Shown piece after piece: positions 1 to 64,000 of a stretch of DNA of 64,000 nucleotides. Location of the stretch: assembly GCA_041675505.1 (NCBI GenBank), contig JBAYTR010000005.1, positions 53,871-117,870 on the forward strand, given 5' to 3'. Source of the stretch: Bacteroidia bacterium. Lineage in GTDB: Bacteria > Bacteroidota > Bacteroidia > UKL13-3. The notes beneath the pieces were generated by a model. That model had not been told where the DNA came from, made no database searches, and saw only the letters and a list, made by a program, of their open reading frames with translations. A program made the position numbers and the translations under genes. The number at the start of each line of letters is the position of its first letter. Position 1 is the stretch's first letter.

Positions 1-1
1 C

Positions 2-2113
2 ATGAGGCCACAACTTTTGGTAACTACCAACAGCGATACCACTTTATGCAAAGGGCAGACACCAACCATCACCCTGCACACCACCGCCACCGGAGGCGAT
101 AGCAACAACTACCGCTTCCTATGGAAAGATGCTGCGGGTAATGTATTGTCTGCATTGTCTCCTCAAGATACTTTACAAGCAGCTACAGACAGCACCCGCA
201 CCTACATAGTTTACTTAACAGACGGCTGCACCATGTTACCCGATACAGCAAACAGCGCACAGGTAACCGTAACCATACGCCCTCCGTTACAACTCAGCAT
301 ACAGCCCGATACACTAGTTTGTATAGGCAGTCCTGTAACATTAACCGCACAACTTTCAGGTGGTAAAGGTGTCGGGCATTATACCATTCAGTGGTTCATC
401 TTACCTGATACTACTACCGTTAAGCATACAGGCAATACTTACACCGTTACGGTAAACAACAACCAACAGTACCAGGCTAAACTAACCGATGGCTGCACCG
501 CCACACCCGCTTGGAGCAACAGCATTACTGTGAGTACGTTTAGCAAAATACAACTGCAACCCCGCACAGATACTACTATCAACAAAGGGCAGTCGGTTAA
601 CCTTACTGCACAAGCCACAGGAGGGCAGGGCAGTGCATACACCTTTACGTGGTATAAACTCCCTGATACCAGCACTGCCATAGGCACCACCAATCCGCTA
701 ACAGCACTACCTGTACAACCCGATAGCACCACTACCTACCGCGTAATAGCTACCGATGGTTGTGCAGCCAACAGCGATACAGCACAAGTAGTGATAACCG
801 TAAGGCAACAACTCATCATAACTCACCAGGCAAACGCAGATACAGCGGCCCACACAGACACCACCATTTGTACCGGCCAAAGTGTAACCTATACGCTATT
901 GGCCAATTACCCCTCAGCCGGGCAGCAGTTCACTTGGAACCAAGGGCAGGGCACAGGTAGCACCAAAACACTTACTCCCACTACTACCACCACCTACCGC
1001 GTAATACTGAGCGATAACCAAAGCACACCCGATACAGTGTACATTACCGTAAATGTTCGTGCACCTTTACAACTGCACAACCTGCATGACACTACTATTT
1101 GCGAAGGGCAGAGCGTAACATTTAATACCTTTGCCACAGGTGGCAGCAGTAACTATTCCTTTTTGTGGGATGATAACAGCAACACCTCCAGTAAAACCTT
1201 TACCATTACCACCACAGCCATCAACGCCACGCTTACTGTAAGTGATAATTGCAGCAACCCGCAAAGCAAAAGCATCACCATTACCCCTGAACTAAATCCG
1301 AAAGTTAGTCTCACCGCCACACCCACACAAGGCTGTCCGCCATTGAACACCACCATTACCAATACCCAAAACAACAGCGGCACCTACACCCAAGACTGGG
1401 ATTTTGCCGATGGCAGCAACACACAAACCGCAACCACCAACAATGATAACAATAGCATTAGCCACAGCTATACACTTACAGCAATCTACCAACCCACACT
1501 CACCCTTACCAGCAGCAGAGGATGTAAAAGCAGTGCCGTTCTTGCCACACCCATTACCTTATTTGAAAAACCCGAAGCCAAGTTTACCCTGAGCAGAGAC
1601 ACCACCTGGATTACCTTACCTCAAATACAACTCACCAATCAAAGCAGCAAAGCCGATAGTTTTTTCTGGCACTTCAGTCGCCTCATTAACGATACCATCA
1701 CCACCAAAACAAGTAACGCCACCTTCCATCGCAACTTTACGGATAGCGGTATATACACCATATCCCTCACCGCAAAAAACAGCGCTTGTGCCGATAGTAC
1801 ACAACAAAAATTAGTAGTACTGATGGATTATGATGTGTGGATACCCAATGCTTTTAGTCCGGGTACCAAAGACAATTTAAACCCCACCTTTGCCCCTGTA
1901 GGAGTTGGAATAAGCAGGTACAAAATGATAATCTACAACCGCTGGGGGCAACTGGTATTTGAATCAAAAGGCACACAAGACAGTTGGAACGGTTGCTTAG
2001 ATAACAACCCCGACAAACCCTTGCCCGAGGGAGTATATGTGTGGTACATAGAAATATTTAACTACCACAACAGCGGCAACATAAAAGGCGGCATGGTGCA
2101 TTTGGTGAGGTAA
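2..2113 (+). CDS. T9SS type-B C-terminal-domain (gliding-motility-associated CHU_C-like) surface protein, 5'-truncated at the window edge. It carries about six tandem ~85-aa Ig-like repeats with the pattern 'TIC.GQSV...TGG.S.Y.F.W'
   Basis: The ORF runs from the window edge. Repeated Cys/Gly-Gln modules are visible. The C-terminus 'WIPNAFSPG..NLNPTFAP..IYNRWGQLVFES' matches the type-B T9SS sorting domain, and the same tail occurs in the 1760-aa protein at 12951. Confidence 0.7.
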   Translation: MRPQLLVTTNSDTTLCKGQTPTITLHTTATGGDSNNYRFLWKDAAGNVLSALSPQDTLQAATDSTRTYIVYLTDGCTMLPDTANSAQVTVTIRPPLQLSIQPDTLVCIGSPVTLTAQLSGGKGVGHYTIQWFILPDTTTVKHTGNTYTVTVNNNQQYQAKLTDGCTATPAWSNSITVSTFSKIQLQPRTDTTINKGQSVNLTAQATGGQGSAYTFTWYKLPDTSTAIGTTNPLTALPVQPDSTTTYRVIATDGCAANSDTAQVVITVRQQLIITHQANADTAAHTDTTICTGQSVTYTLLANYPSAGQQFTWNQGQGTGSTKTLTPTTTTTYRVILSDNQSTPDTVYITVNVRAPLQLHNLHDTTICEGQSVTFNTFATGGSSNYSFLWDDNSNTSSKTFTITTTAINATLTVSDNCSNPQSKSITITPELNPKVSLTATPTQGCPPLNTTITNTQNNSGTYTQDWDFADGSNTQTATTNNDNNSISHSYTLTAIYQPTLTLTSSRGCKSSAVLATPITLFEKPEAKFTLSRDTTWITLPQIQLTNQSSKADSFFWHFSRLINDTITTKTSNATFHRNFTDSGIYTISLTAKNSACADSTQQKLVVLMDYDVWIPNAFSPGTKDNLNPTFAPVGVGISRYKMIIYNRWGQLVFESKGTQDSWNGCLDNNPDKPLPEGVYVWYIEIFNYHNSGNIKGGMVHLVR

Positions 2114-2239
2114 TTCGCCTTCAACATCTACAAACACACCGTCATCGCGAGTCATGTACTCATGGCGTGGCGATCTCCAAATTGGACCACATGTGCTCTA
2201 CCCAACGCGAGTGGTGATAGCCCCTCGGCACGGAAGACA

Positions 2240-2291
2240 AACCCAAACCCCTGACAGGGCTGTATACTTCCGCATACAGCCCTGTCAGGGG
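2240..2291 (-). terminator. Rho-independent terminator downstream of gyrB. Perfect 18-bp stem 'cccctgacagggctgtat'/'atacagccctgtcagggg' (2248-2265 / 2274-2291) with an 8-nt loop, followed on the minus strand by 'GGGGTTTGGGTTTG'
   Basis: The inverted repeat is read directly in the sequence. It sits about 70 bp 3' of the gyrB stop, and a T-rich tract follows on the gyrB strand. Confidence 0.7.
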
Positions 2292-2359
2292 TGATAGTCT
2301 AAAACAAAAAAGGAGAACCGTTTAACGATTCTCCTTTCAGTTATGATTGAGTTGTTAAC

Positions 2360-4339
<1,980 letters not shown>

Positions 4340-4541
4340 TTACTGATTGATGCGGTAAAGATAGTTTATATCGCCCGAAATGCCTGATTTTAGTGGCCCT
4401 GAAACATGTTTAGTTATCCACAAAAAGCGATTATTTTGTGAGTTTTAAATATGTGATTTTTTTGGAGAAGAAGCAGGTTATAATTCAGTAGGTAAAATGG
4501 TGCGAGAATTATTCTTATTACATACCTTATTCAGCTTATTT

Positions 4542-5564
4542 TCAGAAAATTGGATCGTTCAATATTTCAGCAGCTACCTTGATAACCCCTGTACTGAGTT
4601 TATTGTAATTTTTCAACTCTTCTTCTGCATAGTGATGTAAAGGTTTTAACTGGTCGGCTGTGAAGATACCTGTGGCCTCAATAAGCTTTTGGGCAACATT
4701 GTATTGGGGCAGCATTTTACCATCATCAATCTTGATGGCTACCCCGATTTTTTCTTTAAGGAAAGAGAGGCAATACACACCCTCAGCTCCTGTTTTTCCT
4801 ACAATGCGCTCTCCGCATATGGCCATCATATCAGTGCAGTAACGCTGACTGCCACCCACCATGAAAGGATAGGTACTTATAGCTTTAATCACTGTTTCGC
4901 AGGCTTTTTTACGCTTGTCGCTGAATTTGGAAGGGTTAGCCAGATTTTTATAAGCAATAGCCTGGTTGATTACCGGAATAGAAAAAATAGGAGCAGAGCA
5001 GCCGTCTAAACCAACTTTCATTTTGCTGAAAGGGTATTCATACATTTCCTCCACTACCTCAATAATGGCTTTTTGAAGCGGGTGTTCCGGGTGGTTGTAA
5101 GTTGCCAAATCGGCATTCATAAATTGGGTCATGGCTAAAAAACCCGCGTGTTTACCTGAGCAGTTGTTGTGAATATGCTCAGGCGATTGGTTGTTGCGGT
5201 ACAACTCCTGCACGTCCTTTTTCAAAGTAGGTAACTGCGGACCGCAGCGCAGGTAACTTTTATCTAAACCTGTTTTTTGCAAGATGGAAGAGGCCACCCG
5301 CACGTGTTCCGGTTCACCGTTGTGCGAGCCACACATTAAAGCAATCTCTTCAAGTGTAAAGCCGTAATGTTCAGCCGCGCCTGACTCCAGCAATGGAAGT
5401 ACCTGAAAGAATTTGAGTGCTGAACGCGGGTAACAAATCTGTTCTACGTTTCCGGCTGAGTATAAAATTTCGCCTTTATCGTTTACTACACAAATTACCC
5501 CGCGGTGAAAACTTTCAAGTTCTCCTCCGCGGTATACTTCTACCAAAATCGGATTAGCCTGCAT
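4542..5564 (-). CDS. L-asparaginase II family protein (PF06089-like, Rhizobium-type thermolabile asparaginase)
   Basis: The 340-aa protein contains 'YPRSALKFFQ' and 'SGKHAGFLA' motifs that I recall from the Asparaginase_II family. There is no 'TGGTIAG' motif of the classical type I/II enzymes. Confidence 0.5.
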   Translation of the reverse strand: MQANPILVEVYRGGELESFHRGVICVVNDKGEILYSAGNVEQICYPRSALKFFQVLPLLESGAAEHYGFTLEEIALMCGSHNGEPEHVRVASSILQKTGLDKSYLRCGPQLPTLKKDVQELYRNNQSPEHIHNNCSGKHAGFLAMTQFMNADLATYNHPEHPLQKAIIEVVEEMYEYPFSKMKVGLDGCSAPIFSIPVINQAIAYKNLANPSKFSDKRKKACETVIKAISTYPFMVGGSQRYCTDMMAICGERIVGKTGAEGVYCLSFLKEKIGVAIKIDDGKMLPQYNVAQKLIEATGIFTADQLKPLHHYAEEELKNYNKLSTGVIKVAAEILNDPIF

Positions 5565-5705
5565 GCTGTTTGATTCTTATTAGAGGGTCGCAAAGTTCAG
5601 GGTTTGAAAGTAAAAAGCAAATGAATTAAATGAACAGGATGCGCATATTTCTTCACCGTTTTTTTGTTTTTTGTCCAGGAGAATATACCTTGTAAAAAAA
5701 AGAAG

Positions 5706-6581
5706 ATGAAAATGTTTAACCTTTTACCCGGCATTTGTTTTCTGATGGGGTTGTTATTGCTGAGGACAACCAATTTGTATGCACAGGATTTAATTATTCT
5801 CAAAGAAAAACACGATACGCTTAAGGTCAAAGTAACAGAGGTGGGAGTGGATGAGGTAAAATACAAACTCTGGCCTGTGAATGAAAAAGATCCGGTGATA
5901 GTTTTGGAAAAAAAACGTATTCGTAAAGTGATTCTTGAAAGCGGTACAACTCTGAATTTTTTTCTTGATGACATAGATGATCCTAAGAATTATGTCGGGC
6001 AAAGGAAGCATTTGTTGAAGATGGATATTATTTCACCAACCTTAGGGGTGTCTTCTTTTGCCTATGAAAAAAGCATTAAACCAGGAAGAAGCTATGAAAT
6101 AGGATTAGGCTTGGTGGGCTTGGGGTTTAATGCTCCGGAGAATGATATCGCAGGTGCTTTTTTACGTGTTGGATATAAGTTTATCAATACACCAGATGTT
6201 ACTAACCGTGGCATGAGGTTTAGTCATTTACTTAAAGGTGGCTATGTACGTCCGGAACTTATTTTTATTAATTACACTTTCAGAAGTATCAACAGCCCTT
6301 CCACAGTACCTGTTTCAACGTATCGTACAACCGGAGGAGCATTCATTATTAATTTCGGAAAGCAATATGTGTTTAGCAACATCATTGCAGTTGATATATT
6401 TGCGGGGCTCGGTGTTGGTTCACAAAACAAAATTTTAACCTCCGGACCCGGAGATGCTTGGGATTTATTTCCTACTGGAGTTGGCTTTCTATCAGGGGAG
6501 GACGGAGAAATAACTCCGGCATTTCAATGTGGACTTAAAATGGGGGTATTACTAGGAGGTAAGAATAAAGAGAAAAAGTAG
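5706..6581 (+). CDS. Secreted paralog 1 of a four-member family: signal peptide, 'AQD' cleavage site, K-rich N-domain, and a C-terminal putative small outer-membrane beta-barrel
   Basis: The start is taken at internal 'MKMFNLLPGICFLMGLLLL'. Shared motifs with the ORFs at 7320, 8280 and 9234 include 'K..V.V.EV...V.YK.WPV', 'ESGT' and glycine-rich amphipathic C-terminal strands. Confidence 0.6.
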   Translation: MKMFNLLPGICFLMGLLLLRTTNLYAQDLIILKEKHDTLKVKVTEVGVDEVKYKLWPVNEKDPVIVLEKKRIRKVILESGTTLNFFLDDIDDPKNYVGQRKHLLKMDIISPTLGVSSFAYEKSIKPGRSYEIGLGLVGLGFNAPENDIAGAFLRVGYKFINTPDVTNRGMRFSHLLKGGYVRPELIFINYTFRSINSPSTVPVSTYRTTGGAFIINFGKQYVFSNIIAVDIFAGLGVGSQNKILTSGPGDAWDLFPTGVGFLSGEDGEITPAFQCGLKMGVLLGGKNKEKK

Positions 6582-6604
6582 AAATTATATTCTCCAAGGT
6601 TTTA

Positions 6605-7222
6605 CTACAGAATAACTTCCCCCTTGCCTTCACGTACTAACAGCGGTTCGTCTCCGCTGCAATCAATTACTGTTGAGGGAACAATTCCACCCAAACCTCC
6701 GTCAATAACTGCCGCTACCATATGTCCGAATTTTTCTTCCATCTCTTCGGGTTCAATCAGGTAATCTTCAAATGAATCAGTGCCGTGTAAGGAAGTAGCT
6801 ACCAAAGGATGACCAAATTGTTCTAACAGGGATTGTACTATTGGATTATCAGGCACACGAATACCAATTTCTTTTTTGCGGGAGTTCTTAAAAATTTTGG
6901 GAACGTTGCTGTTGGCCTTAAAAATGAAAGTATAGGGGCCGGGCAAACTCTGGTTCACCAAACGGTAAACGTTGCGTTCAAAATGAGCCGTGTATTCTGA
7001 CAGGTTTTTAAGGTCTTTGCATAACAGCGAGAAATTTGCCTTTTCTGATTTGATACCTTTTATACGGCAAATTTGCTCAATGGCTTTGAGGTTATGCGCA
7101 TCGCAGGCAAAAGCATATACGGTATCAGTAGGAATAATAATCACCCCGTCTTGTTTTAATAACTCAATCACCCGTGATAGTTCACGTGGCTGAGGATTAT
7201 CGGGGTGAAGAGTGATAAGCAT
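6605..7222 (-). CDS. tsaC: L-threonylcarbamoyladenylate synthase (YrdC/Sua5 short form)
   Basis: The 205-aa protein has 'VIIIPTDTVYAFACDA', 'IFKNSRKKEIGIRVPDNPI' and 'PSTVIDCSG', which are characteristic of the YrdC/Sua5 domain. Confidence 0.8.
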   Translation of the reverse strand: MLITLHPDNPQPRELSRVIELLKQDGVIIIPTDTVYAFACDAHNLKAIEQICRIKGIKSEKANFSLLCKDLKNLSEYTAHFERNVYRLVNQSLPGPYTFIFKANSNVPKIFKNSRKKEIGIRVPDNPIVQSLLEQFGHPLVATSLHGTDSFEDYLIEPEEMEEKFGHMVAAVIDGGLGGIVPSTVIDCSGDEPLLVREGKGEVIL

Positions 7223-7319
7223 GGAGCAAAGATAAGCAGTATAGGTATTACATACTTAACAAGAGTAGGTGGATGTGAGAAATGAATCGAATTTCTGTTA
7301 TATTGCTTATCATTTTACT

Positions 7320-8279
7320 ATGAGAATTGCAGTAACCTTGATTTTTATTTCCTTTATCTCTGCTTTACAGGCGCAGGATTCTGTATATGTAAGCGGGAAG
7401 AAGCAGCCCTTGGTATGTTATGTAAGTCGCATAACTAAAAATATAGTTGTAGTAAAACCGGATACGTTACACAACAGTAAAGCAGATACACTTTCTACAG
7501 GGTACATTACTAAAGTAGTTTTAAAAGGAGGAGTGGAAGTCTTTTTCAAAAAGCCGGTTGCGTTTTATTCTAATGACACCTTAATGATCAGGTCCAATTC
7601 AAGCACACTGAAAATGGATGTTCCCTTTTGTATACCCAATAGACTATCCCTCTCTTTTGAAACGATGGCAGGTAAAGCCTCATCAATAGAAATAAGTGCA
7701 GGTTGGGTAAATACAAACCTAAGTATTATGAGAATAAATGACGATGATAATTACAGTGAAATCAAGAGCGATTACACCCATGGCTTTTATGGTACTATCG
7801 GATATAAAATACTGCTTTCGGCTATCAATAGAAGTCCGAGTCCTTCCTATTGGCACAAGCTCACGGGGGCTTATCTACGTCCTGAAATAAATTTTTCTAT
7901 GCTTAACATTACCCGGTACGGTGAATATGAAGAGGAACAAATTGTTTTTGGCCCAACCTGGGAAGACTATACCGAGAAATTCAAACAAAAAAGTATAGCA
8001 CTTTCCTTTAACTATGGCTATCAATCTGTCGAAAGAAATAGATTAGTCTTTGATATATATGTGGGGGCAGGAGTTTCCTGGGCATCTAATCAAATGATCA
8101 GCACAACGTTTCCACCACCGTTATTTGTAATTTCCCACAGGTATTTGAACAGGTCTCCGGTAGATATGTTTTCATACATCACGTTAAAGAATGCTGACAT
8201 TAGTCCGATGCTTCAATTTGGAGTTAAGTGTGGACTTGCATTAGGTAGGAAAAAGAGCATTTCAGTTAATTCGAGATAA
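7320..8279 (+). CDS. Secreted paralog 2 (same family as 5706..6581)
   Basis: Signal peptide 'MRIAVTLIFISFISALQAQD'. Conserved 'YVSRITKNIVVVKPDT' and 'VVLKGG' in the N-domain. The C-terminus is 'GVKCGLALGRKK'. Confidence 0.6.
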   Translation: MRIAVTLIFISFISALQAQDSVYVSGKKQPLVCYVSRITKNIVVVKPDTLHNSKADTLSTGYITKVVLKGGVEVFFKKPVAFYSNDTLMIRSNSSTLKMDVPFCIPNRLSLSFETMAGKASSIEISAGWVNTNLSIMRINDDDNYSEIKSDYTHGFYGTIGYKILLSAINRSPSPSYWHKLTGAYLRPEINFSMLNITRYGEYEEEQIVFGPTWEDYTEKFKQKSIALSFNYGYQSVERNRLVFDIYVGAGVSWASNQMISTTFPPPLFVISHRYLNRSPVDMFSYITLKNADISPMLQFGVKCGLALGRKKSISVNSR

Positions 8280-9227
8280 ATGGAAAGCCGTACATATATA
8301 AGAAACATATTTTTTCATTTGTTATGCCTTGCTTGCATGTTTTTCCCGCTGGCCTTATCAGCTCAGGATACCCTATATTATGACAGTGGCAAAAAACTGC
8401 CTGTAAAGGTGATATTAGTTAATCTGGATAAGGTTGTTTACAAAAAATGGCCTGTTGATACTCTTGCTCCTTTGTATAGTGTTCCTAGGTTTTACCTGAG
8501 GAGAATTTATTTTGAGAGCGGCACCATGCTGGTGAACACGTTTACCCGATATAAGCCTAATCAGGAAGGCAGACCGTTGAATAAAGCCGGCAGGTCTGCG
8601 AAAAACAGAACAATACTGAAAACGGATGTGATGTCATGGTTTTCCTACAGAGGGTCGTTTTCGATAGAAGAGCGTATAGTAGAAAAACTTAGCTTAGAGT
8701 TTACGTATGGACTTGCGGGTGGAGGCTTTGCGGAGTCATCTTTTAAAGAACAAGGAGTTAAAGGTGATTTTTATAAAGGTGGATTAAAATTCACGTTTTC
8801 AAGAAGACACCCGCAGGAAGGATTCTACATTAAACCGGAATATGTTTACCTGAACTACACACATTCCCAACAGGGGAGGTCAATATATATTGTTGAAAGA
8901 ATTTCAAGTAACATTCTGCGATTAGACGAGTTTTATTTTGTGGCCACTAATAGAGTAACAGGTAAGGCGGGTATCATCAACTTTGGTTGGCAGCAAATGC
9001 TTACACGTCATCTTGTTTGTGATTTGTATCTTGGAGTTGGTATCGGAAGAAAAGATAAAAAGTTGGAACCTATGGAGAAACCCTATAGAGACGCAGATGA
9101 GATTTTTTTCTCGTTAGAAGATCCCGACAAAGAATTGATGGAAAATAACATTGGTTTTATGTCAGAGTACATGAATAAAAGTTCTGCCGTTATGCAGGGC
9201 GGTATAAAAATTGGAATTATCTTTTAG
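8280..9227 (+). CDS. Secreted paralog 3. Its C-terminal '...GGIKIGIIF' is a typical OMP beta-barrel terminal-Phe signature
   Basis: Signal peptide plus 'AQDTLYYDSGKKLPVKVILVNLDKVVYKKWPV'. It starts at the base immediately after the paralog-2 stop. Confidence 0.6.
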   Translation: MESRTYIRNIFFHLLCLACMFFPLALSAQDTLYYDSGKKLPVKVILVNLDKVVYKKWPVDTLAPLYSVPRFYLRRIYFESGTMLVNTFTRYKPNQEGRPLNKAGRSAKNRTILKTDVMSWFSYRGSFSIEERIVEKLSLEFTYGLAGGGFAESSFKEQGVKGDFYKGGLKFTFSRRHPQEGFYIKPEYVYLNYTHSQQGRSIYIVERISSNILRLDEFYFVATNRVTGKAGIINFGWQQMLTRHLVCDLYLGVGIGRKDKKLEPMEKPYRDADEIFFSLEDPDKELMENNIGFMSEYMNKSSAVMQGGIKIGIIF

Positions 9228-9233
9228 TGAGGA

Positions 9234-10181
9234 ATGAAAAAGTCAATCTGTTTTTTTATTGGCTTAATGTTGTTTCTTTTTCACGCCAATGTCAATGCAC
9301 AAGATACGCTCGTATACAGGAGAACCGGGCAGGTTGTCTTGGTAAAAGTCATTGAAATCAGTCCGTCTTTCATTTATTATAAGATTTGGCCTGTTCATGA
9401 TTCAGCAGCAATACAATCAGTGAAAAAAATGCGCTTGCAAAGTGTGCGCTTGCTTAATGGAGAGCGGTTGATATTTGTTTCAGCAACCAAAGTGTCGCTA
9501 GAAGCATTTACAGAACAACGAAGAATATTGATTAAAACAGAGCCAATGTTAAGCATGAGGAAATCAAGTTCTTTGTGGCTTGAATACGCATTTCATCCCA
9601 AGGTGGCTGCACAGGTAGGTTATGGGATGATTGGAACAGGTTGGGCTGCACTACAAACGGGTACTGAGAAGTTGCAAGGAAATGAATGGTCTGCCGGAGT
9701 AAAGTTTTATTTGCTGAATGTGGCATTTATGTCTCCTGAAAAGAGAAAGTTGCTTCAAGGGTTTTATCTGGCACCTGAATTCAATATGATTTCATACACG
9801 AGTCAGGCTGATTTCAAATGGCAGGTTGATACCAACGGAGTAATGGCTGCTGAAGGGGTTAGTAGCACTATCTACCAATCAAAAGGTTGGAACCTGAGTT
9901 GCTTGTTTGGTTACCAAAGGATATTTGATTTCGGTTTGTCACTTGAAGTAAATATATCAGCCGGAATAGGGAAACGAACAGAGGTAATTATTAAGGACGG
10001 GATGAATGATATTCCGCACATTCCGCTTCCCAACGGTGGATACAGAGGTTTATACAACATACCACTCAATGATGATTTTGTTGATTATGGCTATAGTGCT
10101 CCGGAGAGGGGTGTTGGCCTTACATTGCATTCCAGACTAAAAGTGGGATATCTTATTGGGCCAAGATGGAAGAAGAAGTAA
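9234..10181 (+). CDS. Secreted paralog 4
   Basis: Signal peptide plus 'AQDTLVYRRTGQVVLVKVIEISPSFIYYKIWPV'. The C-terminus is 'LKVGYLIGPRWKKK'. Confidence 0.6.
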   Translation: MKKSICFFIGLMLFLFHANVNAQDTLVYRRTGQVVLVKVIEISPSFIYYKIWPVHDSAAIQSVKKMRLQSVRLLNGERLIFVSATKVSLEAFTEQRRILIKTEPMLSMRKSSSLWLEYAFHPKVAAQVGYGMIGTGWAALQTGTEKLQGNEWSAGVKFYLLNVAFMSPEKRKLLQGFYLAPEFNMISYTSQADFKWQVDTNGVMAAEGVSSTIYQSKGWNLSCLFGYQRIFDFGLSLEVNISAGIGKRTEVIIKDGMNDIPHIPLPNGGYRGLYNIPLNDDFVDYGYSAPERGVGLTLHSRLKVGYLIGPRWKKK

Positions 10182-10289
10182 GAACTTTTTTAGAGGTGAC
10201 AGTCTTTTATGAAAACTCCTTGTTGGGCACTCCACCAAAGACTTTTTCAGCATAAACATCAATGGGAATATTAGTTACCCCGTTTTGTT

Positions 10290-10895
10290 TTATCTGGGTA
10301 CACCGGGCACAGTGCGTAGAATAAGCTCAGTTGGTGTATATCGCTCCGAACCAAAAAATGGGATATGAGATATTCCTCCATCTAATCTACACCCATTGGA
10401 ATGTTTACATTTTTTATGACTTAATGAAAGGGGGAATTTCATATAGTAAACATTTGGGGGTGTATTAAATTTTAGAGGGCTGTAGTAAAGTTCCAACTTG
10501 ATAATGTGCTGCTTCTTTTTTATAATAGTACAGGACTCTCCAGATTCATATACATCAATTTCTTTGATAAGGTTAAGCGGAGTCTCTATATTTGTTATTT
10601 CAGATTCTCTAACAGATGCTATTACAGTGCTGAACCTTCCAGAATCACTTTGAGGTATTACTACAATGAAAGTATCTTTGAGGTAAGGTCTTTTTTGAAA
10701 GGAAATAATTATACTCTCACATGAATCTTCTGATAGGTAATCTGTTTTAACCTTTGCTTCAAATATATAGTGCGGGCTGCTATCCGAAGTATTAAGTTTA
10801 ATAATGTGGCTAGAGTTTAATATTGAATCTTGAGCAAAAGCACTTTGAGTTTGATTAATGAAGCATAATATAAACATTAGAAATATACGTCTCAT
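10290..10895 (-). CDS. Hypothetical secreted protein in an AT-rich islet
   Basis: The start is taken at 'MRRIFLMFILCFINQTQSAFAQD' (signal peptide). AT content is much higher than in the neighbouring genes, and there are no recognisable motifs. The 3' ~100 nt may be read-through of non-coding DNA. Confidence 0.4.
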   Translation of the reverse strand: MRRIFLMFILCFINQTQSAFAQDSILNSSHIIKLNTSDSSPHYIFEAKVKTDYLSEDSCESIIISFQKRPYLKDTFIVVIPQSDSGRFSTVIASVRESEITNIETPLNLIKEIDVYESGESCTIIKKKQHIIKLELYYSPLKFNTPPNVYYMKFPLSLSHKKCKHSNGCRLDGGISHIPFFGSERYTPTELILRTVPGVPR

Positions 10896-10959
10896 GTAGC
10901 AAATATAACAAAAAAAGCCGCCCATATAATGAGCGGCTTTCTGGAAGTATCTTAAAGTA

Positions 10960-12171
10960 TTAAGCCAATACCTGTTTTACCAGTTCAGCGGCTTCTTTCA
11001 ATTCGATAGCTGAGAATACTTTTAATCCTGATTCATCAATCAGTTTCTTGGCTTCAGCAGCGTTGGTTCCTTGCAAGCGAACAATAATCGGAACGGGAAT
11101 GTTGCCGATGTTTTTGTAAGCATCTACCACACCTTGTGCAACACGGTCGCAACGTACAATACCACCAAAGATGTTAATGAGAATAGCTTTTACGTTAGGG
11201 TCCTGCAAAATGATACGGAAACCTGCTTCAACGGTAGTGGCGTTTGCCCCTCCGCCTACATCAAGGAAGTTGGCCGGTTCGCCACCGGAAATTTTAATGA
11301 TGTCCATGGTAGCCATAGCCAAACCTGCACCGTTTACCATACAACCTACGTTGCCATCCAGCTTCACGTAGTTGAGGTTAAATTTACCGGCTTCTACTTC
11401 TGTAGGATCTTCTTCAGAGGTGTCTCGTAAATCAGCATAGTCTTTATGACGGTACAACGCGTTATCATCCAGAGATACTTTCGCATCTACGGCAATAATT
11501 TTATCGTCAGCTGTTTTTAACACCGGGTTAATTTCAAACATGGCTGAATCTGTTTGCTCATACGCTTTGTATAAAGCAGCAACAAATTTTACCATTTGTT
11601 TGTTGGCTTCCCCTTCCAGCCCCAAGTTGTAGGCAATTTTACGTGCCTGAAAACCTTGAAGTCCCACACGTGGATCAACGTGTTCTTTTTGGATGAGGTG
11701 AGGAGTGGTTTCTGCCACGTGCTCAATATCCATTCCGCCTTCAGTAGAGTAAACGATAATGTTTTTGGCGGTGGTACGGTCGAGCATTACACTCATGTAA
11801 AATTCTTTGGTAGGGTTGGGGCCCGGGTAATAAACATCCTGAGCAATTAATACCTTGCTCACCAGTTTACCTTTTGGTCCGGTTTGAATGGTTACCAAAG
11901 TCCCCCCCAGAATATTGCCGGCAATTTCCTTTGCCTTATCCGCATTCTTAGCTACGGCCACACCGCGCTGGTCCTTGCCTTCGATAGTGCCTTTGCCACG
12001 ACCACCTGCGTGAATCTGGGCTTTTACCACAACGAAATCGCTGCCAAACTGTTCTTTCAGTTTTAATGCAGCATCATAAGCCTGATCAGGAGTTTCGGCA
12101 ACATGGCCTTCCTGAATGGCTACTCCAAACGATTTTAAAATCAATTTGGCCTGATATTCATGTAAATTCAT
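10960..12171 (-). CDS. sucC: Succinate--CoA ligase (ADP-forming) beta subunit
   Basis: '[17 protein letters not shown]' is the canonical SucC N-terminus. The ATP-grasp fold and the C-terminal CoA-ligase region '[15 protein letters not shown]' are present. The start was moved to the internal Met. Confidence 0.9.
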
Positions 12172-12239
12172 TTTCTGTGAAGTTTGGCGCAAAAATAATC
12201 CTATAAGGGGCAATTACAAATTTCACTACCTTCGATGCG

Positions 12240-12890
12240 ATGATTGTGGGAAAAAACATTTTCAAAGCCTACGGTAATGTTAAGGTTTTAAACGGAATAG
12301 ACCTTTCTATACAAAAAGGAGAGGTTGTTTCGGTTGTCGGAGCCTCAGGAGCAGGAAAAAGTACCCTTTTGCACATACTGGGTACATTAGATAAAGCCGA
12401 TGCAGGAGAGTTAATGTTGAACAACACAGCTGTTCACGCGCTTAAAGGCAATGAGTTAGCTGCTTTTCGCAATAAAAATATCGGCTTCGTATTTCAGTTC
12501 CATCAGCTATTACCTGAGTTTACTGCTTTGGAAAATGTGTGTATCCCCGCTTTTATTGGTGGAGTTGCCAAAGTAGAGGCCGAGAAAAAAGCCATGGAGT
12601 TGCTCGATTTTTTGGGCTTACCACAAAGGGCGCAGCATAAACCCGCAGAACTTTCAGGCGGAGAACAACAACGCGTAGCAGTAGCCCGTGCGCTCATCAA
12701 CAATCCCGCAATAGTGCTGGCCGATGAACCATCAGGTAATCTGGATTCGCACCATGCGGCTGAGTTGCATCAGCTCTTTTTCAGGTTGCGCGACCATTTT
12801 CAGCAAACATTTGTTATCGTAACCCACAACGAAACCCTCGCAAATCAGGCTGACAGAAAGCTGGTGATGAAGGACGGACGGATAATTTAG
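12240..12890 (+). CDS. ABC transporter ATP-binding protein (LolD/FtsE-like)
   Basis: Walker A 'GASGAGKST', signature '[10 protein letters not shown]', Walker B 'ILADEP' and H-loop are all present. Confidence 0.8.
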
Positions 12891-12953
12891 GTTGCAATTG
12901 CAACCTTTTGTGCGTAATTTTATCATGTATTAAGTCTGAAGCTGAATACCTTG

Positions 12954-15900
12954 ATGAAACACGTCTGTTCATTACTTCTGTTTTTTGCATTGAGTTTGTG
13001 CATTTACGCGCAGCCTGTTAATGATAGTTTTGCCCGCGCAGAAGAACTGATTATCCCTCAAAACGGCTACGGTACAGGGCAGTTTATTTCCAATAAAGTT
13101 CCGCTGGCAAACATTACCAAAGAACTTGGTGAAGCATTTTCCCCAATGCTGGTGAGTGCCGGTATGGATCGCAAAAGTGCCTGGTTTAAATTTACAGTAA
13201 ACAATACCCGGAGCGTAACCATTGATTTATTGCAAAAAGATACCATGGTCCCTCAAAATGCGGCCGGTTTAGCAATATATGAACGGGTAGTTGGTACGCC
13301 CAACATAGGTAACTTAAGCACTAAGCTTACGCCCATCAATAAATTCGGAAGCACATCTAACCTCTGCTTATCTCGGGGAGAATATTATATTCAACTTTGT
13401 GCCAGACATTATGCCACTGATACAGCTTGGATTAAAATAACTGTAAACATGCCGGGTTCACCCGACTATGACCAGATGAATACTGCAATGGATATGGGCT
13501 CCATAAGCGGGTATCGCACTACTTCATTGCAAGTTGGTTGTTTAAGTATAACCAACGAGAAAGAGTTTTTGCCATTAATTGGCAGTGATTATAAGGATTA
13601 TTCGAAGACAGCCTGGTTGATGGTGAAAACGGATAATTACACTGAAGCTTTCTCTATGTCCATGCGTGCTGCAGGTTTAGCTTATTATGGTAAGGACTCT
13701 ACCTTTTGGGGATACAGAATTTATTTTGGAAATATGGTAAATAACCCGACAGGATTAACTTGTATTGATTCAGGGGCAGTATACATAAGGAAGGGTAACT
13801 ACTTTAATAAACAAATAGACAGCGTTTGTAAATTATTGCCATACACATATTACACTATTCAGTTAATCTTTCATAAGAATGATGATTATACAATTTCTTT
13901 AGCCTTTCAAGAAGCGGGAAGTCAGCGATCGACTTCGTACCATCCTGCATATATTCCCTCTTCTCACAAGTTGGGGAGTTTGCCTATAGCACAAGGAGTT
14001 ATAACATCAGATTATTTTTCATGCGATGCCTTACTCAAAAATAATCTATGTGGTACAATTTCTCGAGGTTTTGTTGACGACAGTATTTTTACATCGATAT
14101 GGAATCCCGTAGATCAGAAATTTGACAAGATTTTTCAAAAAAACGATTCAATGCATCTCGGTCTGTGGTTTACATTTAAGCTAACACAAGATGGTCTGCT
14201 TGATATACATTCTCAAATTTATAGCTCCTCGGTATACAGAACTGCAAAGTGCATTCAGTTGTTTAAAGGAGATGCATCTATTAACTGCTATCTTTCATTG
14301 ATAGCCACATTAAAAGGTTATGGTGAGAACTTGTGTTTGAAAGCAGGGGAATATAGTGTTTTAGTTGTGGATGGTAAAAATGATGTCTACGGTATTCCTG
14401 GTTATCTTGGTTCTAATGTGATTACAAATTTATATTTTGTTCCTCTGGCAAAAGAAATTACCGCCTTTCATGATGAGCCGAATTTGGCAGATACCTTGGG
14501 TAATCTTTCAATTAAATTGGATGCATCTCCGATAGCAACTTTTGATACCAAGGAGTACAATGCCGGAGGCACAACAGATTCAGCAGTAATCGGAGGAAAG
14601 AATCTGTATGGTAGATTCACATACACTTCGTTTTATTTTGACCGTCCAGAATTGATTCGCATTGGCTTGTTTTCTGGAACAGGGAAAAAGCGTTCACCTG
14701 ATTACTATGTTATGGTCAAAGGGAAAGCAGTAGATATAGAGGATGCCTCCTGTCGTATCCCGTCTAAATACGGAGTTTTTGAATCACCCGGTTCATTCAT
14801 CTCTACCTGTCATTCTCTTGACTCAGGATGGTATACCCTTGTTGCTCAAAGTTCAACAGATTCATGTATTGAGTTTCCAGTTGGTTTCGGATTCAGAATA
14901 TGGCGTATTACACATATCACCACGCCTAACTATAATCAACCTCAAAAGGCACTGCTGGTTAATAGTGGTCAAGCACTTAGCTGGGCACCCAATAGCGGTA
15001 CTCCACAATTTCCAAAGACAAAAGCGATTTATTCAACAGGAGATCATTATTTCAATTGTATCCCAGATACCCCTTTTGCTGTTATACCAGGTTGCCAGCC
15101 ATCTTTAATAAATAACCAGCTGTTGCAAATTAATTATTATGTTTTCCAAATTGCGGAGAATAATACTTCGCTCAAAATCAGGACAAAGGATTATCTCACT
15201 AACTATCAGTCTTTTTTCGTACAATACTATCATTTGTTTAAGGGTAATTGTCTATCTAATTCTACCTTATTCGATGATACATTGAACAACATTTCTGCTT
15301 GTCAAGGTACTGTCACATATTGTGACCTTTCAGCTGGGTGGTACACGTTGGTGGTATATATGCCTAATACCATGGTGCCGCAATTAGCCAATTTTTATTT
15401 TGTGGTTGATAAACAGTATGTATCGACTTTTGATTATGCCTATAATAGTTACGATCTTGGTATGATTCCTCAGAATAATTCTGAAATAAAGTCGGCTCCA
15501 GATTTTTTCAGTTGTCGAACGGGTGCTGATACTAATAATATTGGTATGCATGCAAGTATACAGAGACCAAGCGGGAAGCCTGATTTTGTTCATCAGGATA
15601 ATGCAATCCCCAAAAATATATGGTACACATTTCAGGTTACTGGTACTGGCGATATCACAATAAAACCTTATGCTTATAAATACAATGGTGAGTATAATCC
15701 CTTTTCATATCAGGTATTTGTCTCCGATGATACCACAGGTCTGTCGTTTAATCAGCTAAAATGTGCTTCAGGCATAGACTCTACACTACAGCAAGGTTTA
15801 AAACGGGTAGCGCAAAATGGTGGGGCGATGTCAGACGGCACACCATCTTACATAACTTTTTCTAAAGCAGGGTGTGAAACCAGAAGGTATTATGTTTTGG

Positions 15901-18233
15901 TACAAAATGGAATACCTTTCAGAGATGTTTTTCAAGTGGAGCTGGGAGTTTCGTTCAAAGGCCTCGGATATCCGATTGAAGGAGACTATTGCAGTAATGC
16001 AGTTATACTAAATGCTTCTGCACCATCAACTGTTTCAGCAAAAGCAGTTGTGAATTGCCATACTGTTGGAGAAAGCTTTGGTGAAGACGGTACTAACATG
16101 GGGTGTTTGGGAGATAAAAATCAAGTGAAAACAACCTGGTTCAAATACACTTATCAATCGAACAATAAAGTCGATTTGGTTTTCAGCATAGTTAACCGAT
16201 CGAATTCGCCCTCCTCTATGATAAAGTATAGGGTACTTTATGGAAACTGTAAAAGTATGACCTCGGGTCCTTGTGTGGCAAATGGCACCGCTTCCTTTAA
16301 ACTGGATTGTATGTCGGCAGGAGAGTATTACATTCAAGTGGTTACACCACAAGTGACCGTGGGTGAGATTGAAATTCGTGTAACTGCCACCACTACGGTT
16401 TATCCTGTTTGCAAACCTTTTGACCTGAATAAGCCGTTCTCCTATTTCACACCTTATGGCGGGTGCGTGGATGGTAAAATAAAATTTACTAACTATTCTT
16501 CGCAGGGAGAAAATATTGTATACCGCTGGGATTTTGGTAACGGTACTTATTCTTCGGCATTAACACCTCAAGTGGAGTATACACAGAGATACACGGTCGA
16601 TACTTTTTCCGTGAAGCTGGTAGTTACAGATACAGTTTTACAAAAAGCTGATTCAATAACTATACCCGTATATGTGTATTATAATTCTGTATGGTTGGAA
16701 GCGGGTAGAGATACGGTTGTGAGTTGTGCGCAAGAGCTTATACAGCTCAAGGCTACAACCAATTACCCCTTCTCACAGTTTGAATGGTTTCCGGCAAATA
16801 AATTTAAGAATCCATATGAACAACAGCCTAAAGTAGTGTTGCCGGAAAATTTAGTATTCACTGTAAAGATGATAACGGAGAACTGTAGCCTCACTGATTC
16901 ACTTAAAATGTCTGTTATAGCAGATGATAAAATTGAGGGAGATTCTGTACTCAATTGTTATTCTTCACCTATCGTATTAAAAGGACCCGCAGGCTATTTT
17001 AATTATCAATGGTCAACAGGACAATTTTCTCCATCCATCACCGTAACTAAAACAGGTAAATATGCTGTGCGGATGACTAAGGGTTCCTGCCAGGTCAACG
17101 ACACCATTGAAGTTACCGGCAAAAATCCTCTATTGTTTAATTTGCCTAAGGATACTGTTATTTGTAAGACAGAACAGGTTAAGTTTTCCACTTCGTATAA
17201 AAACGTATTGTGGTCAACAGGAAGTACAGATACATCTATTTTGGTGAACACTTCAGGTAGTTATTGGATCAGAATTAATCACGAGGATTGTGAGATATAC
17301 GATACCATCTCTGTGCAAAAACACGATGTAAATGTATCATTACCCAAGCCGGTTATACTTTGTGAAGGTGCAACGGTTATGCTTCGGCCCGTGACTTCAG
17401 GCTCTCCATTTAGTTACCAATGGTCAACCGGTAGTACTGATTCTGTTTTGCAAGTAAGTCAAGGAGGGGTTTATCGTGTAGAAGTTGCACGCGACAGATG
17501 TAAAGCACAGGATTCCGCAGTAGTGCTTTTGCGCACTATTCCTTCAAGTCAATTGCCCAGCGACACCTTTTATTGTGATGAGCAACAGCTAACACTTAAA
17601 GTACCCGCTGTTTTTGATACGTATCAATGGTCAACCGGAAGTAATGCTCAGTCCATTCAGCCTTCAACTGAAGGTTGGTATTGGATACGTGTAACCAAAA
17701 ACAATTGCTCACGGGTGGATTCAGTAAAGATTGCGCGCTATATAAGTGAGCAATTTAGTTTAGGTTCTGATACTACTTTCTGTGGCGAGTTTGAACTTTA
17801 TCTGGATGGTGGTAATGCGCTTTCATATCAATGGCTTCCTCACGGGGAAACATCCCGAGTGATTTATGCTAATGAATACCGTTCTTTTGTGCTCCTCAGA
17901 AAAGATACACAACAATGTTTAACAGTTGACACCATCAGGATAAGCGAGTTTTGCGACCCTTCTATCTTTGTGCCAAATGCCTTTACGCCAAATGGCAACG
18001 GACTAAATGAGGTGTTTATGCCGGTAATGACGGATGTTGATGAATTTCAGTTGCTCATTTATAACCGCTGGGGCGAGTTGGTGTTTGAATCAACCAGTAT
18101 TGACAAAGGGTGGGATGGCACATTTAACGGTAAACCGGCTCAACAGGATGCTTATGTTTGGATGGTTTTTTTCAAAGGAAAAACATCAGGCAGCCGAAAA
18201 AATATTTCAGGTTCAGTAACCTTGTTGCGTTAA
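12954..18233 (+). CDS. Giant (~1760 aa) T9SS type-B CTD surface protein or adhesin with multiple Ig-like repeats in its C-terminal third
   Basis: Signal peptide 'MKHVCSLLLFFALSLCIYAQ'. Repeated 'Y.WSTGS..' modules. The terminal 'FVPNAFTPNGNGLNEVFMPV..IYNRWGELVFES' sorting domain is paralogous to the tail of ORF 2..2113. Confidence 0.75.
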   Translation: MKHVCSLLLFFALSLCIYAQPVNDSFARAEELIIPQNGYGTGQFISNKVPLANITKELGEAFSPMLVSAGMDRKSAWFKFTVNNTRSVTIDLLQKDTMVPQNAAGLAIYERVVGTPNIGNLSTKLTPINKFGSTSNLCLSRGEYYIQLCARHYATDTAWIKITVNMPGSPDYDQMNTAMDMGSISGYRTTSLQVGCLSITNEKEFLPLIGSDYKDYSKTAWLMVKTDNYTEAFSMSMRAAGLAYYGKDSTFWGYRIYFGNMVNNPTGLTCIDSGAVYIRKGNYFNKQIDSVCKLLPYTYYTIQLIFHKNDDYTISLAFQEAGSQRSTSYHPAYIPSSHKLGSLPIAQGVITSDYFSCDALLKNNLCGTISRGFVDDSIFTSIWNPVDQKFDKIFQKNDSMHLGLWFTFKLTQDGLLDIHSQIYSSSVYRTAKCIQLFKGDASINCYLSLIATLKGYGENLCLKAGEYSVLVVDGKNDVYGIPGYLGSNVITNLYFVPLAKEITAFHDEPNLADTLGNLSIKLDASPIATFDTKEYNAGGTTDSAVIGGKNLYGRFTYTSFYFDRPELIRIGLFSGTGKKRSPDYYVMVKGKAVDIEDASCRIPSKYGVFESPGSFISTCHSLDSGWYTLVAQSSTDSCIEFPVGFGFRIWRITHITTPNYNQPQKALLVNSGQALSWAPNSGTPQFPKTKAIYSTGDHYFNCIPDTPFAVIPGCQPSLINNQLLQINYYVFQIAENNTSLKIRTKDYLTNYQSFFVQYYHLFKGNCLSNSTLFDDTLNNISACQGTVTYCDLSAGWYTLVVYMPNTMVPQLANFYFVVDKQYVSTFDYAYNSYDLGMIPQNNSEIKSAPDFFSCRTGADTNNIGMHASIQRPSGKPDFVHQDNAIPKNIWYTFQVTGTGDITIKPYAYKYNGEYNPFSYQVFVSDDTTGLSFNQLKCASGIDSTLQQGLKRVAQNGGAMSDGTPSYITFSKAGCETRRYYVLVQNGIPFRDVFQVELGVSFKGLGYPIEGDYCSNAVILNASAPSTVSAKAVVNCHTVGESFGEDGTNMGCLGDKNQVKTTWFKYTYQSNNKVDLVFSIVNRSNSPSSMIKYRVLYGNCKSMTSGPCVANGTASFKLDCMSAGEYYIQVVTPQVTVGEIEIRVTATTTVYPVCKPFDLNKPFSYFTPYGGCVDGKIKFTNYSSQGENIVYRWDFGNGTYSSALTPQVEYTQRYTVDTFSVKLVVTDTVLQKADSITIPVYVYYNSVWLEAGRDTVVSCAQELIQLKATTNYPFSQFEWFPANKFKNPYEQQPKVVLPENLVFTVKMITENCSLTDSLKMSVIADDKIEGDSVLNCYSSPIVLKGPAGYFNYQWSTGQFSPSITVTKTGKYAVRMTKGSCQVNDTIEVTGKNPLLFNLPKDTVICKTEQVKFSTSYKNVLWSTGSTDTSILVNTSGSYWIRINHEDCEIYDTISVQKHDVNVSLPKPVILCEGATVMLRPVTSGSPFSYQWSTGSTDSVLQVSQGGVYRVEVARDRCKAQDSAVVLLRTIPSSQLPSDTFYCDEQQLTLKVPAVFDTYQWSTGSNAQSIQPSTEGWYWIRVTKNNCSRVDSVKIARYISEQFSLGSDTTFCGEFELYLDGGNALSYQWLPHGETSRVIYANEYRSFVLLRKDTQQCLTVDTIRISEFCDPSIFVPNAFTPNGNGLNEVFMPVMTDVDEFQLLIYNRWGELVFESTSIDKGWDGTFNGKPAQQDAYVWMVFFKGKTSGSRKNISGSVTLLR

Positions 18234-18793
18234 GCCTGCAACGCTTTTTCCAATAACAATAAGTACTCCTTCTGGGTAATTTCTACAGCACCCATAGTTT
18301 GCAAATGAGGGGTAATGTATTGTGTGTCCAGCAGCATAAAGTTATTTCTTCTTAGCCAATACACTAGTTCTACCAGGGCTACTTTGGATGCATCACGTTC
18401 TTTGTGAAACATGGATTCGCCAAAAAATGCTTTACCCATAGCCACACCATATAAGCCGCCTACCAGTTCATTCTGATTGTTGCGAGTTTCAAAACTGTAA
18501 CCGTAACCAAGTTCATGGAGTTGTAAAAAACATTGAATGATTTCTTCTGATATCCATGTATCATCTCTATCGGCACATGCACGAATGGTTCCTTCAAAAT
18601 CCTGATTGATAGTTACCTTAAACTTGCCGGAGTTAAGTGTTTGTTTCAGTGATTTGCTCACCTTAAGCTGATGCAAAGGAACTATACCCCGCAATTCTGG
18701 TTCGTACCAATACAAGGCATTGTCTTCACCCGGATGCGCCATAGGAAAGACTCCGATGGAATACCCGTACAACATTTCTTCCGGAATAAGCAT
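18230..18793 (-). CDS. aat: Leucyl/phenylalanyl-tRNA--protein transferase
   Basis: The 187-aa protein has 'GVFPMAHPGEDNALYWYEPELRGIVPL' and 'GYGYSFETRNNQNELVGGLYGVAMGKAFFGESMF', matching the Aat family. Confidence 0.85.
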   Translation of the reverse strand: MLIPEEMLYGYSIGVFPMAHPGEDNALYWYEPELRGIVPLHQLKVSKSLKQTLNSGKFKVTINQDFEGTIRACADRDDTWISEEIIQCFLQLHELGYGYSFETRNNQNELVGGLYGVAMGKAFFGESMFHKERDASKVALVELVYWLRRNNFMLLDTQYITPHLQTMGAVEITQKEYLLLLEKALQA

Positions 18794-18825
18794 GGCTGCA
18801 AAGATACAACCCTGCCCGTTTTACT

Positions 18826-20502
18826 TTACCTGTTTTGAGCCAGCAATGTTCCGTTTTCTGAAAGCCCCATAATAGCAGCAAGTTCTCCTTTGGTAATGTT
18901 GGAGGATATGGGTTTCAAATGAATGGGAATGGTACCTATTTTTTGATTGATTTTAGGCAGGTCATTTCGTTCCACATAATACAATTGCTGATTATCTCCT
19001 TGCACAATCAAAGCAATGGTATTTACGGTTGACAAACTGAAAGGAACAGAATAGAACCAGAATGCCGCATTGGCAGCTTTATCAACTACGGCTACTTGCC
19101 TCACTTGAACACCCTGCTGAGGGAATACAAATGAAGGAGCCACTTCAGCTTTGGCATACATACGGTACACCTGATCGCAGTTGTAAATACCCATGCTGGA
19201 TACGCTGAATAACTGGTTGGCCACCTGTAACGAAGAATCACGGAAAGAGTAGCTCCTTCTGCTTACTACATAATTCTGATAGTCTTTTTTGAGTTTAGCA
19301 TTAAAGTAGTTCTCTTTATTTTTAAGCATGATGTTGTACTTCCTGTAGTGTTTGGCAAAACGCACATGGGCATTTTTATCACGCGTAGGTGCCGATTTTC
19401 GGATATTAATATTAAGGTAAGTAAACCCTTTGTGGTTTTTCATTTCCAATGTGCAGAAATCATTGCCTTCTTTGTATTTAACCCGTAGATCAAAATATTT
19501 TCTTCCACTCTTGTACGCTTTAATAAATTCACGGTAGGGCATGGGCTCATCCAATGCCCATTTTCTGATGCTGAAAGTTCTGAGTTCATAAAATATCATC
19601 GACTCAGGTGCTTCGGCAATTTGTATGTATTCTACCTCACGTTCTTTGTTAAGAATTGGGACAATGCGAAACAAACTTCGGTTCTCACGTATGTAAGCAA
19701 AATTAGTTTCAATGGCGCGTCCTTCAGGAAATACACGTCTTTGTGCATACACCACACGGGTTGGTATCCTTTCGCGATTTTTGTCTTTGTCAAAATAGTA
19801 ATAATTGTCGGGGTCAGCATATCGGTCGGCAAAACTGGTAGTGTCGGGTAAACTTTTGCCGGCATTTGCAGAAGATAATGCCGGAGACGTGTTGATTTTA
19901 ACAATACGATTGTCTCGCTTTGAATCAGGTACAGGTGCCAGGTGAGTCCAGTTGCCATCCCGTTCATTCAGTCGGTAAAACTGGTATCCGCCTTCATCTG
20001 TGGGTGCGAACTTTACCTTTATCTCCTTGTTCGTTTTTAATTTTAAGGGAACATTGTTGTTCATGGTAGCATTCACCTCAAACATTCCTGCACTTTGAAA
20101 CAGCTGTTGTTGTTTGGCTGAATCATATTTCATCGGAATACCGCTGAGAAATATATCCAGCGGATTTTTAAATTCACGGTAAGTAACCGCAACCGGACCA
20201 GTTACAGGTTTACCATCAAGCGTTTCAAAAGCATCGGGTGGGATAATGAGGTAAGATGTTTTTCCGGTTGAAATAATGGTTTCTTTTACAACAGAAACGT
20301 TAATCATAAATGTTTGTCGGGGAACCTCCATACCGGGTAGTGGCGGAGTTAACTGCGGATGTTGTACAGCCGGGTGTTGATTTGATGTAAAAGCGTAGGT
20401 GAAATCTCTTTTTGGGAGTTGATTATTCTGAGCAAGAGCAACGGGGGCGCAGTACCAAACCATCAGTACCATTGCCAGTAGCGGGAGTTTGTTTATTCTC
20501 AT
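18826..20502 (-). CDS. Hypothetical secreted protein (558 aa)
   Basis: Signal peptide 'MRINKLPLLAMVLMVWYCAPVALAQ'. No motif I recognise. Confidence 0.5.
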   Translation of the reverse strand: MRINKLPLLAMVLMVWYCAPVALAQNNQLPKRDFTYAFTSNQHPAVQHPQLTPPLPGMEVPRQTFMINVSVVKETIISTGKTSYLIIPPDAFETLDGKPVTGPVAVTYREFKNPLDIFLSGIPMKYDSAKQQQLFQSAGMFEVNATMNNNVPLKLKTNKEIKVKFAPTDEGGYQFYRLNERDGNWTHLAPVPDSKRDNRIVKINTSPALSSANAGKSLPDTTSFADRYADPDNYYYFDKDKNRERIPTRVVYAQRRVFPEGRAIETNFAYIRENRSLFRIVPILNKEREVEYIQIAEAPESMIFYELRTFSIRKWALDEPMPYREFIKAYKSGRKYFDLRVKYKEGNDFCTLEMKNHKGFTYLNINIRKSAPTRDKNAHVRFAKHYRKYNIMLKNKENYFNAKLKKDYQNYVVSRRSYSFRDSSLQVANQLFSVSSMGIYNCDQVYRMYAKAEVAPSFVFPQQGVQVRQVAVVDKAANAAFWFYSVPFSLSTVNTIALIVQGDNQQLYYVERNDLPKINQKIGTIPIHLKPISSNITKGELAAIMGLSENGTLLAQNR

Positions 20503-20556
20503 GACTATCAGAGTTTATTATCAAACGCCAACAGCCAATATTAAATTGTACAGAAA

Positions 20557-21294
20557 TTACAGGTTAAAATGGTGGGATTCTTTGAAGAGTAAAATGAGTC
20601 CTATGCCTAAAATCAGGAATAGCACCAGCTTTTTGAATTTTTCTTGTGGTATGCGGTAGAGTAATTTTTTGCCAACCAGCGAACCGAAAAATGAAATAAC
20701 CAATAGTAGCGGAATAAGGTACCAATATTGTTTATCGAAGTAACCATAGCCCAAATACACCATGCTGCGGCTTAAATCCACACCTAAATCTACTGCTGCA
20801 GAAGTAGCAACAAATGTATTTTTCTCCAGATTAAATGCAGCCATGCTTATACCACGTATTGCTCCTCCGGTACCATTAAATCCGGCCAATAGTCCGGCTA
20901 AAGCTCCACTAAACAGGGCATTGTTTCGCGTTGCAGGTAATTGCAGTTTAGGTAACAAGAGTAAGGTGGCACTAAATATAACCAGAAAAAAGGCGAGTGT
21001 TAATTCGGCCAGTTCGAACGAAGTATGGGTACTCAGATAAGACCCTGCCAGCACCAGCAACACACTGGGAATGCCATAGTAAAGCAGAAGTTTTTTGTCT
21101 ATGCTGTTTCTGAACAGCAGCAGTTTGTTCACGTTACTGAACACGTGTAAAATGCCGGTAATGGCCAGCACCATGTTAAAACTGAAGAAAAACCTGGCTA
21201 TAGGAACAAAAAATACCGATGATCCGAAACCACCTACAGTTCCCAGTATTTCACATATAAAAGCGGCCAGTAAAAAAAGTATATCTAAACGCAA
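20557..21294 (-). CDS. Sulfite exporter TauE/SafE family membrane protein
   Basis: The 245-aa polytopic protein has two internally repeated halves with GxxxG-rich helices ('GTVGGFGSSVFFVP', 'GFNGTGGAIRGISMAAF'), typical of TauE/SafE. Confidence 0.65.
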   Translation of the reverse strand: MRLDILFLLAAFICEILGTVGGFGSSVFFVPIARFFFSFNMVLAITGILHVFSNVNKLLLFRNSIDKKLLLYYGIPSVLLVLAGSYLSTHTSFELAELTLAFFLVIFSATLLLLPKLQLPATRNNALFSGALAGLLAGFNGTGGAIRGISMAAFNLEKNTFVATSAAVDLGVDLSRSMVYLGYGYFDKQYWYLIPLLLVISFFGSLVGKKLLYRIPQEKFKKLVLFLILGIGLILLFKESHHFNL

Positions 21295-21327
21295 GCGGCT
21301 TTATTTAATTGAGTAGGGGACTTGGAG

Positions 21328-24015
21328 TTAGTTATCGTAGCCCAGATTAGGTGACAGCCACTTTTCAATGAAAGCCACATCTTTCCCTTTTCTTTGAGCG
21401 TACTCTTCTATTTGGTCTTTGTTTATTTTTCCAACACCAAAATATTTACTTTCAGGATGACCGAAATAAAAACCACTCACGCTGGCTGCGGGGTACATGG
21501 CAAAACTTTCTGTTAACGTAATACCTGCATTTTTTTCTGCCTGCAACAAGTCAAATAACAAACGTTTTTCTGTATGATCAGGACAGGCCGGATAACCCGG
21601 TGCAGGTCTGATGCCACGATAGCTTTCTTTAATTAACTCTTCAGTAGATAAGTGTTCTTCCTTGGCGTATCCCCAATATTCCCTGCGAACCAGTTCATGC
21701 ATTTTTTCTGCAAATGCTTCAGCAAGTCTGTCGGCAATTGCTTTAATCATGATGCTGTGGTAGTCGTCATGGTCTTTCTCGTATTGCTCCACTAACTTCT
21801 CTATGCCTATGCCTGTGGTTACAGCAAATCCGCCCATGTAATCCGTAACCCCTGTTTCTTTGGGAGCTACAAAATCGGCTAAGCAATTGTAGGTTTGTCC
21901 TTCTGCTTTCTCGCTTTGTTGACGTAAGAAATGGAAAGTATGTTTTTCATTGGCTGAAGTGTGGAGTTCAACATCATCTCCTACGGCATTAGAGGGCCAA
22001 AAGGCAATAACGGCTTTAGCCTGAAGAAGATTTTTTGCTATCACCTCATCCAGCATTTTGTTGGCATCGTTAAACAATTTTTGCGCTTCCACACCAACTA
22101 CTTCATCTGTTAGGATTTTCGGGTAACGGCCGGCCAATTCCCAAGTCATGAAGAACGGGGTCCAATCAATATAATCGCGCAATTCACTTAGAGGGAAATT
22201 ATCAAACACCTTCACTCCGGTAAAGCCGGGAGCAACTATATTTTTAACATCAACGTTAATTTTATTTGCACGGGCTTTTTCCAGCGATACAAAGTTTTTT
22301 TCGCGTTTGCGGTTTTTGTAATCTTCTCTGAACTGAGCATACTCTGCTTTTAAGTTGGCCTGAAAAGCAGGTCGGTTTTCTTTGCTGATGAGGCTTTGTG
22401 CTGCGGGTACACTCTTACTTGCATCCAGTACATGCACTACCGGACCACTGTAATTCTGATCAATTTTAACCGCTGTATGAACTCGAGAAGTGGTAGCTCC
22501 GCCAATCAGCAACGGAATATCCATTCCCAGCCGTTCCATTTCTTTAGCTACGTGAACCATCTCATCTAAACTGGGAGTAATTAAACCACTCAGGCCAATT
22601 ACGTCTGCTTTTTCAGCTTTGGCACGTTCCAGTATTTTATCAGCAGGTACCATTACGCCCATATCAACAATTTCAAAGTTGTTACAAGCCAGCACAACGC
22701 CAACAATGTTCTTTCCTATATCGTGCACATCACCTTTTACGGTAGCCAGTAAAATTTTTCCTTGTCCGCCACCTGCTGCTGCTCCGGCTAAACGTTTTTC
22801 TTCTTCCAGGTAAGGTGTTAAATAGGCTACAGATTTTTTCATAACCCGCGCACTTTTTACTACCTGAGGAAGAAACATTTTTCCTTGCCCGAATAAGTCG
22901 CCCACTATGTTCATACCAGCCATCAGCGGACCTTCAATCACATTAAGTGGCTTACCGTATTTTTTTCTGGCTTCTTCAGTATCTTCATCAATGTACTCTA
23001 CAATACCTTTTACCAAGGCATGGCTTAGTCGTTCCTCAATGGTGCCTTTGCGCCATTCCTCATCAATTACTTTTTCTTTGCCTTTACCTTTTACTTTCTC
23101 TGCATACTCCAGTAGTTTTTCTGTGGCATCATCCTTTCTGTCCAGCAAAACATCCTCTACATACTCCAGTAGTTCTTTGTCAATTTCATCGTATACTTCC
23201 AGCTGGCTGGGGTTAACTATGCCCATATCCATACCGTGTTTAATGGCATGGTACAAAAATGCTGAGTGCATGGCTTCACGCACTTTATCGTTACCACGGA
23301 AAGAGAAAGAAACATTCGACACACCTCCGCTTATTTTTGCTCCGGGCAGGTTTTCCTTAATCCATTTGGTTGCTTTGAAAAAGTCAATAGCATTTTGACG
23401 GTGCTCTTCCATTCCGGTGGCTACCGGGAAGATGTTGGGGTCAAAGATGATATCACCTGCGGGGAAGTGAACTTTTTCAGTTAATATTTTGTAAGCACGT
23501 TCAGCAATTTCAATTCTGCGCTGGTAGTTATCGGCCTGGCCAACTTCATCAAACAACATTACAATTACAGCTGCCCCAAAACGTTTTACAATTTTGGCCT
23601 GGCGGACAAATTCTTCTTCTCCGCCTTTCATGGAAATAGAATTCACCACGCATTTACCTTGCACACATTTTAATCCGGCCTCAATAATCTCCCATTTACT
23701 GGAGTCAATCATAACGGGAACACGTGCAATATCGGGCTCAGCCATAACAAGGTGAAGGAAACGGGTCATGGCTTCTGCGCCATCAATCATTCCCTCATCC
23801 ATATTGATGTCTATGATTTGTGCACCGCCCTGCACTTGTTCTCTGGCAACATCAAGCGCTTCATCAAAATTCCCCTCTTTAATCAATCGAAGAAATTTCT
23901 TTGAACCGGTAACGTTGGTGCGTTCTCCCACATTAATGAAATTGGAGCCTTCAAAAATGACTAGAGGTTCGAGTCCTGATAGTTTGAGGGTATAGTTTTG
24001 AGCAGTATTGGTCAT
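21328..24015 (-). CDS. metH: Methionine synthase, C-terminal polypeptide (pterin-binding, B12-cap, B12-binding and AdoMet-activation domains) of a split MetH
   Basis: 'GERTNVTGS' and '[13 protein letters not shown]' mark the pterin domain. '[15 protein letters not shown]' is the DxHxxG B12-binding motif, and an activation domain follows. The start is taken at internal 'MTNTAQNY' to avoid overlap with the upstream receiver gene. Confidence 0.9.
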
Positions 24016-24031
24016 AGAAAAATTGGTGTAA

Positions 24032-24418
24032 TTAAACGTGGTAAACAGCAGAGAGTTTTTCAAAAAGTTCTTCGGGTTTAAACGGCTTGGTGATAACATC
24101 ATTTATGCCGGCCGTCTTAGCATTTTCCTGTGTGTCGGAAGAAGCATCTGCCGTAAGTGCAAAAATGGGAGTGGTGGTATTGAATTTTCGTATTTCAACA
24201 GAGGCTTCAATTCCATTCATTACGGGCATATACATATCCATCAAAATAACATCATAAGTTCCTTCCGTACATTTATCAACGGCTTCTCTGCCGTTTTTTG
24301 CCACATCCGTTATCACCCCCCAGCGCTGCACAAATTTGGTAAGCACCAGTATGTTCATGTTATCATCTTCAGCAATAAGCATACGTAAACCGGTCAGGTC
24401 GTTTTTTACTTCACTCAT
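24032..24418 (-). CDS. Stand-alone response-regulator receiver (CheY-like) domain protein
   Basis: The 128-aa protein has 'LIAEDDNMN', '[14 protein letters not shown]', 'ALTA' and 'KPF', which are all the canonical REC residues. There is no output domain. Confidence 0.85.
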
Positions 24419-24442
24419 ATTATCTTCTCGTCAGTAAATGCA

Positions 24443-25462
24443 TTAAGAATTTGAAACTACAGCAGATTCAATTTTGCGCGGTTGATATTTTGCAGCCATC
24501 TCAGCTATTGCTTTAATGTGATCGGGTGTGGTTCCGCAGCAGCCCCCCAAAACGTTCACTAATCCTTCTTTGCAAAATTCTTCCACTTGCTTGGCCATAG
24601 CAGCGGGACTCTCGTCATATTGCCCCATTTCATTTGGTAAACCGGCATTGGGATATGCACTTACATAATACGGGGAGTTGTTGGCCATTACCTGCAAATA
24701 TGGTCTTAAAGCACTTGCACCTAAAGCACAATTTAATCCTATACTTAGTAAAGGCATATGTTGCATGCTGATAAGAAAGGCTTCTGTAGTTTGTCCGGAT
24801 AGTGTTCTTCCCGATGCATCGGTTATGGTTCCACTCACCATAATAGGAATACGTTTACCTGTTTCTTCAAATAATTCGTCAATAGCATACAATGCTGCTT
24901 TGGCATTTAGAGTGTCAGTGATTGTTTCAATCAGCAGCAGTTCAACTCCACCATCAAGCAAGCCCTTTGCCTGTTCTTTGAAAGCTACTACTAATTGGTC
25001 GAAAGTAACGGCTCTATATCCGGGGTTGTTTACATCTGGTGACATTGATGTAAGTTTTGTTGTTGGACCCATTGATCCCGCAACATATTTGGGCTTGTGG
25101 GGTTCCTTAGCTGTAAATGCATCTGCCACTTCGCGAGCAATTTTTGCTGATTGGTAGTTAATCTCATATACCAAAAAACCAAGTTCGTAATCTGCCTGCG
25201 CAATACTTGTGCTACCAAAAGTATTGGTTTCAATAATGTCTGCTCCGGCTTCCAGGTATTGTTGGTGAATGGCTTTTATAACATCAGGTCGCGTGATAGA
25301 TAATAAGTCGTTGTTCCCTTTGAGGGATAGTGGGTGATTCTTTAACTGTTCGTTTCTGAAATCATCTTCTTCCAAATGATACCGCTGAATCATGGTTCCC
25401 ATAGCGCCATCCAGTATAAGGATACGTTTTTGAATAATGTCTTTTATATTGGGTTTTGTCAT
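24443..25462 (-). CDS. metH: Homocysteine S-methyltransferase domain protein (N-terminal polypeptide of the split MetH)
   Basis: The 339-aa protein has '[10 protein letters not shown]', 'DIIETNTFG' and a C-terminal '[11 protein letters not shown]' zinc/Hcy-binding motif. Confidence 0.85.
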
Positions 25463-25520
25463 TGCCTGTTTATTTTCTTATCGCGATTGACTTCGTGACA
25501 GCAGGCAGTTAAAAAATAAC

Positions 25521-25632
25521 TGCTCATCTGTATACGAAACAGTAATTTCGTATTAGGAGTTGGCACCCGTCACTTGCCGGGTTGCCAAGACTTCACAGGG
25601 CCTATTCCCTCTGTCTTTCTTGATAAGCGTGG
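25521..25632 (-). promoter_or_regulatory. SAM-I riboswitch in the 5' leader of the split metH operon
   Basis: The reverse complement reads 'CGCUUAUCAAGAAAGACAGAGGGAAUAGGCCCUGUGAAGUCUUGGCAACCCGGCAAGUGACGGGUGCCAACUCC...ACAGAUGAGCAG'. This matches the SAM-I consensus (P1 'CUUAUC'/'GAUGAG', 'AGAGGGA', 'GGCCC', 'GGCAACC', 'GGUGCCAA..CC'). Confidence 0.85.
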
Positions 25633-25917
25633 CAAATATAAGTTAATGCCATATACTTTGTTACCACATTCTCAATTTGGGCCATTTTTTTCCACCTTTT
25701 TATTCGGCCATCGGATTTTATCCCAAAATAGTTCATTTATGCTTTTGTGTATCCCGTAATGGGTCTGTTATTTTTGGTCCCGAAATAAAAAAATCTGATT
25801 TTCAGTAAATTGGTGTTTGGCACAACTATTTCTATACACTACTCAGCAGACAGATAGGTTTTTCATAGTTTAGTTAGCCCCGGGATTCGCAAGAGTTCCG
25901 GGGTTTCTTTTTTTATG

Positions 25918-26916
25918 TTATGCAAAAAGAAGATTACACCCTCTGATATCGCTGTTGTCAAGTCTGCCACTCACTTCAAAACCGTTTGTATGTAAACGTC
26001 CTATATCATCTGTAGCAATAAAGGCGCAAGAATCTATATTGGCCAAATCAATGATATTGATGGCGCCCGATGCACCACTTGCACCACTGATATCAAAAGG
26101 GTCGTTGGTATTTCTAATCAGTACTTTCATCCAGTGCGGAGTATGGAAAAGAGCATCGCTTTCTGAGTAGGCCTGGCTTAATAGCTCAGTCATTCCGTAT
26201 TCAGATATAATTGCTGCAGGTTGAAGTCTTGTTTGAAGAGTATGATGCAGTTCGTTGCGTGTTATTTCTTTTCTGCGCCCTTTCATACCCCCGGTTTCTA
26301 CAATAATGGTATTGTCGAGGTGAAGTGTGGTTTGGTCAGTGATGTTAAGCAAGGCATACGTCACACCCCATAGAAGCAATTTTTTGTGTTCGCTGCGGGC
26401 TTTTTCCTGCAAGTAAGTGAGCTGATTAATGAGTTGTTCGTCTAACTTATAGAACCTGCTGTCGCTGTGTTTACTTTGATTAATCAGGTGGTCTACCATA
26501 TAAATAAGCGATGAACCCTCACGTTCTATGTAGGAGGGAAGCACTGCACAGAAAATAAAATCTTCGGGCTTACCAATAAAACGGATGAAACTATTGATAA
26601 AGGATTTGATGTACAGGTCGGTTGATTTTAGGCGATGATAACTTTGTCCTGTCCCGGTTGTGGAACTGCTGCTGAAAATAATTTCCGGTTCAAAAATTCC
26701 CGTTTGTATATGTTGTGTCTTAAAGAACTGAACAGGCAGAAAAGGTATATCTTGAATTTGTTTTACAGAAGTTGCATCTTTTCCTAATAAAGAAATGTAC
26801 TGGCGGTAAACAGGGTTATGAATAGCCTGATGCTGAAATAAAAGCAGGGCAGATTCGTTAAAATCGAAGCCGGAGGATGAAAATAGCTCATCAATGAATC
26901 TGTCACGGTTAAACAT
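25918..26916 (-). CDS. Acyl-protein synthetase, LuxE-like
   Basis: The 332-aa protein's length, the 'GGMKGRRKEI' motif and the overall profile are consistent with the LuxE family. No luxC/luxD homolog is adjacent. Confidence 0.5.
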   Translation of the reverse strand: MFNRDRFIDELFSSSGFDFNESALLLFQHQAIHNPVYRQYISLLGKDATSVKQIQDIPFLPVQFFKTQHIQTGIFEPEIIFSSSSTTGTGQSYHRLKSTDLYIKSFINSFIRFIGKPEDFIFCAVLPSYIEREGSSLIYMVDHLINQSKHSDSRFYKLDEQLINQLTYLQEKARSEHKKLLLWGVTYALLNITDQTTLHLDNTIIVETGGMKGRRKEITRNELHHTLQTRLQPAAIISEYGMTELLSQAYSESDALFHTPHWMKVLIRNTNDPFDISGASGASGAINIIDLANIDSCAFIATDDIGRLHTNGFEVSGRLDNSDIRGCNLLFA

Positions 26917-26934
26917 TATCTTTGCAAAAGTAAT

Positions 26935-27456
26935 ATGAAGAATTGTACTTTCTTTTTATTTTCATCGCTGATACTTCTGTTGTTTTCCTGCAGAGACAGG
27001 GAGTCGTTACCTGTTGTGCCGGAAATCAGTTTTAAGAGTTACAGTAAAATAACGAATGCAGCAGGAAAGGATTCGTTGGTACGAATTAGTTTTGATTACC
27101 TTGATGGTGACGGAGATTTGGGTTTATCAGCCCGAGATACTTTCCCCCCATTTCATTACACCGCTACAAATAAATTTTATTACAATATCTACATTGATTA
27201 CCTGGAGAAAAAAGGAGGCGTGTTTGTACCGGTAACGGTACCTTTCACAAATGATACCATACGTTTCTTATATCGAATGGATGTGATTACACCAACCGGA
27301 AAAAACAAAGCAATTAAGGGTGATATTACAATGGATATTGACTTATCTCCTTATCCTGTTAAGCCAGATACTATTCAGTTTAAGGTTCAGATAGCCGACA
27401 GGCAATTACACCTGAGCAATACCACAGAATCTCCGCAGATTAATATGAATTACTAA
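26935..27456 (+). CDS. Hypothetical lipoprotein
   Basis: The signal peptide has a lipobox ('LLLFSC'). No recognisable domain. Confidence 0.5.
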   Translation: MKNCTFFLFSSLILLLFSCRDRESLPVVPEISFKSYSKITNAAGKDSLVRISFDYLDGDGDLGLSARDTFPPFHYTATNKFYYNIYIDYLEKKGGVFVPVTVPFTNDTIRFLYRMDVITPTGKNKAIKGDITMDIDLSPYPVKPDTIQFKVQIADRQLHLSNTTESPQINMNY

Positions 27457-27499
27457 GCACTGAGATGACTTCTCAGCGCTTTCGATAGACTGAAGGGTA

Positions 27500-27724
27500 C
27501 TAAAAATCTTCTTCTTCGTCTTCTTCTTCAAAGTCGTCATCAAAATCATCTTCCACGTCAAGATCCAAATCCAGATCTTCGTCTGAATCTTCTTCGTCTT
27601 CATCAGGTGCAAAAAAATTCTTCTTCACGTACTTCGTTTCTTTTTGAGTACCTGGTGTGGGTTTTAAAGATGGTTTCTTTTTAACCTCTGTTTTTTCTTT
27701 GGTGTTTTTTATAGCTTTTTTCAT
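27500..27724 (-). CDS. Small bipartite protein (74 aa): lysine-rich N-half and an extremely acidic D/E-rich C-half
   Basis: The ORF sits alone in the gap downstream of the deacetylase gene. Its composition 'KKKPSLKPTPGTQKETKYVKK' plus 'DEDEEDSDEDLDLDLDVEDDFDDDFEEEDEEEDF' is striking. Low-complexity DNA can create spurious ORFs, so the call is tentative. Confidence 0.35.
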   Translation of the reverse strand: MKKAIKNTKEKTEVKKKPSLKPTPGTQKETKYVKKNFFAPDEDEEDSDEDLDLDLDVEDDFDDDFEEEDEEEDF

Positions 27725-27866
27725 CTTAAGTTGTAACGAGAGAAGCTTTAAACAAATTTAAAAGTTTTATTAATTAAAAAATCAAATCAGAAATATTTTT
27801 TTAAAATTTTTCTGTGGCGAAATTTATGTCGGCAATTTGTAATTCCAAACGATGAGTGAAAATACT

Positions 27867-28769
27867 TTACTGAAATAATTCACAAGCTGTCCTGAAAGTG
27901 TTACAGTGTGCATTTACAATATCTCCGATTCGGGGAGAATAACCACCACCCATGGAGGCTACAATTGGAACTGAATGTTGCAGAGCATGATGAAAAATAA
28001 GTCGGTCACGTTCCATGCATTCTTCAACGGTAAGAAGGAGTTTGCCGTATCTATCGGTAGCCAGCACGTCTACACCTGAGTTATAAAAGATAAAGTCAGG
28101 AGAGAAGAGTTTCATTATTTTGCTGAGTTGTTCAGCTAATATGAGCAGGTAGTTTTCTCCGGTGGTATCTGTGGGCAGCTCGATATCCAGATCGGAATTT
28201 TCTTTTCGCAACGGGTAATTTTCTTTGCCGTGCATGCTAAAAGTGAATACGCGTGGTTCGTTTGAAAATATTTGAGCAGTACCGTTTCCCTGATGCACAT
28301 CTAAGTCTGCAATTAAAATGCGTTTTGCCTGTTGCCGGTGCAGCAGATATTTAGCGGCAACAGCATTGTCATTCAATAAACAAAAACCTTCTCCTTTGTT
28401 GGTAAATGCGTGATGTGTGCCTCCTGCTATATTAAGTGCAGCACCGTTTTTTATGGCATATTCAGCACACTCTACTGTTCCCTGCACCAGAACTAATTCC
28501 CTTTTTACAAGTTCATCAGTTAGCGGAAAACCTACTGCTCTTACTTCTTTTTCACTCAGCGCTAAATGCAACAGTTTATCTACGTACTCTGCGGTATGGG
28601 TAAGTAAAACAGTTTTCAGATCTGCTGTTTCAGGCTCAAAAAACTGCTCCGGTGTTACTACGTTTTCCCTAAGTAGTTGTTCATGGAGCAATGCGTACTT
28701 TTCCATAGGAAACCGATGGCCTTCGGGCAATGGTAAAGAATACAGGTTACTCCAGGCTATGCGAATCAT
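27867..28769 (-). CDS. Histone deacetylase-family protein (AcuC/AphA-like)
   Basis: The 300-aa protein has 'LIADLDVHQGNGT', 'FSMHG' and 'GGGY', which are arginase/deacetylase-fold motifs. Confidence 0.8.
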   Translation of the reverse strand: MIRIAWSNLYSLPLPEGHRFPMEKYALLHEQLLRENVVTPEQFFEPETADLKTVLLTHTAEYVDKLLHLALSEKEVRAVGFPLTDELVKRELVLVQGTVECAEYAIKNGAALNIAGGTHHAFTNKGEGFCLLNDNAVAAKYLLHRQQAKRILIADLDVHQGNGTAQIFSNEPRVFTFSMHGKENYPLRKENSDLDIELPTDTTGENYLLILAEQLSKIMKLFSPDFIFYNSGVDVLATDRYGKLLLTVEECMERDRLIFHHALQHSVPIVASMGGGYSPRIGDIVNAHCNTFRTACELFQ

Positions 28770-28883
28770 AGGTATCAGTGTCCGAATTACCTCAATTGTT
28801 TGTTTAGAATTATTCTAATTATTGGCTATTTTGCACTGCAACATTTACAGAATGTTATATATTTACCCCAAAAACAATACTAC

Positions 28884-30023
28884 GTGAAATTAGCAGTACT
28901 CAAAGAAACACGGGCCAATGAGCCGCGTGTGGCACTTACACCCTCAGTGGTGCAAAGTTTTGTAAAGGCCGGATTTGAAGTTACGGTAGAGTCGGAAGCG
29001 GGCATGGCCTCTTCTTATTCTGATGAGGCTTATGTTAAGGCAGGAGCAAAAATAGCTTCTTCAGTAGCTGATTTGTACAACAATGCACAAGTGGTTATTA
29101 AAATGAGCCCCCCTCAGGAAAATGAGGTGCAGCAATTGCCACAGGGATGTTCACTGATATCGCTGATTTATGGAAGCATGAACGCGGCATTGGTGCAACA
29201 GCTTAACCAAAAACAAATATCAGTATTTGCTATGGACGCCATTCCGCGTATTTCGCGTGCACAAAATATGGATGCCTTAAGCTCACAAAGTAATCTGGCG
29301 GGTTATAAAGCGGTGTTGCTGGGTGCAAACCACATGCAGAAAATATTTCCGTTGATGATGACGGCTGCCGGAACTATAACCCCCTCTCGTGTGCTCATAT
29401 TTGGTGCAGGTGTGGCCGGATTACAAGCTGTAGCTACCGCGAAACGTTTGGGTGCCATTGTGGAGGTAACTGATGTTCGTCCGGAGACAAAGGAACAGGT
29501 GGAATCATTAGGTGGTAAATTTATTGAAGTAAAATCTGATGACGCTGTTAAAGTAGAAGGCGGATACGCCAAGGAAGTTTCTGCTGAATATTTACAGAAA
29601 CAAAAAGAAGCCGTGAACAAATCATTGTTTCAGGCCGATCTTGTTATCACAACAGCCTTGGTAATGGGCAAAAAAGCTCCTGTACTCATTACGGAAGAAC
29701 AGGTAAAACAAATGAAACTGGGCGCAGTAATAGTAGATATGGCCATTGAACAAGGCGGTAACTGCGAACTGAGTGAATTGAATAAAAATGTTAACAAATA
29801 CGGTGTAAACATTATCGGTCAGGCTAATTTGCCCGGTACACTTTCAAACAATGCCAGTGAGCTGTACGCAAAAAACGTGTACAACCTGCTTATGCATTTG
29901 GCTACAAAAGACGGTTTTAAATGGGAGCTGGAGGAAGAGATTACCAAAGGTACACTTATCGCACACAAAGGTGAAATCCTGAACCCCATGATTAAGCAAG
30001 CATTATCACAACCCTCAAACTAA
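28884..30023 (+). CDS. pntA: NAD(P) transhydrogenase subunit alpha, part 1 (PntAA). Probable GTG start, giving 'VKLAVLKETRANEPRVALTP'
   Basis: AlaDH/PNT N-domain. The 'GAGVAGLQA' Rossmann motif is present. The ORF has no in-frame ATG near the conserved N-terminus. Confidence 0.85.
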   Translation: MKLAVLKETRANEPRVALTPSVVQSFVKAGFEVTVESEAGMASSYSDEAYVKAGAKIASSVADLYNNAQVVIKMSPPQENEVQQLPQGCSLISLIYGSMNAALVQQLNQKQISVFAMDAIPRISRAQNMDALSSQSNLAGYKAVLLGANHMQKIFPLMMTAAGTITPSRVLIFGAGVAGLQAVATAKRLGAIVEVTDVRPETKEQVESLGGKFIEVKSDDAVKVEGGYAKEVSAEYLQKQKEAVNKSLFQADLVITTALVMGKKAPVLITEEQVKQMKLGAVIVDMAIEQGGNCELSELNKNVNKYGVNIIGQANLPGTLSNNASELYAKNVYNLLMHLATKDGFKWELEEEITKGTLIAHKGEILNPMIKQALSQPSN

Positions 30024-30032
30024 ATACAGCAC

Positions 30033-30338
30033 ATGGAAACAATACTTAATTTTATTACAGATAACCTGCAATTAATCTACCTCATTATACTCATGATTTT
30101 TGTAGGTGTAGAAATTATATCTCACGTACCTTCTGTTTTACATACGCCTTTAATGAGCGGTGCTAATGCTATTCACGGTGTGGTAATTATCGGTTCCATT
30201 ATTGTTATGGGGCAGGCACATCAAACTGTTTCCCTTGTACTGGGCTTTCTGGCTGTTGTACTCGGAACACTTAACGTTGTGGGTGGTTTTGTGGTAACCG
30301 ACCGCATGCTCGAAATGTTCAAGAAAAAGAAAAAGTAA
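30033..30338 (+). CDS. NAD(P) transhydrogenase subunit alpha, part 2 (PntAB, membrane)
   Basis: The 101-aa protein has three TM helices and 'GANAIHGVVIIGSII', typical of PntAB. Confidence 0.8.
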   Translation: METILNFITDNLQLIYLIILMIFVGVEIISHVPSVLHTPLMSGANAIHGVVIIGSIIVMGQAHQTVSLVLGFLAVVLGTLNVVGGFVVTDRMLEMFKKKKK

Positions 30339-30358
30339 TAAAGGAATTTCGAATGCTC

Positions 30359-30786
30359 AATTTCTAATGGTTAATAGTGTAAATATTTTGAATGTAATGT
30401 CTGAAGGTAAGATATACGATTTGGAGGAACGCACTTTCATATTTGCTAAAAGAGTTAGAGACTTTGTTCGATTATTGCCATTAACGATTTCCAACAAAGA
30501 AGATATTCGTCAGTTAATTAGATCATCAGGCTCAATCGGTGCAAATTATATAGAGGCTAATGAGAACCTAGGAGAAAAAGATAAAAAGATGCGCATACGT
30601 ATTTCAAGAAAGGAAGCTAAGGAGACTAGATACTGGCTTAATTTAATTGAAACGAAAGATGTTAAGGAACTTGAGGAAGAAAGAAGAAGATTGGCCACTG
30701 AGGCTGAAGAATTGATGCTAATATTTGGGACTATAATTAAACGTTTAAATTAACAATTCGAGATTCGGAATTAACAATTAGAAATT
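30359..30786 (+). mobile_element. Mini-insertion carrying a 'four-helix-bundle protein' gene, bounded by 17-bp imperfect inverted repeats. Left repeat 'aatttctaatggttaat' at 30359-30375; right repeat 'attaacaattagaaatt' at 30770-30786
   Basis: The two repeat arms agree at 16 of 17 positions when one is reverse-complemented. The element expands the pntAB-pntB junction, which is normally a few bp, to about 450 bp. Confidence 0.5.
30397..30753 (+). CDS. Four-helix-bundle protein (TIGR02436-like, '23S rRNA intervening-sequence protein' family)
   Basis: The 118-aa protein has 'YDLEERTFIFAKRVRDF', 'IRQLIRSSGSIGANYIEANE' and 'KDKKMRIRISRKEAKETRYWLNL', which are family hallmarks. Confidence 0.8.
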   Translation: MSEGKIYDLEERTFIFAKRVRDFVRLLPLTISNKEDIRQLIRSSGSIGANYIEANENLGEKDKKMRIRISRKEAKETRYWLNLIETKDVKELEEERRRLATEAEELMLIFGTIIKRLN

Positions 30787-30794
30787 AAAACAAC

Positions 30795-32210
30795 ATGCAA
30801 CAACACATACTACAACTCATATATCTGATAGGCTCAGTAACTTTCATTCTCGGATTAAAGTATCTGGGTAATGCTGCTACAGCCCGAAAAGGTAACCTTA
30901 TTGCAGCATTTGGTATGGCCATCTCCATTTTCGGAACTATCTTTTTGTATACAGATAAAGATGGCAATCACCTGGGTAATCTGGGTTTAATTTTTGGCGG
31001 TCTGATTGTAGGAACCATAATAGGTTGGATGGCCGCTAAAAAAGTACAGATGACAGCTATGCCGGAGATGGTGAGTTTGTTTAACGGAATGGGTGGTGCC
31101 TGCGCTATGCTTATTTCGGTTATTGAATTTCAACACCTCACCTCACCTGAGCACACAGGACCTCTTGCCAGTGGTATGTTACTTACCATCATTACCGGAT
31201 TGATTATCGGCTCGGTTTCTTTCTCCGGAAGTATAATTGCCTGGGGCAAACTCAGCGGTAAGGTGAAAGACAAATCATTCCCTTTTCAGCAATACATCAG
31301 CATAGGTTTAATGCTGGTGATTTTGTTTTTCGCCTATCAGGTGATTGCATTAAAATCAGACAATTTTCAAACTGAACTTTACATTGTACTGGCACTTTCT
31401 CTGGTGTACGGTATCTTATTCGTACTGCCAATTGGTGGTGCTGATATGCCTGTGGTTATCTCGTTGCTCAATTCTTTTACTGGTGTGGCCGCAGCTTGCG
31501 GAGGTTTCCTTTACGATAACAAGGTGATGCTGGTAGGAGGTATACTGGTTGGTTCAGCAGGAACACTGCTCACCATTGTGATGTGTAAAGCCATGAATCG
31601 CTCCCTGTTGAATGTGTTAATAGGTAATTTTGGTGGTGGTGCTTCAGGCGCTGTTGCCACTTCATCAACAATAGTGGGTTCCATTAAAGAAGTGAAGGCC
31701 TCTGATGCAGCTATACTAATGAAATATGCCAAGAAAGTAATTATTGTTCCGGGTTACGGATTGGCTGTAGCACAAGCACAGCACGTGGTGCATGAACTGG
31801 AAGAACTTTTGGAAAGAGAGGGTGTAGAAGTTAAATATGCTATTCATCCCGTTGCCGGTCGTATGCCTGGGCACATGAACGTATTGCTGGCTGAGAGTAA
31901 TGTGAGCTACGATAAATTGGTGGAAATGGAAGAAATCAATCCGGAGTTCAATACCACAGATGTGGTACTGGTAGTAGGAGCGAATGACGTAGTGAACCCA
32001 GCAGCTAAAACAGATCCCGCTTCACCTATTTACGGTATGCCCATACTGGAAGTGGAGAATGCCCAAAATGTGATTGTAAACAAACGTAGCATGAAAGCCG
32101 GTTATGCAGGCATCGAAAACGAGTTGTTCTACCGTCCTAAAACCAGCATGTTATTTGGTGATGCGAAAAAAGCACTAACTGAGTTGGTGAACGAAATAAA
32201 ATCCCTTTAA
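30795..32210 (+). CDS. pntB: NAD(P) transhydrogenase subunit beta
   Basis: The 471-aa protein has an N-terminal polytopic membrane domain and a C-terminal dIII domain with 'VPGYGLAVAQAQH' and 'GANDVVNPAA'. Confidence 0.9.
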   Translation: MQQHILQLIYLIGSVTFILGLKYLGNAATARKGNLIAAFGMAISIFGTIFLYTDKDGNHLGNLGLIFGGLIVGTIIGWMAAKKVQMTAMPEMVSLFNGMGGACAMLISVIEFQHLTSPEHTGPLASGMLLTIITGLIIGSVSFSGSIIAWGKLSGKVKDKSFPFQQYISIGLMLVILFFAYQVIALKSDNFQTELYIVLALSLVYGILFVLPIGGADMPVVISLLNSFTGVAAACGGFLYDNKVMLVGGILVGSAGTLLTIVMCKAMNRSLLNVLIGNFGGGASGAVATSSTIVGSIKEVKASDAAILMKYAKKVIIVPGYGLAVAQAQHVVHELEELLEREGVEVKYAIHPVAGRMPGHMNVLLAESNVSYDKLVEMEEINPEFNTTDVVLVVGANDVVNPAAKTDPASPIYGMPILEVENAQNVIVNKRSMKAGYAGIENELFYRPKTSMLFGDAKKALTELVNEIKSL

Positions 32211-32211
32211 G

Positions 32212-32751
32212 ATGAAAAAAATACTTTTGATTGTAGGCGGAATTATTCTTTTAGCTGTAATTGCTCTGCCTGTATTGCGCTCTCAAACTAAAAAACACAG
32301 CCCCGAAGCGGTGGTTACTTTTAACAGCAACGGTTTTGATATGCAGGTCAACTACTGCCAACCCTCTAAAAAAGGAAGGCTGATTTTTGGCGAAAAGGCA
32401 GATGGTGCCTTGCAACCTTATGGCGAGTATTGGAGAGCCGGAGCTAATGAGGCAACTGTGTTTGAAACCAAAACAACCATCAACTTTGGCGGCAAAATAT
32501 TACCCGCAGGCAAATACAACCTTTACGTATACCCCGGAAAAGACAACTGGGATATTTGCTTAGGCAGTGATTGGGACAGGTGGGGTGCAGCCGAGGCAGA
32601 TAAAGCGAAGGAGTTGATGAGAGTCAACGTACCGGTTGATAATAACGCCTCGCTACAAGAGGTATTCACCATTTCTTTCGACCCCAGCGGGGCTCTTATT
32701 TTGCATTGGGATCAAACCAAAGTAATGGTGCCCGTGCTTTTGGCGGGATAA
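32212..32751 (+). CDS. DUF2911-like secreted protein
   Basis: Signal peptide plus 'YGEYWRAGANEAT' and 'GKYNLYVYPGKDNWD', motifs I associate with DUF2911. Confidence 0.5.
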   Translation: MKKILLIVGGIILLAVIALPVLRSQTKKHSPEAVVTFNSNGFDMQVNYCQPSKKGRLIFGEKADGALQPYGEYWRAGANEATVFETKTTINFGGKILPAGKYNLYVYPGKDNWDICLGSDWDRWGAAEADKAKELMRVNVPVDNNASLQEVFTISFDPSGALILHWDQTKVMVPVLLAG

Positions 32752-32869
32752 TTCATTAAATTCTTAATGTTGAATGCTTAATTTTTAATTAAGGCAGTTT
32801 ATTCAGTTGGAAAGAATAGCGTTAAACATTAATTCTTTTTTTACATCGAATAAGCAAAAACTTTAACTT

Positions 32870-33418
32870 GTGAAAAACAACTATACGCTACTTCTTTTTT
32901 TTGCTGCATTTTGCTTAATAAGCGTGCAGTGCAAAAAAGATGATGATAGTTATGCAAAAGAATTAGCCAAGTTACCACCTGCTACCACCAAAGGCCACAA
33001 TACTTTTGGGTGTTTGATAAATGGAAAGGCATTTCCTTCTGGTGCACCAGGCGAGCACATGCCATTGGCTTATTATGAAAACAATGAATTGTATATAAGT
33101 TATTCGACTCGCTTAGATCCATTCAGTCCAATATTAGACAAAGGTGTTTCACTTCGGATTTTTAATAAAATATACTCAGAGGGTATATTCCAAATCAACC
33201 CTACTGGCAATGACCACTTCAGTGCTATTTGGGATGGGGATGTTTATCATTCCTACTTATGCAACATACCCCAAGATAAAGTTGCAACCATTGTCATCAC
33301 CCGATTTGACTCAATTCATCATATTCTCTCAGGTATGTTCAGCTTTAAAGCAAAATCGAGAAAGAATGATAAAATTCTTCTCGTAGAACACGGCCGTTTC
33401 GATTTTTCTTACCAATAA
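32870..33418 (+). CDS. Hypothetical lipoprotein
   Basis: Lipobox 'LISVQC'. No known motif. Confidence 0.5.
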   Translation: MKNNYTLLLFFAAFCLISVQCKKDDDSYAKELAKLPPATTKGHNTFGCLINGKAFPSGAPGEHMPLAYYENNELYISYSTRLDPFSPILDKGVSLRIFNKIYSEGIFQINPTGNDHFSAIWDGDVYHSYLCNIPQDKVATIVITRFDSIHHILSGMFSFKAKSRKNDKILLVEHGRFDFSYQ

Positions 33419-33506
33419 TCATAGTTTTATCACTAAAACCTAAAATGAGTAAAATCATTTTTTTGTTCGCCTCAGTTGGCTGTACTTTGTACTATAAAAT
33501 TCGGTT

Positions 33507-34280
33507 ATGATACGTTTTGATTATTTAGAAGCCAATAAAGATAAATTTCGTGAGCAGTTTTTGATGGCCAGACCATTCCCACACATTGGAATTGATGAGG
33601 TTTGCGAGCCGGAGAAGGCCATTGAACTCTACAACAGTATTCCCAATATTGAAACCAAAAGTGCTGATTACATTTTTGCAGCTGAGAAATACGAGAAATC
33701 AAAGTTCTGGACCATGGGTGGTGTTTTTCAGGAGTTGTACAATGACCTTACCTCTGAACGATTTAAAAACTGGCTGTGTTACGTGAGCAACGAAGAGGTG
33801 TTTATTGATGACACCTTTTATGGTGGAGGTATTCACCAGGGTAAAAAAGGCAGTTTCCTTGATATGCATGCTGATTTTAACTACCACCCGCTCAACGATC
33901 ATTGGTTCCGTAACCTCAACCTGTTGCTTTACCTCAACAAAGACTGGAAGAAAGAATTTGGAGGCGAATTGAAACTGGAAGATAGCCGCAACGGTGTAAA
34001 AACAGAGGTGGATGTACCTTTTAACCGCTTAGCCATTATGTTATGTCGGGGGTATACTCTGCATGGTTATGACCCCATCAACTTTCCGGAAGGACAATTC
34101 AGAACTTCCATTGCTTCCTACGCTTATACCCTGCATAACGAGCCAACAGAATCATCACGCACCACCATGTGGAAAGTGAAGGAGGATGCCTCTTTCTTAA
34201 AGAAACTGGCTTCCAAAATATGGGTGCCGGCTGTAAAATTGAAGAGTAAGTTCACTAAGAGCAAAACGGCTGACCATTAA
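33507..34280 (+). CDS. 2OG-Fe(II) oxygenase-superfamily protein
   Basis: 'HADFNYH' (HxD), 'LNLLLYLNKDWKKEFGGELKL' and a later 'H' in 'YTLHGY', followed by 'R', fit the cupin 2OG-oxygenase triad. Confidence 0.55.
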   Translation: MIRFDYLEANKDKFREQFLMARPFPHIGIDEVCEPEKAIELYNSIPNIETKSADYIFAAEKYEKSKFWTMGGVFQELYNDLTSERFKNWLCYVSNEEVFIDDTFYGGGIHQGKKGSFLDMHADFNYHPLNDHWFRNLNLLLYLNKDWKKEFGGELKLEDSRNGVKTEVDVPFNRLAIMLCRGYTLHGYDPINFPEGQFRTSIASYAYTLHNEPTESSRTTMWKVKEDASFLKKLASKIWVPAVKLKSKFTKSKTADH

Positions 34281-34303
34281 TCTCATTTAAAAAGATATCC
34301 GAA

Positions 34304-34331
34304 AGACGAAATGAAAGTTTCGTCTTTTTTT
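34304..34331 (+). terminator. Intrinsic terminator: stem 'agacgaaa'/'tttcgtct', loop 'tgaaag', followed by T7
   Basis: Read directly in the sequence, 24 bp after the stop of the 33507..34280 gene. Confidence 0.7.
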
Positions 34332-34345
34332 GTTTTCTTTGATAC

Positions 34346-34840
34346 ATGATTATTTCACTTATTGTTGTTGCAGATGAGCATAATGGTATTGGTAAAAACA
34401 ATCAATTGTTATGTCACCTGCCTGCCGACCTGAAATACTTTAAACAAACCACAACAGGGCACCACATTGTAATGGGGCGCAAAACCTATGACTCTGTGGG
34501 GAGGCCATTACCCAACAGGGTAAACATTGTTATCACCCGAAATAGTTTATTAAGTTTACCGGGGTGTGTGGTGGTGGCCGATTTGCAACAGGCCATGAGT
34601 TACGCAGCAGAGAACGGGGAAACAGAATTATTTATAACCGGTGGCGGAACCATCTACGAACAAGCTATCGGCATTGCTAACCGCATTTATTTAACCCGTA
34701 TTCATCACAACTTTGAAGCAGATACTTTTTTTCCGGTTATTGAACCTACCATGTGGAAGGAACTGAGTAGTGAGTTCAATGAGCGGGATGAGAAGAATAC
34801 ATACGATTACACCTTTCAGGTGTTGGAAAAACTGAGTTAA
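34346..34840 (+). CDS. folA: Dihydrofolate reductase
   Basis: The 164-aa protein has 'IISLIVVADEHNGIGKNNQLLCHLPADLKYFKQTT', 'IVMGRKTYDS' and 'LFITGGGTIYE'. Confidence 0.9.
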   Translation: MIISLIVVADEHNGIGKNNQLLCHLPADLKYFKQTTTGHHIVMGRKTYDSVGRPLPNRVNIVITRNSLLSLPGCVVVADLQQAMSYAAENGETELFITGGGTIYEQAIGIANRIYLTRIHHNFEADTFFPVIEPTMWKELSSEFNERDEKNTYDYTFQVLEKLS

Positions 34841-35599
34841 TTACTTCTCTGCGTCTCTGTTCATCTGAAACCCCAGCGTTTTAGCTGTCGGGAATCCTGA
34901 ACTGTAGCTTTCCATGTTTTTCTGGTCAACTGTAATGAAGTTGACTGCTTCTACAGGAGGTGCAATCAAATCAAAATTGAGGCAATAAAGCATAGCCTCT
35001 TCAATAATGCGCTGAATTTTTTCTTCGTTAAGTTCATGATGACTGATATCATTGAACAGAAAACTTAATGGTCTTTTGCCCTCTATAAAAAAGTGGTTGT
35101 CCTTGTTAATAAAAATGCGGGCTATCAGAATGCCTATATCGTCCTGTCTGTTGTATTTAATGGAGTCAGAAAGAAAATTATATACCTGAATAAGTCCGCA
35201 GTACTCGCGCATTTTATCCTCTTTGATGTAGGGGTGTTTGTTGATGTGATGATCTTCGGCAAAGTCAAATACATTGGTATGCATCATGAGTACCAGTGTG
35301 TCTCCTGAGAATTTCAAATGCGCTTCAAAGTCACCTTTCTCACTATACTTAACTTCCACACCCTTATCTAAGGCAGCCATTTTACCGCTCAGTTTTTCCT
35401 CTACTTCATGCAACTTCTTTTTAAACTGTTGAAAGCTGTTCAGGGTATTTCGGTACACTAACTGTTTGGTGCATGATTTGGTGCTGAGCACTTGATAGAT
35501 GTCATCAATTTTTGTTTCCATATCAATACGCTTTAGCGAACAGAACTCTTTGTGCGGAAGGTTGGCCGGAGTATATACAGGTGCCTGTTTCCTGCACAT
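34841..35599 (-). CDS. Hypothetical protein
   Basis: Long ORF with no signal peptide and no motif I recognise. The start is uncertain; an internal Met that clears the proS stop seems likely. Confidence 0.4.
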
Positions 35600-37001
35600 T
35601 ATTTAACGGTATGCAGCGAATGGTAGCCTTGGTTTCTTCTTTTATTTTTTCTTCAGTTGCAGGGGTGCCATCCCAATGTGCTGATATAAATCCACCCGGA
35701 TTTTCGAGTTTTTCTTTAAACTCTTCATAGGTGTTTACTACATGTATATTCTGGTCACGGAAAGCCAGTGCTTTTTCATACAGGTTATTCTGAATCTGTT
35801 CCAGCAGGTGAGGTATTTTGTGTTCCAGATCAACACTGCTTAATAGTTGTTTTTCCTTGGTATCTCTGCGGGCTACTTCTACTGTGCCGTTGTCAACATC
35901 ACGCGGGCCAACAGCAATACGCACAGGTACACCCTTCAATTCATATTCGTTGAATTTCCAACCCGGTTTGTGTGTATCGCGGTTGTCGTATTTAACACTG
36001 ATGTTTTGTTTTTCTAATTGTGCCTTAATATTTTTAGCCACAGCATCCACTTTGCTCAACTCTTCGTCAGAGCGGTAAATGGGTACAATTACCACCTGAA
36101 TAGGTGCAACACTGGGAGGTAATACCAAACCTTCATCATCAGAGTGGGCCATAATCAAGGCTCCCATCAAACGGGTGGAAACGCCCCAGGAGGTGGCCCA
36201 AACGTAATCGAGCTTACCATCTTTTCCGGCATATTTTACATCAAATGCTTTGGCAAAATTTTGTCCGAGGAAGTGGGAGGTACCCATTTGTAAAGCTTTT
36301 CCGTCCTGCATCAAACCTTCGATACAATAAGTGTCATCGGCTCCGGCAAAACGTTCGTTTGCTGTTTTTACACCTTTGATTACCGGAACTGCTAAAAATT
36401 TCTCGGCAAAATCAGCATATACTTCCAGCATCTGTTTGGTTTCAACAATGGCTTCTTCTTTGGTAGCATGAGCCGTGTGGCCTTCCTGCCAAAGAAACTC
36501 TGTGGTGCGCAGAAATAAACGGGTACGCATTTCCCAGCGTACTACATTGGCCCATTGGTTAATGAGAATAGGTAAATCGCGGTAGGATTGTATCCAGTTT
36601 TTATAGGTGCTCCATATAATGGCTTCTGAGGTTGGGCGTACCACAAGCTCTTCTGTAAGTTTTGCTTCAGGGTCAACAATCAATTTACCTTTATGGTCAG
36701 GATCTGTTTTAAGTCGGTAGTGTGTTACTACAGCACATTCTTTGGCAAAACCTTCTGCATTTTTTTCTTCAGCTTCAAACAAACTTTTGGGCACAAACAG
36801 GGGGAAATAAGCATTTACGTGTCCTGTTGCTTTAAACTGTTTGTCCAACTCCTGCTGCATTTTTTCCCATATAGCGTAGCCGTAAGGCTTAATCACCATA
36901 CAGCCCTTCACAGCTGAATGTTCAGCCAGATCGGCATTATTGACCAGATTATTGTACCATTCTGAATAGTTCTCGCTGCGTTTTACTTTTTTATTTTCCA
37001 T
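35523..37001 (-). CDS. proS: Proline--tRNA ligase (class II, archaeal/eukaryotic-type as in Bacteroidota)
   Basis: The 492-aa protein has 'YSEWYNNLV', '[12 protein letters not shown]', motif 2 '[22 protein letters not shown]' and the C-terminal zinc-binding domain. Confidence 0.9.
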
Positions 37002-37155
37002 TGACCTTGATGCTTGGAATAGTATTTGTTAAATTTAATGTGGGCAAAAATAAGGTTTAATCAGCTTAGTTGAGGTATGTGTACCCGGTCAATTTTACCT
37101 TTGGTTTAACTAACTTGCCTTTGTTCCGGTCAGGTAATTTATTTAACCGTTCAAC

Positions 37156-38235
37156 ATGAAAACAGGTATTTACATTTTGGGTTTTTTCGGAGTGCTATGG
37201 GCGGGCTGTCAGCCGGCACGTACTTACGTAAAGGTGGATGACGATGTTTACTACAGTCGTAAAGATGCACAGCAGGAACGGAATGAATATTTAGCAAAAA
37301 CTAAGGAGACGGCTGCACCCGTGATGAAAAGCACGGAGTATGTAATTGAAGGTGAAAATCAGGATTCGGTCGCCATTAGTGACACACTTCCCGACAACGA
37401 TGTTTTAACAGATGTGCCGTCAAAAGAAGAAAGAAGTTATTTTGATGAAAACGGGGTGGCTTATGGTACTGATGACTGGGGCACTTACAATTCACCTTCG
37501 CCTTACTACGGTGGATTCATGGGTAGCCCGTTCGGTTTTCAGCCCAGTCCGTTTTGGACTCCCGGATGGCACTTTTCAGTAGGATACACCTGGGGTTTTC
37601 CTTCCACCTATTTTGGCAATCCTTACGGTTACGGAGGCATGGGATATAATTCTCCTTTTTATTCGCCATTTTGGAACACCGGCTGGGGTTCTTATTACAG
37701 CCCTTACAATTATTACGGATTCAATCCCTATAATGGCGGTTACAGTACTACACCCGGTGTAATTATGTATGATAACCGTCCTTCAGCAACACGTACCCCG
37801 CGCACACAGGGAAATCGTTCTTTACCCGGCAGAGTGTATAACAGAGGAAATGTAGTTCCTGTTCAACCCAACAGAACTGTGCAACCTCGTAAAGAAACCA
37901 TTACTCCCCGTTCAGGTTCACAACCGGTGCAGGTTCAACCTGCGCAACCCGCTGCACCTGCACGCGTTCCGGTTACTCCGTCAAATCAGCCTCAAAATAA
38001 TTTACCGAATGTAGCCCCGAAAAACCAGGTTACTCCGCAACCACAAGTGCCTGTCAATAAACGTGAGGAGCGCATTGAACGATTGAAAGAAAGGCAACGG
38101 GAACAGCGTATTGAAAGGCAAGAGAGACAACAAAGACAGCCTGAATCTCGTCCGGCACCACAGGTAAGGCCCGCGTCTCCGGCACCGACTCCTGCGCCAA
38201 GAACTCCTGCTCCACGTCAAGGTAGAATAAGGTAA
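37156..38235 (+). CDS. Low-complexity lipoprotein: a G/Y/F/W/P-rich central region and a P/Q-rich plus R/E-rich ('ERIERLKERQREQRIERQERQQRQ') C-terminus
   Basis: Lipobox 'VLWAGC'. Composition read directly in the translation. Confidence 0.55.
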   Translation: MKTGIYILGFFGVLWAGCQPARTYVKVDDDVYYSRKDAQQERNEYLAKTKETAAPVMKSTEYVIEGENQDSVAISDTLPDNDVLTDVPSKEERSYFDENGVAYGTDDWGTYNSPSPYYGGFMGSPFGFQPSPFWTPGWHFSVGYTWGFPSTYFGNPYGYGGMGYNSPFYSPFWNTGWGSYYSPYNYYGFNPYNGGYSTTPGVIMYDNRPSATRTPRTQGNRSLPGRVYNRGNVVPVQPNRTVQPRKETITPRSGSQPVQVQPAQPAAPARVPVTPSNQPQNNLPNVAPKNQVTPQPQVPVNKREERIERLKERQREQRIERQERQQRQPESRPAPQVRPASPAPTPAPRTPAPRQGRIR

Positions 38236-38245
38236 TTGTAAGCGG

Positions 38246-39760
38246 ATGAACAGACTGTTAATACTGACAGTATTTTGGAGTATGCAGGTATTGCATGCCT
38301 CAGCACAAAATGAAGAAGATATTTTACGCTATTCTGTTTACCAGATTGGCGGTAATGCCCGGGCTGTTGCTTTAGGTGGTGCCACCGGAGCGATGGGTGC
38401 TGATATGTCGGCCTTGTCGAATAACCCTGCCGGATTGGGATTGTACCGCAAAAGTGAGTTCACGCTTTCGGCCTCGGTTTTTAATGCATCCAATTCATCT
38501 GATTATTTTTCACAAACAACTAAAACAGGCAATACAAGTTTTCATTTTCCTAATTTGGGTGTGGTAAAAGCAAATACCCACCAACGTAAAGGTAAGCCGG
38601 TTGATAAAGGTTGGATGAACTATAATTTTGGTTTTAGCTTAAACAGGGCTGCGAGTTACAACAGTACAACTGATTTTGCAGGCATGAACAACAGCTCATC
38701 TTACTTGCAATCACTGGCTCAACAAGCGAACGGAACAGATTACAACCAGCTGAGTGACTTTACAGATTATGGTTTGGCCTGGAAAGTTTATTTGATTGAC
38801 ACCGTTGGAAATAATTCCGCAGATTATAAAAGCAGTATTCCGCAAGGAACTGGGTTGTTGTTGCAGCAGTTTTACCGGGCAGAAAGGGAAGGGCGTATTA
38901 ATGATCATAACTTTTCGTTTGCTACCAGTTACAATGATGTGCTTTATCTGGGTGCTACACTTACACTCAGTAGTGTCAGGTTTCGGGTATCCTCTTCCTT
39001 CTATGAAGGTGATGTGTACGATACCATCAATTCAGGTACTGTACCTTTTGATGCAGAGCTTACTCCTTACAGCAGTATACGCGTAAGCGATGAACTAAAC
39101 GCTTTAGGTTTCGGCATTAACGGAAAACTTGGCGTTATCTATAGCCCTTTTGAATTCATTCGAATTGGAGCGGCTTACCATACTCCGCGTTACCTTAGCA
39201 TGAATGATTACTTTAGTAAGACAATTACTGTTGGTTTTGATGATGGTAGTTTTGCCTCACTATCCTCGGGTGAAGGATATTATGAATACACCATTAAAAC
39301 TCCAGGAAAAACTATGTTCAGTGTTACAGGTATACTGCCCAAAAAAGGACTTATCAATGTTGATGTGGAGCAGGTGGATTACCGCAACGGAAAACTAAAG
39401 GCAGATGACTACAGTTTTTCTGAAGCCAATCAAATGGCCAATCAGTTGTACCGAAAAGCTATGAATGTTAAAGCCGGTGCAGAATACCGTTACGGTTACT
39501 GGTATTTCAGGGGCGGGTATGCAATGATGGGCAATCCATACAAGTCATCCATCATTACCAATAAAGAGGGAAGGACACGTACCGTTACCGGAGGGGTGGG
39601 TTACCGCAAAGGAGATTATTATTTGGATTTTGCGTTTGCTACGGCAAAATCTACTTCTTTTTATACACCTTACGTCATGGTTTCGGGTGCTGAAACACCC
39701 ACAGCGGTCAACACCATTATCCGCAATAGTTTTATTGTTACCGGTGGGTTTAAATTTTAA
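38246..39760 (+). CDS. Outer-membrane beta-barrel protein, FadL/TodX-like (possibly a T9SS-associated PorV-like shuttle)
   Basis: Signal peptide. 'ARAVALGGATGAMGADMSALSNNPAGLGL' is the N-terminal hatch motif ('NPA') of the FadL/OmpP1 family. The C-terminus ends 'VTGGFKF'. Confidence 0.55.
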   Translation: MNRLLILTVFWSMQVLHASAQNEEDILRYSVYQIGGNARAVALGGATGAMGADMSALSNNPAGLGLYRKSEFTLSASVFNASNSSDYFSQTTKTGNTSFHFPNLGVVKANTHQRKGKPVDKGWMNYNFGFSLNRAASYNSTTDFAGMNNSSSYLQSLAQQANGTDYNQLSDFTDYGLAWKVYLIDTVGNNSADYKSSIPQGTGLLLQQFYRAEREGRINDHNFSFATSYNDVLYLGATLTLSSVRFRVSSSFYEGDVYDTINSGTVPFDAELTPYSSIRVSDELNALGFGINGKLGVIYSPFEFIRIGAAYHTPRYLSMNDYFSKTITVGFDDGSFASLSSGEGYYEYTIKTPGKTMFSVTGILPKKGLINVDVEQVDYRNGKLKADDYSFSEANQMANQLYRKAMNVKAGAEYRYGYWYFRGGYAMMGNPYKSSIITNKEGRTRTVTGGVGYRKGDYYLDFAFATAKSTSFYTPYVMVSGAETPTAVNTIIRNSFIVTGGFKF

Positions 39761-40613
39761 AGAACAGCATACTCAGAATGCCTGTAAGCATAATTACTTT
39801 ACAGTAGCTGCTCAGTAAACTAAAGTCTCTTTTTTTATCTGCCTTTTTCAGTTTAAAAAGAAAAATGTTCATGGGTACTAATACGGCCAGCACGCCATAG
39901 GCTAAATAAAACCATCCCATTCGCTGTGCCTGAAACAGTGTGTAAAACAATAACACCAGCATCAGCGTGCTCATAATAAATGATACCACTAACTTGGCCG
40001 GACGAATGCCCATTTCAATAGGTAAAGTTCGTGCGGCATACTTAGCATCACCTTTCATGTCTTCAATGTCTTTGATAATCTCCCTAACCAGTGTGATGAG
40101 AAAGGCAAAACCCGCATAGGCCAGTATATAATTCATGCTGATGTTGTTGTCGAACAAGGGTAACATGAGCAAACTGATACCTGTAAGTGCAGCTACGGTG
40201 AGGTTACCTATGAAGAAGCGTTTCTTTAATCGCGAAGAGTAAATCCACAGCAGTAATATGGCTGCTGAAAAAAGTAAGGCAATGCGCCACGAGAGTAATA
40301 AACCCATCAACAAGGCCGCTGCATTAAAAACAAAATGCCATATCATGGCCCATCTGCGGGAAATGGATTTGCCTACCACCACCTTGCGGGGTTTATTAAC
40401 CAAATCCAGTTTTACATCAATGTAATCATTCAGTATGTATCCGGCTGCAGCAATAAGCAGCGTACCGCTTAGCAACATCAAAAAACGGGTGGAGATAAAG
40501 TGAGATATGTGTTGGTAATCGGAGAGGCACCAGGCTGCCAGCAACTGGGTGAGCAGCAGAATCAGCAGGTTGAGCCAGCGGATGAGTGAAAAGAAGTCAA
40601 TGATTTTTTTCAC
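39750..40613 (-). CDS. UbiA-family prenyltransferase
   Basis: The 287-aa polytopic protein has a 'NDYIDVKLD' Asp-rich motif and a second 'DIEDMKGD' motif. Confidence 0.75.
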   Translation of the reverse strand: MKKIIDFFSLIRWLNLLILLLTQLLAAWCLSDYQHISHFISTRFLMLLSGTLLIAAAGYILNDYIDVKLDLVNKPRKVVVGKSISRRWAMIWHFVFNAAALLMGLLLSWRIALLFSAAILLLWIYSSRLKKRFFIGNLTVAALTGISLLMLPLFDNNISMNYILAYAGFAFLITLVREIIKDIEDMKGDAKYAARTLPIEMGIRPAKLVVSFIMSTLMLVLLFYTLFQAQRMGWFYLAYGVLAVLVPMNIFLFKLKKADKKRDFSLLSSYCKVIMLTGILSMLFFKI

Positions 40614-40622
40614 GCGGGGTAA

Positions 40623-41171
40623 TTACCAAATGAGGTTTTCACTTTCTTCCACGTTCCACTTGCCTTGTATTTTCATCACTTGCTCCAGCACATCGCGCAC
40701 ACAGCCTTTGCCCCCTTTTTTTGGAGAGGTGTATAAACTTACCTGTTGAATATCTCCCACAGCATCTTTGGGGCAACAGGGTACACCCACTTGTTTCATG
40801 ATGGCACGGTCAGGGATATCATCGCCCATGTACAGGATGTGTTCAGTGTTCATTTGGTGTTCTTTAATGTAGCTGTTAAACTGTTCGAGTTTATTGGCCA
40901 CACCTGCATATATATCGGTAATGCCCAAACCTTGCAAACGTTTTATCACACCGGGAGATTTTCCTCCGGTAATAATGACTATGCGGTAGCCTTTTTTTAC
41001 GGCCAGTTGCAAAGCATACCCGTCTTTGATGTTGAATACGCGCAGTTGTTCGCCTGTATCGGTGGCCAGTACGCTGCCATCAGTAAGTACACCATCTACA
41101 TCCAACATAAAAGTATTTACGTGGTGAAGTTTGTTTAAGAATTCATTGCTCATTGCTACAAATCTAAACAA
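40623..41171 (-). CDS. kdsC: KDO 8-phosphate phosphatase (HAD-IIIA)
   Basis: 'FMLDVDGVLTDG', 'KDG' and 'GDDIPD' are present. The start may be internal Met-7. Confidence 0.8.
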   Translation of the reverse strand: MFRFVAMSNEFLNKLHHVNTFMLDVDGVLTDGSVLATDTGEQLRVFNIKDGYALQLAVKKGYRIVIITGGKSPGVIKRLQGLGITDIYAGVANKLEQFNSYIKEHQMNTEHILYMGDDIPDRAIMKQVGVPCCPKDAVGDIQQVSLYTSPKKGGKGCVRDVLEQVMKIQGKWNVEESENLIW

Positions 41172-41192
41172 ATGTGCTGGCTGATGTGTCAG

Positions 41193-41966
41193 TTATGTGT
41201 TATGTTTTTTCTGTATGAGCGCGGTAAGCAATTCATATACCTGCTTTGCCTCGGCATTGTTTTGAAGCAGTTCGAGGTGCTTAGTGATTACACCTGCGTC
41301 ATTACGTTTAGCCGGACCGGTTTGAATCTTGTGCGGGTTTTGTTTCATGGCATCCTGTAAGGCCGCTGTGAGTAAGGAATGCAGCAGGTTAACGGGGAGT
41401 TTGTTGGCTTCGAGTAATTCGTAAGCAGTGCCGTAAAGGTAATTGGTGAAATTATTGGCAAACACCGCTGCCAGGTGCAGTTGTAATCGTTTGGCTGAAT
41501 CCATGCGGTGAACATGGTTCGAAATTCTGTCGGCCAGTATGCTGAGCTTCTCTTCTGATGTATTGTTGTTGCCTTCAATGCAAAGAGGAATGTTCAGAAA
41601 ATCCTTCAGCTCATTTTTGTTAAAGGTTTGTACCGGGTAAAAAACTCCGTATTGATAGGAACTCTTATTCAAAACATCTAATGGCGTACTACCTGAACAA
41701 TGTGCCACTACCTGTTGTCCCAAATTGAGTTGTGCCGCAATGGACGCAATGGCTGAGTCTTTTACACACAGCAACACCATATCGGCTGTGGGGTCAATAT
41801 TACTGAGGTTGGTATCAGCCAATGCATTCACTTCTTTTGCCAATGCATTCGAATGGTTGAGGTGCTGGCTGATAACCTGCAACACCGTTTGACCATTGTG
41901 GTGTAGTGAATGGGCCAGATTCCACGCGAGGTTTCCGGCACCGATGATGGTAATTTTGTAAGACAT
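41193..41966 (-). CDS. Rossmann-fold NAD(P)-binding protein (DUF2520-type)
   Basis: N-terminal 'KITIIGAGNLAWNLA'. Confidence 0.5.
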   Translation of the reverse strand: MSYKITIIGAGNLAWNLAHSLHHNGQTVLQVISQHLNHSNALAKEVNALADTNLSNIDPTADMVLLCVKDSAIASIAAQLNLGQQVVAHCSGSTPLDVLNKSSYQYGVFYPVQTFNKNELKDFLNIPLCIEGNNNTSEEKLSILADRISNHVHRMDSAKRLQLHLAAVFANNFTNYLYGTAYELLEANKLPVNLLHSLLTAALQDAMKQNPHKIQTGPAKRNDAGVITKHLELLQNNAEAKQVYELLTALIQKKHNT

Positions 41967-42231
41967 GGCAGTTAATTACTGCGTCCAATTTCGGTAATTC
42001 GCGTTGAAAACTCAACAAAAGTCATTTAAATACGACTTCGTTACGCCCATAGGAAGTTTATGTTTTAAATATTAATAGGAAAGAGTTCAATCAGACCGGA
42101 TAGGCGAAGCGCTTAAAGGAAAAGTTGTAAAGTATTAGCCTATAATATATTAACTAACATTTGAATGGAATTGAGAAAAGGTGAAATAGGAATGCAGTAG
42201 CACTCATCCAATTGAGTTGGTGGTTAAGAAA

Positions 42232-43035
42232 CTATTCGGAAGTTGTTTTTAGTATTTTTTGATAACTAAAACTCCCATCGGCAAGTTGAACCCGAAGGAT
42301 ATACAAACCGGGTACCAGATACCGCAACTCATCAATAATGATTTCAGATTGTATTTCTTTGAAACTACACTTGGTTACCTTGCCATCACTCGCATGAATA
42401 AGTATTAGGGAGTATGGTGCGGTTGGTATTTTTACATGCAATTGGTCATTGAATGGATTGGGGTAAACTTCGACTTTGTTTACAGCAGTTTTTTGTATAC
42501 CGCTTGCAAATTCAAAAAGTGCAATTTCAATAGGAAAGTGCCACTTAAAATATGGGGGGAGTACAATAGAATCGCTCATCCTCATATCATATCGATTACC
42601 AAAATTTGTATTTAAAATATAATCATTGCGCATTTTTGCTTCATGTATAACAAATGGAATAGCTTGTGACCTGAATAAATTGGTGTCCCATCGAACAATA
42701 AAAGGAGGTTTTCCGCCATATGAAAAAACATCTGTAACAACTCCAAAATAATTTGTACGAACCGTATTTGCTTTTACAGGGTCATTGCCATAAAAAGAAT
42801 AGACCTGAAATTTTGCTGTTGCAGATGTATCGACTGAAATAGTTTGTTCGCCTAACAACGTGTCTCTACCTGTTGTGGCAGACGAATCCAAAGCCAGATA
42901 AACTGTATCTCTTTGTCCGCTGGAATCTTCAAACGCTACCCAAAATTTCCATTGAGGTTCCTTTGCAAAAACTGCTGATTGGGCTTGGACAGTAAAAGAA
43001 AATCCCAGCAGCAGAAATATGTATATATGTTTCAT
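42232..43035 (-). CDS. T9SS C-terminal-domain cargo protein (function unknown)
   Basis: Signal peptide plus the C-terminal 'VYPNPFNDQLHV..LYILRVQLADGSFSYQKI' Por-secretion tail. Confidence 0.65.
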   Translation of the reverse strand: MKHIYIFLLLGFSFTVQAQSAVFAKEPQWKFWVAFEDSSGQRDTVYLALDSSATTGRDTLLGEQTISVDTSATAKFQVYSFYGNDPVKANTVRTNYFGVVTDVFSYGGKPPFIVRWDTNLFRSQAIPFVIHEAKMRNDYILNTNFGNRYDMRMSDSIVLPPYFKWHFPIEIALFEFASGIQKTAVNKVEVYPNPFNDQLHVKIPTAPYSLILIHASDGKVTKCSFKEIQSEIIIDELRYLVPGLYILRVQLADGSFSYQKILKTTSE

Positions 43036-43156
43036 TAGCATTTAAGACCTTAGTGCTAATGTAAACAATATTTGATGGGAAAGCCAAAAGAATCTGAATA
43101 CTTTTTTTTTGCACCCGGCTTTTCAGTGGGTTGGAATCAACGTTTTTGTGATTGAG

Positions 43157-45577
43157 TTAGATGGTCCGTCTAATTTCGGAAATTCTACGTTGAATACTCA
43201 ATAAAAATCCGATAATCATCACAATAGTACCGCCCCACAGGAAGTTGATGTAAGGAAATACAATGGCTTTCATGATGATGAAATTTTTGCGCGGACTACG
43301 TTCAGCAGTCTCTATCAGGATGTGTTCTGTTTTAGGGTCGATGTTCATAAAACGAAAACGCAGTCCGGTTTCATCGCTCACTTTTTCAATGCTTACTATG
43401 CCGTTACCCTCAATGGCGTAAACGGGTTCAACGGTGTAGGTACTGTCCAAGGTTACTATACGTATTTTTGCGGCTACGGCTAAATCAACATTAGCCAATT
43501 CAGGCGAACTGCTGCGGTCAACCTTGGTGTGTAATCCGTCAAAGTAAACCATGCCGTTGTTGGTACGTACACTGTCGCCTTGTTTCAACTCGTGTTTCTT
43601 TTCGTTGTGGAAAGGCGCATCATTTTCTTCGTTCTTCTTAGGAACTGAGCTTACATACGTGAACACATCATGCGATAAATAGTGTCGAGTATCCGGGTTG
43701 GCAATAAAGCCCATCTTCGGATTAATTTGTCCGTTGGGATAAAGCATAAAGGTGTTTTTTACATTCCCTTCTTTATCCAACTGTTCATAACGCACCTTGT
43801 AGTAAATATTTACCCACTTACTGGAGTCGCCTAAATAGGTTACCCGGTAGTTATTCATGTCAACAGGCTTACCTTGTTCCAGGTAAATATTTTCGTAATT
43901 CTCGCGCACGGTTTTCTGATCTTCACCATCAAAAAATGCTTGTCCGGTATTGTTGCGCGAAATCACATTTTTATTGGCTGAAGAAACCAATACACCTATG
44001 AGCATAAGCCCGAAACCGATGTGGGCCACAGATGCTCCCGATACTTTTATCTTGCCCTGAATAAACGGCCAGGCGGTTTTAAAGTTAACCACAATAGTGT
44101 AAACGGAGGCAAATAATAAAATGAAGTACAGCCAATTATTTAACCCGAACCACCAAAAAGCCATGCCGGTTAACACCAATGAAATACTTCCGAGCACAGC
44201 AGCCTCTTTCCAGAATTTTTTGCTGTCGGTTTTCAGGTACTTGAGTAATTGTGCTGTTGCAGTTAGCAAAGCAATCAGTATAGCGATGGGCAATTGCCAT
44301 TTGTTGTAGTGAGCAATTACATCAGTAGGAGGGGCCATGTTACTGCCAAATACTTTATTGATAACGGGCAGGGAAGTGGTAAGTATAATTTGGAAGGCAG
44401 ATACAATTAATACCAATGCACCTATGAACATCCAGAACTCACGTGAGTAAGCATTTTCTTCTAAGGGAGTTGTAGGGATTTTTTTCCAGTGTACCACCAT
44501 AAGCACTATGGCCAATACAAGGAACATAAGCAGAAATACCAGTAGTTGTCCGCTCATACCTAAGTCGGTAAAGGAGTGTACAGAGGAGTTGCCCAAAATA
44601 CCGCTGCGGGTTAAGAACGTAGCATACAGCACCAATACAAAACTGGTAATCACCATAAGGTAACTGAAGTGCAGGGCCGTTTTGCGCGCTTTGTAGATGA
44701 GCATGGTATGTACCGCACCAATAAGAATTAACCAGGGGATAAGTGAGGCATTTTCTACGGGGTCCCAGGCCCAGTAACCGCCAAAACTCAATGATTCATA
44801 GGCCCAGAAACCGCCCATAATAATGCCGGTTCCCAATACCATTACTCCAATGAGTGCCCAAGGCAAAGCAGGCTTAATCCATTCGGTATATTTTTTCTGC
44901 ATCAAGGCTGCCATGGCATACGCAAACGGAACAATGGTACAGGCAAAACCAAAGAACAAGGTAGGCGGATGAATTACCATCCAGTAATTTTGTAACAGCG
45001 GATTTAAACCATTGCCGTCTTTAATGCGGGTAAGGTAATCGGGCATGCTGAAAACAGGGCCGCTTTCATTTACTATCCGCATCAGTTCAAACGGACTGCT
45101 GCCTAATTTGTAGCCGAAAACTTTAACTCCGATAAGCATGGAGGTAAGTGCAATTTGCGAAAGGCTGAGCACAAACATGACGGGGTATTTCCATTCTTTG
45201 GCAGTAAAGAGCAGAATTAATCCCAGTACCATGTGCCAGAAAATCCACAGCAGAAAACTTCCTTCCTGACCTTCCCAAAAGCAGGAAATCATATAATACC
45301 AAGGCAAGTCGGTTGACGAGTGCTGCCAGGCATACTGGTACTCGAAGTAGTGGCTGTAAATTATATAGAACAGGGAAGCTACAATGCTCAGCACAGCGGC
45401 TGCGTGTAGGTAAAAACCAATTACGGCAGATTTACCCCAACCGGTTTCATCGGGTGAGCGAAAGGCTTTGAAAAAAGCGGCACTGCTGAATATGGCTGTG
45501 GCAAAGGCGAGAACTACTGAGAAATGACCCAGATTTCCGGGTAACAAATGTTCTCCTTCAAAAATAATTTCCTGCAT
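43157..45577 (-). CDS. ccmF: Cytochrome c-type biogenesis protein CcmF-like (heme lyase, WWD family)
   Basis: The 806-aa polytopic protein has a WWD motif ('GGYWAWDPVENASLIPW') and conserved His residues flanking it. Confidence 0.75.
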   Translation of the reverse strand: MQEIIFEGEHLLPGNLGHFSVVLAFATAIFSSAAFFKAFRSPDETGWGKSAVIGFYLHAAAVLSIVASLFYIIYSHYFEYQYAWQHSSTDLPWYYMISCFWEGQEGSFLLWIFWHMVLGLILLFTAKEWKYPVMFVLSLSQIALTSMLIGVKVFGYKLGSSPFELMRIVNESGPVFSMPDYLTRIKDGNGLNPLLQNYWMVIHPPTLFFGFACTIVPFAYAMAALMQKKYTEWIKPALPWALIGVMVLGTGIIMGGFWAYESLSFGGYWAWDPVENASLIPWLILIGAVHTMLIYKARKTALHFSYLMVITSFVLVLYATFLTRSGILGNSSVHSFTDLGMSGQLLVFLLMFLVLAIVLMVVHWKKIPTTPLEENAYSREFWMFIGALVLIVSAFQIILTTSLPVINKVFGSNMAPPTDVIAHYNKWQLPIAILIALLTATAQLLKYLKTDSKKFWKEAAVLGSISLVLTGMAFWWFGLNNWLYFILLFASVYTIVVNFKTAWPFIQGKIKVSGASVAHIGFGLMLIGVLVSSANKNVISRNNTGQAFFDGEDQKTVRENYENIYLEQGKPVDMNNYRVTYLGDSSKWVNIYYKVRYEQLDKEGNVKNTFMLYPNGQINPKMGFIANPDTRHYLSHDVFTYVSSVPKKNEENDAPFHNEKKHELKQGDSVRTNNGMVYFDGLHTKVDRSSSPELANVDLAVAAKIRIVTLDSTYTVEPVYAIEGNGIVSIEKVSDETGLRFRFMNIDPKTEHILIETAERSPRKNFIIMKAIVFPYINFLWGGTIVMIIGFLLSIQRRISEIRRTI

Positions 45578-45586
45578 GTTCGGGGT

Positions 45587-45979
45587 CTAAAGTTCTCCGG
45601 GTTTTTGTCCTTCCGTGTATTTAGACGGGCATTTCAAAAGTATTTGTGAGGCTTCGAATTCGTCTTTGTTCAGGGCTTTGCCCACGATCACAATTTTTTC
45701 AGAACGTTCGAAATCCTGCGGTTTGGTGTTGTGGTATATCACTTTCATTTCCATGCCTAAACTATCCTGCATATAAAAACTGAAGTGATTTGCGTCTTTT
45801 TCGGGATTATATTCCAGCGGTTTATCGCGGTTAAGTGTGCCAATAACGTGGTATTCTGAGCCCATGTTTTCCACTGCTGTATCAAAGGCTACGTAAGTGC
45901 TGCTGTCTCCATAAGTACTTACAATGGCACCAATAGCAGCGGCAATAAGAACAATGGCAATAATGTATTTGAGCTTCAT
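45587..45979 (-). CDS. ccmE: Heme chaperone CcmE, CxxxY variant
   Basis: N-terminal anchor plus OB-fold. The C-terminal 'ILLKCPSKYTEGQ' aligns with the canonical 'VLAKHDENYTPPE', so the heme-binding His is replaced by Cys. Confidence 0.65.
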   Translation of the reverse strand: MKLKYIIAIVLIAAAIGAIVSTYGDSSTYVAFDTAVENMGSEYHVIGTLNRDKPLEYNPEKDANHFSFYMQDSLGMEMKVIYHNTKPQDFERSEKIVIVGKALNKDEFEASQILLKCPSKYTEGQKPGEL

Positions 45980-46000
45980 CGTATATTTTCTGTTGTCTGA

Positions 46001-46225
46001 TTAACTTTTACCTGTAGGAATTTGTTTTTCGATGCGCCCCACTTTTCGGTCAATAAAAAGCAGGTACACCACAATGCCGGTAAAAATTACAGCAATTACA
46101 GCAACCACCACCATCAGCTTGTTGTCAGAACCTTCAGCTTCAGCGGCTGCACTGCCGGTAACAGATAATATATCCAGATTTGGAATGTGAAACAGACTTA
46201 AAAAAAATGCGATCACTGCTTTCAT
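46001..46225 (-). CDS. CcmD-like small membrane protein
   Basis: 74 aa with a single TM helix. Sits between ccmC and ccmE. Confidence 0.45.
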   Translation of the reverse strand: MKAVIAFFLSLFHIPNLDILSVTGSAAAEAEGSDNKLMVVVAVIAVIFTGIVVYLLFIDRKVGRIEKQIPTGKS

Positions 46226-46227
46226 AA

Positions 46228-46902
46228 TCAGTTGTCGTTTAACGTTTGTTCAATCTTTTTAATTCGAACGCGAATTGTCGCAATCCACGTGCCAAGAAGC
46301 GTCCATCCGAGCACTGCGGGATAAAAAACCATACGCATGTTGCTGTCTAAATCGTATTGGTTAAATCCCGGGTTTCCTCCGTTGCCGGGGTGAAGTGAAG
46401 CGGTAAGCCTCGGTAATACAAATATCAACACCACAAAAACGGGGAATGCAAATATATTGTAAACGGCTGAAATTCTTGCTCTTTTTTCCACATCTTCTAA
46501 AGCATCTCTCAACACTGTGTAAGCTAAATAAATCAGCATGCCAATGGCCGCGCTGTTCAGCTTGGGGTCATTGGTCCACCAGGTGCCCCAGGTATTTTGG
46601 GCCCAAATCATACCGGTGAGTAAACCCAACACTCCGAAAAATATCCCTGAAAAGGCCAGTTGTGAAGCAATAATGTCGTATTGACGCTGGTTGGTGCTCA
46701 GGTAAACAATGCTGTAAACGGTAGAGGCCAGCAGCAGCAGTAACATACTGAACCACATGGGCACATGAAAATACAGGTTACGGATGGACTCTTCCAGAAT
46801 GGGTAAATGGGGCACCGGACCCGTAAGTCCTTGAAAGATGGTGTAGTAGAGTAAAACCACACACAGTATTTTCCACCAGTGTTTAGCCATAAAGCGGTGC
46901 AA
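46228..46902 (-). CDS. ccmC: Heme exporter protein CcmC
   Basis: The 224-aa protein has six TM helices and the WWD-like 'WAQNTWGTWWTNDPKLN'. Confidence 0.65.
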   Translation of the reverse strand: MHRFMAKHWWKILCVVLLYYTIFQGLTGPVPHLPILEESIRNLYFHVPMWFSMLLLLLASTVYSIVYLSTNQRQYDIIASQLAFSGIFFGVLGLLTGMIWAQNTWGTWWTNDPKLNSAAIGMLIYLAYTVLRDALEDVEKRARISAVYNIFAFPVFVVLIFVLPRLTASLHPGNGGNPGFNQYDLDSNMRMVFYPAVLGWTLLGTWIATIRVRIKKIEQTLNDN

Positions 46903-47037
46903 AGTTAGCCAATGCAGCTAAGTATGGAAATGAAAAGAGGAAATTAATTTTTAATGCGAAGCGGAGCTCAGTGCAGCTGATTCTTAATGAATACTCAATC
47001 ATTCAACATTAAGAATTAATCACTCAACATTAGCCCC

Positions 47038-47697
47038 TCAGTCTTTCCATATAAAAGGAAACAGGATGTAAGCCAGAACCGCGATAATGAGGTTGATGAG
47101 CAGTATAACAGAAAAATCCTGGTAGAAGGTAGTATAGTCCAATCCGTCAACGGCTTTTTTTGCTACTTTAATGGTGACCAGCAACAACGGAATGATTACC
47201 GGAAAACTCAGAATGGGCATAAGCACGTGGCTGTTGTTGGCCTTGGAAGCAATGGCCGAAACCATAGTAAAACAAGCGGCCAGCCCCATACTTCCCAGGG
47301 TTGCTGTAAGGGTAAAGGCCCACATGTTCTGAATAATGTTGCCGATAAGGGTGCAATACACCAGCAAACACAACAGGCTCAGCACAAGCATGAGCAGTGT
47401 GTTGTAAATCATTTTGGAAAGTATGATGCCTTGCGCACTGGCAATGGTGTAATAATACAACATGCGTCCGCGGCTTTCTCCGATAAAAGATTTGGCCACG
47501 GCACTCACACTACTGAACAGCATGATAATCCAAAACAGCGCGTTCCAACTGGCGGGATTGACTACATGAAAAGAAAGGAAAGCCACAAATACAGAAGATA
47601 TTACGTAGAGCAACATCCCGTTAATGGCATAACGCTGTCTCCACTCGGTGAGTAGTTCCTTCTTCAGCAATACGCTTACTTCATGCTTTAAAGTCAT
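47038..47697 (-). CDS. ccmB: Heme exporter permease CcmB
   Basis: The 219-aa polytopic protein sits at the head of the ccm cluster. Its length and topology are CcmB-like. No ccmA is adjacent. Confidence 0.55.
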   Translation of the reverse strand: MTLKHEVSVLLKKELLTEWRQRYAINGMLLYVISSVFVAFLSFHVVNPASWNALFWIIMLFSSVSAVAKSFIGESRGRMLYYYTIASAQGIILSKMIYNTLLMLVLSLLCLLVYCTLIGNIIQNMWAFTLTATLGSMGLAACFTMVSAIASKANNSHVLMPILSFPVIIPLLLVTIKVAKKAVDGLDYTTFYQDFSVILLINLIIAVLAYILFPFIWKD

Positions 47698-47699
47698 GG

Positions 47700-48140
47700 G
47701 GCGAAATTACAACTTTTGCGCTTCGCTTAATTTTGAATTTTTAATGCTTAATTCTTAATGGGGTGCTTTTGGGTGTTTAAGTGGGTAAGTGTTTAGGTGT
47801 TTATGGGCAGGCTTTATTTAAGCCACAGATTTCACAGATAAGAAAATTAATCAGTGTAATCAGTGGCAGAAACGCTTTGCTTAATTTTGAATTACCCTTC
47901 TTCCGTTAAATGTGATATAATCTGCGTGAATCTGAGGAATCAGTGGCAGTCCTGTGCTTCGCTTAATTTTGAATTTTTAATGAAATGTCTTCCACTAAAT
48001 GTGATTTAATCTGCGTTAATCTGCGAACCGTAAGCTCAGCGAAGCTAAATTAGCGGCAAGAAACGCTTCGCTTAATGTTTAATGAGGGCTTCTGGTAAAT
48101 GTGATATAATTTGTGAAATCAGTGTTAATCAGTGGCAGTT
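47700..48140. repeat. Four degenerate tandem units (~80-110 bp each). Each begins '(aa)acgctt(c/t)gcttaatt(t)tgaat...', contains 'taaatgtgat(a/t)taat(c/t)tg', and ends 'aatcagtggcag'
   Basis: Visible by eye. Unit boundaries are roughly 47720-47869, 47870-47949, 47950-48057 and 48058-48139. Confidence 0.7.
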
Positions 48141-48162
48141 TATCGGTAGTGTGAACAGAACC

Positions 48163-48855
48163 CTACTGCTTTGGTGCAGGAACCGGTTGGCATTCTATAG
48201 TGAGTTGTTTTACCCATTGCTTTTTCTTTTCGTCCCAGTATTCTTTCTCTGTGGGTGTGAGGTGCTCCATGGGCATTTGAGTATCCACTTTAGTTAAAGG
48301 TTGATTGGTACTGCTGAAGGTAATTTCAGTTTCATACCAATACCTGCTGGCTCCCGGATTCATACTGGTGTTGGCACTTTCTACCGAACCGTTGGGGCGG
48401 TGTTTCAGTATGGTGATGATGGAGTAGGAGAAGTGCTTGTCTTCGAAGGTATAGGTAAGCTGTCCGTTCATATCAAAGAGCTGAATGGTGCGCTGGTCAT
48501 TTTTCCACGGACTGGTTTTTACGGATATTTTTTTGCTGTTGCTGTAGTAAACGTATTGCGTGTCGGTGGGCATTTTGTAAACCGGAGTTTTTACAGGTTT
48601 TTTCTCGGGAGTTTTTTTGACAGGGTTGGGAGTTGTAATTTTTTTGATTGGTTGAGGTGTTGTTTTCTTTAGCTGTTGAACAGTATCGGTGTGTTCGATT
48701 ACTACCTGCCTTTTATGTACCTGAACAGTTTCAGTTTCGTATACGATCACCTTTTTTCTATGGTACACGGTATCGGTATCCTGTGTTGTGCCGTTGTTTT
48801 CAGGTGTACAACCCCAGATAAGCGCCATGATCAAAATTGGTAAGATGATTCGCAT
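48163..48855 (-). CDS. Hypothetical lipoprotein with a K/P-rich linker
   Basis: Lipobox 'LIWGC'. Low-complexity 'TPQPIKKITTPNPVKKTPEKKPVKTPV'. Confidence 0.5.
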   Translation of the reverse strand: MRIILPILIMALIWGCTPENNGTTQDTDTVYHRKKVIVYETETVQVHKRQVVIEHTDTVQQLKKTTPQPIKKITTPNPVKKTPEKKPVKTPVYKMPTDTQYVYYSNSKKISVKTSPWKNDQRTIQLFDMNGQLTYTFEDKHFSYSIITILKHRPNGSVESANTSMNPGASRYWYETEITFSSTNQPLTKVDTQMPMEHLTPTEKEYWDEKKKQWVKQLTIECQPVPAPKQ

Positions 48856-48885
48856 GTGACTCTCTTAGCTAAAATGATTCCAAAA

Positions 48886-49959
48886 TTACGGAGTATTGTT
48901 TTTCAGGTCAGCCGGACTATCCACACTTTTTATGGCACGTGAGTCGGGGGCGAAAATATATTTGGTGCGAATGGTTTGCAAAAAATGTCGGAGAGAGGTT
49001 TGGCCGCTGTTAAAATATTCCCGCATTTTGATGGCCGTTTGCGGTTCGTATATGGCCAGTAAAGGTTCTGCAAAACCGTCTTCGTTTTTAAAACAAATGG
49101 CATCATATTCTGCTTCCCGTGCTTCGATGAGCGCTTGTATATCAGCCGAGGTGAGGAATGGGTAATCACAACCCGCAACCAGTAAAGCCTGATTGTGGTT
49201 CTGCTGAAAAACACTGAGCACACCCGTCATTGGGCCTGCACCGGCAAAGGTGGTTTCATCAGGTATTACTACCGCATTGGTTGCTAGCTTTTCTTTTTGT
49301 TCAGCATTGCAGGAAATAACTACATCGTTACACAACGGAAACAATAGTTGTTGAACATGGTACACCTGTTCTGTTTGGTGGTATTTGATAAAGGCTTTAT
49401 CGGTTCCCATGCGGGTGCTTTGACCTCCGCACAACACTACTCCCGTAAGCGATGCAGGAGAATAAGCCTCATTCAGGAAATACTCTTTAGGTAGTAACGT
49501 GGCCACGGGAATATCATAATGTTGCAAGGCTTCCTGTAATAAATAATCTCGGATGATGAGCAACAGTTTAGTGCTTGTAGTGTGTTGTTTGAAATGTTCA
49601 ATTACACTGGTAATGGCCGGTTCCAAACCTTCTTTACGGTCCATTTCCAAACGGCCTATTTCATCCACTACTATCCAATCGAAATTTTTATTTAGTGCGC
49701 TGGTAAGTGTTTCCTGAGCCAGAGCAAACACATTTTTATCAAATACAAACCTGCCTATTTCAACGCCTTTCTCACCCGTTGTCAGTTGCAGGTTGTGGTA
49801 GGTTTTTTCTTGAATCAGGTACAGTTTGCGTTGTCCGTTTACATCCGGTGTAAGTATTCCTCCTGAATTTTGTTGTGCAGGCAGAGACAGCCAATTCATC
49901 AGCAAAGTAGTTTTGCCGGTTTGTATGGGTTCACTTAATATGTAAATGTCATTCTGCAT
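48886..49959 (-). CDS. Fusion protein: MobB-like P-loop NTPase (N-terminal) plus MobA-like molybdenum-cofactor guanylyltransferase or NTP-transferase (C-terminal)
   Basis: N-domain: 'QTGKTTLLMNWL' (compare MobB 'GTGKTTLLKKLI') and Walker-B-like 'WIVVDEIGRLE'. C-domain: 'VVLCGGQSTRMGTDKAFI', the MobA signature. Confidence 0.6.
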   Translation of the reverse strand: MQNDIYILSEPIQTGKTTLLMNWLSLPAQQNSGGILTPDVNGQRKLYLIQEKTYHNLQLTTGEKGVEIGRFVFDKNVFALAQETLTSALNKNFDWIVVDEIGRLEMDRKEGLEPAITSVIEHFKQHTTSTKLLLIIRDYLLQEALQHYDIPVATLLPKEYFLNEAYSPASLTGVVLCGGQSTRMGTDKAFIKYHQTEQVYHVQQLLFPLCNDVVISCNAEQKEKLATNAVVIPDETTFAGAGPMTGVLSVFQQNHNQALLVAGCDYPFLTSADIQALIEAREAEYDAICFKNEDGFAEPLLAIYEPQTAIKMREYFNSGQTSLRHFLQTIRTKYIFAPDSRAIKSVDSPADLKNNTP

Positions 49960-51034
49960 CGGCAGTACTGCTGTGGTACAAGGCCAGCACAATCAGGTTC
50001 ACCACAAAGGCTCTGTAAACGGCCAAACCTTTGTGTTCCTGTTTGGCCAGTTGCATGGCAGGGGCAAGCAGGTTACGAAGCTCAGGTAGCATATCCAGCA
50101 GGGTTTGCATCTTGGCTTTTTCACTCCCTTCTTTTTTGCCGGCCCACTTTTGCAGCAACCATTTTATCAGCGGGTTTATCAGGTAGAACAGCAACAGCAA
50201 GGCAGCCAACGTACGCAATATGGCATAGGTAGCTTTACTGCCGGCACCTTGTATCAGAAACACACCTACCACAAACAGTAGTATAAAAAATGCACTGAAC
50301 AGTTTTTTGAAACGTTTATTCTTTTTCTTTTCCTGTTGTTCCTCTTCAGGTGAAATAGTGAGGGCTTCATACTGCTGTAAAATTTCCATCTGCTGTACTT
50401 CCAGTTGTTGGGGCAGTTTGCCGGCCCACCAACCCAGCACCATTCCCCACAAAGTGTAGATGCCCGTGTAAACCGCAATGAGCCAAAAGCTGAAAGAGAA
50501 GTCGGATGACAGCGAGAGGTCTTTTGCTATTCCCTGGAAAAAAAGATCCAAAGCTTCCCACAATGATTTTCCGAAAATGAGTGTCATCACCAGAAATTTT
50601 TGAATGGCTGATTCAAACAATGCGAGCATTCCAAACAACACTGCAGCTAAACGAAATGCGGGCAGGGTTGAATACACCACTGCACCCATCAATCCCTGAA
50701 AGCCTACTGCAATGTAGGCCGGTGGTGGAGAGTGCGGACTGGCTGCGGCTTTAATCAACACCACCAATATCGTGGCCTGCAAAATATCTTTCCACCTGTT
50801 TTGTGAAAAATGTGCGATAAGGGTAATCACCACAATGGCAAAACCACCCAGAAAAAAACCGGTGAAAGGAATTTTGAGTGCATGCATCATGCCTCCCAGT
50901 CCGCTTTCAGAAAGCGCCCACAGGGCGGTGAGGCGGGTAATGGTGTTGCGGTTGTATTCTGTAGAAATGCTCATTTTGATTGCAAAGTAAGCACTCGCAT
51001 GATAAAAATCATCCACAAGGTTGACGATTGTCAT
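49949..51034 (-). CDS. Polytopic membrane protein of unknown function, likely co-transcribed with the MobB-MobA fusion
   Basis: Multiple hydrophobic helices and a charged central loop 'EEEQQEKKKNKRFKK'. The start is uncertain; it may be the internal Met near 50974. Confidence 0.5.
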   Translation of the reverse strand: MTIVNLVDDFYHASAYFAIKMSISTEYNRNTITRLTALWALSESGLGGMMHALKIPFTGFFLGGFAIVVITLIAHFSQNRWKDILQATILVVLIKAAASPHSPPPAYIAVGFQGLMGAVVYSTLPAFRLAAVLFGMLALFESAIQKFLVMTLIFGKSLWEALDLFFQGIAKDLSLSSDFSFSFWLIAVYTGIYTLWGMVLGWWAGKLPQQLEVQQMEILQQYEALTISPEEEQQEKKKNKRFKKLFSAFFILLFVVGVFLIQGAGSKATYAILRTLAALLLLFYLINPLIKWLLQKWAGKKEGSEKAKMQTLLDMLPELRNLLAPAMQLAKQEHKGLAVYRAFVVNLIVLALYHSSTADAE

Positions 51035-51085
51035 ATTAGCGGGGATTTTATAAGCTCACCTTTGTGAGGTAAAATAATTATATCT

Positions 51086-51475
51086 ATGACCGCACAAGCT
51101 AAAGAAAGTATCAAATTACTTCATTTCGAACACCGCGAATGGCTCAACCGTTTTGAATTCTATAAAAATGAATTCAGCAATTATGAGCGTCTGTTAGGTG
51201 AAGTAGCAGTTAAGAACACCTCGCATGAAATCACCCCTCAGGTAGAGCATTTCCAAAATCAGTTTGTGCTGCAAAGAGAGAAACTCGATGTGTTAAAACA
51301 CAACGTAAAACAATCAGAGCATGCCATTGAAGAGCGTATGAAAGATAATGCTACAGCTTGGGACCACCAATCCATGCCGGCTGAAACAGAACTGCGCAAC
51401 AAGGTGCTGGCTTTTGACGACATGTTCAATGAACTAAAAGCAGAGTTCAGGACTTTTTTGCAAAAGGTGCTTTAA
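51086..51475 (+). CDS. Hypothetical helical protein (129 aa)
   Basis: No known motif. It is followed by a clear terminator. Confidence 0.5.
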   Translation: MTAQAKESIKLLHFEHREWLNRFEFYKNEFSNYERLLGEVAVKNTSHEITPQVEHFQNQFVLQREKLDVLKHNVKQSEHAIEERMKDNATAWDHQSMPAETELRNKVLAFDDMFNELKAEFRTFLQKVL

Positions 51476-51527
51476 ACCTGTAATGAGTTAGCAAAATAAA
51501 TTTCATATAAGCGTAATAAGTGGAACT

Positions 51528-51551
51528 GTCCCGCACTGTGCGGGACTTTTT
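51528..51551 (+). terminator. Intrinsic terminator 'gtcccgcactgtgcgggac' plus T5
   Basis: Read directly in the sequence. Confidence 0.7.
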
Positions 51552-52561
51552 CATTTTATATAGTTCTGCAACGCAGCTTCCAGTTCCTGCTGTATCTTGT
51601 TTTTGAGGTGAGCGGGTGAGTGTACCTTAATCTTTGACCCGAAGCTGAGCAACTGGGCCACCAGTTCATAACTTTCTATCACCTCAATTTCAAACTTACA
51701 GGCTTTGCTCGTTTCGCTCACAATGCGTTGTGAATGGTGCAGCGGCTGACTTTTTACATACATGGCCTCGCTGGCAGGGAGTGTAAATGTAACTTTGGCC
51801 GGTTGCAGGTTATTGGGTACCGAGATACCAAAGGCGTGTGCAAAATATTCACGGGTATTAAAACTACTCTCCCTGCTAAATTTTTCCTCTTTCAACTCCA
51901 GCGACTGAATGCGATCAAGCGCAAAAGTGGTAATCTGTTTTTTATCGGGGTGATAGCCCAGCACGTACCAGCGGTTGCGGTATTCCTTTAAAAGATAGGG
52001 GTGAAGGTGGTGTTGTTTTGCTGCATCGGGTTCAAAACGTTGGTACATCAATGTCACCACTTTGCGTTCGCGAATGGCTTGCAATAAAACACCCAGGTAT
52101 TCATTCCCGGTTTGTACCCAACCTTTTTCTACCTGCACGTAATCGTCCAATTTTTCATCTCCCAGGTAATCGTGCAGGTTAATAAGCTCCTCTATTTTTT
52201 GTACCGCACCGGCAAAAGATTGCACCGGTTGCAGCCCGTCAAACTGCCGCATCAGTTGTTTGGCAAAGTCCAGCGCATAAAGTTCTTCCTCACGCAAGGG
52301 CATTTTGTTAATGCTGTAATGCTGGTCGCTGTAGCAGTAGCCATTGTACCTGCGTTCATAAACAATGGGAGCCAGGTAGCCCAGTTCTTCATTGTTTTTC
52401 ATTTCCTCCAAATCCTTTTCAATGGTACGTAAGGACACTTTACCTACCACTTCGGTGCAGGCTTCTATCAGGTCTTCTTTACTGGGATAAGGCTTTTGCT
52501 TGTTGCGCAAACACTGGTCAATAATGCGGAAACGGATATAAGCACTCTTATTTATTGGCAT
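51551..52561 (-). CDS. WYL-domain transcriptional regulator (N-terminal HTH, central WYL, C-terminal extension)
   Basis: 'KVVTLMYQRFEPDAAKQHHLHPYLLKEYRNRWYVLGY' fits the WYL domain. The N-terminal 'SAYIRFRIIDQCLRN...SLRTIEKDLEEM' is an HTH. The start is trimmed to the internal Met. Confidence 0.7.
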   Translation of the reverse strand: MPINKSAYIRFRIIDQCLRNKQKPYPSKEDLIEACTEVVGKVSLRTIEKDLEEMKNNEELGYLAPIVYERRYNGYCYSDQHYSINKMPLREEELYALDFAKQLMRQFDGLQPVQSFAGAVQKIEELINLHDYLGDEKLDDYVQVEKGWVQTGNEYLGVLLQAIRERKVVTLMYQRFEPDAAKQHHLHPYLLKEYRNRWYVLGYHPDKKQITTFALDRIQSLELKEEKFSRESSFNTREYFAHAFGISVPNNLQPAKVTFTLPASEAMYVKSQPLHHSQRIVSETSKACKFEIEVIESYELVAQLLSFGSKIKVHSPAHLKNKIQQELEAALQNYIK

Positions 52562-52648
52562 GTGGTAAAAATAATTTAAAAAAAATATTTCCCCGCATAT
52601 AGGCTGCGGTGAACCCCATTTTGTTTGTATCATCAAATAACAACAAGT

Positions 52649-53080
52649 ATGAACACACAAATTCAGGTTATCAATCAGGTGCTGCATTTACTGGGTAAAG
52701 TCAACACATTGGAAGTTACAGATGAATTCAGTTATGAGGCACTGGAAGATTTCAGAGTTACATATGTGTATGCAGAAGAGCTGGGTGAAATTATCTACAA
52801 AGGTCGCATGGCACTTGTGCAACGTGATACCGAAAAACTGAGCAACGTACTTCGCCAGTTGATTAAGCACCCTGCCTTTAAACATGACGGTTCGCGCAAA
52901 TTGCTGGCGGACTGCATTGAACTGATGCACGAAGACAGGTTGCTGTTGCTTACCTCTATGCCGGTACGCAAAATTTTACTGGCCTGCCACAAGAGCATAC
53001 AAAACCATTTGGGCATACTCATCATCAAAGGCGAAATCCGTTTTCACCTGATGCAGGCCAGCATTGAAGAATTAGCTTAA
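52649..53080 (+). CDS. Hypothetical protein, divergent from the WYL regulator
   Basis: ORF only. Confidence 0.4.
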   Translation: MNTQIQVINQVLHLLGKVNTLEVTDEFSYEALEDFRVTYVYAEELGEIIYKGRMALVQRDTEKLSNVLRQLIKHPAFKHDGSRKLLADCIELMHEDRLLLLTSMPVRKILLACHKSIQNHLGILIIKGEIRFHLMQASIEELA

Positions 53081-53106
53081 TCAATCAACTCTTAAAATCC
53101 ATACTT

Positions 53107-53754
53107 ATGCAAGACAACCGCAGTACTCAACTGATGTTTCGCGAGGCGTTACATCTCTACCACCAGGAGCAATTTACCCGTGCTTTTCAGCAACTGGAAA
53201 TTATACTGGCCCTACAGCCCGCCCACATGCCGGCTAAATACCAACAGGCTTTGTGCAAAATACATTTAGGGCAGGAGGAAGAGGCTTACCATGATTTATT
53301 GCAACTGGTGGAGCAGGATCCGGATCATCATCAGGCACTGTCGCAACTGGCGCAGGTATGCTTTAGTCTGGGTGATAAAACCATGGCACTGGTGCATATT
53401 CACCGGGCACTGGAAAGTGATTGCGATGAAATTAACAGAGCCGAGTACTACTTTATCGCTACCAACTTTTACAGCCTGAGCGGTGAAACGGAAATGGCGC
53501 TGGAGTTTGTGGAACAAGCCATTCAACTGCAACCTTCCAATCAGGAGTACCTGATTAAACGGGCACGTTTGTTTATTAAGCAGCACCAATATGCCTATGC
53601 CTTAAGCTGCCTCAACCAATTGCTCATACAAATGCCTTTTTGCCGCGATGCTTATTTCTTGCGTGCCCTGTGCCGCAAGCAGCTCAACGACAATACGGGT
53701 GCTCACCTGGACATGGAACGTTTTCGTTCCAACCGCTGTGAGTTACCTTCTTAA
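53107..53754 (+). CDS. TPR-repeat protein
   Basis: Several 34-aa repeats with the 'A..Y..AL' pattern. Confidence 0.6.
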   Translation: MQDNRSTQLMFREALHLYHQEQFTRAFQQLEIILALQPAHMPAKYQQALCKIHLGQEEEAYHDLLQLVEQDPDHHQALSQLAQVCFSLGDKTMALVHIHRALESDCDEINRAEYYFIATNFYSLSGETEMALEFVEQAIQLQPSNQEYLIKRARLFIKQHQYAYALSCLNQLLIQMPFCRDAYFLRALCRKQLNDNTGAHLDMERFRSNRCELPS

Positions 53755-53897
53755 ATTGAAATTTTAGCTTAGCAAATAAAAGATTCTGCCGGGGCCAAGT
53801 GTTTGGGTGAACACGTCCCGTGCAGTTTTTTTGTTTTGGAGGTGGAAGCGTTGGTTGGCGGGGGACGCCAACTACGGACAATTACGAATTCTGTGTT

Positions 53898-54356
53898 TTA
53901 CTTCTTATTTAACGTAGACGTATCCGGATTAAAAAGTACCACCCATTTGTTGTCAACAAACTCAACAAAAAATCCAAATCCTTTGTAATAGTTTTTATCG
54001 TATTTGAACCAGGCTTTGATGTTGTAGGTGCCAAAATCACGTGACATCTTTTCGGCTTCTACACTGTAAATTTCTATGTAGTCAATTTTCAGGTTACGGT
54101 TCAAAGCGGTGTCTAAAAACTCCTGTAAGTGATAGAAGTTGTCTTTTATATCTTGCTCAGTAAATGGTCTGTCGTGATAGGGCCACTTGTACTTGCCGGT
54201 ATGCCATAGGCCGATAAAGGATGCACTGTCAGAACTTTTTAAATGTGTTATGGCTTTTTCCAGTAGCAGCCGGGCTTCTTTCTTAGATATTTTTTGCCCG
54301 AATAAAGTTGTGGACAAGCTCAGGCAAATAATGGCGAGTAGTAGTGCTTTTTTCAT
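53898..54356 (-). CDS. Hypothetical secreted protein (AT-rich islet)
   Basis: Signal peptide 'MKKALLLAIICLSLSTTLFGQ'. The start is set by homology of its 5' leader to the next gene's leader. Confidence 0.5.
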   Translation of the reverse strand: MKKALLLAIICLSLSTTLFGQKISKKEARLLLEKAITHLKSSDSASFIGLWHTGKYKWPYHDRPFTEQDIKDNFYHLQEFLDTALNRNLKIDYIEIYSVEAEKMSRDFGTYNIKAWFKYDKNYYKGFGFFVEFVDNKWVVLFNPDTSTLNKK

Positions 54357-54440
54357 TGTACTAAAATACAAAAAGAGAGCGGTTTCAAAGAGTGTTTCAA
54401 TTTTTTCCTATTAGGTTGGTCAGTGCTGACACGGACCAAA
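54357..54440 (-). repeat. Copy A of a duplicated 5' leader/hairpin module: 'tgtactaaaatacaaaaagagag.ggttt...gtttcaatttttt' plus the hairpin 'ttggtcagtgctgacacggaccaa'
   Basis: Aligns with 55213..55345. Confidence 0.6.
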
Positions 54441-54465
54441 GCAGTACTCATAGTGTGTGTGCCTT

Positions 54466-55212
54466 CTAATGCGGTGGTAGAACATCCCAAAAAACTAAAT
54501 TCGGTTTGCACTTCTTAATCTTTTGAATAGTTGGGTAAATACTCATTCGACTCAAATAAAGTTCTTTGTTTTTTATTTTTGAATCAATAATATTGAATTG
54601 ATGAATGTCGCTCAATTTACAAACATCACATTTAATCTCTGTTATTTGTTTGGTCTCGAATGTGAAACTTTGAAGCTTACTTAGTGTCTCTATCCATTGT
54701 GGTATAACCTGCGATTTTCCTCTATAGCCTAAAAAAGTTAAGCCCAAAAAGGCTGAATCAAATTGGGGAAACGTCAAATTTGGCGCAAACAAGTATAAAA
54801 AGTTCAAGCTGTCACTTACGTTAATCAAGTTGATTCTATCCACCTTGTATCCTCCAAAGATTCCAATTGATTGAAGGTTTTCAAATTTGGCCAAATCTAG
54901 ATTGGTCACAGGCTGATTTAAATTGTCAATCCGAATGCTGATAATTTTATTCAGGTCAATATGTAGTGACAATGCTTCGAAATCAATTGGCTTTGTTGAA
55001 TTAATTACCAACTGACTTATATCTTTTGATTTAATTGAATCTGGTATCTCTGAGATATCGCAATTTGTTAGGTATAGAGCATGATATTTCTCTTTATATA
55101 CAACGCAACTATTCTTGCTTGGAATGTCTTTTTTTGTTGTATTGTCACAAGAAGAGACAATTAACAGAATAAGAACTATGCATAAGGAATTAAAAGTACA
55201 TCTTACTTTCAT
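54466..55212 (-). CDS. Leucine-rich-repeat-like lipoprotein
   Basis: Lipobox 'IVSSC'. Repeated 'L..L.L..N.I' segments. Confidence 0.5.
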   Translation of the reverse strand: MKVRCTFNSLCIVLILLIVSSCDNTTKKDIPSKNSCVVYKEKYHALYLTNCDISEIPDSIKSKDISQLVINSTKPIDFEALSLHIDLNKIISIRIDNLNQPVTNLDLAKFENLQSIGIFGGYKVDRINLINVSDSLNFLYLFAPNLTFPQFDSAFLGLTFLGYRGKSQVIPQWIETLSKLQSFTFETKQITEIKCDVCKLSDIHQFNIIDSKIKNKELYLSRMSIYPTIQKIKKCKPNLVFWDVLPPH

Positions 55213-55345
55213 TGTACTAAAATAGAAAAAAAAGAGAGGTTTTATGAGGCTGTTTCAATTTTTATTTTCTAAATCAATCTTTTCTTGTGCTCAACTTTGG
55301 TTCTTGCAAGCATTGGGGCTTTCGGTTGGTTCGTGTAACACGAAC
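55213..55345 (-). repeat. Copy B of the duplicated leader/hairpin module. Contains a perfect 10-bp palindrome 'ttggttcgtg taa cacgaaccaa'
   Basis: Read directly in the sequence. Confidence 0.6.
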
Positions 55346-55442
55346 CAAAGCGGGGTAATTTGATGTAATTTAACTTTTTTGCCACTTTCGTTTGTTAGTG
55401 CTGTCACAAACAAAAGAAAACGGTGAGTGGATATGTGTTATT

Positions 55443-56168
55443 TCAATAAAGTAAGTCTGCACCGTTTTCTTTTAAGGTATCAATTAATCCTTTTACACCT
55501 TGTTTGATGATTTCTTTTTTAGATTCACTTAAAAATTCCTTTATGAACTTTGTTCCTTGTTTTGCAATTTTCGCCCAAATACTTGTCAACTTTGTGACAA
55601 CCCACTTTTTTGATTTATTAGTAATATGGTCACGAAGGACTATAATGTCTTGCTTTATTTCCTTAATGTCTTTTGTGTTATTTTCAGTTTCAAATTCAGA
55701 TAATCTATTCCCTATCGCTTCCAAGTATTTGTCTAATAGTAAAATCTGATTAGTTTTCAATGGCTTTGATTCTGCTTCTTCGTCTATTATTTCAAATTCA
55801 GCGTAAAACTCTTCTTTAAATGACTTTGTTATTGGGTCATCAAAAAAAGAATTTACGCTTTCGTATTCATTTAATAAATTTGACCAAGCTTCAAATTGCC
55901 CTTTCAAACTTGTTACTTCAACCCAAGTTTGATAACTTCCGCTATCATTAATGTTTCGTGGACACTTTGTTATTAAGAATTGAAATATGTTACTGTTAGT
56001 TTTTTGATAATCTTCGATAGTAAAATGAAACTTTGAATCTAAATCTTTATCAATTATCTTAAGTAAATTTTCTTTTGGCTCAATAACTTCAAATTTGTCA
56101 CCTTTTAAATTGACGAAAGGCTCCAATGCTTTCAAAATTACTAATGGTAAGTCCTTTTTCTTTCTCAT
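55443..56168 (-). CDS. Hypothetical cytoplasmic protein (241 aa, AT-rich, orphan)
   Basis: ORF only. Its K/E-rich composition is unlike the flanking core genes. Confidence 0.45.
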   Translation of the reverse strand: MRKKKDLPLVILKALEPFVNLKGDKFEVIEPKENLLKIIDKDLDSKFHFTIEDYQKTNSNIFQFLITKCPRNINDSGSYQTWVEVTSLKGQFEAWSNLLNEYESVNSFFDDPITKSFKEEFYAEFEIIDEEAESKPLKTNQILLLDKYLEAIGNRLSEFETENNTKDIKEIKQDIIVLRDHITNKSKKWVVTKLTSIWAKIAKQGTKFIKEFLSESKKEIIKQGVKGLIDTLKENGADLLY

Positions 56169-56414
56169 GCTTATTGATGGTTTGTCGTTTTATATGCTTG
56201 GAATTTATATAGACGCCATTCTTAGTTCTTTTGAAAATATTGATTAGATTTCGCAGCCATACCAGATAAATTTTAGGTAAAACTAATCGCATGTATGCAG
56301 AAAAACAAATGTAGAAGATAAGTTCAACTTCGCTATAGCTCCTGTCCCCACGAGCCACTAAAGAAAAATCCGTGGAATCTGTGCAATCAGTGTCGCACTC
56401 CTCTTGTGCAGGAG

Positions 56415-57704
56415 CTATTTCTTTTTCTTCCCCGGTATCTTGTTCAAATCCTCGTGCAGGTCTTTGATGGAGCCAAAGCCAATCACATCTTTCAGCACCG
56501 GGTCTTTGGATAACTCAGCGGCCCGTATAATTTTTTCTGTACCAAAGCGGCCCTTAATGCCGTACACGGTTTTGCGTAATTTGTCTTTGCGGCTGTGGTC
56601 GTCAAACAGGGAATACTGCACCTGTGTATCGGGTACAAAATCACTTACCGTTACGCCCAAAGCTGCCAGTTGGTTGTTGATGATGGGTTGTGTTTGGTGC
56701 TCCTTTTCAAAAGCCTCCATTTTTTGTTTTACTAAGTGCAACAAATCAATGCCGTCCTGCAAGGGTTGGGAGAGAGGGATGCCTGTTCCCCACTCGTAGC
56801 CGTCAATGTAGCGGCAGTAGAGCGATATGTTACGGCAAAATACGCCTTGCTTTACCATGCGCCCTTCCAGTTTGAGGCAAAGGGATAACAACAACTCTTG
56901 CAAGGTTTCCAATTTTTCGCGCTGGTGTTTGGAAATCATGCGTTGCGCGGCCATGCTCTTGTAATCGTGGGTTTCGGTATCTATGGTTACTTCCTGAAAG
57001 TTGAGGCGCTGGTGCCAGTACAAACCCACCACACTGCGGCAAGCCGCTTTAAGTTTTTGCGGAGAGGTATACCGCAGTTCCAGCGGAGTGCGAATGCCTG
57101 CATGCTCCAGTCGCGTGGCCATGCCACGGGCAATGCCGGGCAGATCGGTTAGTTTCATGTTTTTCAGAATACCGTCAATGGTATCGGGCATAATGGTGGT
57201 AAGGCCATCGGGCTTTTTCACATTGGAAGCCAGCTTGGCTAAAAAGGCATTGGGGGCAATGCCAATGGAACAGGTAAGGTAATCGCCCACTTCATTTTTA
57301 ATATCTTTTTTTATTTGTTTGGCCAGCTCTTTCGGGTCTTTGTAAATAAGGTGGTAGCCCGTAAGGTCAATCACGGCTTCATCAATACTTTTGGGAATTA
57401 CCTTATCCGAGTACTTGCGCAACACGTTCATGATTTTGATGTGTATTTCGCGGTACAGGTTAGGATGTGTTTCCACCGCTACAATATCGGGGCACACTTT
57501 TAAAGCCTCGTTCATGCGCATACCACCTTTTACTCCTTTTTTCTTAGCATCAACGGAAGCGGCAATAATGGCGGCAAAACGGTTGAGGTACACACATACG
57601 CCCACAGGTTTTCCGCGCAGTTCAGGGTTTACCTGTTGCTCGCAGGTAGCAAAAAAACTGTTCATGTCCACAAACAGAAAACAAGATTCGGGTGCGCGTT
57701 GCAT
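56415..57704 (-). CDS. dinB: DNA polymerase IV (Y-family)
   Basis: 'FLFVDMNSFFATCEQ', 'KPVGV' and 'SIDEAVIDLTG' are Y-family palm motifs. It has a long C-terminal little-finger domain. Confidence 0.85.
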   Translation of the reverse strand: MQRAPESCFLFVDMNSFFATCEQQVNPELRGKPVGVCVYLNRFAAIIAASVDAKKKGVKGGMRMNEALKVCPDIVAVETHPNLYREIHIKIMNVLRKYSDKVIPKSIDEAVIDLTGYHLIYKDPKELAKQIKKDIKNEVGDYLTCSIGIAPNAFLAKLASNVKKPDGLTTIMPDTIDGILKNMKLTDLPGIARGMATRLEHAGIRTPLELRYTSPQKLKAACRSVVGLYWHQRLNFQEVTIDTETHDYKSMAAQRMISKHQREKLETLQELLLSLCLKLEGRMVKQGVFCRNISLYCRYIDGYEWGTGIPLSQPLQDGIDLLHLVKQKMEAFEKEHQTQPIINNQLAALGVTVSDFVPDTQVQYSLFDDHSRKDKLRKTVYGIKGRFGTEKIIRAAELSKDPVLKDVIGFGSIKDLHEDLNKIPGKKKK

Positions 57705-57869
57705 GTGTGCTTACAGTGGGATAAAATTACTTCTACGGGCTTACAATTGCATCATCAGTTGGCAGGTAAATTTCAACGCGTTAAACAGCAACTGTTTGTA
57801 TTTTTTGTTTGGAGAAAAATAAAACTCTCCCTTTCTTCGCATCCGTTACTCGGTTCTTAGTTCATATAA

Positions 57870-58060
57870 TTTGAACAAAAGATTAATAGGGAATCAGGTG
57901 TAAATCCTGAACAGTTCCCGCTGCTGTAAGTTTCTGCAACGCAAGTTGCAACCTGTTGCCAGCCTTTACGTCACTGTTCACCTTTGGTGGATGGGAAGAC
58001 CGGACAACTGGGGAAATGAGTCAGAAGACCTGCCGCAATAACACAAGTGCATGTAGCTTT
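57870..58060 (+). promoter_or_regulatory. Cobalamin (AdoCbl) riboswitch
   Basis: 'AATAGGGAATCAGGTGTAAATCCTGAACAGTTCCCGCTGCTGTAAG', then 'CACTG..GGGAAG', then the B12 box 'AGTCAGAAGACCTGCC'. It lies about 110 nt upstream of the TonB-dependent receptor. Confidence 0.9.
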
Positions 58061-58171
58061 CGGGAAAAAAGCATAAGGCGTTCTCGGTTCAACCCATTAT
58101 GGTATTACCGTAATTAATCGCAACGAGCAGTCTTTGTTATTTCCTTTGGCTACAGCAATAACTAACGGTTT

Positions 58172-60154
58172 ATGCTGAACGAAAAATACACATGCGACTC
58201 ATTTCAACTCAGGTTACTATTAACCTTACTGAGTGTTGCCTGTGCTGTGTTCCATACCTCAGCACAAACTGATTCCTCCAAACACATACCTGAGGTGACC
58301 ATTACAGCCGTGCGCGGGGAACAGTTGCAAACAGGTGCCAAGGTGCAACAATTTACTCCCGCACAGTTACGTGCATTTGCCACAGCTAACCTGGGCGAAC
58401 TACTTTCAGCCAACACTCCGGTGTTTATTAAAAGTTACGGACCGGGTAGTTTAAGTAGCATTTCTTTTCGGGGTACAGGAGCCTCGCATACCGCAATTGT
58501 GTGGAACGGGTTTAACCTGCAAAGTTCCATGAACGGGCAAACTGATTTGTCCATGTTTCCCATAGGCACCTTTGATGAGGTGAGGTTGCAGTATGGCGGC
58601 AACAGTGCTTTGTACGGAAGTGGTGCAATTGGTGGCAGCATTTATTTGCGCAACACAGCTGCCTTGGTTGATTCACCACAGATGCACTTGGTCTTGCAAG
58701 CCTCTTCGGGAAGCTTTGGTACACAGCAATATTTTGGCAGCTACGGTTATTCAGGCAAAAGGTTTAGTACACAAGTGAAATATTACCGCAATAACTCAGA
58801 TAATAATTATTCTTTTACCAATACCGCAGCTTTTCAATCTCCTGACGTAAAACAAACACATGCGGCCTTTACCCAACAAGGTGTAGTGTTGAATGTCGGT
58901 GGGAGCGTGTCTAAATATACCCGCATCAATGCGTATTACTGGTGGCATAACAACCAACGCGATTTGCCGCCTACTATGTTGCAAAGCACTTCATTGGCTA
59001 CACAAGCGGATGAATCACACCGGGCAGCGATTGATTTTACTTATGGTCGTAACAAATGGCAAAGCATTTTACGCAGCGGATTTTTTCTGGAACAACTTCG
59101 CTACAGCGACCCGATTGCTGGTATTGACAGTAAAAATCGTGCAGTCAATTGGGTGAATGAGTTGGAGCTTTCTTATACCGTTTCACCGATTCTGAAAGTG
59201 ATATCGGGGGTAAACTTTACCACCATCAATGCATCTTCACCCGGCTATTCATCAACTGCTTCTCCTTCCCAAAACAGAACAGCCATTTTCGCAGCTGCCA
59301 GATGGGGGAAGCAAACAGCAGCCTCGCGTTTTAAATCAGACATCTCGGCACGTGCTGAAAATATTTCGGGAGTTTGGGTGCCCGTTACCTTCAGCTTCGG
59401 AACGCAGACAAGGGTAGCTAATAATTTGCACTTTCATACTTTGGTATCACGCAATTACCGTTACCCAACGTTCAATGATTTGTACTGGCAACCCGGTGGC
59501 AATTTACAACTGAAACCGGAGTACAGCTTTAATGCGGAAAGCGGATTGAACTATGTATACACTTTATCAAAGCATCAGTTCAAAGCTAACGTAACGGTGT
59601 TCAGTCATTGGGTTGATAACTGGATTATCTGGATGCCTGATTCCGTTAACCCCAACGTGTGGACTCCCAACAACGCAGCCGAAGTGTGGAGCAGGGGAGT
59701 AGAGTATGGTTTGGGTTATACCTGGCAGCCGAAGTTAAACACAGCTATTTCGGTAAACGCGTTGTATACGTGGCAGCAAGCCACACACGAGAAGGTGGCC
59801 TTTGCAGGAGATGCTGCTTTGCACCGTCAGTTAATTTATATGCCGAGACAAATGGGCTCGTTGCAACTGAGTGTGCAACACAAAAAGTGTCAATTCAGTT
59901 TTCAGCAAGTGTATAACGGTTTGCGTTTTACCAGCAGCGACAATTACAATTACCTGCCAGCATTCTGGTTAAGCAGTGCTCAGCTGTCCTACACCTTTCA
60001 ATTGAAAAAATATCCTGCCTCGGCCCGTGCGTTTGTTTCGGCAAAAAATATGTGGAATGAAAATTACCAGGTGATGTTGTGGCGAGCCATGCCGGGGCGC
60101 TACATAGAAGCAGGTTTACGATTGGAATTACAACATAAAATTAAACATCAATAA
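58172..60154 (+). CDS. btuB: TonB-dependent receptor, probable corrinoid transporter BtuB
   Basis: Signal peptide and plug domain ('VTITAVRGEQL', 'SISFRG'). The C-terminal barrel ends '...RLELQHKIKHQ'. The preceding cobalamin riboswitch supports the BtuB assignment. Confidence 0.75.
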   Translation: MLNEKYTCDSFQLRLLLTLLSVACAVFHTSAQTDSSKHIPEVTITAVRGEQLQTGAKVQQFTPAQLRAFATANLGELLSANTPVFIKSYGPGSLSSISFRGTGASHTAIVWNGFNLQSSMNGQTDLSMFPIGTFDEVRLQYGGNSALYGSGAIGGSIYLRNTAALVDSPQMHLVLQASSGSFGTQQYFGSYGYSGKRFSTQVKYYRNNSDNNYSFTNTAAFQSPDVKQTHAAFTQQGVVLNVGGSVSKYTRINAYYWWHNNQRDLPPTMLQSTSLATQADESHRAAIDFTYGRNKWQSILRSGFFLEQLRYSDPIAGIDSKNRAVNWVNELELSYTVSPILKVISGVNFTTINASSPGYSSTASPSQNRTAIFAAARWGKQTAASRFKSDISARAENISGVWVPVTFSFGTQTRVANNLHFHTLVSRNYRYPTFNDLYWQPGGNLQLKPEYSFNAESGLNYVYTLSKHQFKANVTVFSHWVDNWIIWMPDSVNPNVWTPNNAAEVWSRGVEYGLGYTWQPKLNTAISVNALYTWQQATHEKVAFAGDAALHRQLIYMPRQMGSLQLSVQHKKCQFSFQQVYNGLRFTSSDNYNYLPAFWLSSAQLSYTFQLKKYPASARAFVSAKNMWNENYQVMLWRAMPGRYIEAGLRLELQHKIKHQ

Positions 60155-60156
60155 TC

Positions 60157-61128
60157 ATGAGAAAAACAACTTTACTATTTTTATTCGCTATTCTTTCTGC
60201 GGCAGTTTCTGCTCAAACAGTTGCCAATTTTGAAAATATCACCTTACCTGTCGACAGCTTTTGGGATGGCCGATATGACCAGCAGGCCAAAGGTTTCAGC
60301 AGCGGTAATGCCTTTTTTACCAACATGTGGGATACCTCTTTCGGTGGTTTTTGGGCAGATGGTTTTGCCTGCAGCAATAAAAAAGATACCATCAATGGAA
60401 CCTATACCAATAAGTATTCAGCCATTACTGCCGGTGGCTACAACGCCTCAGCCAACTTTGTTATCGGTCAGCAAAACGCCATAGTGCGTTTAACAGGAAA
60501 CGGAGCAGGTAAAGTAGTGGAAGGTTTTTATGTAACCAACGGAACTTATCCTTACAGCACCATAAAAAACGGAGACAGTTTTTCGAAGAAATTCGGTGGT
60601 GTTACCGGTACTGACCCTGACTTCTTTTTACTGCATGTAGTGGGTTGGCACAACGGTACATTAAAGAACGATACCGTTAAATTTTATCTGGCAGATTTCC
60701 GCTCAACAGACAGCAGCGCTGATTATATCGTAAAAGACTGGCGTTGGGTTAACCTTACTTCACTGGGTAATGTGGATAGCATTAAACTATTTATGACTTC
60801 TTCTGATGTGGGCCAGTGGGGAATTAACACCCCGTTGTTTTACGCCATAGATAATTTTACCACACGCGATATTGCCGCAAGTGTTGCTCCAGTGAAAACC
60901 AACCTTGTTGCTGCGTATCCTAATCCGTTCACTACACAAGTTAGTGTTGCCGTTGAGGTAGCTTCATCTATAGTGCTGTTAGATATCAATGGGAGAGTAG
61001 TATTAAATGAAACCATTTCTGACGCAGGGAAAATCACGTTAAATACCGCTGAAATTGCCGCAGGAATTTACTTTATTCGTGTAAGCAATGTTTACGGACA
61101 AAGCACACAAAAATTAATCAGGTACTAA
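60157..61128 (+). CDS. DUF4465-like (BtuH-like?) protein with a T9SS C-terminal sorting domain
   Basis: The N-terminus 'AQTVANFENITLPVDSFWDG' resembles DUF4465 starts as I recall them. The C-terminal 'AYPNPFTTQVSV...GIYFIRVSNVYGQ' is a type-A T9SS CTD. Confidence 0.5.
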   Translation: MRKTTLLFLFAILSAAVSAQTVANFENITLPVDSFWDGRYDQQAKGFSSGNAFFTNMWDTSFGGFWADGFACSNKKDTINGTYTNKYSAITAGGYNASANFVIGQQNAIVRLTGNGAGKVVEGFYVTNGTYPYSTIKNGDSFSKKFGGVTGTDPDFFLLHVVGWHNGTLKNDTVKFYLADFRSTDSSADYIVKDWRWVNLTSLGNVDSIKLFMTSSDVGQWGINTPLFYAIDNFTTRDIAASVAPVKTNLVAAYPNPFTTQVSVAVEVASSIVLLDINGRVVLNETISDAGKITLNTAEIAAGIYFIRVSNVYGQSTQKLIRY

Positions 61129-62132
61129 TGCGTTTTTACAGTCTGTTTTTTATACTTCTGTTGAGCCTTGGCGGAGCAAATGCACAATTTGCTCCGCAGG
61201 TTGGCAGGCCCGGTTCTACCGCCATTCACAAGGACAATGTGTTGTTTGTGAACTGGGCACAAACCTGCACCGTTAATCGCGGTTACCAGCATGCAGGTAA
61301 TCCGTCTTTGGGTTATCCTACCGTGGGCGATTCGTCTATGGCCGTTGGCAAAGCGGGCACTAACGGAGTGGTGAGTCTGGGAGATGGTGGAAATGCAGTG
61401 CTCACTTTTTATCCTGCTATTAAAAACAAAGCCGGATATGATTTCGCAATTTTCGAAAACGGTTTTCAGTTTATTGCTGATTCAGGTTTGGCGTTTTTGG
61501 AATTTGCTTTTGTAGAAGTGAGTTCAGATGGTCAGTACTTTGTTCGTTTCCCCGCAATAAGTAATATAGATACAAGCGTTCAATGTGACCCTTACGGCAT
61601 CAGCGATGCAGCCAAAGTAGATCAACTGGCCGGTAAGTACGTGTTTCCTTACGGCACCCCGTTTGACTTAGAACTATTGAAAGACACACCGGGTTTAGAT
61701 GTTAACCGCATCACACACATTCGTTTAGTAGATGTGGTGGGCAGTATTGATGCACCCTATGCGCAGCGTGATTCACGCGGAATTATAGTGAATGATCCCT
61801 GGCCCACTGATTTTCCCAACTGTGGTTTTGATGTGGATGCGATAGGAGTGATTAACCAGAACGATCCTAACACTGTGGAGGAAACACTTCAACAGGCACT
61901 TGTTTTATACCCTAATCCTTCTGCAACTCATGCTGCGGTGCGATTACATTTGCCCATGTGGAATATGCCTGCACAGGTAAAAGTCTATGACATCAACGGA
62001 AAAATGGTATTGACCCAACAACTCAACCATGCGGGTGATTACCTCCAAGCTGCTGCATTACCCAAAGGAATATTTTTGGTAGAAGTCGAACAGCAAGGTA
62101 TCACTTACCGCTGCAAATGGATGATTCAATGA
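61128..62132 (+). CDS. Secreted protein of unknown function with a T9SS CTD, in the B12 operon
   Basis: Signal peptide. The C-terminal 'LYPNPSATHAAV...GIFLVEVEQQGITY' is a T9SS CTD. Confidence 0.5.
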   Translation: MRFYSLFFILLLSLGGANAQFAPQVGRPGSTAIHKDNVLFVNWAQTCTVNRGYQHAGNPSLGYPTVGDSSMAVGKAGTNGVVSLGDGGNAVLTFYPAIKNKAGYDFAIFENGFQFIADSGLAFLEFAFVEVSSDGQYFVRFPAISNIDTSVQCDPYGISDAAKVDQLAGKYVFPYGTPFDLELLKDTPGLDVNRITHIRLVDVVGSIDAPYAQRDSRGIIVNDPWPTDFPNCGFDVDAIGVINQNDPNTVEETLQQALVLYPNPSATHAAVRLHLPMWNMPAQVKVYDINGKMVLTQQLNHAGDYLQAAALPKGIFLVEVEQQGITYRCKWMIQ

Positions 62133-63163
62133 GTTCATTTCGTCTGTTGTTTTTGCTTTCAGTTGCACTAACGGTATTTGCCTGTAAAGAAGAAATTCCG
62201 CAAGCACCTGAATTGCCTTCAGCACAAAGTAACCGTTTGGTGTACGTAATTAACGAGGGGAATTTTCAGTGGGGCAATGCTACCATCACCCGCTTTGATC
62301 GCATCAGCAAACAAAAAACGCACGATGATTTTTTTGAAAGTGCCAACCAACGCCCTTTGGGTGATGTGGCACAATCCATCACCTTTCACAACGGATTGGG
62401 GTATCTCGTCATCAATAATTCCTCTAAAATTGAAGTAGTAGATTCCACCACGTTTGTTACCAAAGGTGTCATCAGCGGATTGACTTCACCGCGTTACCTG
62501 TTACCTGTGGGAGGCAATAAAGCCTATGTAACCGATATTTATTCCAACTGCATTTGGGTGGTGAATCTGAATACGCGTACACTCATTAAAACCATTCCTT
62601 GTCGCGGGTGGACGGAAGAGTTGCTTTTGCACAATGGCAAAGTATGGGTTACCAACCTGCGCACCAATTACCTCTATCGCATCAATCCGGTTACAGATAT
62701 TATGGAAGATAGTGTGTTGCTCGGCTTTCCCGCAGGTTCTTTAGTAACGGATGCCGGCAATAAATTGTGGGTATTGTGCAGTCAGGTTTTGCAAGCCAAT
62801 GCGCCTTCCCGTTTGATGCAACTCAACGCACAAGGTACGCAGGTACTCAAAATATTTGATTTGGGCACGGGAGCAGGAAAGGTGTTGCGCACCAACCCCG
62901 ACCGCACGCAGCTCTACTGGATAAAGGGCCACATTTACAGCATGCACATCACTGCTGATTCACTTCCTGTTGCTCCTTTAATAACCAAACAGTCGGGTGA
63001 AAATTTTTACAGTTTAGGAATAGATCCTGTGAGCGGAGAGATTTATGCAGGCGATGCACTCGATTATGTGCAGAAGGGAAACGTGAAATGTTTCACTCCT
63101 GCAGGAGCATTCATCACCTCATTTAAAGCGGGTATCACACCGGGAAATTTTGCATTTAATTAA
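62117..63163 (+). CDS. Beta-propeller (YncE/YVTN-like) surface lipoprotein, a candidate BtuG-like B12-binding protein
   Basis: Lipobox 'LTVFAC'. Repeated 'YV.N.G' blade motifs ('LVYVINEGNF', 'KAYVTDIYSN', 'KVWVTNLRTN'). It overlaps the upstream gene by 16 nt. Confidence 0.5.
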   Translation: MDDSMSSFRLLFLLSVALTVFACKEEIPQAPELPSAQSNRLVYVINEGNFQWGNATITRFDRISKQKTHDDFFESANQRPLGDVAQSITFHNGLGYLVINNSSKIEVVDSTTFVTKGVISGLTSPRYLLPVGGNKAYVTDIYSNCIWVVNLNTRTLIKTIPCRGWTEELLLHNGKVWVTNLRTNYLYRINPVTDIMEDSVLLGFPAGSLVTDAGNKLWVLCSQVLQANAPSRLMQLNAQGTQVLKIFDLGTGAGKVLRTNPDRTQLYWIKGHIYSMHITADSLPVAPLITKQSGENFYSLGIDPVSGEIYAGDALDYVQKGNVKCFTPAGAFITSFKAGITPGNFAFN

Positions 63164-63494
63164 GATGGAACACAAAACCTGTGAACGTTGTGAAGCTGAG
63201 TTTACCTGCAATGTATCGAACATCAGCAATTGCTGGTGCATGGATGTGCAGGTAAATGCTGCGGCTAAAGGAGTGATTGCCGCCAGCTACAACGATTGTT
63301 TATGTGAAAAGTGTTTGAAAGAAATTGCTTTAGAAACGGCCGATAAGCCACTTACCCGGGAAGAATTGAAACCCAACGAACATTATTATTACAACGAAAA
63401 AGGCTTAATGGTGCTCACCGCCACCTACCTGTTACGTAGAGGTTACTGCTGTGAAAACGGCTGCCTGCATTGCCCTTATGGGTTTAGGAAGTAA
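63150..63494 (+). CDS. Cysteine-rich 'CWC'-type small protein (11 Cys in 114 aa)
   Basis: 'CERCEAEFTC...NCWCMD...CLCEKC' plus C-terminal 'GYCCENGCLHCPYGF'. It is translationally coupled to the beta-propeller gene by a 14-nt overlap. Confidence 0.5.
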   Translation: MHLIKMEHKTCERCEAEFTCNVSNISNCWCMDVQVNAAAKGVIAASYNDCLCEKCLKEIALETADKPLTREELKPNEHYYYNEKGLMVLTATYLLRRGYCCENGCLHCPYGFRK

Positions 63495-63569
63495 GTCCTA
63501 AGTAGTGGCTTGTGACGGCACGAACCACAGCAGGTGTATCCTTTTTTGTAAGATAAGGACGCCCTATGA

Positions 63570-63947
63570 CTAGTCAGTTTTAATTTCAATTGGCACTTCA
63601 ATCATATTTTTGACTGTTGTGTACAATTCAACATCTTGTGCAGGTGTCTCCAAAGAAATGATGAGGGAATAGCGGGTTGAATTTTCAACTTTTCCAAGAT
63701 GCTTTCTTTCACGCCACCAACCAATAATTGGGAAAACGGCAATCAAATTACAAGTTGCTAAATCTGCTGCAGTTCCTTCCCAATAGTCGGAATGAATTGA
63801 GCCGTTGCTGCGATTATTCGCTCCAATTACCCATCTATTACTACCTGAGTTGCCATTTACTTCTTCATTCTCTTCGCGGGCTTCAACATTTACACGTTTT
63901 CTAAATTCATCTTCTTCCTCGCCAACATTATTAATATCAAAACGCAA
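63570..63947 (-). CDS. Hypothetical protein
   Basis: ORF only. The N-terminal region is acidic. Confidence 0.3.
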   Translation of the reverse strand: MRFDINNVGEEEDEFRKRVNVEAREENEEVNGNSGSNRWVIGANNRSNGSIHSDYWEGTAADLATCNLIAVFPIIGWWRERKHLGKVENSTRYSLIISLETPAQDVELYTTVKNMIEVPIEIKTD

Positions 63948-64000
63948 TCCATGTGATTGATAGCGGTATTTATCCTTCCACCCAATTTCACCTGCTCCGG

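Follow-up and report, generated by a model that had tools for sequence, protein, structure and literature searches.

The 2.5-kb gap between conserved dinB and TPR genes (positions 53837-56326 of the window, i.e. of the whole 64-kb stretch of DNA that was analyzed) is best explained as a cassette-like integration hotspot, in which short repeated modules act as punctuation for recombination and expression. This reading is given a probability of roughly 60%. The slot varies between related strains, its cargo is AT-rich, a hairpin element confined to the slot follows the stop codons of the cargo genes, and breakpoints between strains lie at module edges. Two of its three genes in the window, ORFs B and C, are compositionally foreign. 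ORF A is a resident gene of the slot, outside any acquired block, since it is present in every configuration and shows a normal GC3.

Location and composition of the islet

Alignment with related contigs (blastn) delimits the slot by a left flank, common down to about 56324-56338, and a right flank that resumes from 53836/53847. The three same-strand ORFs described in the earlier note were found here, all on the minus strand (Table 1). Their C-B-A arrangement is no assembly artefact, because it recurs with 100% identity in two further assemblies that were made independently (Logan SRR6484325 and ENA ERZ27247358).

Table 1. Coordinates of the islet, its anchors, and its genes and modules in the 64-kb window.
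Feature	Position	Strand	Basis or characteristics
Strain-variable segment (islet)	53837..56326	.	blastn vs L008, L001, L029, L030, L033, L034, L035
TPR protein, right-hand anchor, convergent with ORF A	53107..53754	+	Pfam TPR families; in all relatives
Right-end hairpin GTTGGCGTCCCCCGCCAAC	53854..53872	-	kept in most relatives
ORF A, secreted 152-aa protein, predicted NTF2-like fold, resident gene	53898..54356	-	relatives, GC3, AF2/Foldseek
Leader of ORF A, abutting ATG	54357..54405	-	box 1 AAAAATTGAAACA, box 2 CTCTCTTTTTGTATTTTAGTACA
Hairpin element, B-to-A junction	54406..54448	-	CM R1 49.8 bits; 18 nt after ORF B stop codon
ORF B, AT-rich 248-aa predicted lipoprotein, LRR-like, cargo	54466..55212	-	GC 32.1%, lipobox LIVSSC
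Second leader copy, in front of ORF B	55213..55263	-	alignment with ORF A leader
Spacer of long junction module	55264..55315	-	contains GAACCAAAGTTGAGCACAAGAA, complementary to hairpin 5' arm
Hairpin element el2, perfect 10-bp stem TTGGTTCGTG/CACGAACCAA	55316..55357	-	CM R1 48 bits; fold z = -3.5
Degenerate hairpin element el1, 3' end of ORF C unit	55381..55423	-	CM R1 35.4 bits
ORF C, AT-rich 241-aa cytoplasmic protein, cargo	55443..56168	-	GC 29.1%, relatives, AF2
ORF C upstream region, without leader	56169..56326	-	distal ~90 nt (56237-56326) common with L034
Conserved left flank, downstream of dinB stop codon	56327..56414	-	imperfect inverted repeat, not kept in L008
dinB (Y-family polymerase), left-hand anchor	56415..57704	-	Pfam IMS + IMS_C; in L008, L034, L035, L001

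A GC scan confirmed the suspected trough, with 29-36% in 400-nt windows compared to about 42-48% in the flanks, and among the 64 bins of 1 kb none is lower than 55001-56000 (30.8%). The lower GC content that had been ascribed to all three genes holds without reservation for ORFs C and B, the two lowest among 52 ORFs (mean 42.3%, sd 3.2), with GC3 values of 25% and 32%, respectively. ORF A (38.1%) lies 1.3 sd below the window mean and below the adjoining genes (48%), but its GC3 of 45.8% is normal; its GC across the configurations is 37-40%, next to flanks of about 47%.

No tRNA that might serve as an insertion site occurs in the 64-kb window, and an Rfam search of 53600-56600 returned nothing at E <= 1. 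The conserved left flank (56327..56414) gives weak reverse-strand matches of the hairpin covariance model in five genomes.

Variation of the slot between strains

The flanks of the related contigs are 90-96% identical, and the gap between them is filled by at least seven different gene sets. These read dinB-198-A-238-TPR in L008, dinB-lipo71-B-A in L034, dinB-264-A in L029, dinB-75(-)/85(-)-A in L035, dinB-HTH-truncated C5 methylase-96-156(-)-HTH-A in L001/L028, and ...232-194-A-227 in L030/L033. The block is thus not conserved among relatives, and its accessory, modular nature and the foreign character of ORFs B and C bear out the modular acquisition proposed in the earlier note, except that ORF A is resident. 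The cargo proteins are mutually unrelated, and their genes have 25-37% GC (most 25-35%), the exception being the 71-aa lipoprotein ORF that L034 carries in place of ORF C (39%). In relatives, the slot also contains a decayed type II methyltransferase/HTH module. Apart from the source species itself, a search of genome contigs with dinB retrieved nothing but a 3-kb fragment, which covers the wrong side.

The breakpoints inside the islet coincide with module edges. On the right side, the comparison with L034 breaks at 55353, the 5' edge of el2; those with L029 (54447) and L030 (54441) break at the 5' edge of the B-to-A hairpin, and those with L008, L033, and L035 at 54405, the start of leader box 1. 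The left boundary shifts between strains: it is located about 60 nt nearer to dinB in L035 and differs by a few nt in L029 and L008, which argues against a single precise site. At the right end, the hairpin GTTGGCGTCCCCCGCCAAC and 146 bp of flank form a tandem duplication in L001/L028.

Hairpin element and leader at the gene junctions

The repeated element is a hairpin of ~43 nt with the consensus CCnGCTTTGGTTCGTGTCA..CACGAACCAACCGAAAG, present in 14 copies in the lineage, three of them in the window. Almost every cargo gene carries such an element past its stop codon, in most cases at a distance of 0-22 nt. The palindromes that had been noticed upstream of the leaders (54416-54439 and 55326-55348) are homologous, and GCTTTGGTYCGTG occurs without mismatch at these two palindromes only. 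A role of the palindrome as operator of the neighboring WYL regulator was rejected, with no similar palindrome in the WYL/143-aa divergent promoter region.

Covariation in the hairpin is modest. In the element stems, 80% of the stem cells are paired and double changes occur in four of ten pairs; the covariation score of 0.169, compared to 0.101 in shuffles, was reached by 4/500 shuffles. The B-to-A hairpin folds as DNA with -7.4 kcal/mol, and el1, the degenerate copy, matches at 75% identity the element and spacer that follow ORF A in L030. Several copies no longer fold (e.g. the Y-end copy of L008 with -2.1 kcal/mol, z +0.4), and the inner stem is often unpaired, so that many copies may be decaying relics rather than active sites.

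The element is restricted to this gap: CM R1 found no copy outside it across 319 kb (the 64-kb window and about 250 kb of other loci). An exact-pattern scan of metagenome contigs with AACCWAAGTTGAGCAMAAG yielded 15 loci, all chance matches without extended similarity, and did not find the junction motif at a second locus; scans of viral contigs for leader and hairpin were negative.

Intrinsic terminators consist of a G+C-rich hairpin followed by a T/U run. Clear terminators of this organism do possess the T-run (e.g. AAGCGTAGG..CCTACGCTTTTCTTTT in L030), whereas downstream of the junction hairpins one reads CCGAAAG or CCTAATAGG, and the consensus terminator scan lists none of them. A terminator role is therefore not supported by the consensus scan. 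In the accompanying sigma-70 scan, promoter-like sites were fewer than in shuffles, with none at the modules.

The near-identical leaders of about 50 nt in front of the first two ORFs are well supported: the local alignment of the ORF A and ORF B copies spans 52 columns with a score of 54 (z = 16.6), against a mean of 16.1, an sd of 2.3, and a maximum of 30 in 2000 shuffles. In a search of the 64 kb for further copies, the blocks AAAAATTGAAACA and TATTTTAGTACAATG occurred exactly twice each, only at these leaders. Among the relatives, the leader is found upstream of ORF A in all cases and otherwise only upstream of ORF B. By this distribution, the leader is ORF A's own 5' region, of which one copy was placed before ORF B. 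The idea of a leader reused as a general cassette feature has consequently been abandoned; what the unrelated cargo genes share is the hairpin element. In its middle part, CTCATAAAACC, the ORF B leader resembles the leader allele in front of ORF A in L030 more closely than that in front of ORF A in the window. The spacing of the two leader boxes varies between 8 and 22 nt, and the Bacteroidetes -33/-7 spacing fits the short alleles only.

A long junction module comprises the hairpin, a spacer of ~55 nt, and the ~50-nt leader of ORF A, and ends at the ATG. The spacer is kept in L008 (twice), L001/L028, L034, and L035; spacer and hairpin together show a compensatory change between the window (T/A) and L008 (A/T).

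The genes of the slot

Not all three genes are orphans, as had been assumed; ORF B alone is rare. A known defence domain was detected in none of the three (PADLOC, Pfam, NCBIfam, and PHROGs), which agrees with the earlier note; the searches of Pfam (including the Imm families), NCBIfam, and PADLOC gave nothing at E <= 0.1.

ORF A encodes 152 aa counted from the ATG, including a signal peptide, and is kept in all eight related configurations with 90-97% amino-acid identity. It has 22 homologues, has been passed on vertically within the lineage, where it is conserved, and in distant relatives lies in housekeeping contexts. NTF2-like proteins have a cone-shaped alpha+beta fold, in which three helices pack on a curved antiparallel sheet. 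The AF2 model of ORF A (pLDDT 86.6) assigns it to this superfamily, with mostly NTF2-like structures (NTF2, ketosteroid isomerase, AtzH, RsgI9 NTF2) among the top 50 PDB matches in Foldseek (best E 6e-3, probability as high as 1.0). Sequence comparison gives a weak match only (profile match to a de novo NTF2, E 0.009).

ORF B has two remote homologues and one orthologue of 94% identity, in L034. Proteins with leucine-rich repeats (LRRs) contain tandem LxxLxLxxN-type repeats that are recognized by LRR profiles. The Pfam LRR families gave nothing for ORF B at E <= 0.1, and phmmer returned weak matches to the Leptospira proteins 4u08 (E 0.058) and 4u09 (E 0.43), which are LRR proteins. Neither leader nor hairpin was found at the remote homologues of ORFs A and B (L009, L011, L040, and L041).

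ORF C belongs to a large family, with 192 word-indexed matches at 52-77% identity and at least 667 cluster representatives at E <= 1e-3; among the relatives, L003 and L031 alone share it with the window. Its AF2 model (pLDDT 90.5) predicts an N-terminal alpha/beta domain and a C-terminal helical bundle, with no specific fold match in the PDB. Pfam assigned no family to any of the 138 aligned members, and tblastn against plasmids and phages found none. Elsewhere, this family travels as an integron cassette and as a passenger of defence islands: homologues lie in a canonical attC array (L043), in Flavobacterium arrays (L004, L006, and L007), in an AbiC/GmrSD/serine-recombinase island (L038), and in a PIN/SNF2/HNH island (L039). 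Lacking a Pfam model and having a confident predicted fold, the family is a reasonable candidate for functional screening.

As to function, three points lend indirect support to a possible surface or defence-like role: the predicted export of ORFs A and B, the decayed methyltransferase/HTH module in the slot of relatives, and the defence islands that harbor homologues of ORF C. The best guess, held with low confidence, is that the slot proteins might be niche- or conflict-related accessory proteins (immunity- or defence-like).

Proposed mechanism and alternative explanations

In the cassette-like hotspot proposed here, ORFs B and C would be AT-rich cargo acquired horizontally next to the resident ORF A, and the modules would be the places where genes are swapped in and out. 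The exchange might proceed by homologous recombination between the arrays of related strains, with the repeats as portable homology, or by a recombinase encoded elsewhere. To judge from the sequence, the hairpin would mark the 3' end of one transcript, and the leader would equip the next gene with a -7 box resembling a promoter element (TATTTTAG) and with A-rich sequence around its start. The leader of ORF B may have been taken from an ORF A-type allele of another strain. Several observations count against this explanation, namely the failure to find a recombinase, the imprecise left boundary, the copies that do not fold, the absence of T-runs, the variable spacing of the leader boxes, and the lack of a second locus in the exact-pattern scan by which generality could be judged. 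Recombinases and transposases were found neither in the Pfam annotation of 36-64 kb nor among 20 further ORFs in 1-36 kb; these 20 otherwise unannotated ORFs comprised no tyrosine recombinases or Y1 transposases.

The same turnover could be brought about by homologous recombination in the flanks and illegitimate insertions and deletions, with passive hairpins that stabilize or terminate 3' ends and a leader that arose by local duplication. Flanks of 92-96% identity are long enough for homologous exchange, the tandemly duplicated 146 bp at the right flank of L001/L028 resemble the product of a homologous/unequal crossover, and imprecise left boundaries, decayed element copies, and the lack of a recombinase nearby among the ORFs tested all agree with such an ordinary hotspot. 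Nevertheless, this explanation is rather unlikely. The cargo genes that passed through the slot number thirteen or more, are unrelated and foreign in composition, and nearly all have the lineage-specific element after the stop codon; the shared element is hard to explain with passive repeats, because there it is unlinked to the arrival of the cargo; in addition, the internal breakpoints are module edges, and the hairpins have no T-run typical of the organism's clear terminators. At the other extreme, the gap could constitute a previously undescribed non-attC gene-cassette system of Bacteroidia, with the element serving as the site of a trans-encoded recombinase and as an expression adaptor, which is considered unlikely. 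If true, captured genes would be insulated from their neighbors, and the long form would supply promoter and start context, an analogue of integrons built of different parts. The turnover is cassette-like and on a very small scale: strains that have diverged by about 5% carry, in a single slot of 2 kb, more than 13 AT-rich genes unrelated to each other. If the repeat is an exchange site, the locus offers a compact system for studying accessory gene capture and expression wiring in an uncultured lineage; if the repeats are passive, it is a well-documented micro-hotspot.

Relationships to known mobile systems are less probable still. In a degenerate integron or CALIN, the hairpin and spacer would represent a non-canonical attC recombined at GTTGAGC (GTTRRRY-like) by an integrase encoded elsewhere. 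The compact, co-oriented ORFs, each trailed by a same-orientation imperfect palindrome, are in line with this, as are the length of the long module (57-66 nt), its end at AAAG/TTGAGC (the slash marks the supposed crossover), which fits GTTRRRY, a long-range stem of 9-13 bp with a compensatory change between the window and L008, a GTTGAAC at the left boundary too (in the window and L034), and the ORF C homologues that are bona fide cassettes beside canonical attC sites. However, the module begins with CCCCGC or CCCAGC instead of an R'' box (RYYYAAC) pairing with R', it folds without the closing R''/R' stem that the true attC of L043 displays, homology between strains starts at least 13 nt upstream of G/TT and not at G/TT, short modules have no GTTGAGC box, the window has no clear excess of AAGTTGARC (3 found vs 1.7 expected), and no integrase was found in the ORFs tested, all of which makes this reading quite improbable. 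An array of orphan immunity genes against interbacterial toxins, comparable to rAID-1, is very doubtful. Co-directional genes of 29-38% GC, repetitive intergenic sequences, and a mix of secreted protein, lipoprotein, and cytoplasmic protein without enzymatic motifs would suit it, but the defining 5' XerD-like recombinase is replaced by dinB, ORFs A, B, and C match neither Pfam immunity families nor any other library, and ORF A is a conserved, vertical gene with housekeeping contexts in distant relatives. It is highly improbable that the hairpins are the ends of non-autonomous single-strand elements (IS200/IS605- or REP/RAYT-like) mobilized by a Y1 transposase in trans: no such transposase is present among the scanned ORFs, no further copies were found in 319 kb, and the boundaries show no evident conserved target tetranucleotide, even though similar hairpins flank the cargo in direct orientation on one strand, and breakpoints are placed, relative to the hairpin foot, a few nt on its 5' side and about 11-17 nt on its 3' side.

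Comparison with known systems

Integron integrases (IntI) are tyrosine recombinases, which are needed for a complete integron and are absent by definition in a CALIN. The attC sites contain a pair of core boxes, R'' (RYYYAAC) and R' (GTTRRRY), that closes an imperfectly paired hairpin with a length of about 55-141 nt. In Bacteroidota, integrons are rare. The slot resembles integron arrays and CALINs in its compact, co-oriented, AT-rich, and mostly unannotated ORFs of variable content and its same-orientation imperfect palindromes, three of which follow co-oriented ORFs in the window, where two would suffice for the repeat pattern. Furthermore, ORF C belongs to a family that provides genuine cassette genes in L043 and in Flavobacterium arrays. 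Unlike attC, the slot repeat contains no R''/R' inverse core pair and closing stem; judged on core boxes and folds, it does not qualify as an attC site, and the R'-like GTTGAGC occurs in the long modules only. No Phage_integrase/IntI was detected among the tested ORFs of the 64-kb window. The slot also differs from integron arrays in being tiny (2-5 genes) and wedged between core genes, in the fixed ORF A, and in one module with a promoter-like leader.

To our knowledge, the one described integron-like system of Bacteroidota is rAID-1, which is defined by its recombinase. These elements of Bacteroidales are low-GC, co-directional arrays of small genes, whose repetitive intergenic sequences were called 'reminiscent of integrons'; they are delineated by a 5' XerD-like recombinase, at least two co-directional downstream genes with GC <= 41%, and homologues of immunity families (Ross et al., 10.1101/471110). 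The slot belongs to the same phylum and, by description, is alike in its co-directional, low-GC genes (three, with 38.1, 32.1, and 29.1% GC) and repetitive intergenic sequences. In contrast to rAID-1, it has dinB at the place of the 5' XerD-like recombinase and no detectable immunity-family homology (Pfam including Imm, NCBIfam, and PADLOC), and its host is an environmental uncultured member of the Bacteroidia, not one of the gut Bacteroidales.

REP-like palindromes are scattered in many copies across unrelated intergenic regions of a genome. With REP/BIME palindromes, the slot element has in common the size (an imperfect palindrome of ~35-43 nt), the position just past stop codons, and the modest covariation, but it is not dispersed, all copies in 319 kb being situated within one gap. 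Like chromosomal integration and defence hotspots, the slot combines conserved anchors with strain-specific foreign content, such as the decayed type II methyltransferase module of relatives, and shows at least seven configurations between dinB and TPR with cargo of deviant composition. It departs from these hotspots in that no integrase was found among the ORFs tested, no tRNA in the window, and no mobile-element backbone, by its very small size, and by a slot-specific junction repeat that is attached to unrelated cargo.

The dinB-TPR slot in related strains

The locus between dinB and the TPR gene is a cassette-like micro-hotspot. It is established that the slot varies between strains, that its cargo is AT-rich and mutually unrelated, that a 3' hairpin element is specific to it, and that strain breakpoints fall on the edges of its modules. 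Relatives were found via a 93%-identical homologue of ORF A (locus L008) and via a 74-aa CcmD protein, identical across strains and present in 118 index blocks, which gave ten syntenic loci. The flanks of the slot are 92-96% identical to those of the relatives, being common down to ~56327 on the left and from ~53836 on the right, and the DinB protein is 100% identical to its counterpart in the Bacteroidia MAG JAGPCK010000023.1. The islet itself recurs with 100% identity in two more independent assemblies (Logan SRR6484325 and ENA ERZ27247358) and is therefore no assembly artefact. Between the flanks, the gene content varies, the order C-B-A occurring only in the window, L003 and L031. Since the same flanks enclose differing AT-rich content, the slot is a hypervariable hotspot. 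ORF A is found in every configuration (90-97% amino-acid identity, 37-40% GC) and is the resident gene of the slot; ORFs B and C are cargo. Cargo proteins show no relatedness when compared with each other, and the cargo has a GC content of 25-37%, nearly all of it AT-rich, the exception being the 71-aa ORF of L034 (39%).

Gene order between dinB and the TPR gene in the window and in syntenic loci of relatives (L numbers); numbers denote protein lengths in aa, (-) is a strand mark
Locus	Gene order
Window, L003, L031	C-B-A
L034	71-aa lipoprotein-B-A
L029	264-A
L035	75(-)/85(-)-A
L001, L028, L032, L037	HTH-truncated C5 methyltransferase-96-156(-)-HTH-A + 146-bp right-flank tandem duplication
L008	198-A-238
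L030, L033	...232-194-A-227

The 146-bp tandem duplication of the right flank (L001 12757-13090 = L028 2191-2523; JAGPCK010000023.1) spans the last TPR codons, a bidirectional terminator and the GTTGGCGTCCCCCGCCAAC hairpin, and looks like the product of unequal or single-crossover recombination. The 264-aa cargo protein of L029 (990-1784) starts with ...IVLFLDILGF..., recalling the metal-binding motif of class III nucleotidyl cyclases, and had no sequence match in Pfam, PADLOC or PDB.

Features of the window
Feature	Position	Strand or orientation	Remarks
Three consecutive ORFs	7269-10181	same strand	336, 315 and 315 aa; no Pfam match at 1e-5; possible paralogues
Compositional outlier	30367-30753		128 aa, 33% GC; PF05635 (23S rRNA-intervening-sequence/Avd-like four-helix-bundle)
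TPR gene	53107-53754	convergent with ORFs A-C	
ORF A	53898-54356	minus	152 aa counted from ATG; N-terminal signal peptide
Element copy	54406-54448		
ORF B	54466-55212	minus	248 aa; lipobox LIVSSC
Element copy el2	55316-55357		
Element copy, degenerate	55381-55423		3'-terminal part of the ORF C unit
Inverted repeat	55412-55425/55460-55473		perfect, 14 bp; 34-nt loop; across ORF C stop codon
ORF C	55443-56168	minus	241 aa
Weak element-model matches	56326-56367	reverse	16-20 bits, E 0.07-0.8; just 3' of dinB
dinB	56415-57704	upstream of, same direction as ORFs C/B/A	Pfam IMS + IMS_C
Gene cluster	58172-63163	upstream of dinB	TonB-dependent receptor (Plug), two Por_Secre_tail (T9SS cargo) proteins, DUF5074

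In 400-nt windows, GC drops to 29-36% in the islet vs 42-48% around it, and 55001-56000 is the lowest-GC 1-kb bin of the whole window. ORFs C (GC 29.1%, GC3 25%) and B (GC 32.1%, GC3 32%) are the two lowest among 52 ORFs (mean 42.3%, sd 3.2). ORF A has 38.1% GC and a GC3 of 45.8%, which is normal. A WYL-WCX regulator (Pfam) lies beyond the TPR gene, farther from the islet. One of the two Por_Secre_tail proteins upstream of dinB carries DUF4465, and this cluster is kept in all relatives. The PF05635 gene is another compositional outlier of the window.

Junction modules: element, spacer, and leader

Read on the gene strand, the junctions taken together reveal three parts: an element, an optional spacer, and a leader. 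For nearly all cargo genes, the element (~43 nt, consensus nnCCCnGCTTTGGTTCGTGTCA(n)CACnAACCAACCnAAAG) begins 0-22 nt past the stop codon, as it does for ORF A in L001, L008, and L030. The palindromes that the earlier note had placed upstream of two leaders are indeed present and homologous to each other. In an alignment of 14 copies, the stem cells are paired to 80%, slid controls to 22-44%; 4/10 pairs show double-sided changes, and the covariation score is 0.169 vs 0.101 in shuffles, of which 4/500 reach 0.169. The outer arms TTGGT/ACCAA are best conserved, the inner stem is often broken, and folding reveals several decayed copies. A covariance model search of 319 kb, comprising the whole window, the remote homologues' loci and, for seven relatives, ~20 kb round the slot, found no element beyond these slot copies, and exact-pattern scans of metagenome and viral collections gave no further occurrence.

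The window contains 8 occurrences of the bare pattern TTGGT-N8-16-ACCAA where ~1.4-1.7 are expected; the six outside the islet are all within coding regions (10331, 11874, 13534, 17675, 25151, 29190). The weak reverse-strand matches share a single position within the conserved left flank of five genomes (the window and orthologous sites in L034, L029, L001, and L035) and may represent an inverted, degenerate element copy bounding the slot. The left arm of the inverted repeat across the ORF C stop codon (AAAAGAAAACGGTG/CACCGTTTTCTTTT) codes for the C-terminal residues KENG.

The spacer (~55 nt) contains (C)AATGAACCAAAGTTGAGCACAAGAACAGATTGATTCAGAAAAT, where GAACCWAAG forms the complement of the element's 5' arm; the pairing partners are CTTTGGTTC/GAACCAAAG in the window and CTTAGGTTC/GAACCTAAG in L008, a compensatory change. 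The leader has the layout AAAAATTGAAMCA-N8-22-CTCTCTTTTTnTATTTTAGTACA and directly abuts the ATG. The two leaders, described before as near-identical, give a 52-column alignment scoring 54 vs 16.1 ± 2.3 in 2000 shuffles, and both conserved blocks are absent elsewhere in the 64 kb. With the GC dip, this significant alignment and the homologous palindromes, the earlier observation stands. All strains have the leader ahead of ORF A; apart from that, it occurs only ahead of ORF B (window, L034). Copied once, it is the 5' region of ORF A itself rather than a generally reused leader cassette. The middle part of the B leader is closer to the ORF A leader allele of L030 than to the window's own, which suggests that it arrived together with ORF B from another strain.

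The leader carries TATTTTAG 4 nt ahead of the ATG, with A at -1, -3, and -6 of the start context. The Bacteroidetes -7 consensus is TAnnTTTG, from which this box differs by one mismatch. The short leader alleles (L001, L029) have a TTG 19-20 nt upstream, at the spacing expected for -33; the window's alleles do not fit the -33/-7 spacing, and the assignment as a putative promoter is therefore tentative.

Breakpoints and possible mechanism

Relative to L034, the window is common over 56480-56237 and again over 55353-53700. As the 5' edge of el2 is exactly where the second segment starts, the ORF C unit (the ORF and its own degenerate element) replaces the small lipoprotein ORF of L034. Homology resumes at the 5' edge of the B-to-A hairpin in L029 (54447) and L030 (54441), and in L008, L033, and L035 at 54405, where leader box 1 (one of the two conserved blocks) begins. 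Mainly because breakpoints coincide with module edges, genes would enter and leave the slot by recombination at the modules. This could proceed by homologous exchange between arrays of related strains, the repeats serving as portable homology, or by a recombinase encoded elsewhere that acts on the modules. The decayed copies, a left boundary that shifts between strains by a few to ~60 nt, and a spacer homology starting at least 13 nt ahead of the GTT in the GTTGAGC box count against one precise site. The checked parts of the 64-kb window yielded neither a recombinase nor a transposase; interest in the locus would be considerably greater if the hairpin element were a recombination site for some recombinase.

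In addition, the module may serve as punctuation of expression, the hairpin marking a transcript's 3' end and the leader offering the next gene its promoter-like box and A-rich start context. The junction hairpins have no T-run, which rules them out as canonical terminators. The proposal of modular acquisition is partly supported, by the strain-variable slot content and the AT-rich cargo B and C; it does not extend to ORF A, which is resident, nor to the leader, which is not a cassette feature.

Gene products and their distribution

The view of all three genes as orphans does not hold, ORF A having 22 homologues and the ORF C family 667 cluster representatives at E <= 1e-3. Homologues of ORF A in distant Bacteroidia lie in unrelated housekeeping contexts without the leader; an NTF2-like fold is predicted (AF2 pLDDT 86.6). 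In L011, a distant Bacteroidia MAG, a putative tRNA-like gene follows the ORF A homologue on the opposite strand (8560-8640). ORF B has two remote homologues only and weakly matches 4u08 and 4u09, two LRR proteins of Leptospira. ORF C has 192 full-length matches of 52-77% identity in Flavobacterium, Winogradskyella, Myroides, Paludibacter, Roseivirga, Mesonia, and Pedobacter, and 0/138 family members match Pfam. Its confident model (pLDDT 90.5) predicts five strands in an N-terminal alpha/beta domain, plus a helical bundle at the C-terminus, and gave no specific match in PDB; the conserved residues W95, FDDP (109-112), and IWAK (198-201) suggest no catalytic motif.

The ORF C homologue of L043 belongs to a long co-oriented array with a ~135-nt repeat, GCTAACAC...CCACCGTTAGC, after every gene, its own included; when folded, this repeat shows an attC-type R''/R' closing stem (z = -5.2). 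Two Flavobacterium genomes with an ORF C homologue harbor comparable arrays, containing GNAT genes and GCTAACA...GTTAGC repeats. Further homologues reside in an AbiC/GmrSD/serine-recombinase island of a Paludibacter MAG and in a PIN/SNF2-PLD/HNH island (L039). In view of these contexts, ORF C is carried recurrently by integron cassettes and by defence islands; a low-GC Bacteroidota donor as its source would agree with its very low GC. The arrays of L043 (1-20726; ERZ21873832 ctg9787c, 6.16 Mb), L006/L007 (Flavobacterium sp. U410), and L004 (Flavobacterium sp. PL002) have canonical attC-like repeats (GCTAACA...GTTAGC, ~130-170 nt) behind each gene and cargo including GNATs, KAP NTPase, DUF3800, DUF4272, and Mrr/M78. 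They have the look of sedentary integron arrays in genomes of Bacteroidota type; within the examined stretches no integrase was found.

Comparison with known systems

Mechanistically, integrons and CALINs are the closest known systems. Unlike attC, the slot element has neither an R'' box nor an R''/R' closing stem, and no IntI was found near the slot; the locus is therefore not filed as an integron. With rAID-1 of Bacteroidales (10.1101/471110), the slot shares the phylum, co-directional low-GC genes, and repetitive intergenic sequences, but the defining XerD-like recombinase is missing, and no immunity homology was detectable in the slot proteins. On every count, the slot qualifies as a chromosomal integration hotspot, an unusual one in that it is very small, has no mobile-element backbone, and carries a junction repeat common to unrelated cargo.

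Follow-up and report, generated by a model that had tools for sequence, protein, structure and literature searches.

A probable BtuBG-type corrinoid uptake operon of Bacteroidota with type IX secretion tails on two putative binding proteins

Five tightly packed plus-strand open reading frames lie behind a full-length cobalamin riboswitch in the window, as we call the whole 64,000-nt stretch of Bacteroidia bacterium DNA that was analyzed. A reading of the sequence without database searches (sequence-only reading) had proposed a scavenging module for B12 or other corrinoids that may be specific to this lineage and whose content differs from the BtuG/BtuH set of Bacteroides. The question is whether the locus represents such a separate module or a form of a known system. 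With good confidence we assign it to the Bacteroidota-type BtuBG corrinoid uptake operons, presumably repressed by adenosylcobalamin via a class-I-like cobalamin riboswitch and equipped with a proposed relay of binding proteins. The features of the locus are compiled in Table 1.

Table 1. Features of the corrinoid uptake locus (window coordinates).
Feature	Position	Strand	Description
Cobalamin riboswitch aptamer	57834..58052	+	Rfam RF00174, 86.5 bits, E 6e-20
Expression platform	58053..58171	+	From sequence and fold
btuB	58172-60154	+	660 aa, signal peptide, Plug domain
DUF4465 / BtuJ-family protein	60157-61128	+	323 aa, DUF4465 and Por_Secre_tail
P3	61128-62132	+	334 aa, Por_Secre_tail the sole Pfam domain match
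btuG	62129-63163	+	Start ATG 62129 per public gene call; DUF5074 and YVTN repeat
btuG, alternative start	ATG 62117 (upstream)	+	ORF 62117-63163, 348 aa
Cys_rich_CWC and DUF5522 fusion gene	63165-63494	+	109 aa, start ATG 63165 (public call)
Cys_rich_CWC-DUF5522, alternative start	TTG 63150	+	ORF 63150-63494, 114 aa

With 86.5 bits against a gathering score of 31.5, the riboswitch match spans the entire model (positions 1-189 of 189), and the start at 57870 given in the sequence-only reading falls inside the aptamer. Within the aptamer, UUCCCG forms the L5 loop, and the B12 box reads AGUCAGAAGACCUGCC. Immediately downstream, a hairpin of the expression platform (GCUUU-CGGGAAA-AAAGC, ~58055-58073) exposes the loop CGGGAA, which is complementary to L5 and could act as its kissing-loop partner (L13-L5). 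It is followed by a second, longer hairpin (~58069-58138) and by a U-rich tract ~35 nt 5' of the ATG. Inspection by eye of 60 related leaders revealed the CGGGA hairpin in most of them, with varying stem sequences and conserved pairing. The platform is expected to close the leader when the cofactor is bound. A sigma-70 promoter and intrinsic-terminator scan, a method ill-suited to Bacteroidota, gave fewer sites than shuffles.

When the first possible start codons are used, a 2-nt gap lies between the first two of the five genes, and the subsequent genes overlap by 1, 16, and 14 nt, close to the spacings originally noted. Public gene calls for the identical contig place the starts of the last two genes at ATG 62129 and ATG 63165, so that btuG overlaps P3 by 4 nt and 1 nt separates it from the last gene; the five genes are tightly coupled under both choices. 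Minus-strand genes flank the operon; the upstream one encodes a Y-family polymerase, the downstream one a peptidase S8. Pfam searches recovered every domain that had been named from the sequence, i.e., DUF4465, two Por_Secre_tail domains, YVTN/DUF5074, and Cys_rich_CWC.

All ten PDB matches of the first gene product at E ≤ 1e-5 were B12 transporters, with E values of 7e-47 to 5e-46 for BtuB chains of Bacteroides, 8e-26 for BtuB1, and 1.7e-10 for Escherichia coli BtuB. Homology extends over the full length, as 8bmx_C aligned to query residues 33-646 (E 1e-46). The NCBIfam BtuB equivalog cut-offs were not reached (101 bits versus 599.7, and 65.7 versus 836; TIGR01779 and NF007926), both models being built on proteobacterial BtuB. 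Judged by these similarities, the gene is a btuB encoding a TonB-dependent outer-membrane corrinoid transporter of the Bacteroidota type. The E. coli BtuB/BtuFCD system likewise uses a TonB-dependent outer-membrane B12 transporter under cobalamin riboswitch control. In contrast to the window operon, it lacks surface binders and a lid protein, and its BtuB is only distantly related to that of the window, the match being confined to the plug region. No btuFCD genes were found among the 30 larger ORFs of the window (Pfam scan) or in the public gene calls covering its last ~16 kb. The window also encodes a B12-dependent MetH.

The propeller protein, which shares the operon with btuB, matched BtuG chains in the PDB over residues 40-347 with E values of 1.7e-51 to 2.8e-49 (best match 8bmx_D, BtuG2), and the DUF5074 model PF16819 with 46.9 bits (threshold 27.2). 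Its N terminus, MSSFRLLFLLSVALTVFAC-KEE, contains the lipobox VFAC followed by a lysine and acidic residues. A lipobox was present in 40 of 42 BtuG homologues, and none of the 42 carried a C-terminal sorting domain (CTD). On this basis, the btuG product is a lipoprotein with a seven-bladed β-propeller that is predicted to be surface-exposed and to serve as the lid of BtuB.

The second gene product scored 149.3 bits against PF14717 (DUF4465; gathering threshold 25), and its PDB matches were 9hmu (1e-14), 9fct (BtuJ1, 8.7e-13), and 9i2l (BtuJ2, 4.6e-5), with D5EK51 among the proteins represented. DUF4465 proteins constitute the BtuJ family of B12 binders (PMC13398666, PMC13616437), and B12 binding was demonstrated for eight divergent members, one of them from Fluviicola (PMC13398666). 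With the binders from non-gut bacteria in that study (D5EK51, Fluta, and others), the window protein shares the Pfam family and, apart from the tyrosine, an HI-loop motif of the NTP-aromatic type. The motif reads NTPLFY in the window protein, placing a phenylalanine at the canonical, aligned tyrosine position and a tyrosine one residue later. This tyrosine is reported to be 97% conserved; approximately half of the homologues with a type IX secretion system (T9SS) tail have phenylalanine instead, as does the window protein, and the recognizable motifs among sampled DUF4465 homologues comprised 17 with Y, 15 with F, and one with V. The signal peptide ends in AVSAQ and lacks a lipobox cysteine, at variance with the lipoprotein anchoring of BtuJ1 and BtuJ2. 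From its sequence relationships, the protein is a BtuJ-family jelly-roll with a Sec signal peptide, which presumably binds B12 itself. Genes for DUF4465 proteins are co-located with Plug domains of TonB-dependent receptors (55%) and with DUF5074 propellers (40%), and the family has been described as lipoproteins (>70%) or proteins with periplasmic signals, with no mention of T9SS tails (PMC13398666). In contrast, the window protein and 36 of 37 sampled neighbours end in a Por_Secre_tail.

P3 consists of a signal peptide, a β-sandwich (residues ~20-250), and a type A T9SS sorting domain (~258-334). According to the predicted structure, the N-domain of P3 has the fold of the BtuH B12-binding domain. 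At the sequence level, searches of the whole PDB sequence set (E ≤ 10), either with phmmer or with a 58-sequence HMMER profile, retrieved only T9SS CTDs, and neither 7BIZ nor 8BLW was among the matches; none of the 58 family members gave a Pfam match in the N-domain, and the match to the NCBIfam model 'LIC_13355 family lipoprotein' was weak (23.8 bits versus 120). The BtuH-like domain of the window thus differs from Bacteroides thetaiotaomicron BtuH in the lack of detectable sequence similarity, in its N-terminal position, and in the absence of a PKD or propeller partner. No weak P3-like paralogues, i.e., possible BtuH lipoproteins, were found among the ORFs of 80 sampled P3 loci. A β-sandwich of this type could also be a T9SS-secreted, CBM32/discoidin-like glycan-binding or adhesin module that binds no corrinoid and is co-regulated with B12 uptake, e.g., for attachment to B12-producing cells or particles. 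We consider this unlikely: BtuH-domain chains scored clearly higher than CBM32/discoidin-like ones, with ~30 more residues aligned and about twice the identity; P3 was the sole recognized gene behind the riboswitch in 13 loci; and one locus (P0056) harbors a natural DUF4465-P3-CTD fusion, joining P3 to a B12-binder domain. Moreover, in five examples another T9SS-tailed protein was encoded upstream of P3, and the two of these with a further Pfam match both contained DUF4430.

The sorting domains of the DUF4465 protein (residues ~254-321) and of P3 reached 42.3 and 35.9 bits, respectively, with PF18962 (threshold 27), and 44.2 and 39.4 bits with TIGR04183 (threshold 23); the tail of P3 can be superposed on CTDs of known structure. 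Both proteins thus combine an N-terminal Sec signal with a C-terminal sorting domain as found in T9SS type A cargo, and their export would be expected to depend on the T9SS. Tails were present in 78 of 80 P3 homologues and 36 of 37 DUF4465 homologues, whereas the BtuG homologues had none. The known type A cargo (gingipains, mirolase, NucA; PDB 8qb1, 8glk) comprises mainly proteases, glycanases, adhesins, and nucleases, in contrast to the putative vitamin binders under riboswitch control in the window. Full-text literature searches yielded no report of a vitamin-binding T9SS cargo under such control. Two further T9SS cargo proteins, with CHU_C domains, are encoded in the window.

The last gene product combines Cys_rich_CWC (PF14375, 47.1 bits, threshold 24) with DUF5522 (PF17653, 67.8 bits, threshold 25), both of which are uncharacterized Pfam families. 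It has 12 invariant or nearly invariant cysteines and no signal peptide; being cytoplasmic and rich in cysteine, it is therefore probably a metal- or Fe-S-binding protein. That it handles the imported corrinoid by reduction, de-ligation, or chaperoning is a guess. Alternatively, the gene may be a 3'-terminal passenger of the operon, encoding a small zinc-finger/Fe-S housekeeping or regulatory protein with no part in corrinoid handling, and we give this possibility substantial, though minority, weight. It fits with stand-alone DUF5522 genes in unrelated contexts, beside bolA or purB-like genes, and with the lack of homology to characterized proteins (no relatives in the PDB or NCBIfam, also with a 36-sequence profile). 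In a 40-locus seed search that used a DUF5522 pattern and hence sampled DUF5522 rather than CWC, ~80% of the metagenome loci with upstream sequence had no riboswitch nearby. Most DUF5522 genes (~80% of those sampled) did not adjoin B12 genes. Against a passenger stands that in 8 of the 40 loci the DUF5522 gene was preceded on its own strand by a cobalamin riboswitch, mostly in the arrangement riboswitch-BtuB-(BtuG)-DUF5522, which is far above the expectation from a handful of riboswitches per genome. Furthermore, of the 80 P3 loci, 16 had CWC, DUF5522, or their fusion next to P3; several of these were two-gene units with P3, one of which (L009) had a confirmed riboswitch. In Sulfurospirillum, the genes cbiA and sirC of the cobamide biosynthesis cluster flank a gene for a CWC protein, which is induced along with the cluster (PMC7755780). 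Any role of the cysteine-rich protein in the operon is suggested by such associations.

The distribution of P3 bears directly on the supposed lineage specificity. Members of the family were found in at least 551 Bacteroidota species genomes. Among the 80 sampled P3 loci, the order BtuB-DUF4465-P3-BtuG was found in 20, three of which had a terminal CWC or DUF5522 gene. In 59 of the 80 loci (59 of the 73 with upstream sequence present), P3 lay behind a cobalamin riboswitch of the same orientation, which Rfam confirmed in 16 of 17 loci tested. In the other 14 loci with upstream sequence no riboswitch was detected, and nine of these, all without an nhmmer match, were also negative when rechecked with Rfam. 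Records showing the same order behind a riboswitch carry the labels Cytophagaceae, Flavobacteriales/Flavobacteriaceae, Bacteroidales, Chitinophagales/Chitinophaga, Sphingobacteriaceae, and Saprospiraceae, i.e., at least six groups of Bacteroidota at family or order level.

A lineage-specific module with accessory proteins different in kind from the BtuG/BtuH set is therefore very improbable and largely refuted: the propeller is a full-length BtuG homologue, DUF4465 corresponds to BtuJ, the P3 fold is BtuH-like, and both the P3 family and the gene order are widespread. Neither did the accessory proteins fall into unrelated families nor was the gene order restricted to this genome. What speaks for such a module is the P3 N-domain without a Pfam family, together with the T9SS tails on two components and the CWC/DUF5522 protein, both of which truly set the locus apart from those published for B. 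thetaiotaomicron. The proposal of a riboswitch-controlled B12/corrinoid scavenging operon as such holds, supported by the riboswitch and the BtuB, BtuG, and BtuJ family matches, and the locus belongs to a widespread variant of an already known system.

The closest described counterparts are Btu loci 1 and 2 of B. thetaiotaomicron, with a BtuB-BtuG core and BtuH, BtuJ, BtuK, and BtuL (PMC10404256, PMC8941943, PMC13616437). Common to them and the window locus are riboswitch control, BtuB, the BtuG lid, a DUF4465/BtuJ protein, and a protein with BtuH fold, all encoded in one operon and all with extracytoplasmic signals. In B. thetaiotaomicron, however, BtuJ and BtuH carry lipoprotein anchors, whereas their window counterparts have a Sec signal and a type A T9SS sorting domain. 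The gene order is B-J-H-G in the window versus B-G-L-H-J; BtuFCD, BtuK, and BtuL are missing from the window locus, and a cytoplasmic CWC-DUF5522 protein is added.

In the mechanism we propose, the leader would be open when B12 is scarce, and the five genes would be co-transcribed. BtuB would insert into the outer membrane, where BtuG, a surface-exported lipoprotein, would cap it as B12-binding lid. The DUF4465/BtuJ jelly-roll and the BtuH-like β-sandwich protein would be exported via Sec, and the type IX secretion system would recognize both sorting domains, leaving the binders surface-attached or released. There they may catch corrinoids and pass them to BtuG and on to BtuB; for these particular proteins, we infer corrinoid binding and the order of the relay. 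Transport across the inner membrane (BtuFCD) would be encoded elsewhere, and the last gene product would act in the cytoplasm, most likely, as a guess, on the imported corrinoid.

Three elements appear to be undescribed: BtuJ-like and BtuH-like binders with T9SS tails instead of lipid anchors, a BtuH-like family that lacks a Pfam model and at times stands alone behind a riboswitch, and Cys_rich_CWC/DUF5522 proteins as recurring cytoplasmic members of B12 uptake operons. A more far-reaching proposal, which we put forward tentatively and hold to be rather doubtful as a whole, is that P3 represents a large unannotated Bacteroidota family of T9SS-secreted corrinoid binders remotely related to BtuH. 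In environmental Bacteroidota, this family might make up a 'corrinoid-hemophore' layer, secreted or LPS-anchored, jointly with BtuJ and DUF4430 proteins that bear T9SS tails; its gene would in some cases stand alone under riboswitch control. The CWC/DUF5522 proteins, in turn, might be a new class of cytoplasmic metal/Fe-S factors processing incoming corrinoids.

To our knowledge, descriptions of the multi-protein extracellular B12 relay (from BtuJ via BtuH and BtuG to BtuB) have been confined to gut Bacteroides, where all surface components are lipoproteins. The results suggest that Bacteroidota of soil, freshwater, and host-associated habitats rely on the same folds but deliver them by type IX secretion, which would make vitamin capture a T9SS function. 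They further suggest a large candidate B12-binding family that has no domain model and is annotated merely as 'T9SS type A sorting domain-containing protein', as well as a testable link of two cysteine-rich domain families to corrinoid metabolism. All three points bear on the competition for B12 in environmental microbial communities.

The cobalamin riboswitch and the five plus-strand genes behind it constitute a real riboswitch-controlled corrinoid uptake operon of the BtuBG type. The aptamer matched Rfam RF00174 over its full length (86.5 bits versus a gathering score of 31.5, E = 6e-20), and the only other Rfam match in the window was a SAM riboswitch on the minus strand. Pfam and NCBIfam matches were obtained for all five genes exactly as guessed in the sequence-only reading, and its description of a riboswitch with tightly packed genes held: with the earliest start codons, a gap of 2 nt is followed by overlaps of 1, 16, and 14 nt. 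In the public assembly (identical contig), genes 4 and 5 begin with ATG at 62129 and 63165, so that genes 3 and 4 overlap by 4 nt and a single nucleotide separates genes 4 and 5; these starts are preferred because the gene 4 product then gains a clean lipoprotein signal. Both neighbors, a Y-family DNA polymerase gene upstream and an S8 peptidase gene downstream, lie on the minus strand, and the five-gene block is thus a self-contained unit. The source contig is from the metagenome-assembled genome of an uncultured 'Bacteroidia bacterium', where the annotations are only 'T9SS type A sorting domain-containing protein' and 'DUF5074 domain-containing protein'.

Features of the window and of sampled loci (L0xx, positions within the locus)
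Feature	Sequence	Positions	Strand	Match or remark
PKD/Ig-repeat protein	window	2-2113	+	C-terminal CHU_C T9SS domain
Three consecutive ORFs	window	7269-10181	+	336, 315, 315 aa
PKD/Ig-repeat protein	window	12951-18233	+	C-terminal CHU_C T9SS domain
Pterin-binding/B12-binding/activation-domain protein	window	21328-24102	-
128-aa ORF between methionine synthase halves	window	24032-24418	-
Homocysteine S-methyltransferase domain protein	window	24443-25462	-
SAM riboswitch	window	25521-25629	-	RF00162, 76.9 bits
Cytochrome c maturation cluster	window	43157-47697	-	CcmF-like, CcmC-like, CcmB
Cobalamin riboswitch aptamer	window	57834-58052	+	RF00174
Gene 1	window	58172-60154	+	Plug
Gene 2	window	60157-61128	+	DUF4465, Por_Secre_tail
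Gene 3 (P3)	window	61128-62132	+	Por_Secre_tail
Gene 4 (first possible start)	window	62117-63163	+	DUF5074, YVTN repeat
Gene 5 (first possible start)	window	63150-63494	+	Cys_rich_CWC, DUF5522
Tailed protein before P3	L010	7222-7983	+	DUF4430
Tailed protein before P3	L016	7222-7983	+
Tailed protein before P3	L050	6796-7995	+	DUF4430
Tailed protein before P3	L062, L070, L074		+
Second tailed family	L032	2596-3897	+
Second tailed family	L046	6635-7903	+
Second tailed family	L058	6199-7899	+
Second tailed family	L066	6622-8001	+
Second tailed family	L071	6658-7941	+
CWC-P3 read-through ORF	L018	5195-6487
DUF5522 gene beside bolA	L082	5666-6192

Gene 1 is assigned to BtuB by its matches to PDB sequences, all ten of which (E ≤ 1e-5) were B12 transporters. 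The best were Bacteroides BtuB chains of BtuBG complexes (E ~1e-46, residues 33-646), followed by Bacteroides thetaiotaomicron BtuB1 (8e-26) and Escherichia coli BtuB (1.7e-10); the NCBIfam equivalog cut-offs for BtuB, which belong to models of proteobacterial BtuB, were missed by a wide margin. Gene 4 is likewise assigned to BtuG, its product aligning over the whole mature length with solved BtuG chains (E = 1.7e-51 to 2.8e-49). Its N-terminus, MSSFRLLFLLSVALTVFAC-KEE, comprises a lipobox followed by lysine and acidic residues, as in the signal that directs lipoproteins to the surface in Bacteroidota. The gene 2 product contains DUF4465 (149 bits), and its closest PDB relatives were D5EK51, BtuJ1, and BtuJ2. 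Studies from 2025-2026 equate DUF4465 with the BtuJ family, whose members bind B12 with high affinity and whose genes often adjoin those of TonB-dependent receptors and DUF5074 propellers (PMC13398666; PMC13616437); B12 was bound by eight divergent members, one of them from the flavobacterium-related Fluviicola (PMC13398666). The HI loop of the gene 2 product (NTPLFY) has Phe where Tyr is reportedly 97% conserved; in the sampled DUF4465 relatives, Tyr and Phe were about equally frequent at this position.

Beyond the T9SS tail, no Pfam family was matched by P3, the gene 3 product, or by any of 58 scanned family members, and P3 had no PDB sequence relative in single-sequence or profile searches. 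Invariant residues of P3 are W43, D105, F106, F109, E110, N111, F113, E125, R140, Y171, D180, D202, and D235. An AlphaFold model built from 58 homologues was confident (pLDDT 91.9), and Foldseek with the two-domain model was uninformative. The N-domain model matched best to 8blw_B (BtuG1; score 12.3, 3.0 Å, 155 residues, 17% identity) and 7biz_B (BtuH2; 11.7, 2.6 Å, 151 residues, 15%), followed by CBM32/discoidin domains (9.0 or less, ~123 residues, mostly 7-9%). The only element common to the two top matches is the BtuH B12-binding domain, for which no structural relatives were known when it was published (PMC8941943). We conclude that the modeled N-domain has the BtuH fold and is quite likely a remote homologue; a test for homology in sequence was negative.

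The distribution of P3 was analyzed by searching N-domain patterns against contigs from one genome per species, which gave at least 600 matching stretches with at least 551 confirmed. For the best 80 loci, neighboring genes were labeled by phmmer and riboswitches by an iterated nhmmer profile. A same-strand cobalamin riboswitch lay upstream in 59 of the 80 loci, that is, in 59 of the 73 with upstream sequence present; the Rfam recheck confirmed 16 of 17 tested, including all nine with the gene order of the window. No riboswitch was detected in the other 14 loci with upstream sequence, nine of which were also negative in the Rfam recheck. The order BtuB-DUF4465-P3-BtuG was present in 20 of the best 80 loci, three of which (L015, L035, and L079) end in a CWC or DUF5522 gene. 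Permuted orders were also common (DUF4465-P3-BtuB-BtuG, P3-BtuB-BtuG, P3-BtuG-CWC), and in 13 loci P3 was the sole recognized gene after the riboswitch (seven of eight checked confirmed by Rfam). Among cultured carriers, Taibaiella chishuiensis (L072) has DUF4465-P3-BtuG. The same-order loci carry labels from several groups (Cytophagaceae, Flavobacteriales/Flavobacteriaceae, Bacteroidales, Chitinophagales/Chitinophaga, Sphingobacteriaceae, and Saprospiraceae; as deposited, some doubtful). Thus, the lineage specificity proposed in the sequence-only reading has to be abandoned, and neither of the outcomes it had named as refuting, unrelated families and a gene order that does not recur, was found.

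Using a CTD profile built on the P3 alignment, T9SS tails were detected on 78 of the 80 P3 homologues, a prevalence biased upward because the query that ranked the loci contained the tail, and on 36 of 37 neighboring DUF4465 proteins. BtuG homologues had no such tail (0 of 42) and mostly a lipobox (40 of 42). The BtuJ/DUF4465 papers describe lipoproteins or proteins with periplasmic signals and never mention T9SS (PMC13398666; PMC13616437), and full-text searches for literature joining T9SS and B12 returned nothing relevant. The organism very likely has a T9SS, given that the window encodes two large PKD/Ig-repeat cargo proteins (one of 1760 aa) with CHU_C domains. The 570-aa protein P0056 is a natural fusion of DUF4465 (residues 79-248), a P3-type domain, and a single T9SS tail, which links the two binders functionally.

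Genes intervening between riboswitch and P3 in other loci encoded T9SS-tailed proteins in all five scanned examples, two of them with DUF4430, which we assume to be related to the transcobalamin β-domain. One type, in loci mostly labeled Bacteroidales (L010, L016, L050, L062, L070, and L074), has the conserved N-terminal region DA(S/T)ID..(I/V)(Q/R)YWIGEG, and both Pfam-scanned members contained DUF4430. A second family of 420-570 aa, with an N-terminus like QVII.(N/S)GG, occupies the same place in five further loci; Pfam scans of its L046, L058, and L066 members yielded nothing but the T9SS tail. Members of this second family may be additional corrinoid-capture components.

In the leader, the B12 box is followed by a hairpin, GCUUU-CGGGAAA-AAAGC, with a loop complementary to UUCCCG of aptamer L5; classical AdoCbl riboswitches have this arrangement as the kissing loop between L5 and L13. 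The hairpin was recognized by eye in ~48 of 60 related leaders, where stems vary yet pair (ACUUU/AAAGU, CCUU/AAGG, GUCUU/AAGAC). In the window and many relatives, a longer hairpin and, after it, a U-rich tract ~35 nt ahead of the ATG suggest control by transcription attenuation. The distance from aptamer end to first gene is 119 nt in the window (Rfam boundary) and forms a tight cluster of 100-150 nt in the L002-L081 leaders (median 119), suggesting a phylum-wide conserved expression-platform architecture.

The gene 5 product lacks a signal peptide and combines a Cys_rich_CWC module with eight conserved cysteines (CxxC-x5-C-x7-CxC...CxCxxC) and DUF5522 (CC-x3-C-x2-C). No solved or named relatives of either module were found, and a full-text search for papers on either family returned one gene table and otherwise nothing. 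In Sulfurospirillum, a 'cysteine-rich CWC protein' is encoded between cbiA and sirC within the cobamide biosynthesis cluster and is induced together with it (PMC7755780). Either CWC or DUF5522 by itself, or the two fused, adjoined P3 in 16 of the 80 loci, in several as a two-gene unit, which in L009 lies behind an Rfam-confirmed riboswitch. An exhaustive search gave 2622 representative proteins (E ≤ 1e-3); about one-third of the best 150 span both domains, and the CWC-DUF5522 fusion is therefore a family of its own. In P0186 and P0197, CWC matches the C-terminal half of a ~100-120 aa protein, and some proteins have two matched stretches; the two modules may also occur in reversed order. An independent seed was a DUF5522 pattern searched in metagenomes; of the 40 loci that retained 3 kb or more of upstream sequence, 8 had a same-strand cobalamin riboswitch upstream, mostly as riboswitch-BtuB-(BtuG)-DUF5522; the other 80% and two inspected stand-alone genes were in unrelated contexts. 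Thus, the link of CWC/DUF5522 to corrinoids is recurrent, not exclusive. One stand-alone DUF5522 gene, from an unclassified bacterium (L082), divergently adjoins bolA, a weak hint toward Fe-S or redox biology. Our guess, made with low confidence, is that the gene 5 product is a cytoplasmic protein that binds metal or Fe-S and acts as a helper for corrinoids entering the cell. At least three different sequences (P0052, P0065, and L018) have a single ORF that continues from an N-terminal Cys_rich_CWC into a P3 homologue complete with signal peptide, N-domain, and T9SS tail. This is an odd arrangement, as CWC lacks an export signal, and may reflect a genuine fusion, loss of a stop codon, or an artefact of gene calling.

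Elsewhere in the window, the SAM riboswitch heads a split B12-dependent methionine synthase, and the organism therefore uses B12. Genes for the inner-membrane transporter BtuFCD were not found among the 30 larger window ORFs scanned or in the public annotation of the final ~16 kb. An unrelated cytochrome c maturation cluster lies ~10 kb upstream of the operon, and three consecutive ORFs without Pfam match at E ≤ 1e-5 (7269-10181) could be paralogues or a small operon.

The sequence-only reading had regarded the gene content as unlike the BtuG/BtuH arrangement. This was not supported: the four extracytoplasmic proteins map onto the recently worked-out BtuB, BtuJ, BtuH, and BtuG set of B. thetaiotaomicron. 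The predicted T9SS export of the two binders resembling BtuJ and BtuH and the recurrent CWC/DUF5522 partners do differ. The BtuH-like domain family differs as well, being very divergent, without a domain model, and able to stand alone behind a riboswitch. To a specialist in B12 uptake, the operon is unsurprising in principle; it extends the Btu system across the phylum and provides cheap, testable leads.

Follow-up and report, generated by a model that had tools for sequence, protein, structure and literature searches.

Layout of a predicted cobamide uptake operon

We examined a 64-kb stretch of DNA (here the window; 64,000 nucleotides) from an uncultured environmental Bacteroidia bacterium. 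Within it lies a run of same-strand genes in the order cobalamin riboswitch, btuB-like transporter, BtuJ-like ORF1, BtuH-fold-like ORF2, btuG lipoprotein, and CWC/DUF5522 protein. [quoted passage not shown] The features are as follows.

57834..58052, + strand: cobalamin riboswitch aptamer (RF00174), operon leader; full-length model match, cmscan 86.5 bits versus a gathering score of 31.5
58172..60154, + strand: BtuB-like TonB-dependent transporter, 660 aa; Pfam Plug domain
60157..61128, + strand: ORF1, BtuJ-like DUF4465 protein with T9SS type A CTD, 323 aa; signal peptide residues 1-19 (60157-60213), DUF4465 residues 63-234 (60343-60858), CTD residues 254-321 (60916-61119)
61128..62132, + strand: ORF2, BtuH-fold-like domain with T9SS type A CTD, 334 aa; signal peptide residues 1-19 (61128-61184), N-domain residues ~20-245 (61185-61862), CTD residues 260-334 (61905-62129)
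62117..63163, + strand: BtuG homolog, beta-propeller surface lipoprotein, 348 aa; Pfam DUF5074; alternative start at 62129
63150..63494, + strand: Cys_rich_CWC and DUF5522 protein, last operon gene; PF14375 E 3.2e-12, PF17653 E 8.6e-19; probable ATG at 63165

The ORF1 start codon is 2 nt past the btuB-like stop codon, the ORF2 start ATG shares 1 nt with the ORF1 stop (TAATG), and the btuG gene overlaps the ORF2 stop codon. No internal plus-strand terminator was found within the operon. From its gene content and order, this locus is likely to be a cobamide uptake operon under the control of a B12 riboswitch.

The nearest solved relatives of the btuB-like transporter are the Bacteroides thetaiotaomicron BtuB2/3 proteins (8p98_A, 8bmx_C, and 8p97_A; E ~1e-46); its top NCBIfam match is TonB-B12 (TIGR01779), at 101 bits far below the equivalog cutoff of 599.7. 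The BtuG homolog, which adjoins ORF2, matches solved BtuG (8bmx_D) over residues 40-347 with E 1.7e-51, and 8bn0 and 3dsm likewise at E ~1e-51. It carries the lipobox LTVFAC↓KEE. The window also encodes a B12-dependent MetH and three further CTD proteins (two type B [CHU_C] and one near-threshold type A), which together point to a source organism that needs B12 and uses a T9SS.

ORF1 and ORF2 as putative corrinoid-capture proteins

Residues 63 to 234 of ORF1 match Pfam DUF4465 (PF14717) with E 1.9e-43 and 149.3 bits, against a cutoff of 25. DUF4465 is the family of BtuJ1 and BtuJ2 (PMC13398666, PMC13616437), and B12 binding has been shown for eight divergent members, with a Fluviicola taffensis protein among the proven binders (PMC13398666). 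ORF1 matches the solved B12-bound DUF4465 structures 9hmu (E 1.1e-14), 9fct (BtuJ1; E 8.7e-13), and 9qpm (E 2.9e-12). It thus has its domain family in common with BtuJ1 and BtuJ2 of B. thetaiotaomicron (PDB 9FCT, 9I2L) and with D5EK51 (9HMU), and would be expected to share their augmented jelly-roll, although its identity to the solved members is low.

The DE-loop helix tyrosine is kept, with Y131 of ORF1 aligning with Y146 of BtuJ1, and the HI loop retains its NTP core (NTPLFY in ORF1, NTPSYF in BtuJ1). Within that loop, F228 of ORF1 aligns with Y245 of BtuJ1 and a tyrosine follows at position 229. The HI-loop tyrosine (NTPAY) is a reported B12 contact, conserved in 97% of DUF4465 proteins (PMC13398666), whereas phenylalanine is the commoner state in the CTD-bearing clade to which ORF1 belongs. 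Another difference lies in domain number: close relatives of ORF1 mostly have two tandem DUF4465 domains before the CTD, while BtuJ1 and BtuJ2 have one each. Like BtuJ, ORF1 sits in a riboswitch-controlled btuB/btuG locus, where it is proposed to perform the first capture step of the relay. The domain match, the DE-loop tyrosine, and the locus support ORF1 as a putative corrinoid-capture protein.

The resemblance of ORF2 to known B12 binders is of another kind. Structure models of ORF2 were confident (pLDDT 92.1 over the whole protein, 85.4 for the N-domain alone), and the sole Foldseek match of the N-domain at E <= 1e-3 was 8blw_B, a BtuH B12-binding domain. Searches of all PDB sequences gave no match to BtuH (7BIZ or 8BLW chain B), either with ORF2 (phmmer and a 65-sequence family profile; E <= 10) or with two relatives, one a lipoprotein variant (P0356) and the other a rumen protein of 1,352 aa. 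As modeled, ORF2 resembles BtuH at the fold level only. The BtuH domain (BtuH1 and BtuH2 in 7BIZ; BtuG1/BtuGH in 8BLW chain B) spans about 270 aa, versus about 225 aa for the ORF2 domain. The conserved B12 and Na/Ca ligands of BtuH2 include N399, F401, E406, Y475, H476, Y510, D522, W577, S582, and E584; ORF2 is likened to it by fold. The ORF2 family has invariant acidic and aromatic motifs. Unlike BtuH, moreover, it ranges well outside the gut Bacteroidota, to environmental members of that phylum and to Verrucomicrobia and Planctomycetes.

Twenty-four trimmed N-domains of the ORF2 family searched against Pfam at E <= 10 returned no consistent family, and in an NCBIfam scan all 24 tested gave only a weak match to LIC_13355 (NF033170; best E 1.2e-6, 24.6 versus 120 bits). 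All 24 have in common with the Leptospira LIC_13355 lipoproteins a core motif of about 45 residues (DFAVFENGF ... LELAFVEVSSDG). The only description of LIC_13355, a lipoprotein of spirochetes, is as an adhesin-like surface protein, and it is not known to have any connection with B12. We regard ORF2 as a putative corrinoid-capture protein whose BtuH-like domain probably binds cobamide.

The earlier note on this DNA had implied a likeness of the N-domains to DUF4465/BtuH. The DUF4465 part of that likeness holds for ORF1, whereas the equation with BtuH does not, DUF4465 being the BtuJ family. The note had also weighed the prospect that the N-domains would resemble neither of these nor any corrinoid-binding fold; instead, ORF1 is a DUF4465 protein, and the closest solved fold to ORF2 is the BtuH domain.

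Sorting signals and distribution of the two families

The C terminus of ORF1 scores 44.2 bits with TIGR04183 (cutoff 23) and, over residues 254-321, 42.3 bits with Por_Secre_tail (PF18962; cutoff 27). For ORF2, the corresponding scores are 39.4 bits over residues 260-334 (cutoff 23) and 35.9 bits over residues 260-328, and the modeled fold of its CTD matches solved CTDs of T9SS cargo. By inspection of the translations, the N termini read as type I (Sec) signal peptides (MRKTTLLFLFAILSAAVSA↓QT in ORF1 and MRFYSLFFILLLSLGGANA↓QF in ORF2). Both have a hydrophobic core, an A-x-A↓Q cleavage motif, no Cys in the first 40 residues, and no lipobox. The linkers between N-domains and CTDs are short and without stalk domains.

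Canonical T9SS type A cargo proteins (Flavobacterium johnsoniae NucA, 8GLK; Tannerella forsythia mirolase, 8QB1; Porphyromonas gingivalis gingipains) share with ORF1 and ORF2 the Sec signal peptide and a C-terminal beta-sandwich of about 75 aa with YPNP and GIY motifs (superposition, 1.2-1.9 Å). Those proteins are hydrolases, adhesins, and proteases, whereas the passengers here are putative micronutrient binders encoded in a riboswitch-controlled transporter operon. In function, the hemin-binding protein HBP35 of P. gingivalis comes closest among the known T9SS cargo proteins.

The known binders are sorted differently. BtuJ1 has an SPII lipobox followed by the acidic export signal CSDDDE, whereas ORF1 has a type I signal peptide and a T9SS type A CTD; all BtuH proteins are lipid-anchored, whereas ORF2 has an SPI signal and a CTD. 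The missing lipobox is a variant feature of ORF1 as predicted from its sequence and not part of the Pfam family definition. Species with a T9SS are marked by the T9SS gene porT, which neither B. thetaiotaomicron nor Bacteroides fragilis has (PMC5445135).

Most of what the earlier note had proposed about sorting is upheld. For the two ORFs, at coordinates that we confirmed (60157-61128 and 61128-62132), it had claimed canonical T9SS CTDs instead of lipoprotein signals. Both C termini pass TIGR04183 and Por_Secre_tail, so that a failure of the CTD models, which would have told against it, did not occur, and the type I signal peptides lack a lipobox. Its expectation that homologs in gut Bacteroides lack a CTD agrees with the lipoprotein nature of BtuJ1 and of all BtuH proteins. 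The different delivery route that it envisaged would apply to ORF1 and ORF2 but not to the BtuG of the operon, and its further idea that the proteins could work at a distance from the cell is speculative. Because BtuG here is still a lipoprotein, the change of route would be limited to the accessory binders.

To what extent is this arrangement shared? The ORF2 family has 2,924 representatives at 50% identity and no Pfam entry. A CTD is present in 116 of the 120 best ORF1 relatives and in 130 of the 150 best ORF2-family representatives. Sixteen ORF2-family loci from three phyla were compared: a cobalamin riboswitch lies upstream on the same strand in 13 and was undetected in 3. In one locus with no detectable riboswitch (L007), the ORF2 homolog is paired with a different kind of TonB-dependent transporter; in L009, L010, L012, L013, and L041, the ORF2 homolog is the first gene after the riboswitch. 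The order BtuB, DUF4465, ORF2, BtuG was found again in at least 12 loci, and the CWC/DUF5522 protein occupies the same position in L001 and L003-L005. By these counts, the layout is common in sequence databases, not rare, which suggests that a relay with T9SS-delivered binders is widespread in Bacteroidota of soil, water, sludge, and rumen.

The binder domains also recur in other architectures. DUF4465, the ORF2 domain, and a CTD are fused in P0176 and L016, and stand-alone genes for two DUF4465 domains plus a CTD lie behind riboswitches in L042 and L043. In Bacteroidota, the ORF2 domain is followed by a T9SS tail, whereas its versions in Verrucomicrobia and Planctomycetes (L039, L041) end in PEP-CTERM; in P0356, it is part of a true lipoprotein. 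Some relatives have inserted Ig-like spacer domains (P0107). Across these proteins, the binder domains look modular, apparently passing from one sorting system to another (T9SS CTD, PEP-CTERM, lipobox). Apparent CWC::ORF2 fusions (P0172, P0185) were set aside because the CWC domain lies upstream of the signal-peptide position; these are most likely merged gene calls.

A proposed B12 relay with T9SS-delivered binders

Taken together, the combination of DUF4465, a riboswitch/btuB/btuG locus, and T9SS tails leads us to propose a Bacteroides-type B12 relay with a swapped surface-sorting signal. We consider it probable that the operon encodes the counterpart, in a T9SS-bearing lineage, of the surface B12-binder "bucket brigade" known from B. 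thetaiotaomicron, a T9SS signal having taken the place of the lipoprotein signal. In this model, low intracellular cobamide would lead to expression of the operon. ORF1 and ORF2 would pass the inner membrane via Sec, with signal peptidase I cutting their signal peptides, and the CTDs would route both proteins through the T9SS translocon and then be removed. The mature proteins would most likely be tethered to the surface. There, the DUF4465 domain, and probably also the BtuH-like domain, would capture cobamides and hand them on to BtuG, the lid of BtuB, for import powered by TonB. Several observations count against this model: the low equivalog score of the transporter, the phenylalanine in the HI loop of ORF1, the lack of any sequence or profile match between ORF2 and BtuH, the absence of T9SS machinery genes from the window, and the three ORF2-family loci with no detectable riboswitch, among them L007 with its different transporter.

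One possible, if doubtful, alternative concerns the last stage of secretion: after CTD removal, ORF1 and ORF2 could be released as soluble "corrinophores" that bind cobamides away from the cell and redock on BtuG-BtuB, in the manner of hemophores. Many type A CTD cargo proteins of F. johnsoniae are soluble, which counts for release, as do the short linkers without stalk domains. T9SS cargo can leave the cell, notably in gliding bacteria (PMC5445135), and B. thetaiotaomicron already extends BtuJ capture off the cell on vesicles (PMC13616437). Against this, the same ORF2 domain ends in PEP-CTERM in other phyla and has a lipoprotein signal in P0356, both of which imply retention by the cell; it is from these proteins that we draw surface retention. 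The Ig-like spacers of some relatives are typical of surface display, and a high-affinity binder that diffused freely would serve as a public good, a burden on its producer unless a dedicated step recaptured it. The sequences of ORF1 and ORF2 themselves do not tell the two fates apart.

It is also conceivable, though we think it unlikely, that ORF1 binds cobamide and ORF2 does not. The jelly-roll of ORF2 would then bind a glycan or surface component, and the protein would be a tether, a scaffold, or an unrelated accessory that only travels with B12 operons. The core shared by ORF2 and BtuH is a common jelly-roll, found in carbohydrate-binding modules too.

That the CTDs are nonfunctional remnants, or the T9SS is not working, leaving ORF1 and ORF2 in the periplasm as BtuF-like binders, is very improbable. 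In its favor, no T9SS machinery gene was found in the 64-kb window, and the DUF4465 survey classed nonlipoprotein members as "bearing periplasmic targeting signals" (PMC13398666). That survey, however, refers neither to T9SS nor to sorting domains. Both CTDs exceed the curated cutoffs by a wide margin and recur in hundreds of relatives, the modeled ORF2 CTD takes the fold of CTDs bound to the translocon, and the window encodes three more CTD proteins.

Surface-tethered delivery remains our preferred reading, and a bolder extension of the released form is, in our view, rather unlikely as a whole. It holds that environmental Bacteroidota may secrete BtuJ-/BtuH-like T9SS proteins as soluble corrinophores that scavenge at a distance and return to BtuG-BtuB, and that the ORF2 family, with some 2,900 clusters at 50% identity from three or more phyla and a relationship to Leptospira LIC_13355, is an unrecognized, widespread class of cobamide-binding domain, delivered by the surface-sorting system of each host phylum.

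Accessory B12 capture has so far been studied mainly in gut Bacteroides, where there is no T9SS and the task falls to lipoproteins and vesicles. Our searches of the literature on T9SS combined with B12, cobalamin, BtuG, or secretomes turned up no account of B12 binders delivered by the T9SS, and T9SS goes unmentioned in the Btu papers searched. Surveys that divide DUF4465 proteins into lipoprotein and periplasmic members by signal peptide alone probably misplace those that bear CTDs. In T9SS mutants of environmental Bacteroidota, B12 acquisition may be impaired without this having been noticed. The ORF2 family, for its part, is a new candidate cobamide-binding domain that Pfam does not yet cover.

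Gene organization and sorting signals of the B12-capture candidates

[quoted passage not shown]

Features of the unit
57834-58052, +: cobalamin riboswitch (86.5 bits versus a gathering score of 31.5)
58172-60154, +: TonB-dependent transporter, 660 aa (solved-relative search)
60157-61128, +: ORF1, DUF4465 plus type A C-terminal sorting domain (CTD)
61128-62132, +: ORF2, N-domain without a Pfam family plus type A CTD
62117-63163, +: BtuG, 348 aa (match to the BtuG structure 8bmx_D, plus lipobox)
63150-63494, +: Cys_rich_CWC and DUF5522 protein, 114 aa, last gene of the unit (Pfam)

Gene spacing across the unit is 2 nt or an overlap: two bases separate the transporter TAA from the ORF1 ATG, the A of TAATG is common to the ORF1 stop and the ORF2 start, and the ORF2 TGA overlaps the btuG start region. 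A simple scan found no plus-strand terminator within the unit. The same gene order, with proteins 95-97% identical to those of the window, occurs in JAGPCK010000023.1, a "Bacteroidia bacterium" MAG contig. The closest solved relatives of the transporter are the Bacteroides thetaiotaomicron BtuB2/BtuB3 structures (E about 1e-46), and it scores far under the NCBI BtuB equivalog cutoff. The gene downstream of ORF2 clearly reads as btuG, its product matching 8bmx_D over almost its full length (E 1.7e-51) and carrying a lipobox with acidic residues directly after it (LTVFAC, then KEE). The Cys_rich_CWC and DUF5522 protein looks cytoplasmic; its gene is also kept last after btuG, or right after ORF2 homologs, elsewhere (L001, L003-L005, L008, L009). 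Two sequences in which Cys_rich_CWC is joined N-terminally to an ORF2-like protein and CTD (P0172, P0185) are probably merged adjacent gene calls.

The earlier note held that both ORFs end in T9SS CTDs and lack lipoprotein signals, and both points stand. With TIGR04183, the model it had named for checking the C-termini, ORF1 scores 44.2 bits and ORF2 39.4 bits (cutoff 23); with the Pfam model, the scores are 42.3 and 35.9 bits (cutoff 27). By inspection, each N-terminus resembles a type I signal peptide, with A-x-A before Q at its end and no cysteine. In the AlphaFold model of ORF2 (mean pLDDT 92.1), the tail is a beta-sandwich that superposes at 1.2-1.9 A on solved cargo CTDs, two of which were solved bound to the Flavobacterium translocon.

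No T9SS machinery genes lie within the 64-kb window. Further cargo candidates do: two large proteins with PKD/Ig repeats, each bearing a CHU_C (type B) sorting domain, at 2-2113 (+) and 12951-18233 (+), and a 269-aa protein at 42232-43041 (-) whose type A CTD falls slightly under the Pfam cutoff (26.1 versus 27 bits). These make a working T9SS in this organism very likely. Two genes behind a SAM riboswitch together encode a split B12-dependent methionine synthase in the window, so imported cobamide has a use in this organism.

Features of the methionine synthase locus
25521-25629, -: SAM riboswitch RF00162 (76.9 bits)
24443-25462, -: gene 1, homocysteine S-methyltransferase domain
21328-24102, -: gene 2, pterin-binding, B12-binding and activation domains

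Separately, GC content dips to 0.337 at 54001-56000, versus about 0.42-0.45 in the flanks, across two minus-strand ORFs without assigned function (54466-55212 and 55443-56168). This stretch may be a recently acquired insert.

Relationship of ORF1 and ORF2 to known B12 binders

ORF1 is a DUF4465 protein (Pfam, E 1.9e-43) and matches the solved DUF4465 structures 9HMU, 9FCT and 9QPM. The earlier note equated DUF4465 with BtuH; the literature instead assigns it to BtuJ1/BtuJ2 of B. thetaiotaomicron, and B12 binding has been demonstrated for eight members with identity down to 16% (PMC13398666, PMC13616437). The DE-loop tyrosine is kept in the alignment (ORF1 Y131, BtuJ1 Y146). The HI loop reads NTPLFY in ORF1 (residues 224-229, window 60826-60843) versus NTPSYF in BtuJ1, so that ORF1 has Phe, with Tyr one position on, in place of the published B12-contacting tyrosine, which 97% of the family retains. 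Among the 120 best ORF1 relatives (P0001-P0120), Phe forms (NTPAFF, NTPLFF, NTPGFF, NTPTFF, NTPLFY) outnumber Tyr forms (NTPAYF, NTPGYF, NTPTYF) roughly 2:1. A CTD is present in 116 of these 120, none of the 116 has a lipobox, and 104 of the 120 carry a tandem DUF4465 pair. HI-loop Phe is a trait of this CTD-bearing DUF4465 clade. B12 binding by ORF1 is likely. In two large genomes, genes with the tandem DUF4465 pair and a CTD stand alone directly behind cobalamin riboswitches.

Pfam assigns no family to the ORF2 N-domain (about residues 20-245), nor any consistent one across 24 members scanned at E <= 10. Its sole Foldseek match at E <= 1e-3 is 8blw_B, the BtuH B12-binding domain, which had "no known structural homologs" when described (PMC8941943). 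The resemblance to BtuH is therefore one of fold and not of sequence: because sequence and profile searches give no connection to BtuH, we label ORF2 as BtuH-fold-like on the basis of its predicted structure and not as a BtuH family member. Binding, export, CTD cleavage and final location are likewise predictions.

Distribution of the ORF2 family and its sorting signals

The ORF2 N-domain family comprises 2,924 representatives (50% identity) at E <= 1e-3 and 1,115 at E <= 1e-30. At least 12 of the 41 genome loci show BtuB, one or two DUF4465 domains, ORF2 and BtuG in that order, and variants such as ORF2-BtuB-BtuG also occur. A same-strand upstream cobalamin riboswitch was found at 13 of 16 loci tested; it lies immediately 5' of the ORF2 homolog in L009, L010, L012, L013 and L041, and in L012 and L013 that homolog stands alone behind it. 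P0176 and L016 join DUF4465, ORF2 domain and CTD in one polypeptide. An exception to the B12 pattern is L007 (5389-9535): no riboswitch was detected for its ORF2 homolog, and the genes that come next encode a TonB-dependent transporter of the CarboxypepD_reg type and a DUF4249 protein. In rumen Bacteroidales (L022-L037), an ORF2-type domain and CTD form the C-terminus of 700-1,350-aa proteins encoded beside BtuG homologs (e.g., L023 4848-8906); the long N-terminal stretches of these proteins match neither a Pfam domain nor a PDB sequence.

Among the 150 best representatives of the ORF2 family, 130 carry a CTD at the C-terminus, three have the architecture DUF4465, ORF2 domain, PEP-CTERM, and one (P0356) is a lipoprotein with the ORF2 domain C-terminal. 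Cobalamin riboswitches also precede ORF2-domain PEP-CTERM proteins in a Spartobacteria locus (L039 6616-8792) and a Gemmataceae locus (L041 7528-8732), the former with a further 323-aa PEP-CTERM protein, lacking any Pfam domain, between riboswitch and ORF2 homolog. The tails in these Verrucomicrobia and Planctomycetes loci have the classic PEP-CTERM form of VPEP or TPEP, a hydrophobic stretch and RRRR. The sorting signals of the ORF2 domain thus appear interchangeable between lineages, the common thread being predicted cell-surface display via whichever system a lineage has. This argues, though not decisively, for surface retention over free release; release, which the earlier note had raised, is one of three published fates of T9SS cargo, the others being anchoring and loose association (PMC5445135).

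Implications for B12 capture

BtuJ, BtuH and BtuK, the accessory binders of gut Bacteroides, are lipoproteins, as is BtuG, in agreement with the earlier note on BtuG and BtuH, whereas ORF1 and ORF2 are putative T9SS cargo. B. thetaiotaomicron and B. fragilis lack porT, a T9SS gene that serves as a marker of species with the system (PMC5445135). A survey of DUF4465 proteins classed >70% as lipoproteins and the remainder as "bearing periplasmic targeting signals" (PMC13398666). Neither this survey nor a 2026 review (PMC13616437) mentions T9SS, and our combined literature searches found no paper on T9SS-delivered B12 binders; the route therefore appears undescribed in print. It is nonetheless visible to anyone inspecting domain architectures, and the CTD swap is predictable in a phylum with many T9SS-displayed surface proteins.

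The ORF2 family is the less foreseeable element, as a candidate for a widespread cobamide-binding domain. NCBIfam NF033170, "LIC_13355 family lipoprotein" of Leptospira, gives a weak match to all 24 ORF2-family N-domains in the family alignment (ORF2 residues 97-141, window 61416-61550; best E 1.2e-6). Publications describe LIC_13355 solely as an adhesin-like surface protein; should the ORF2 domain prove to bind cobamides, the same might hold for LIC_13355.
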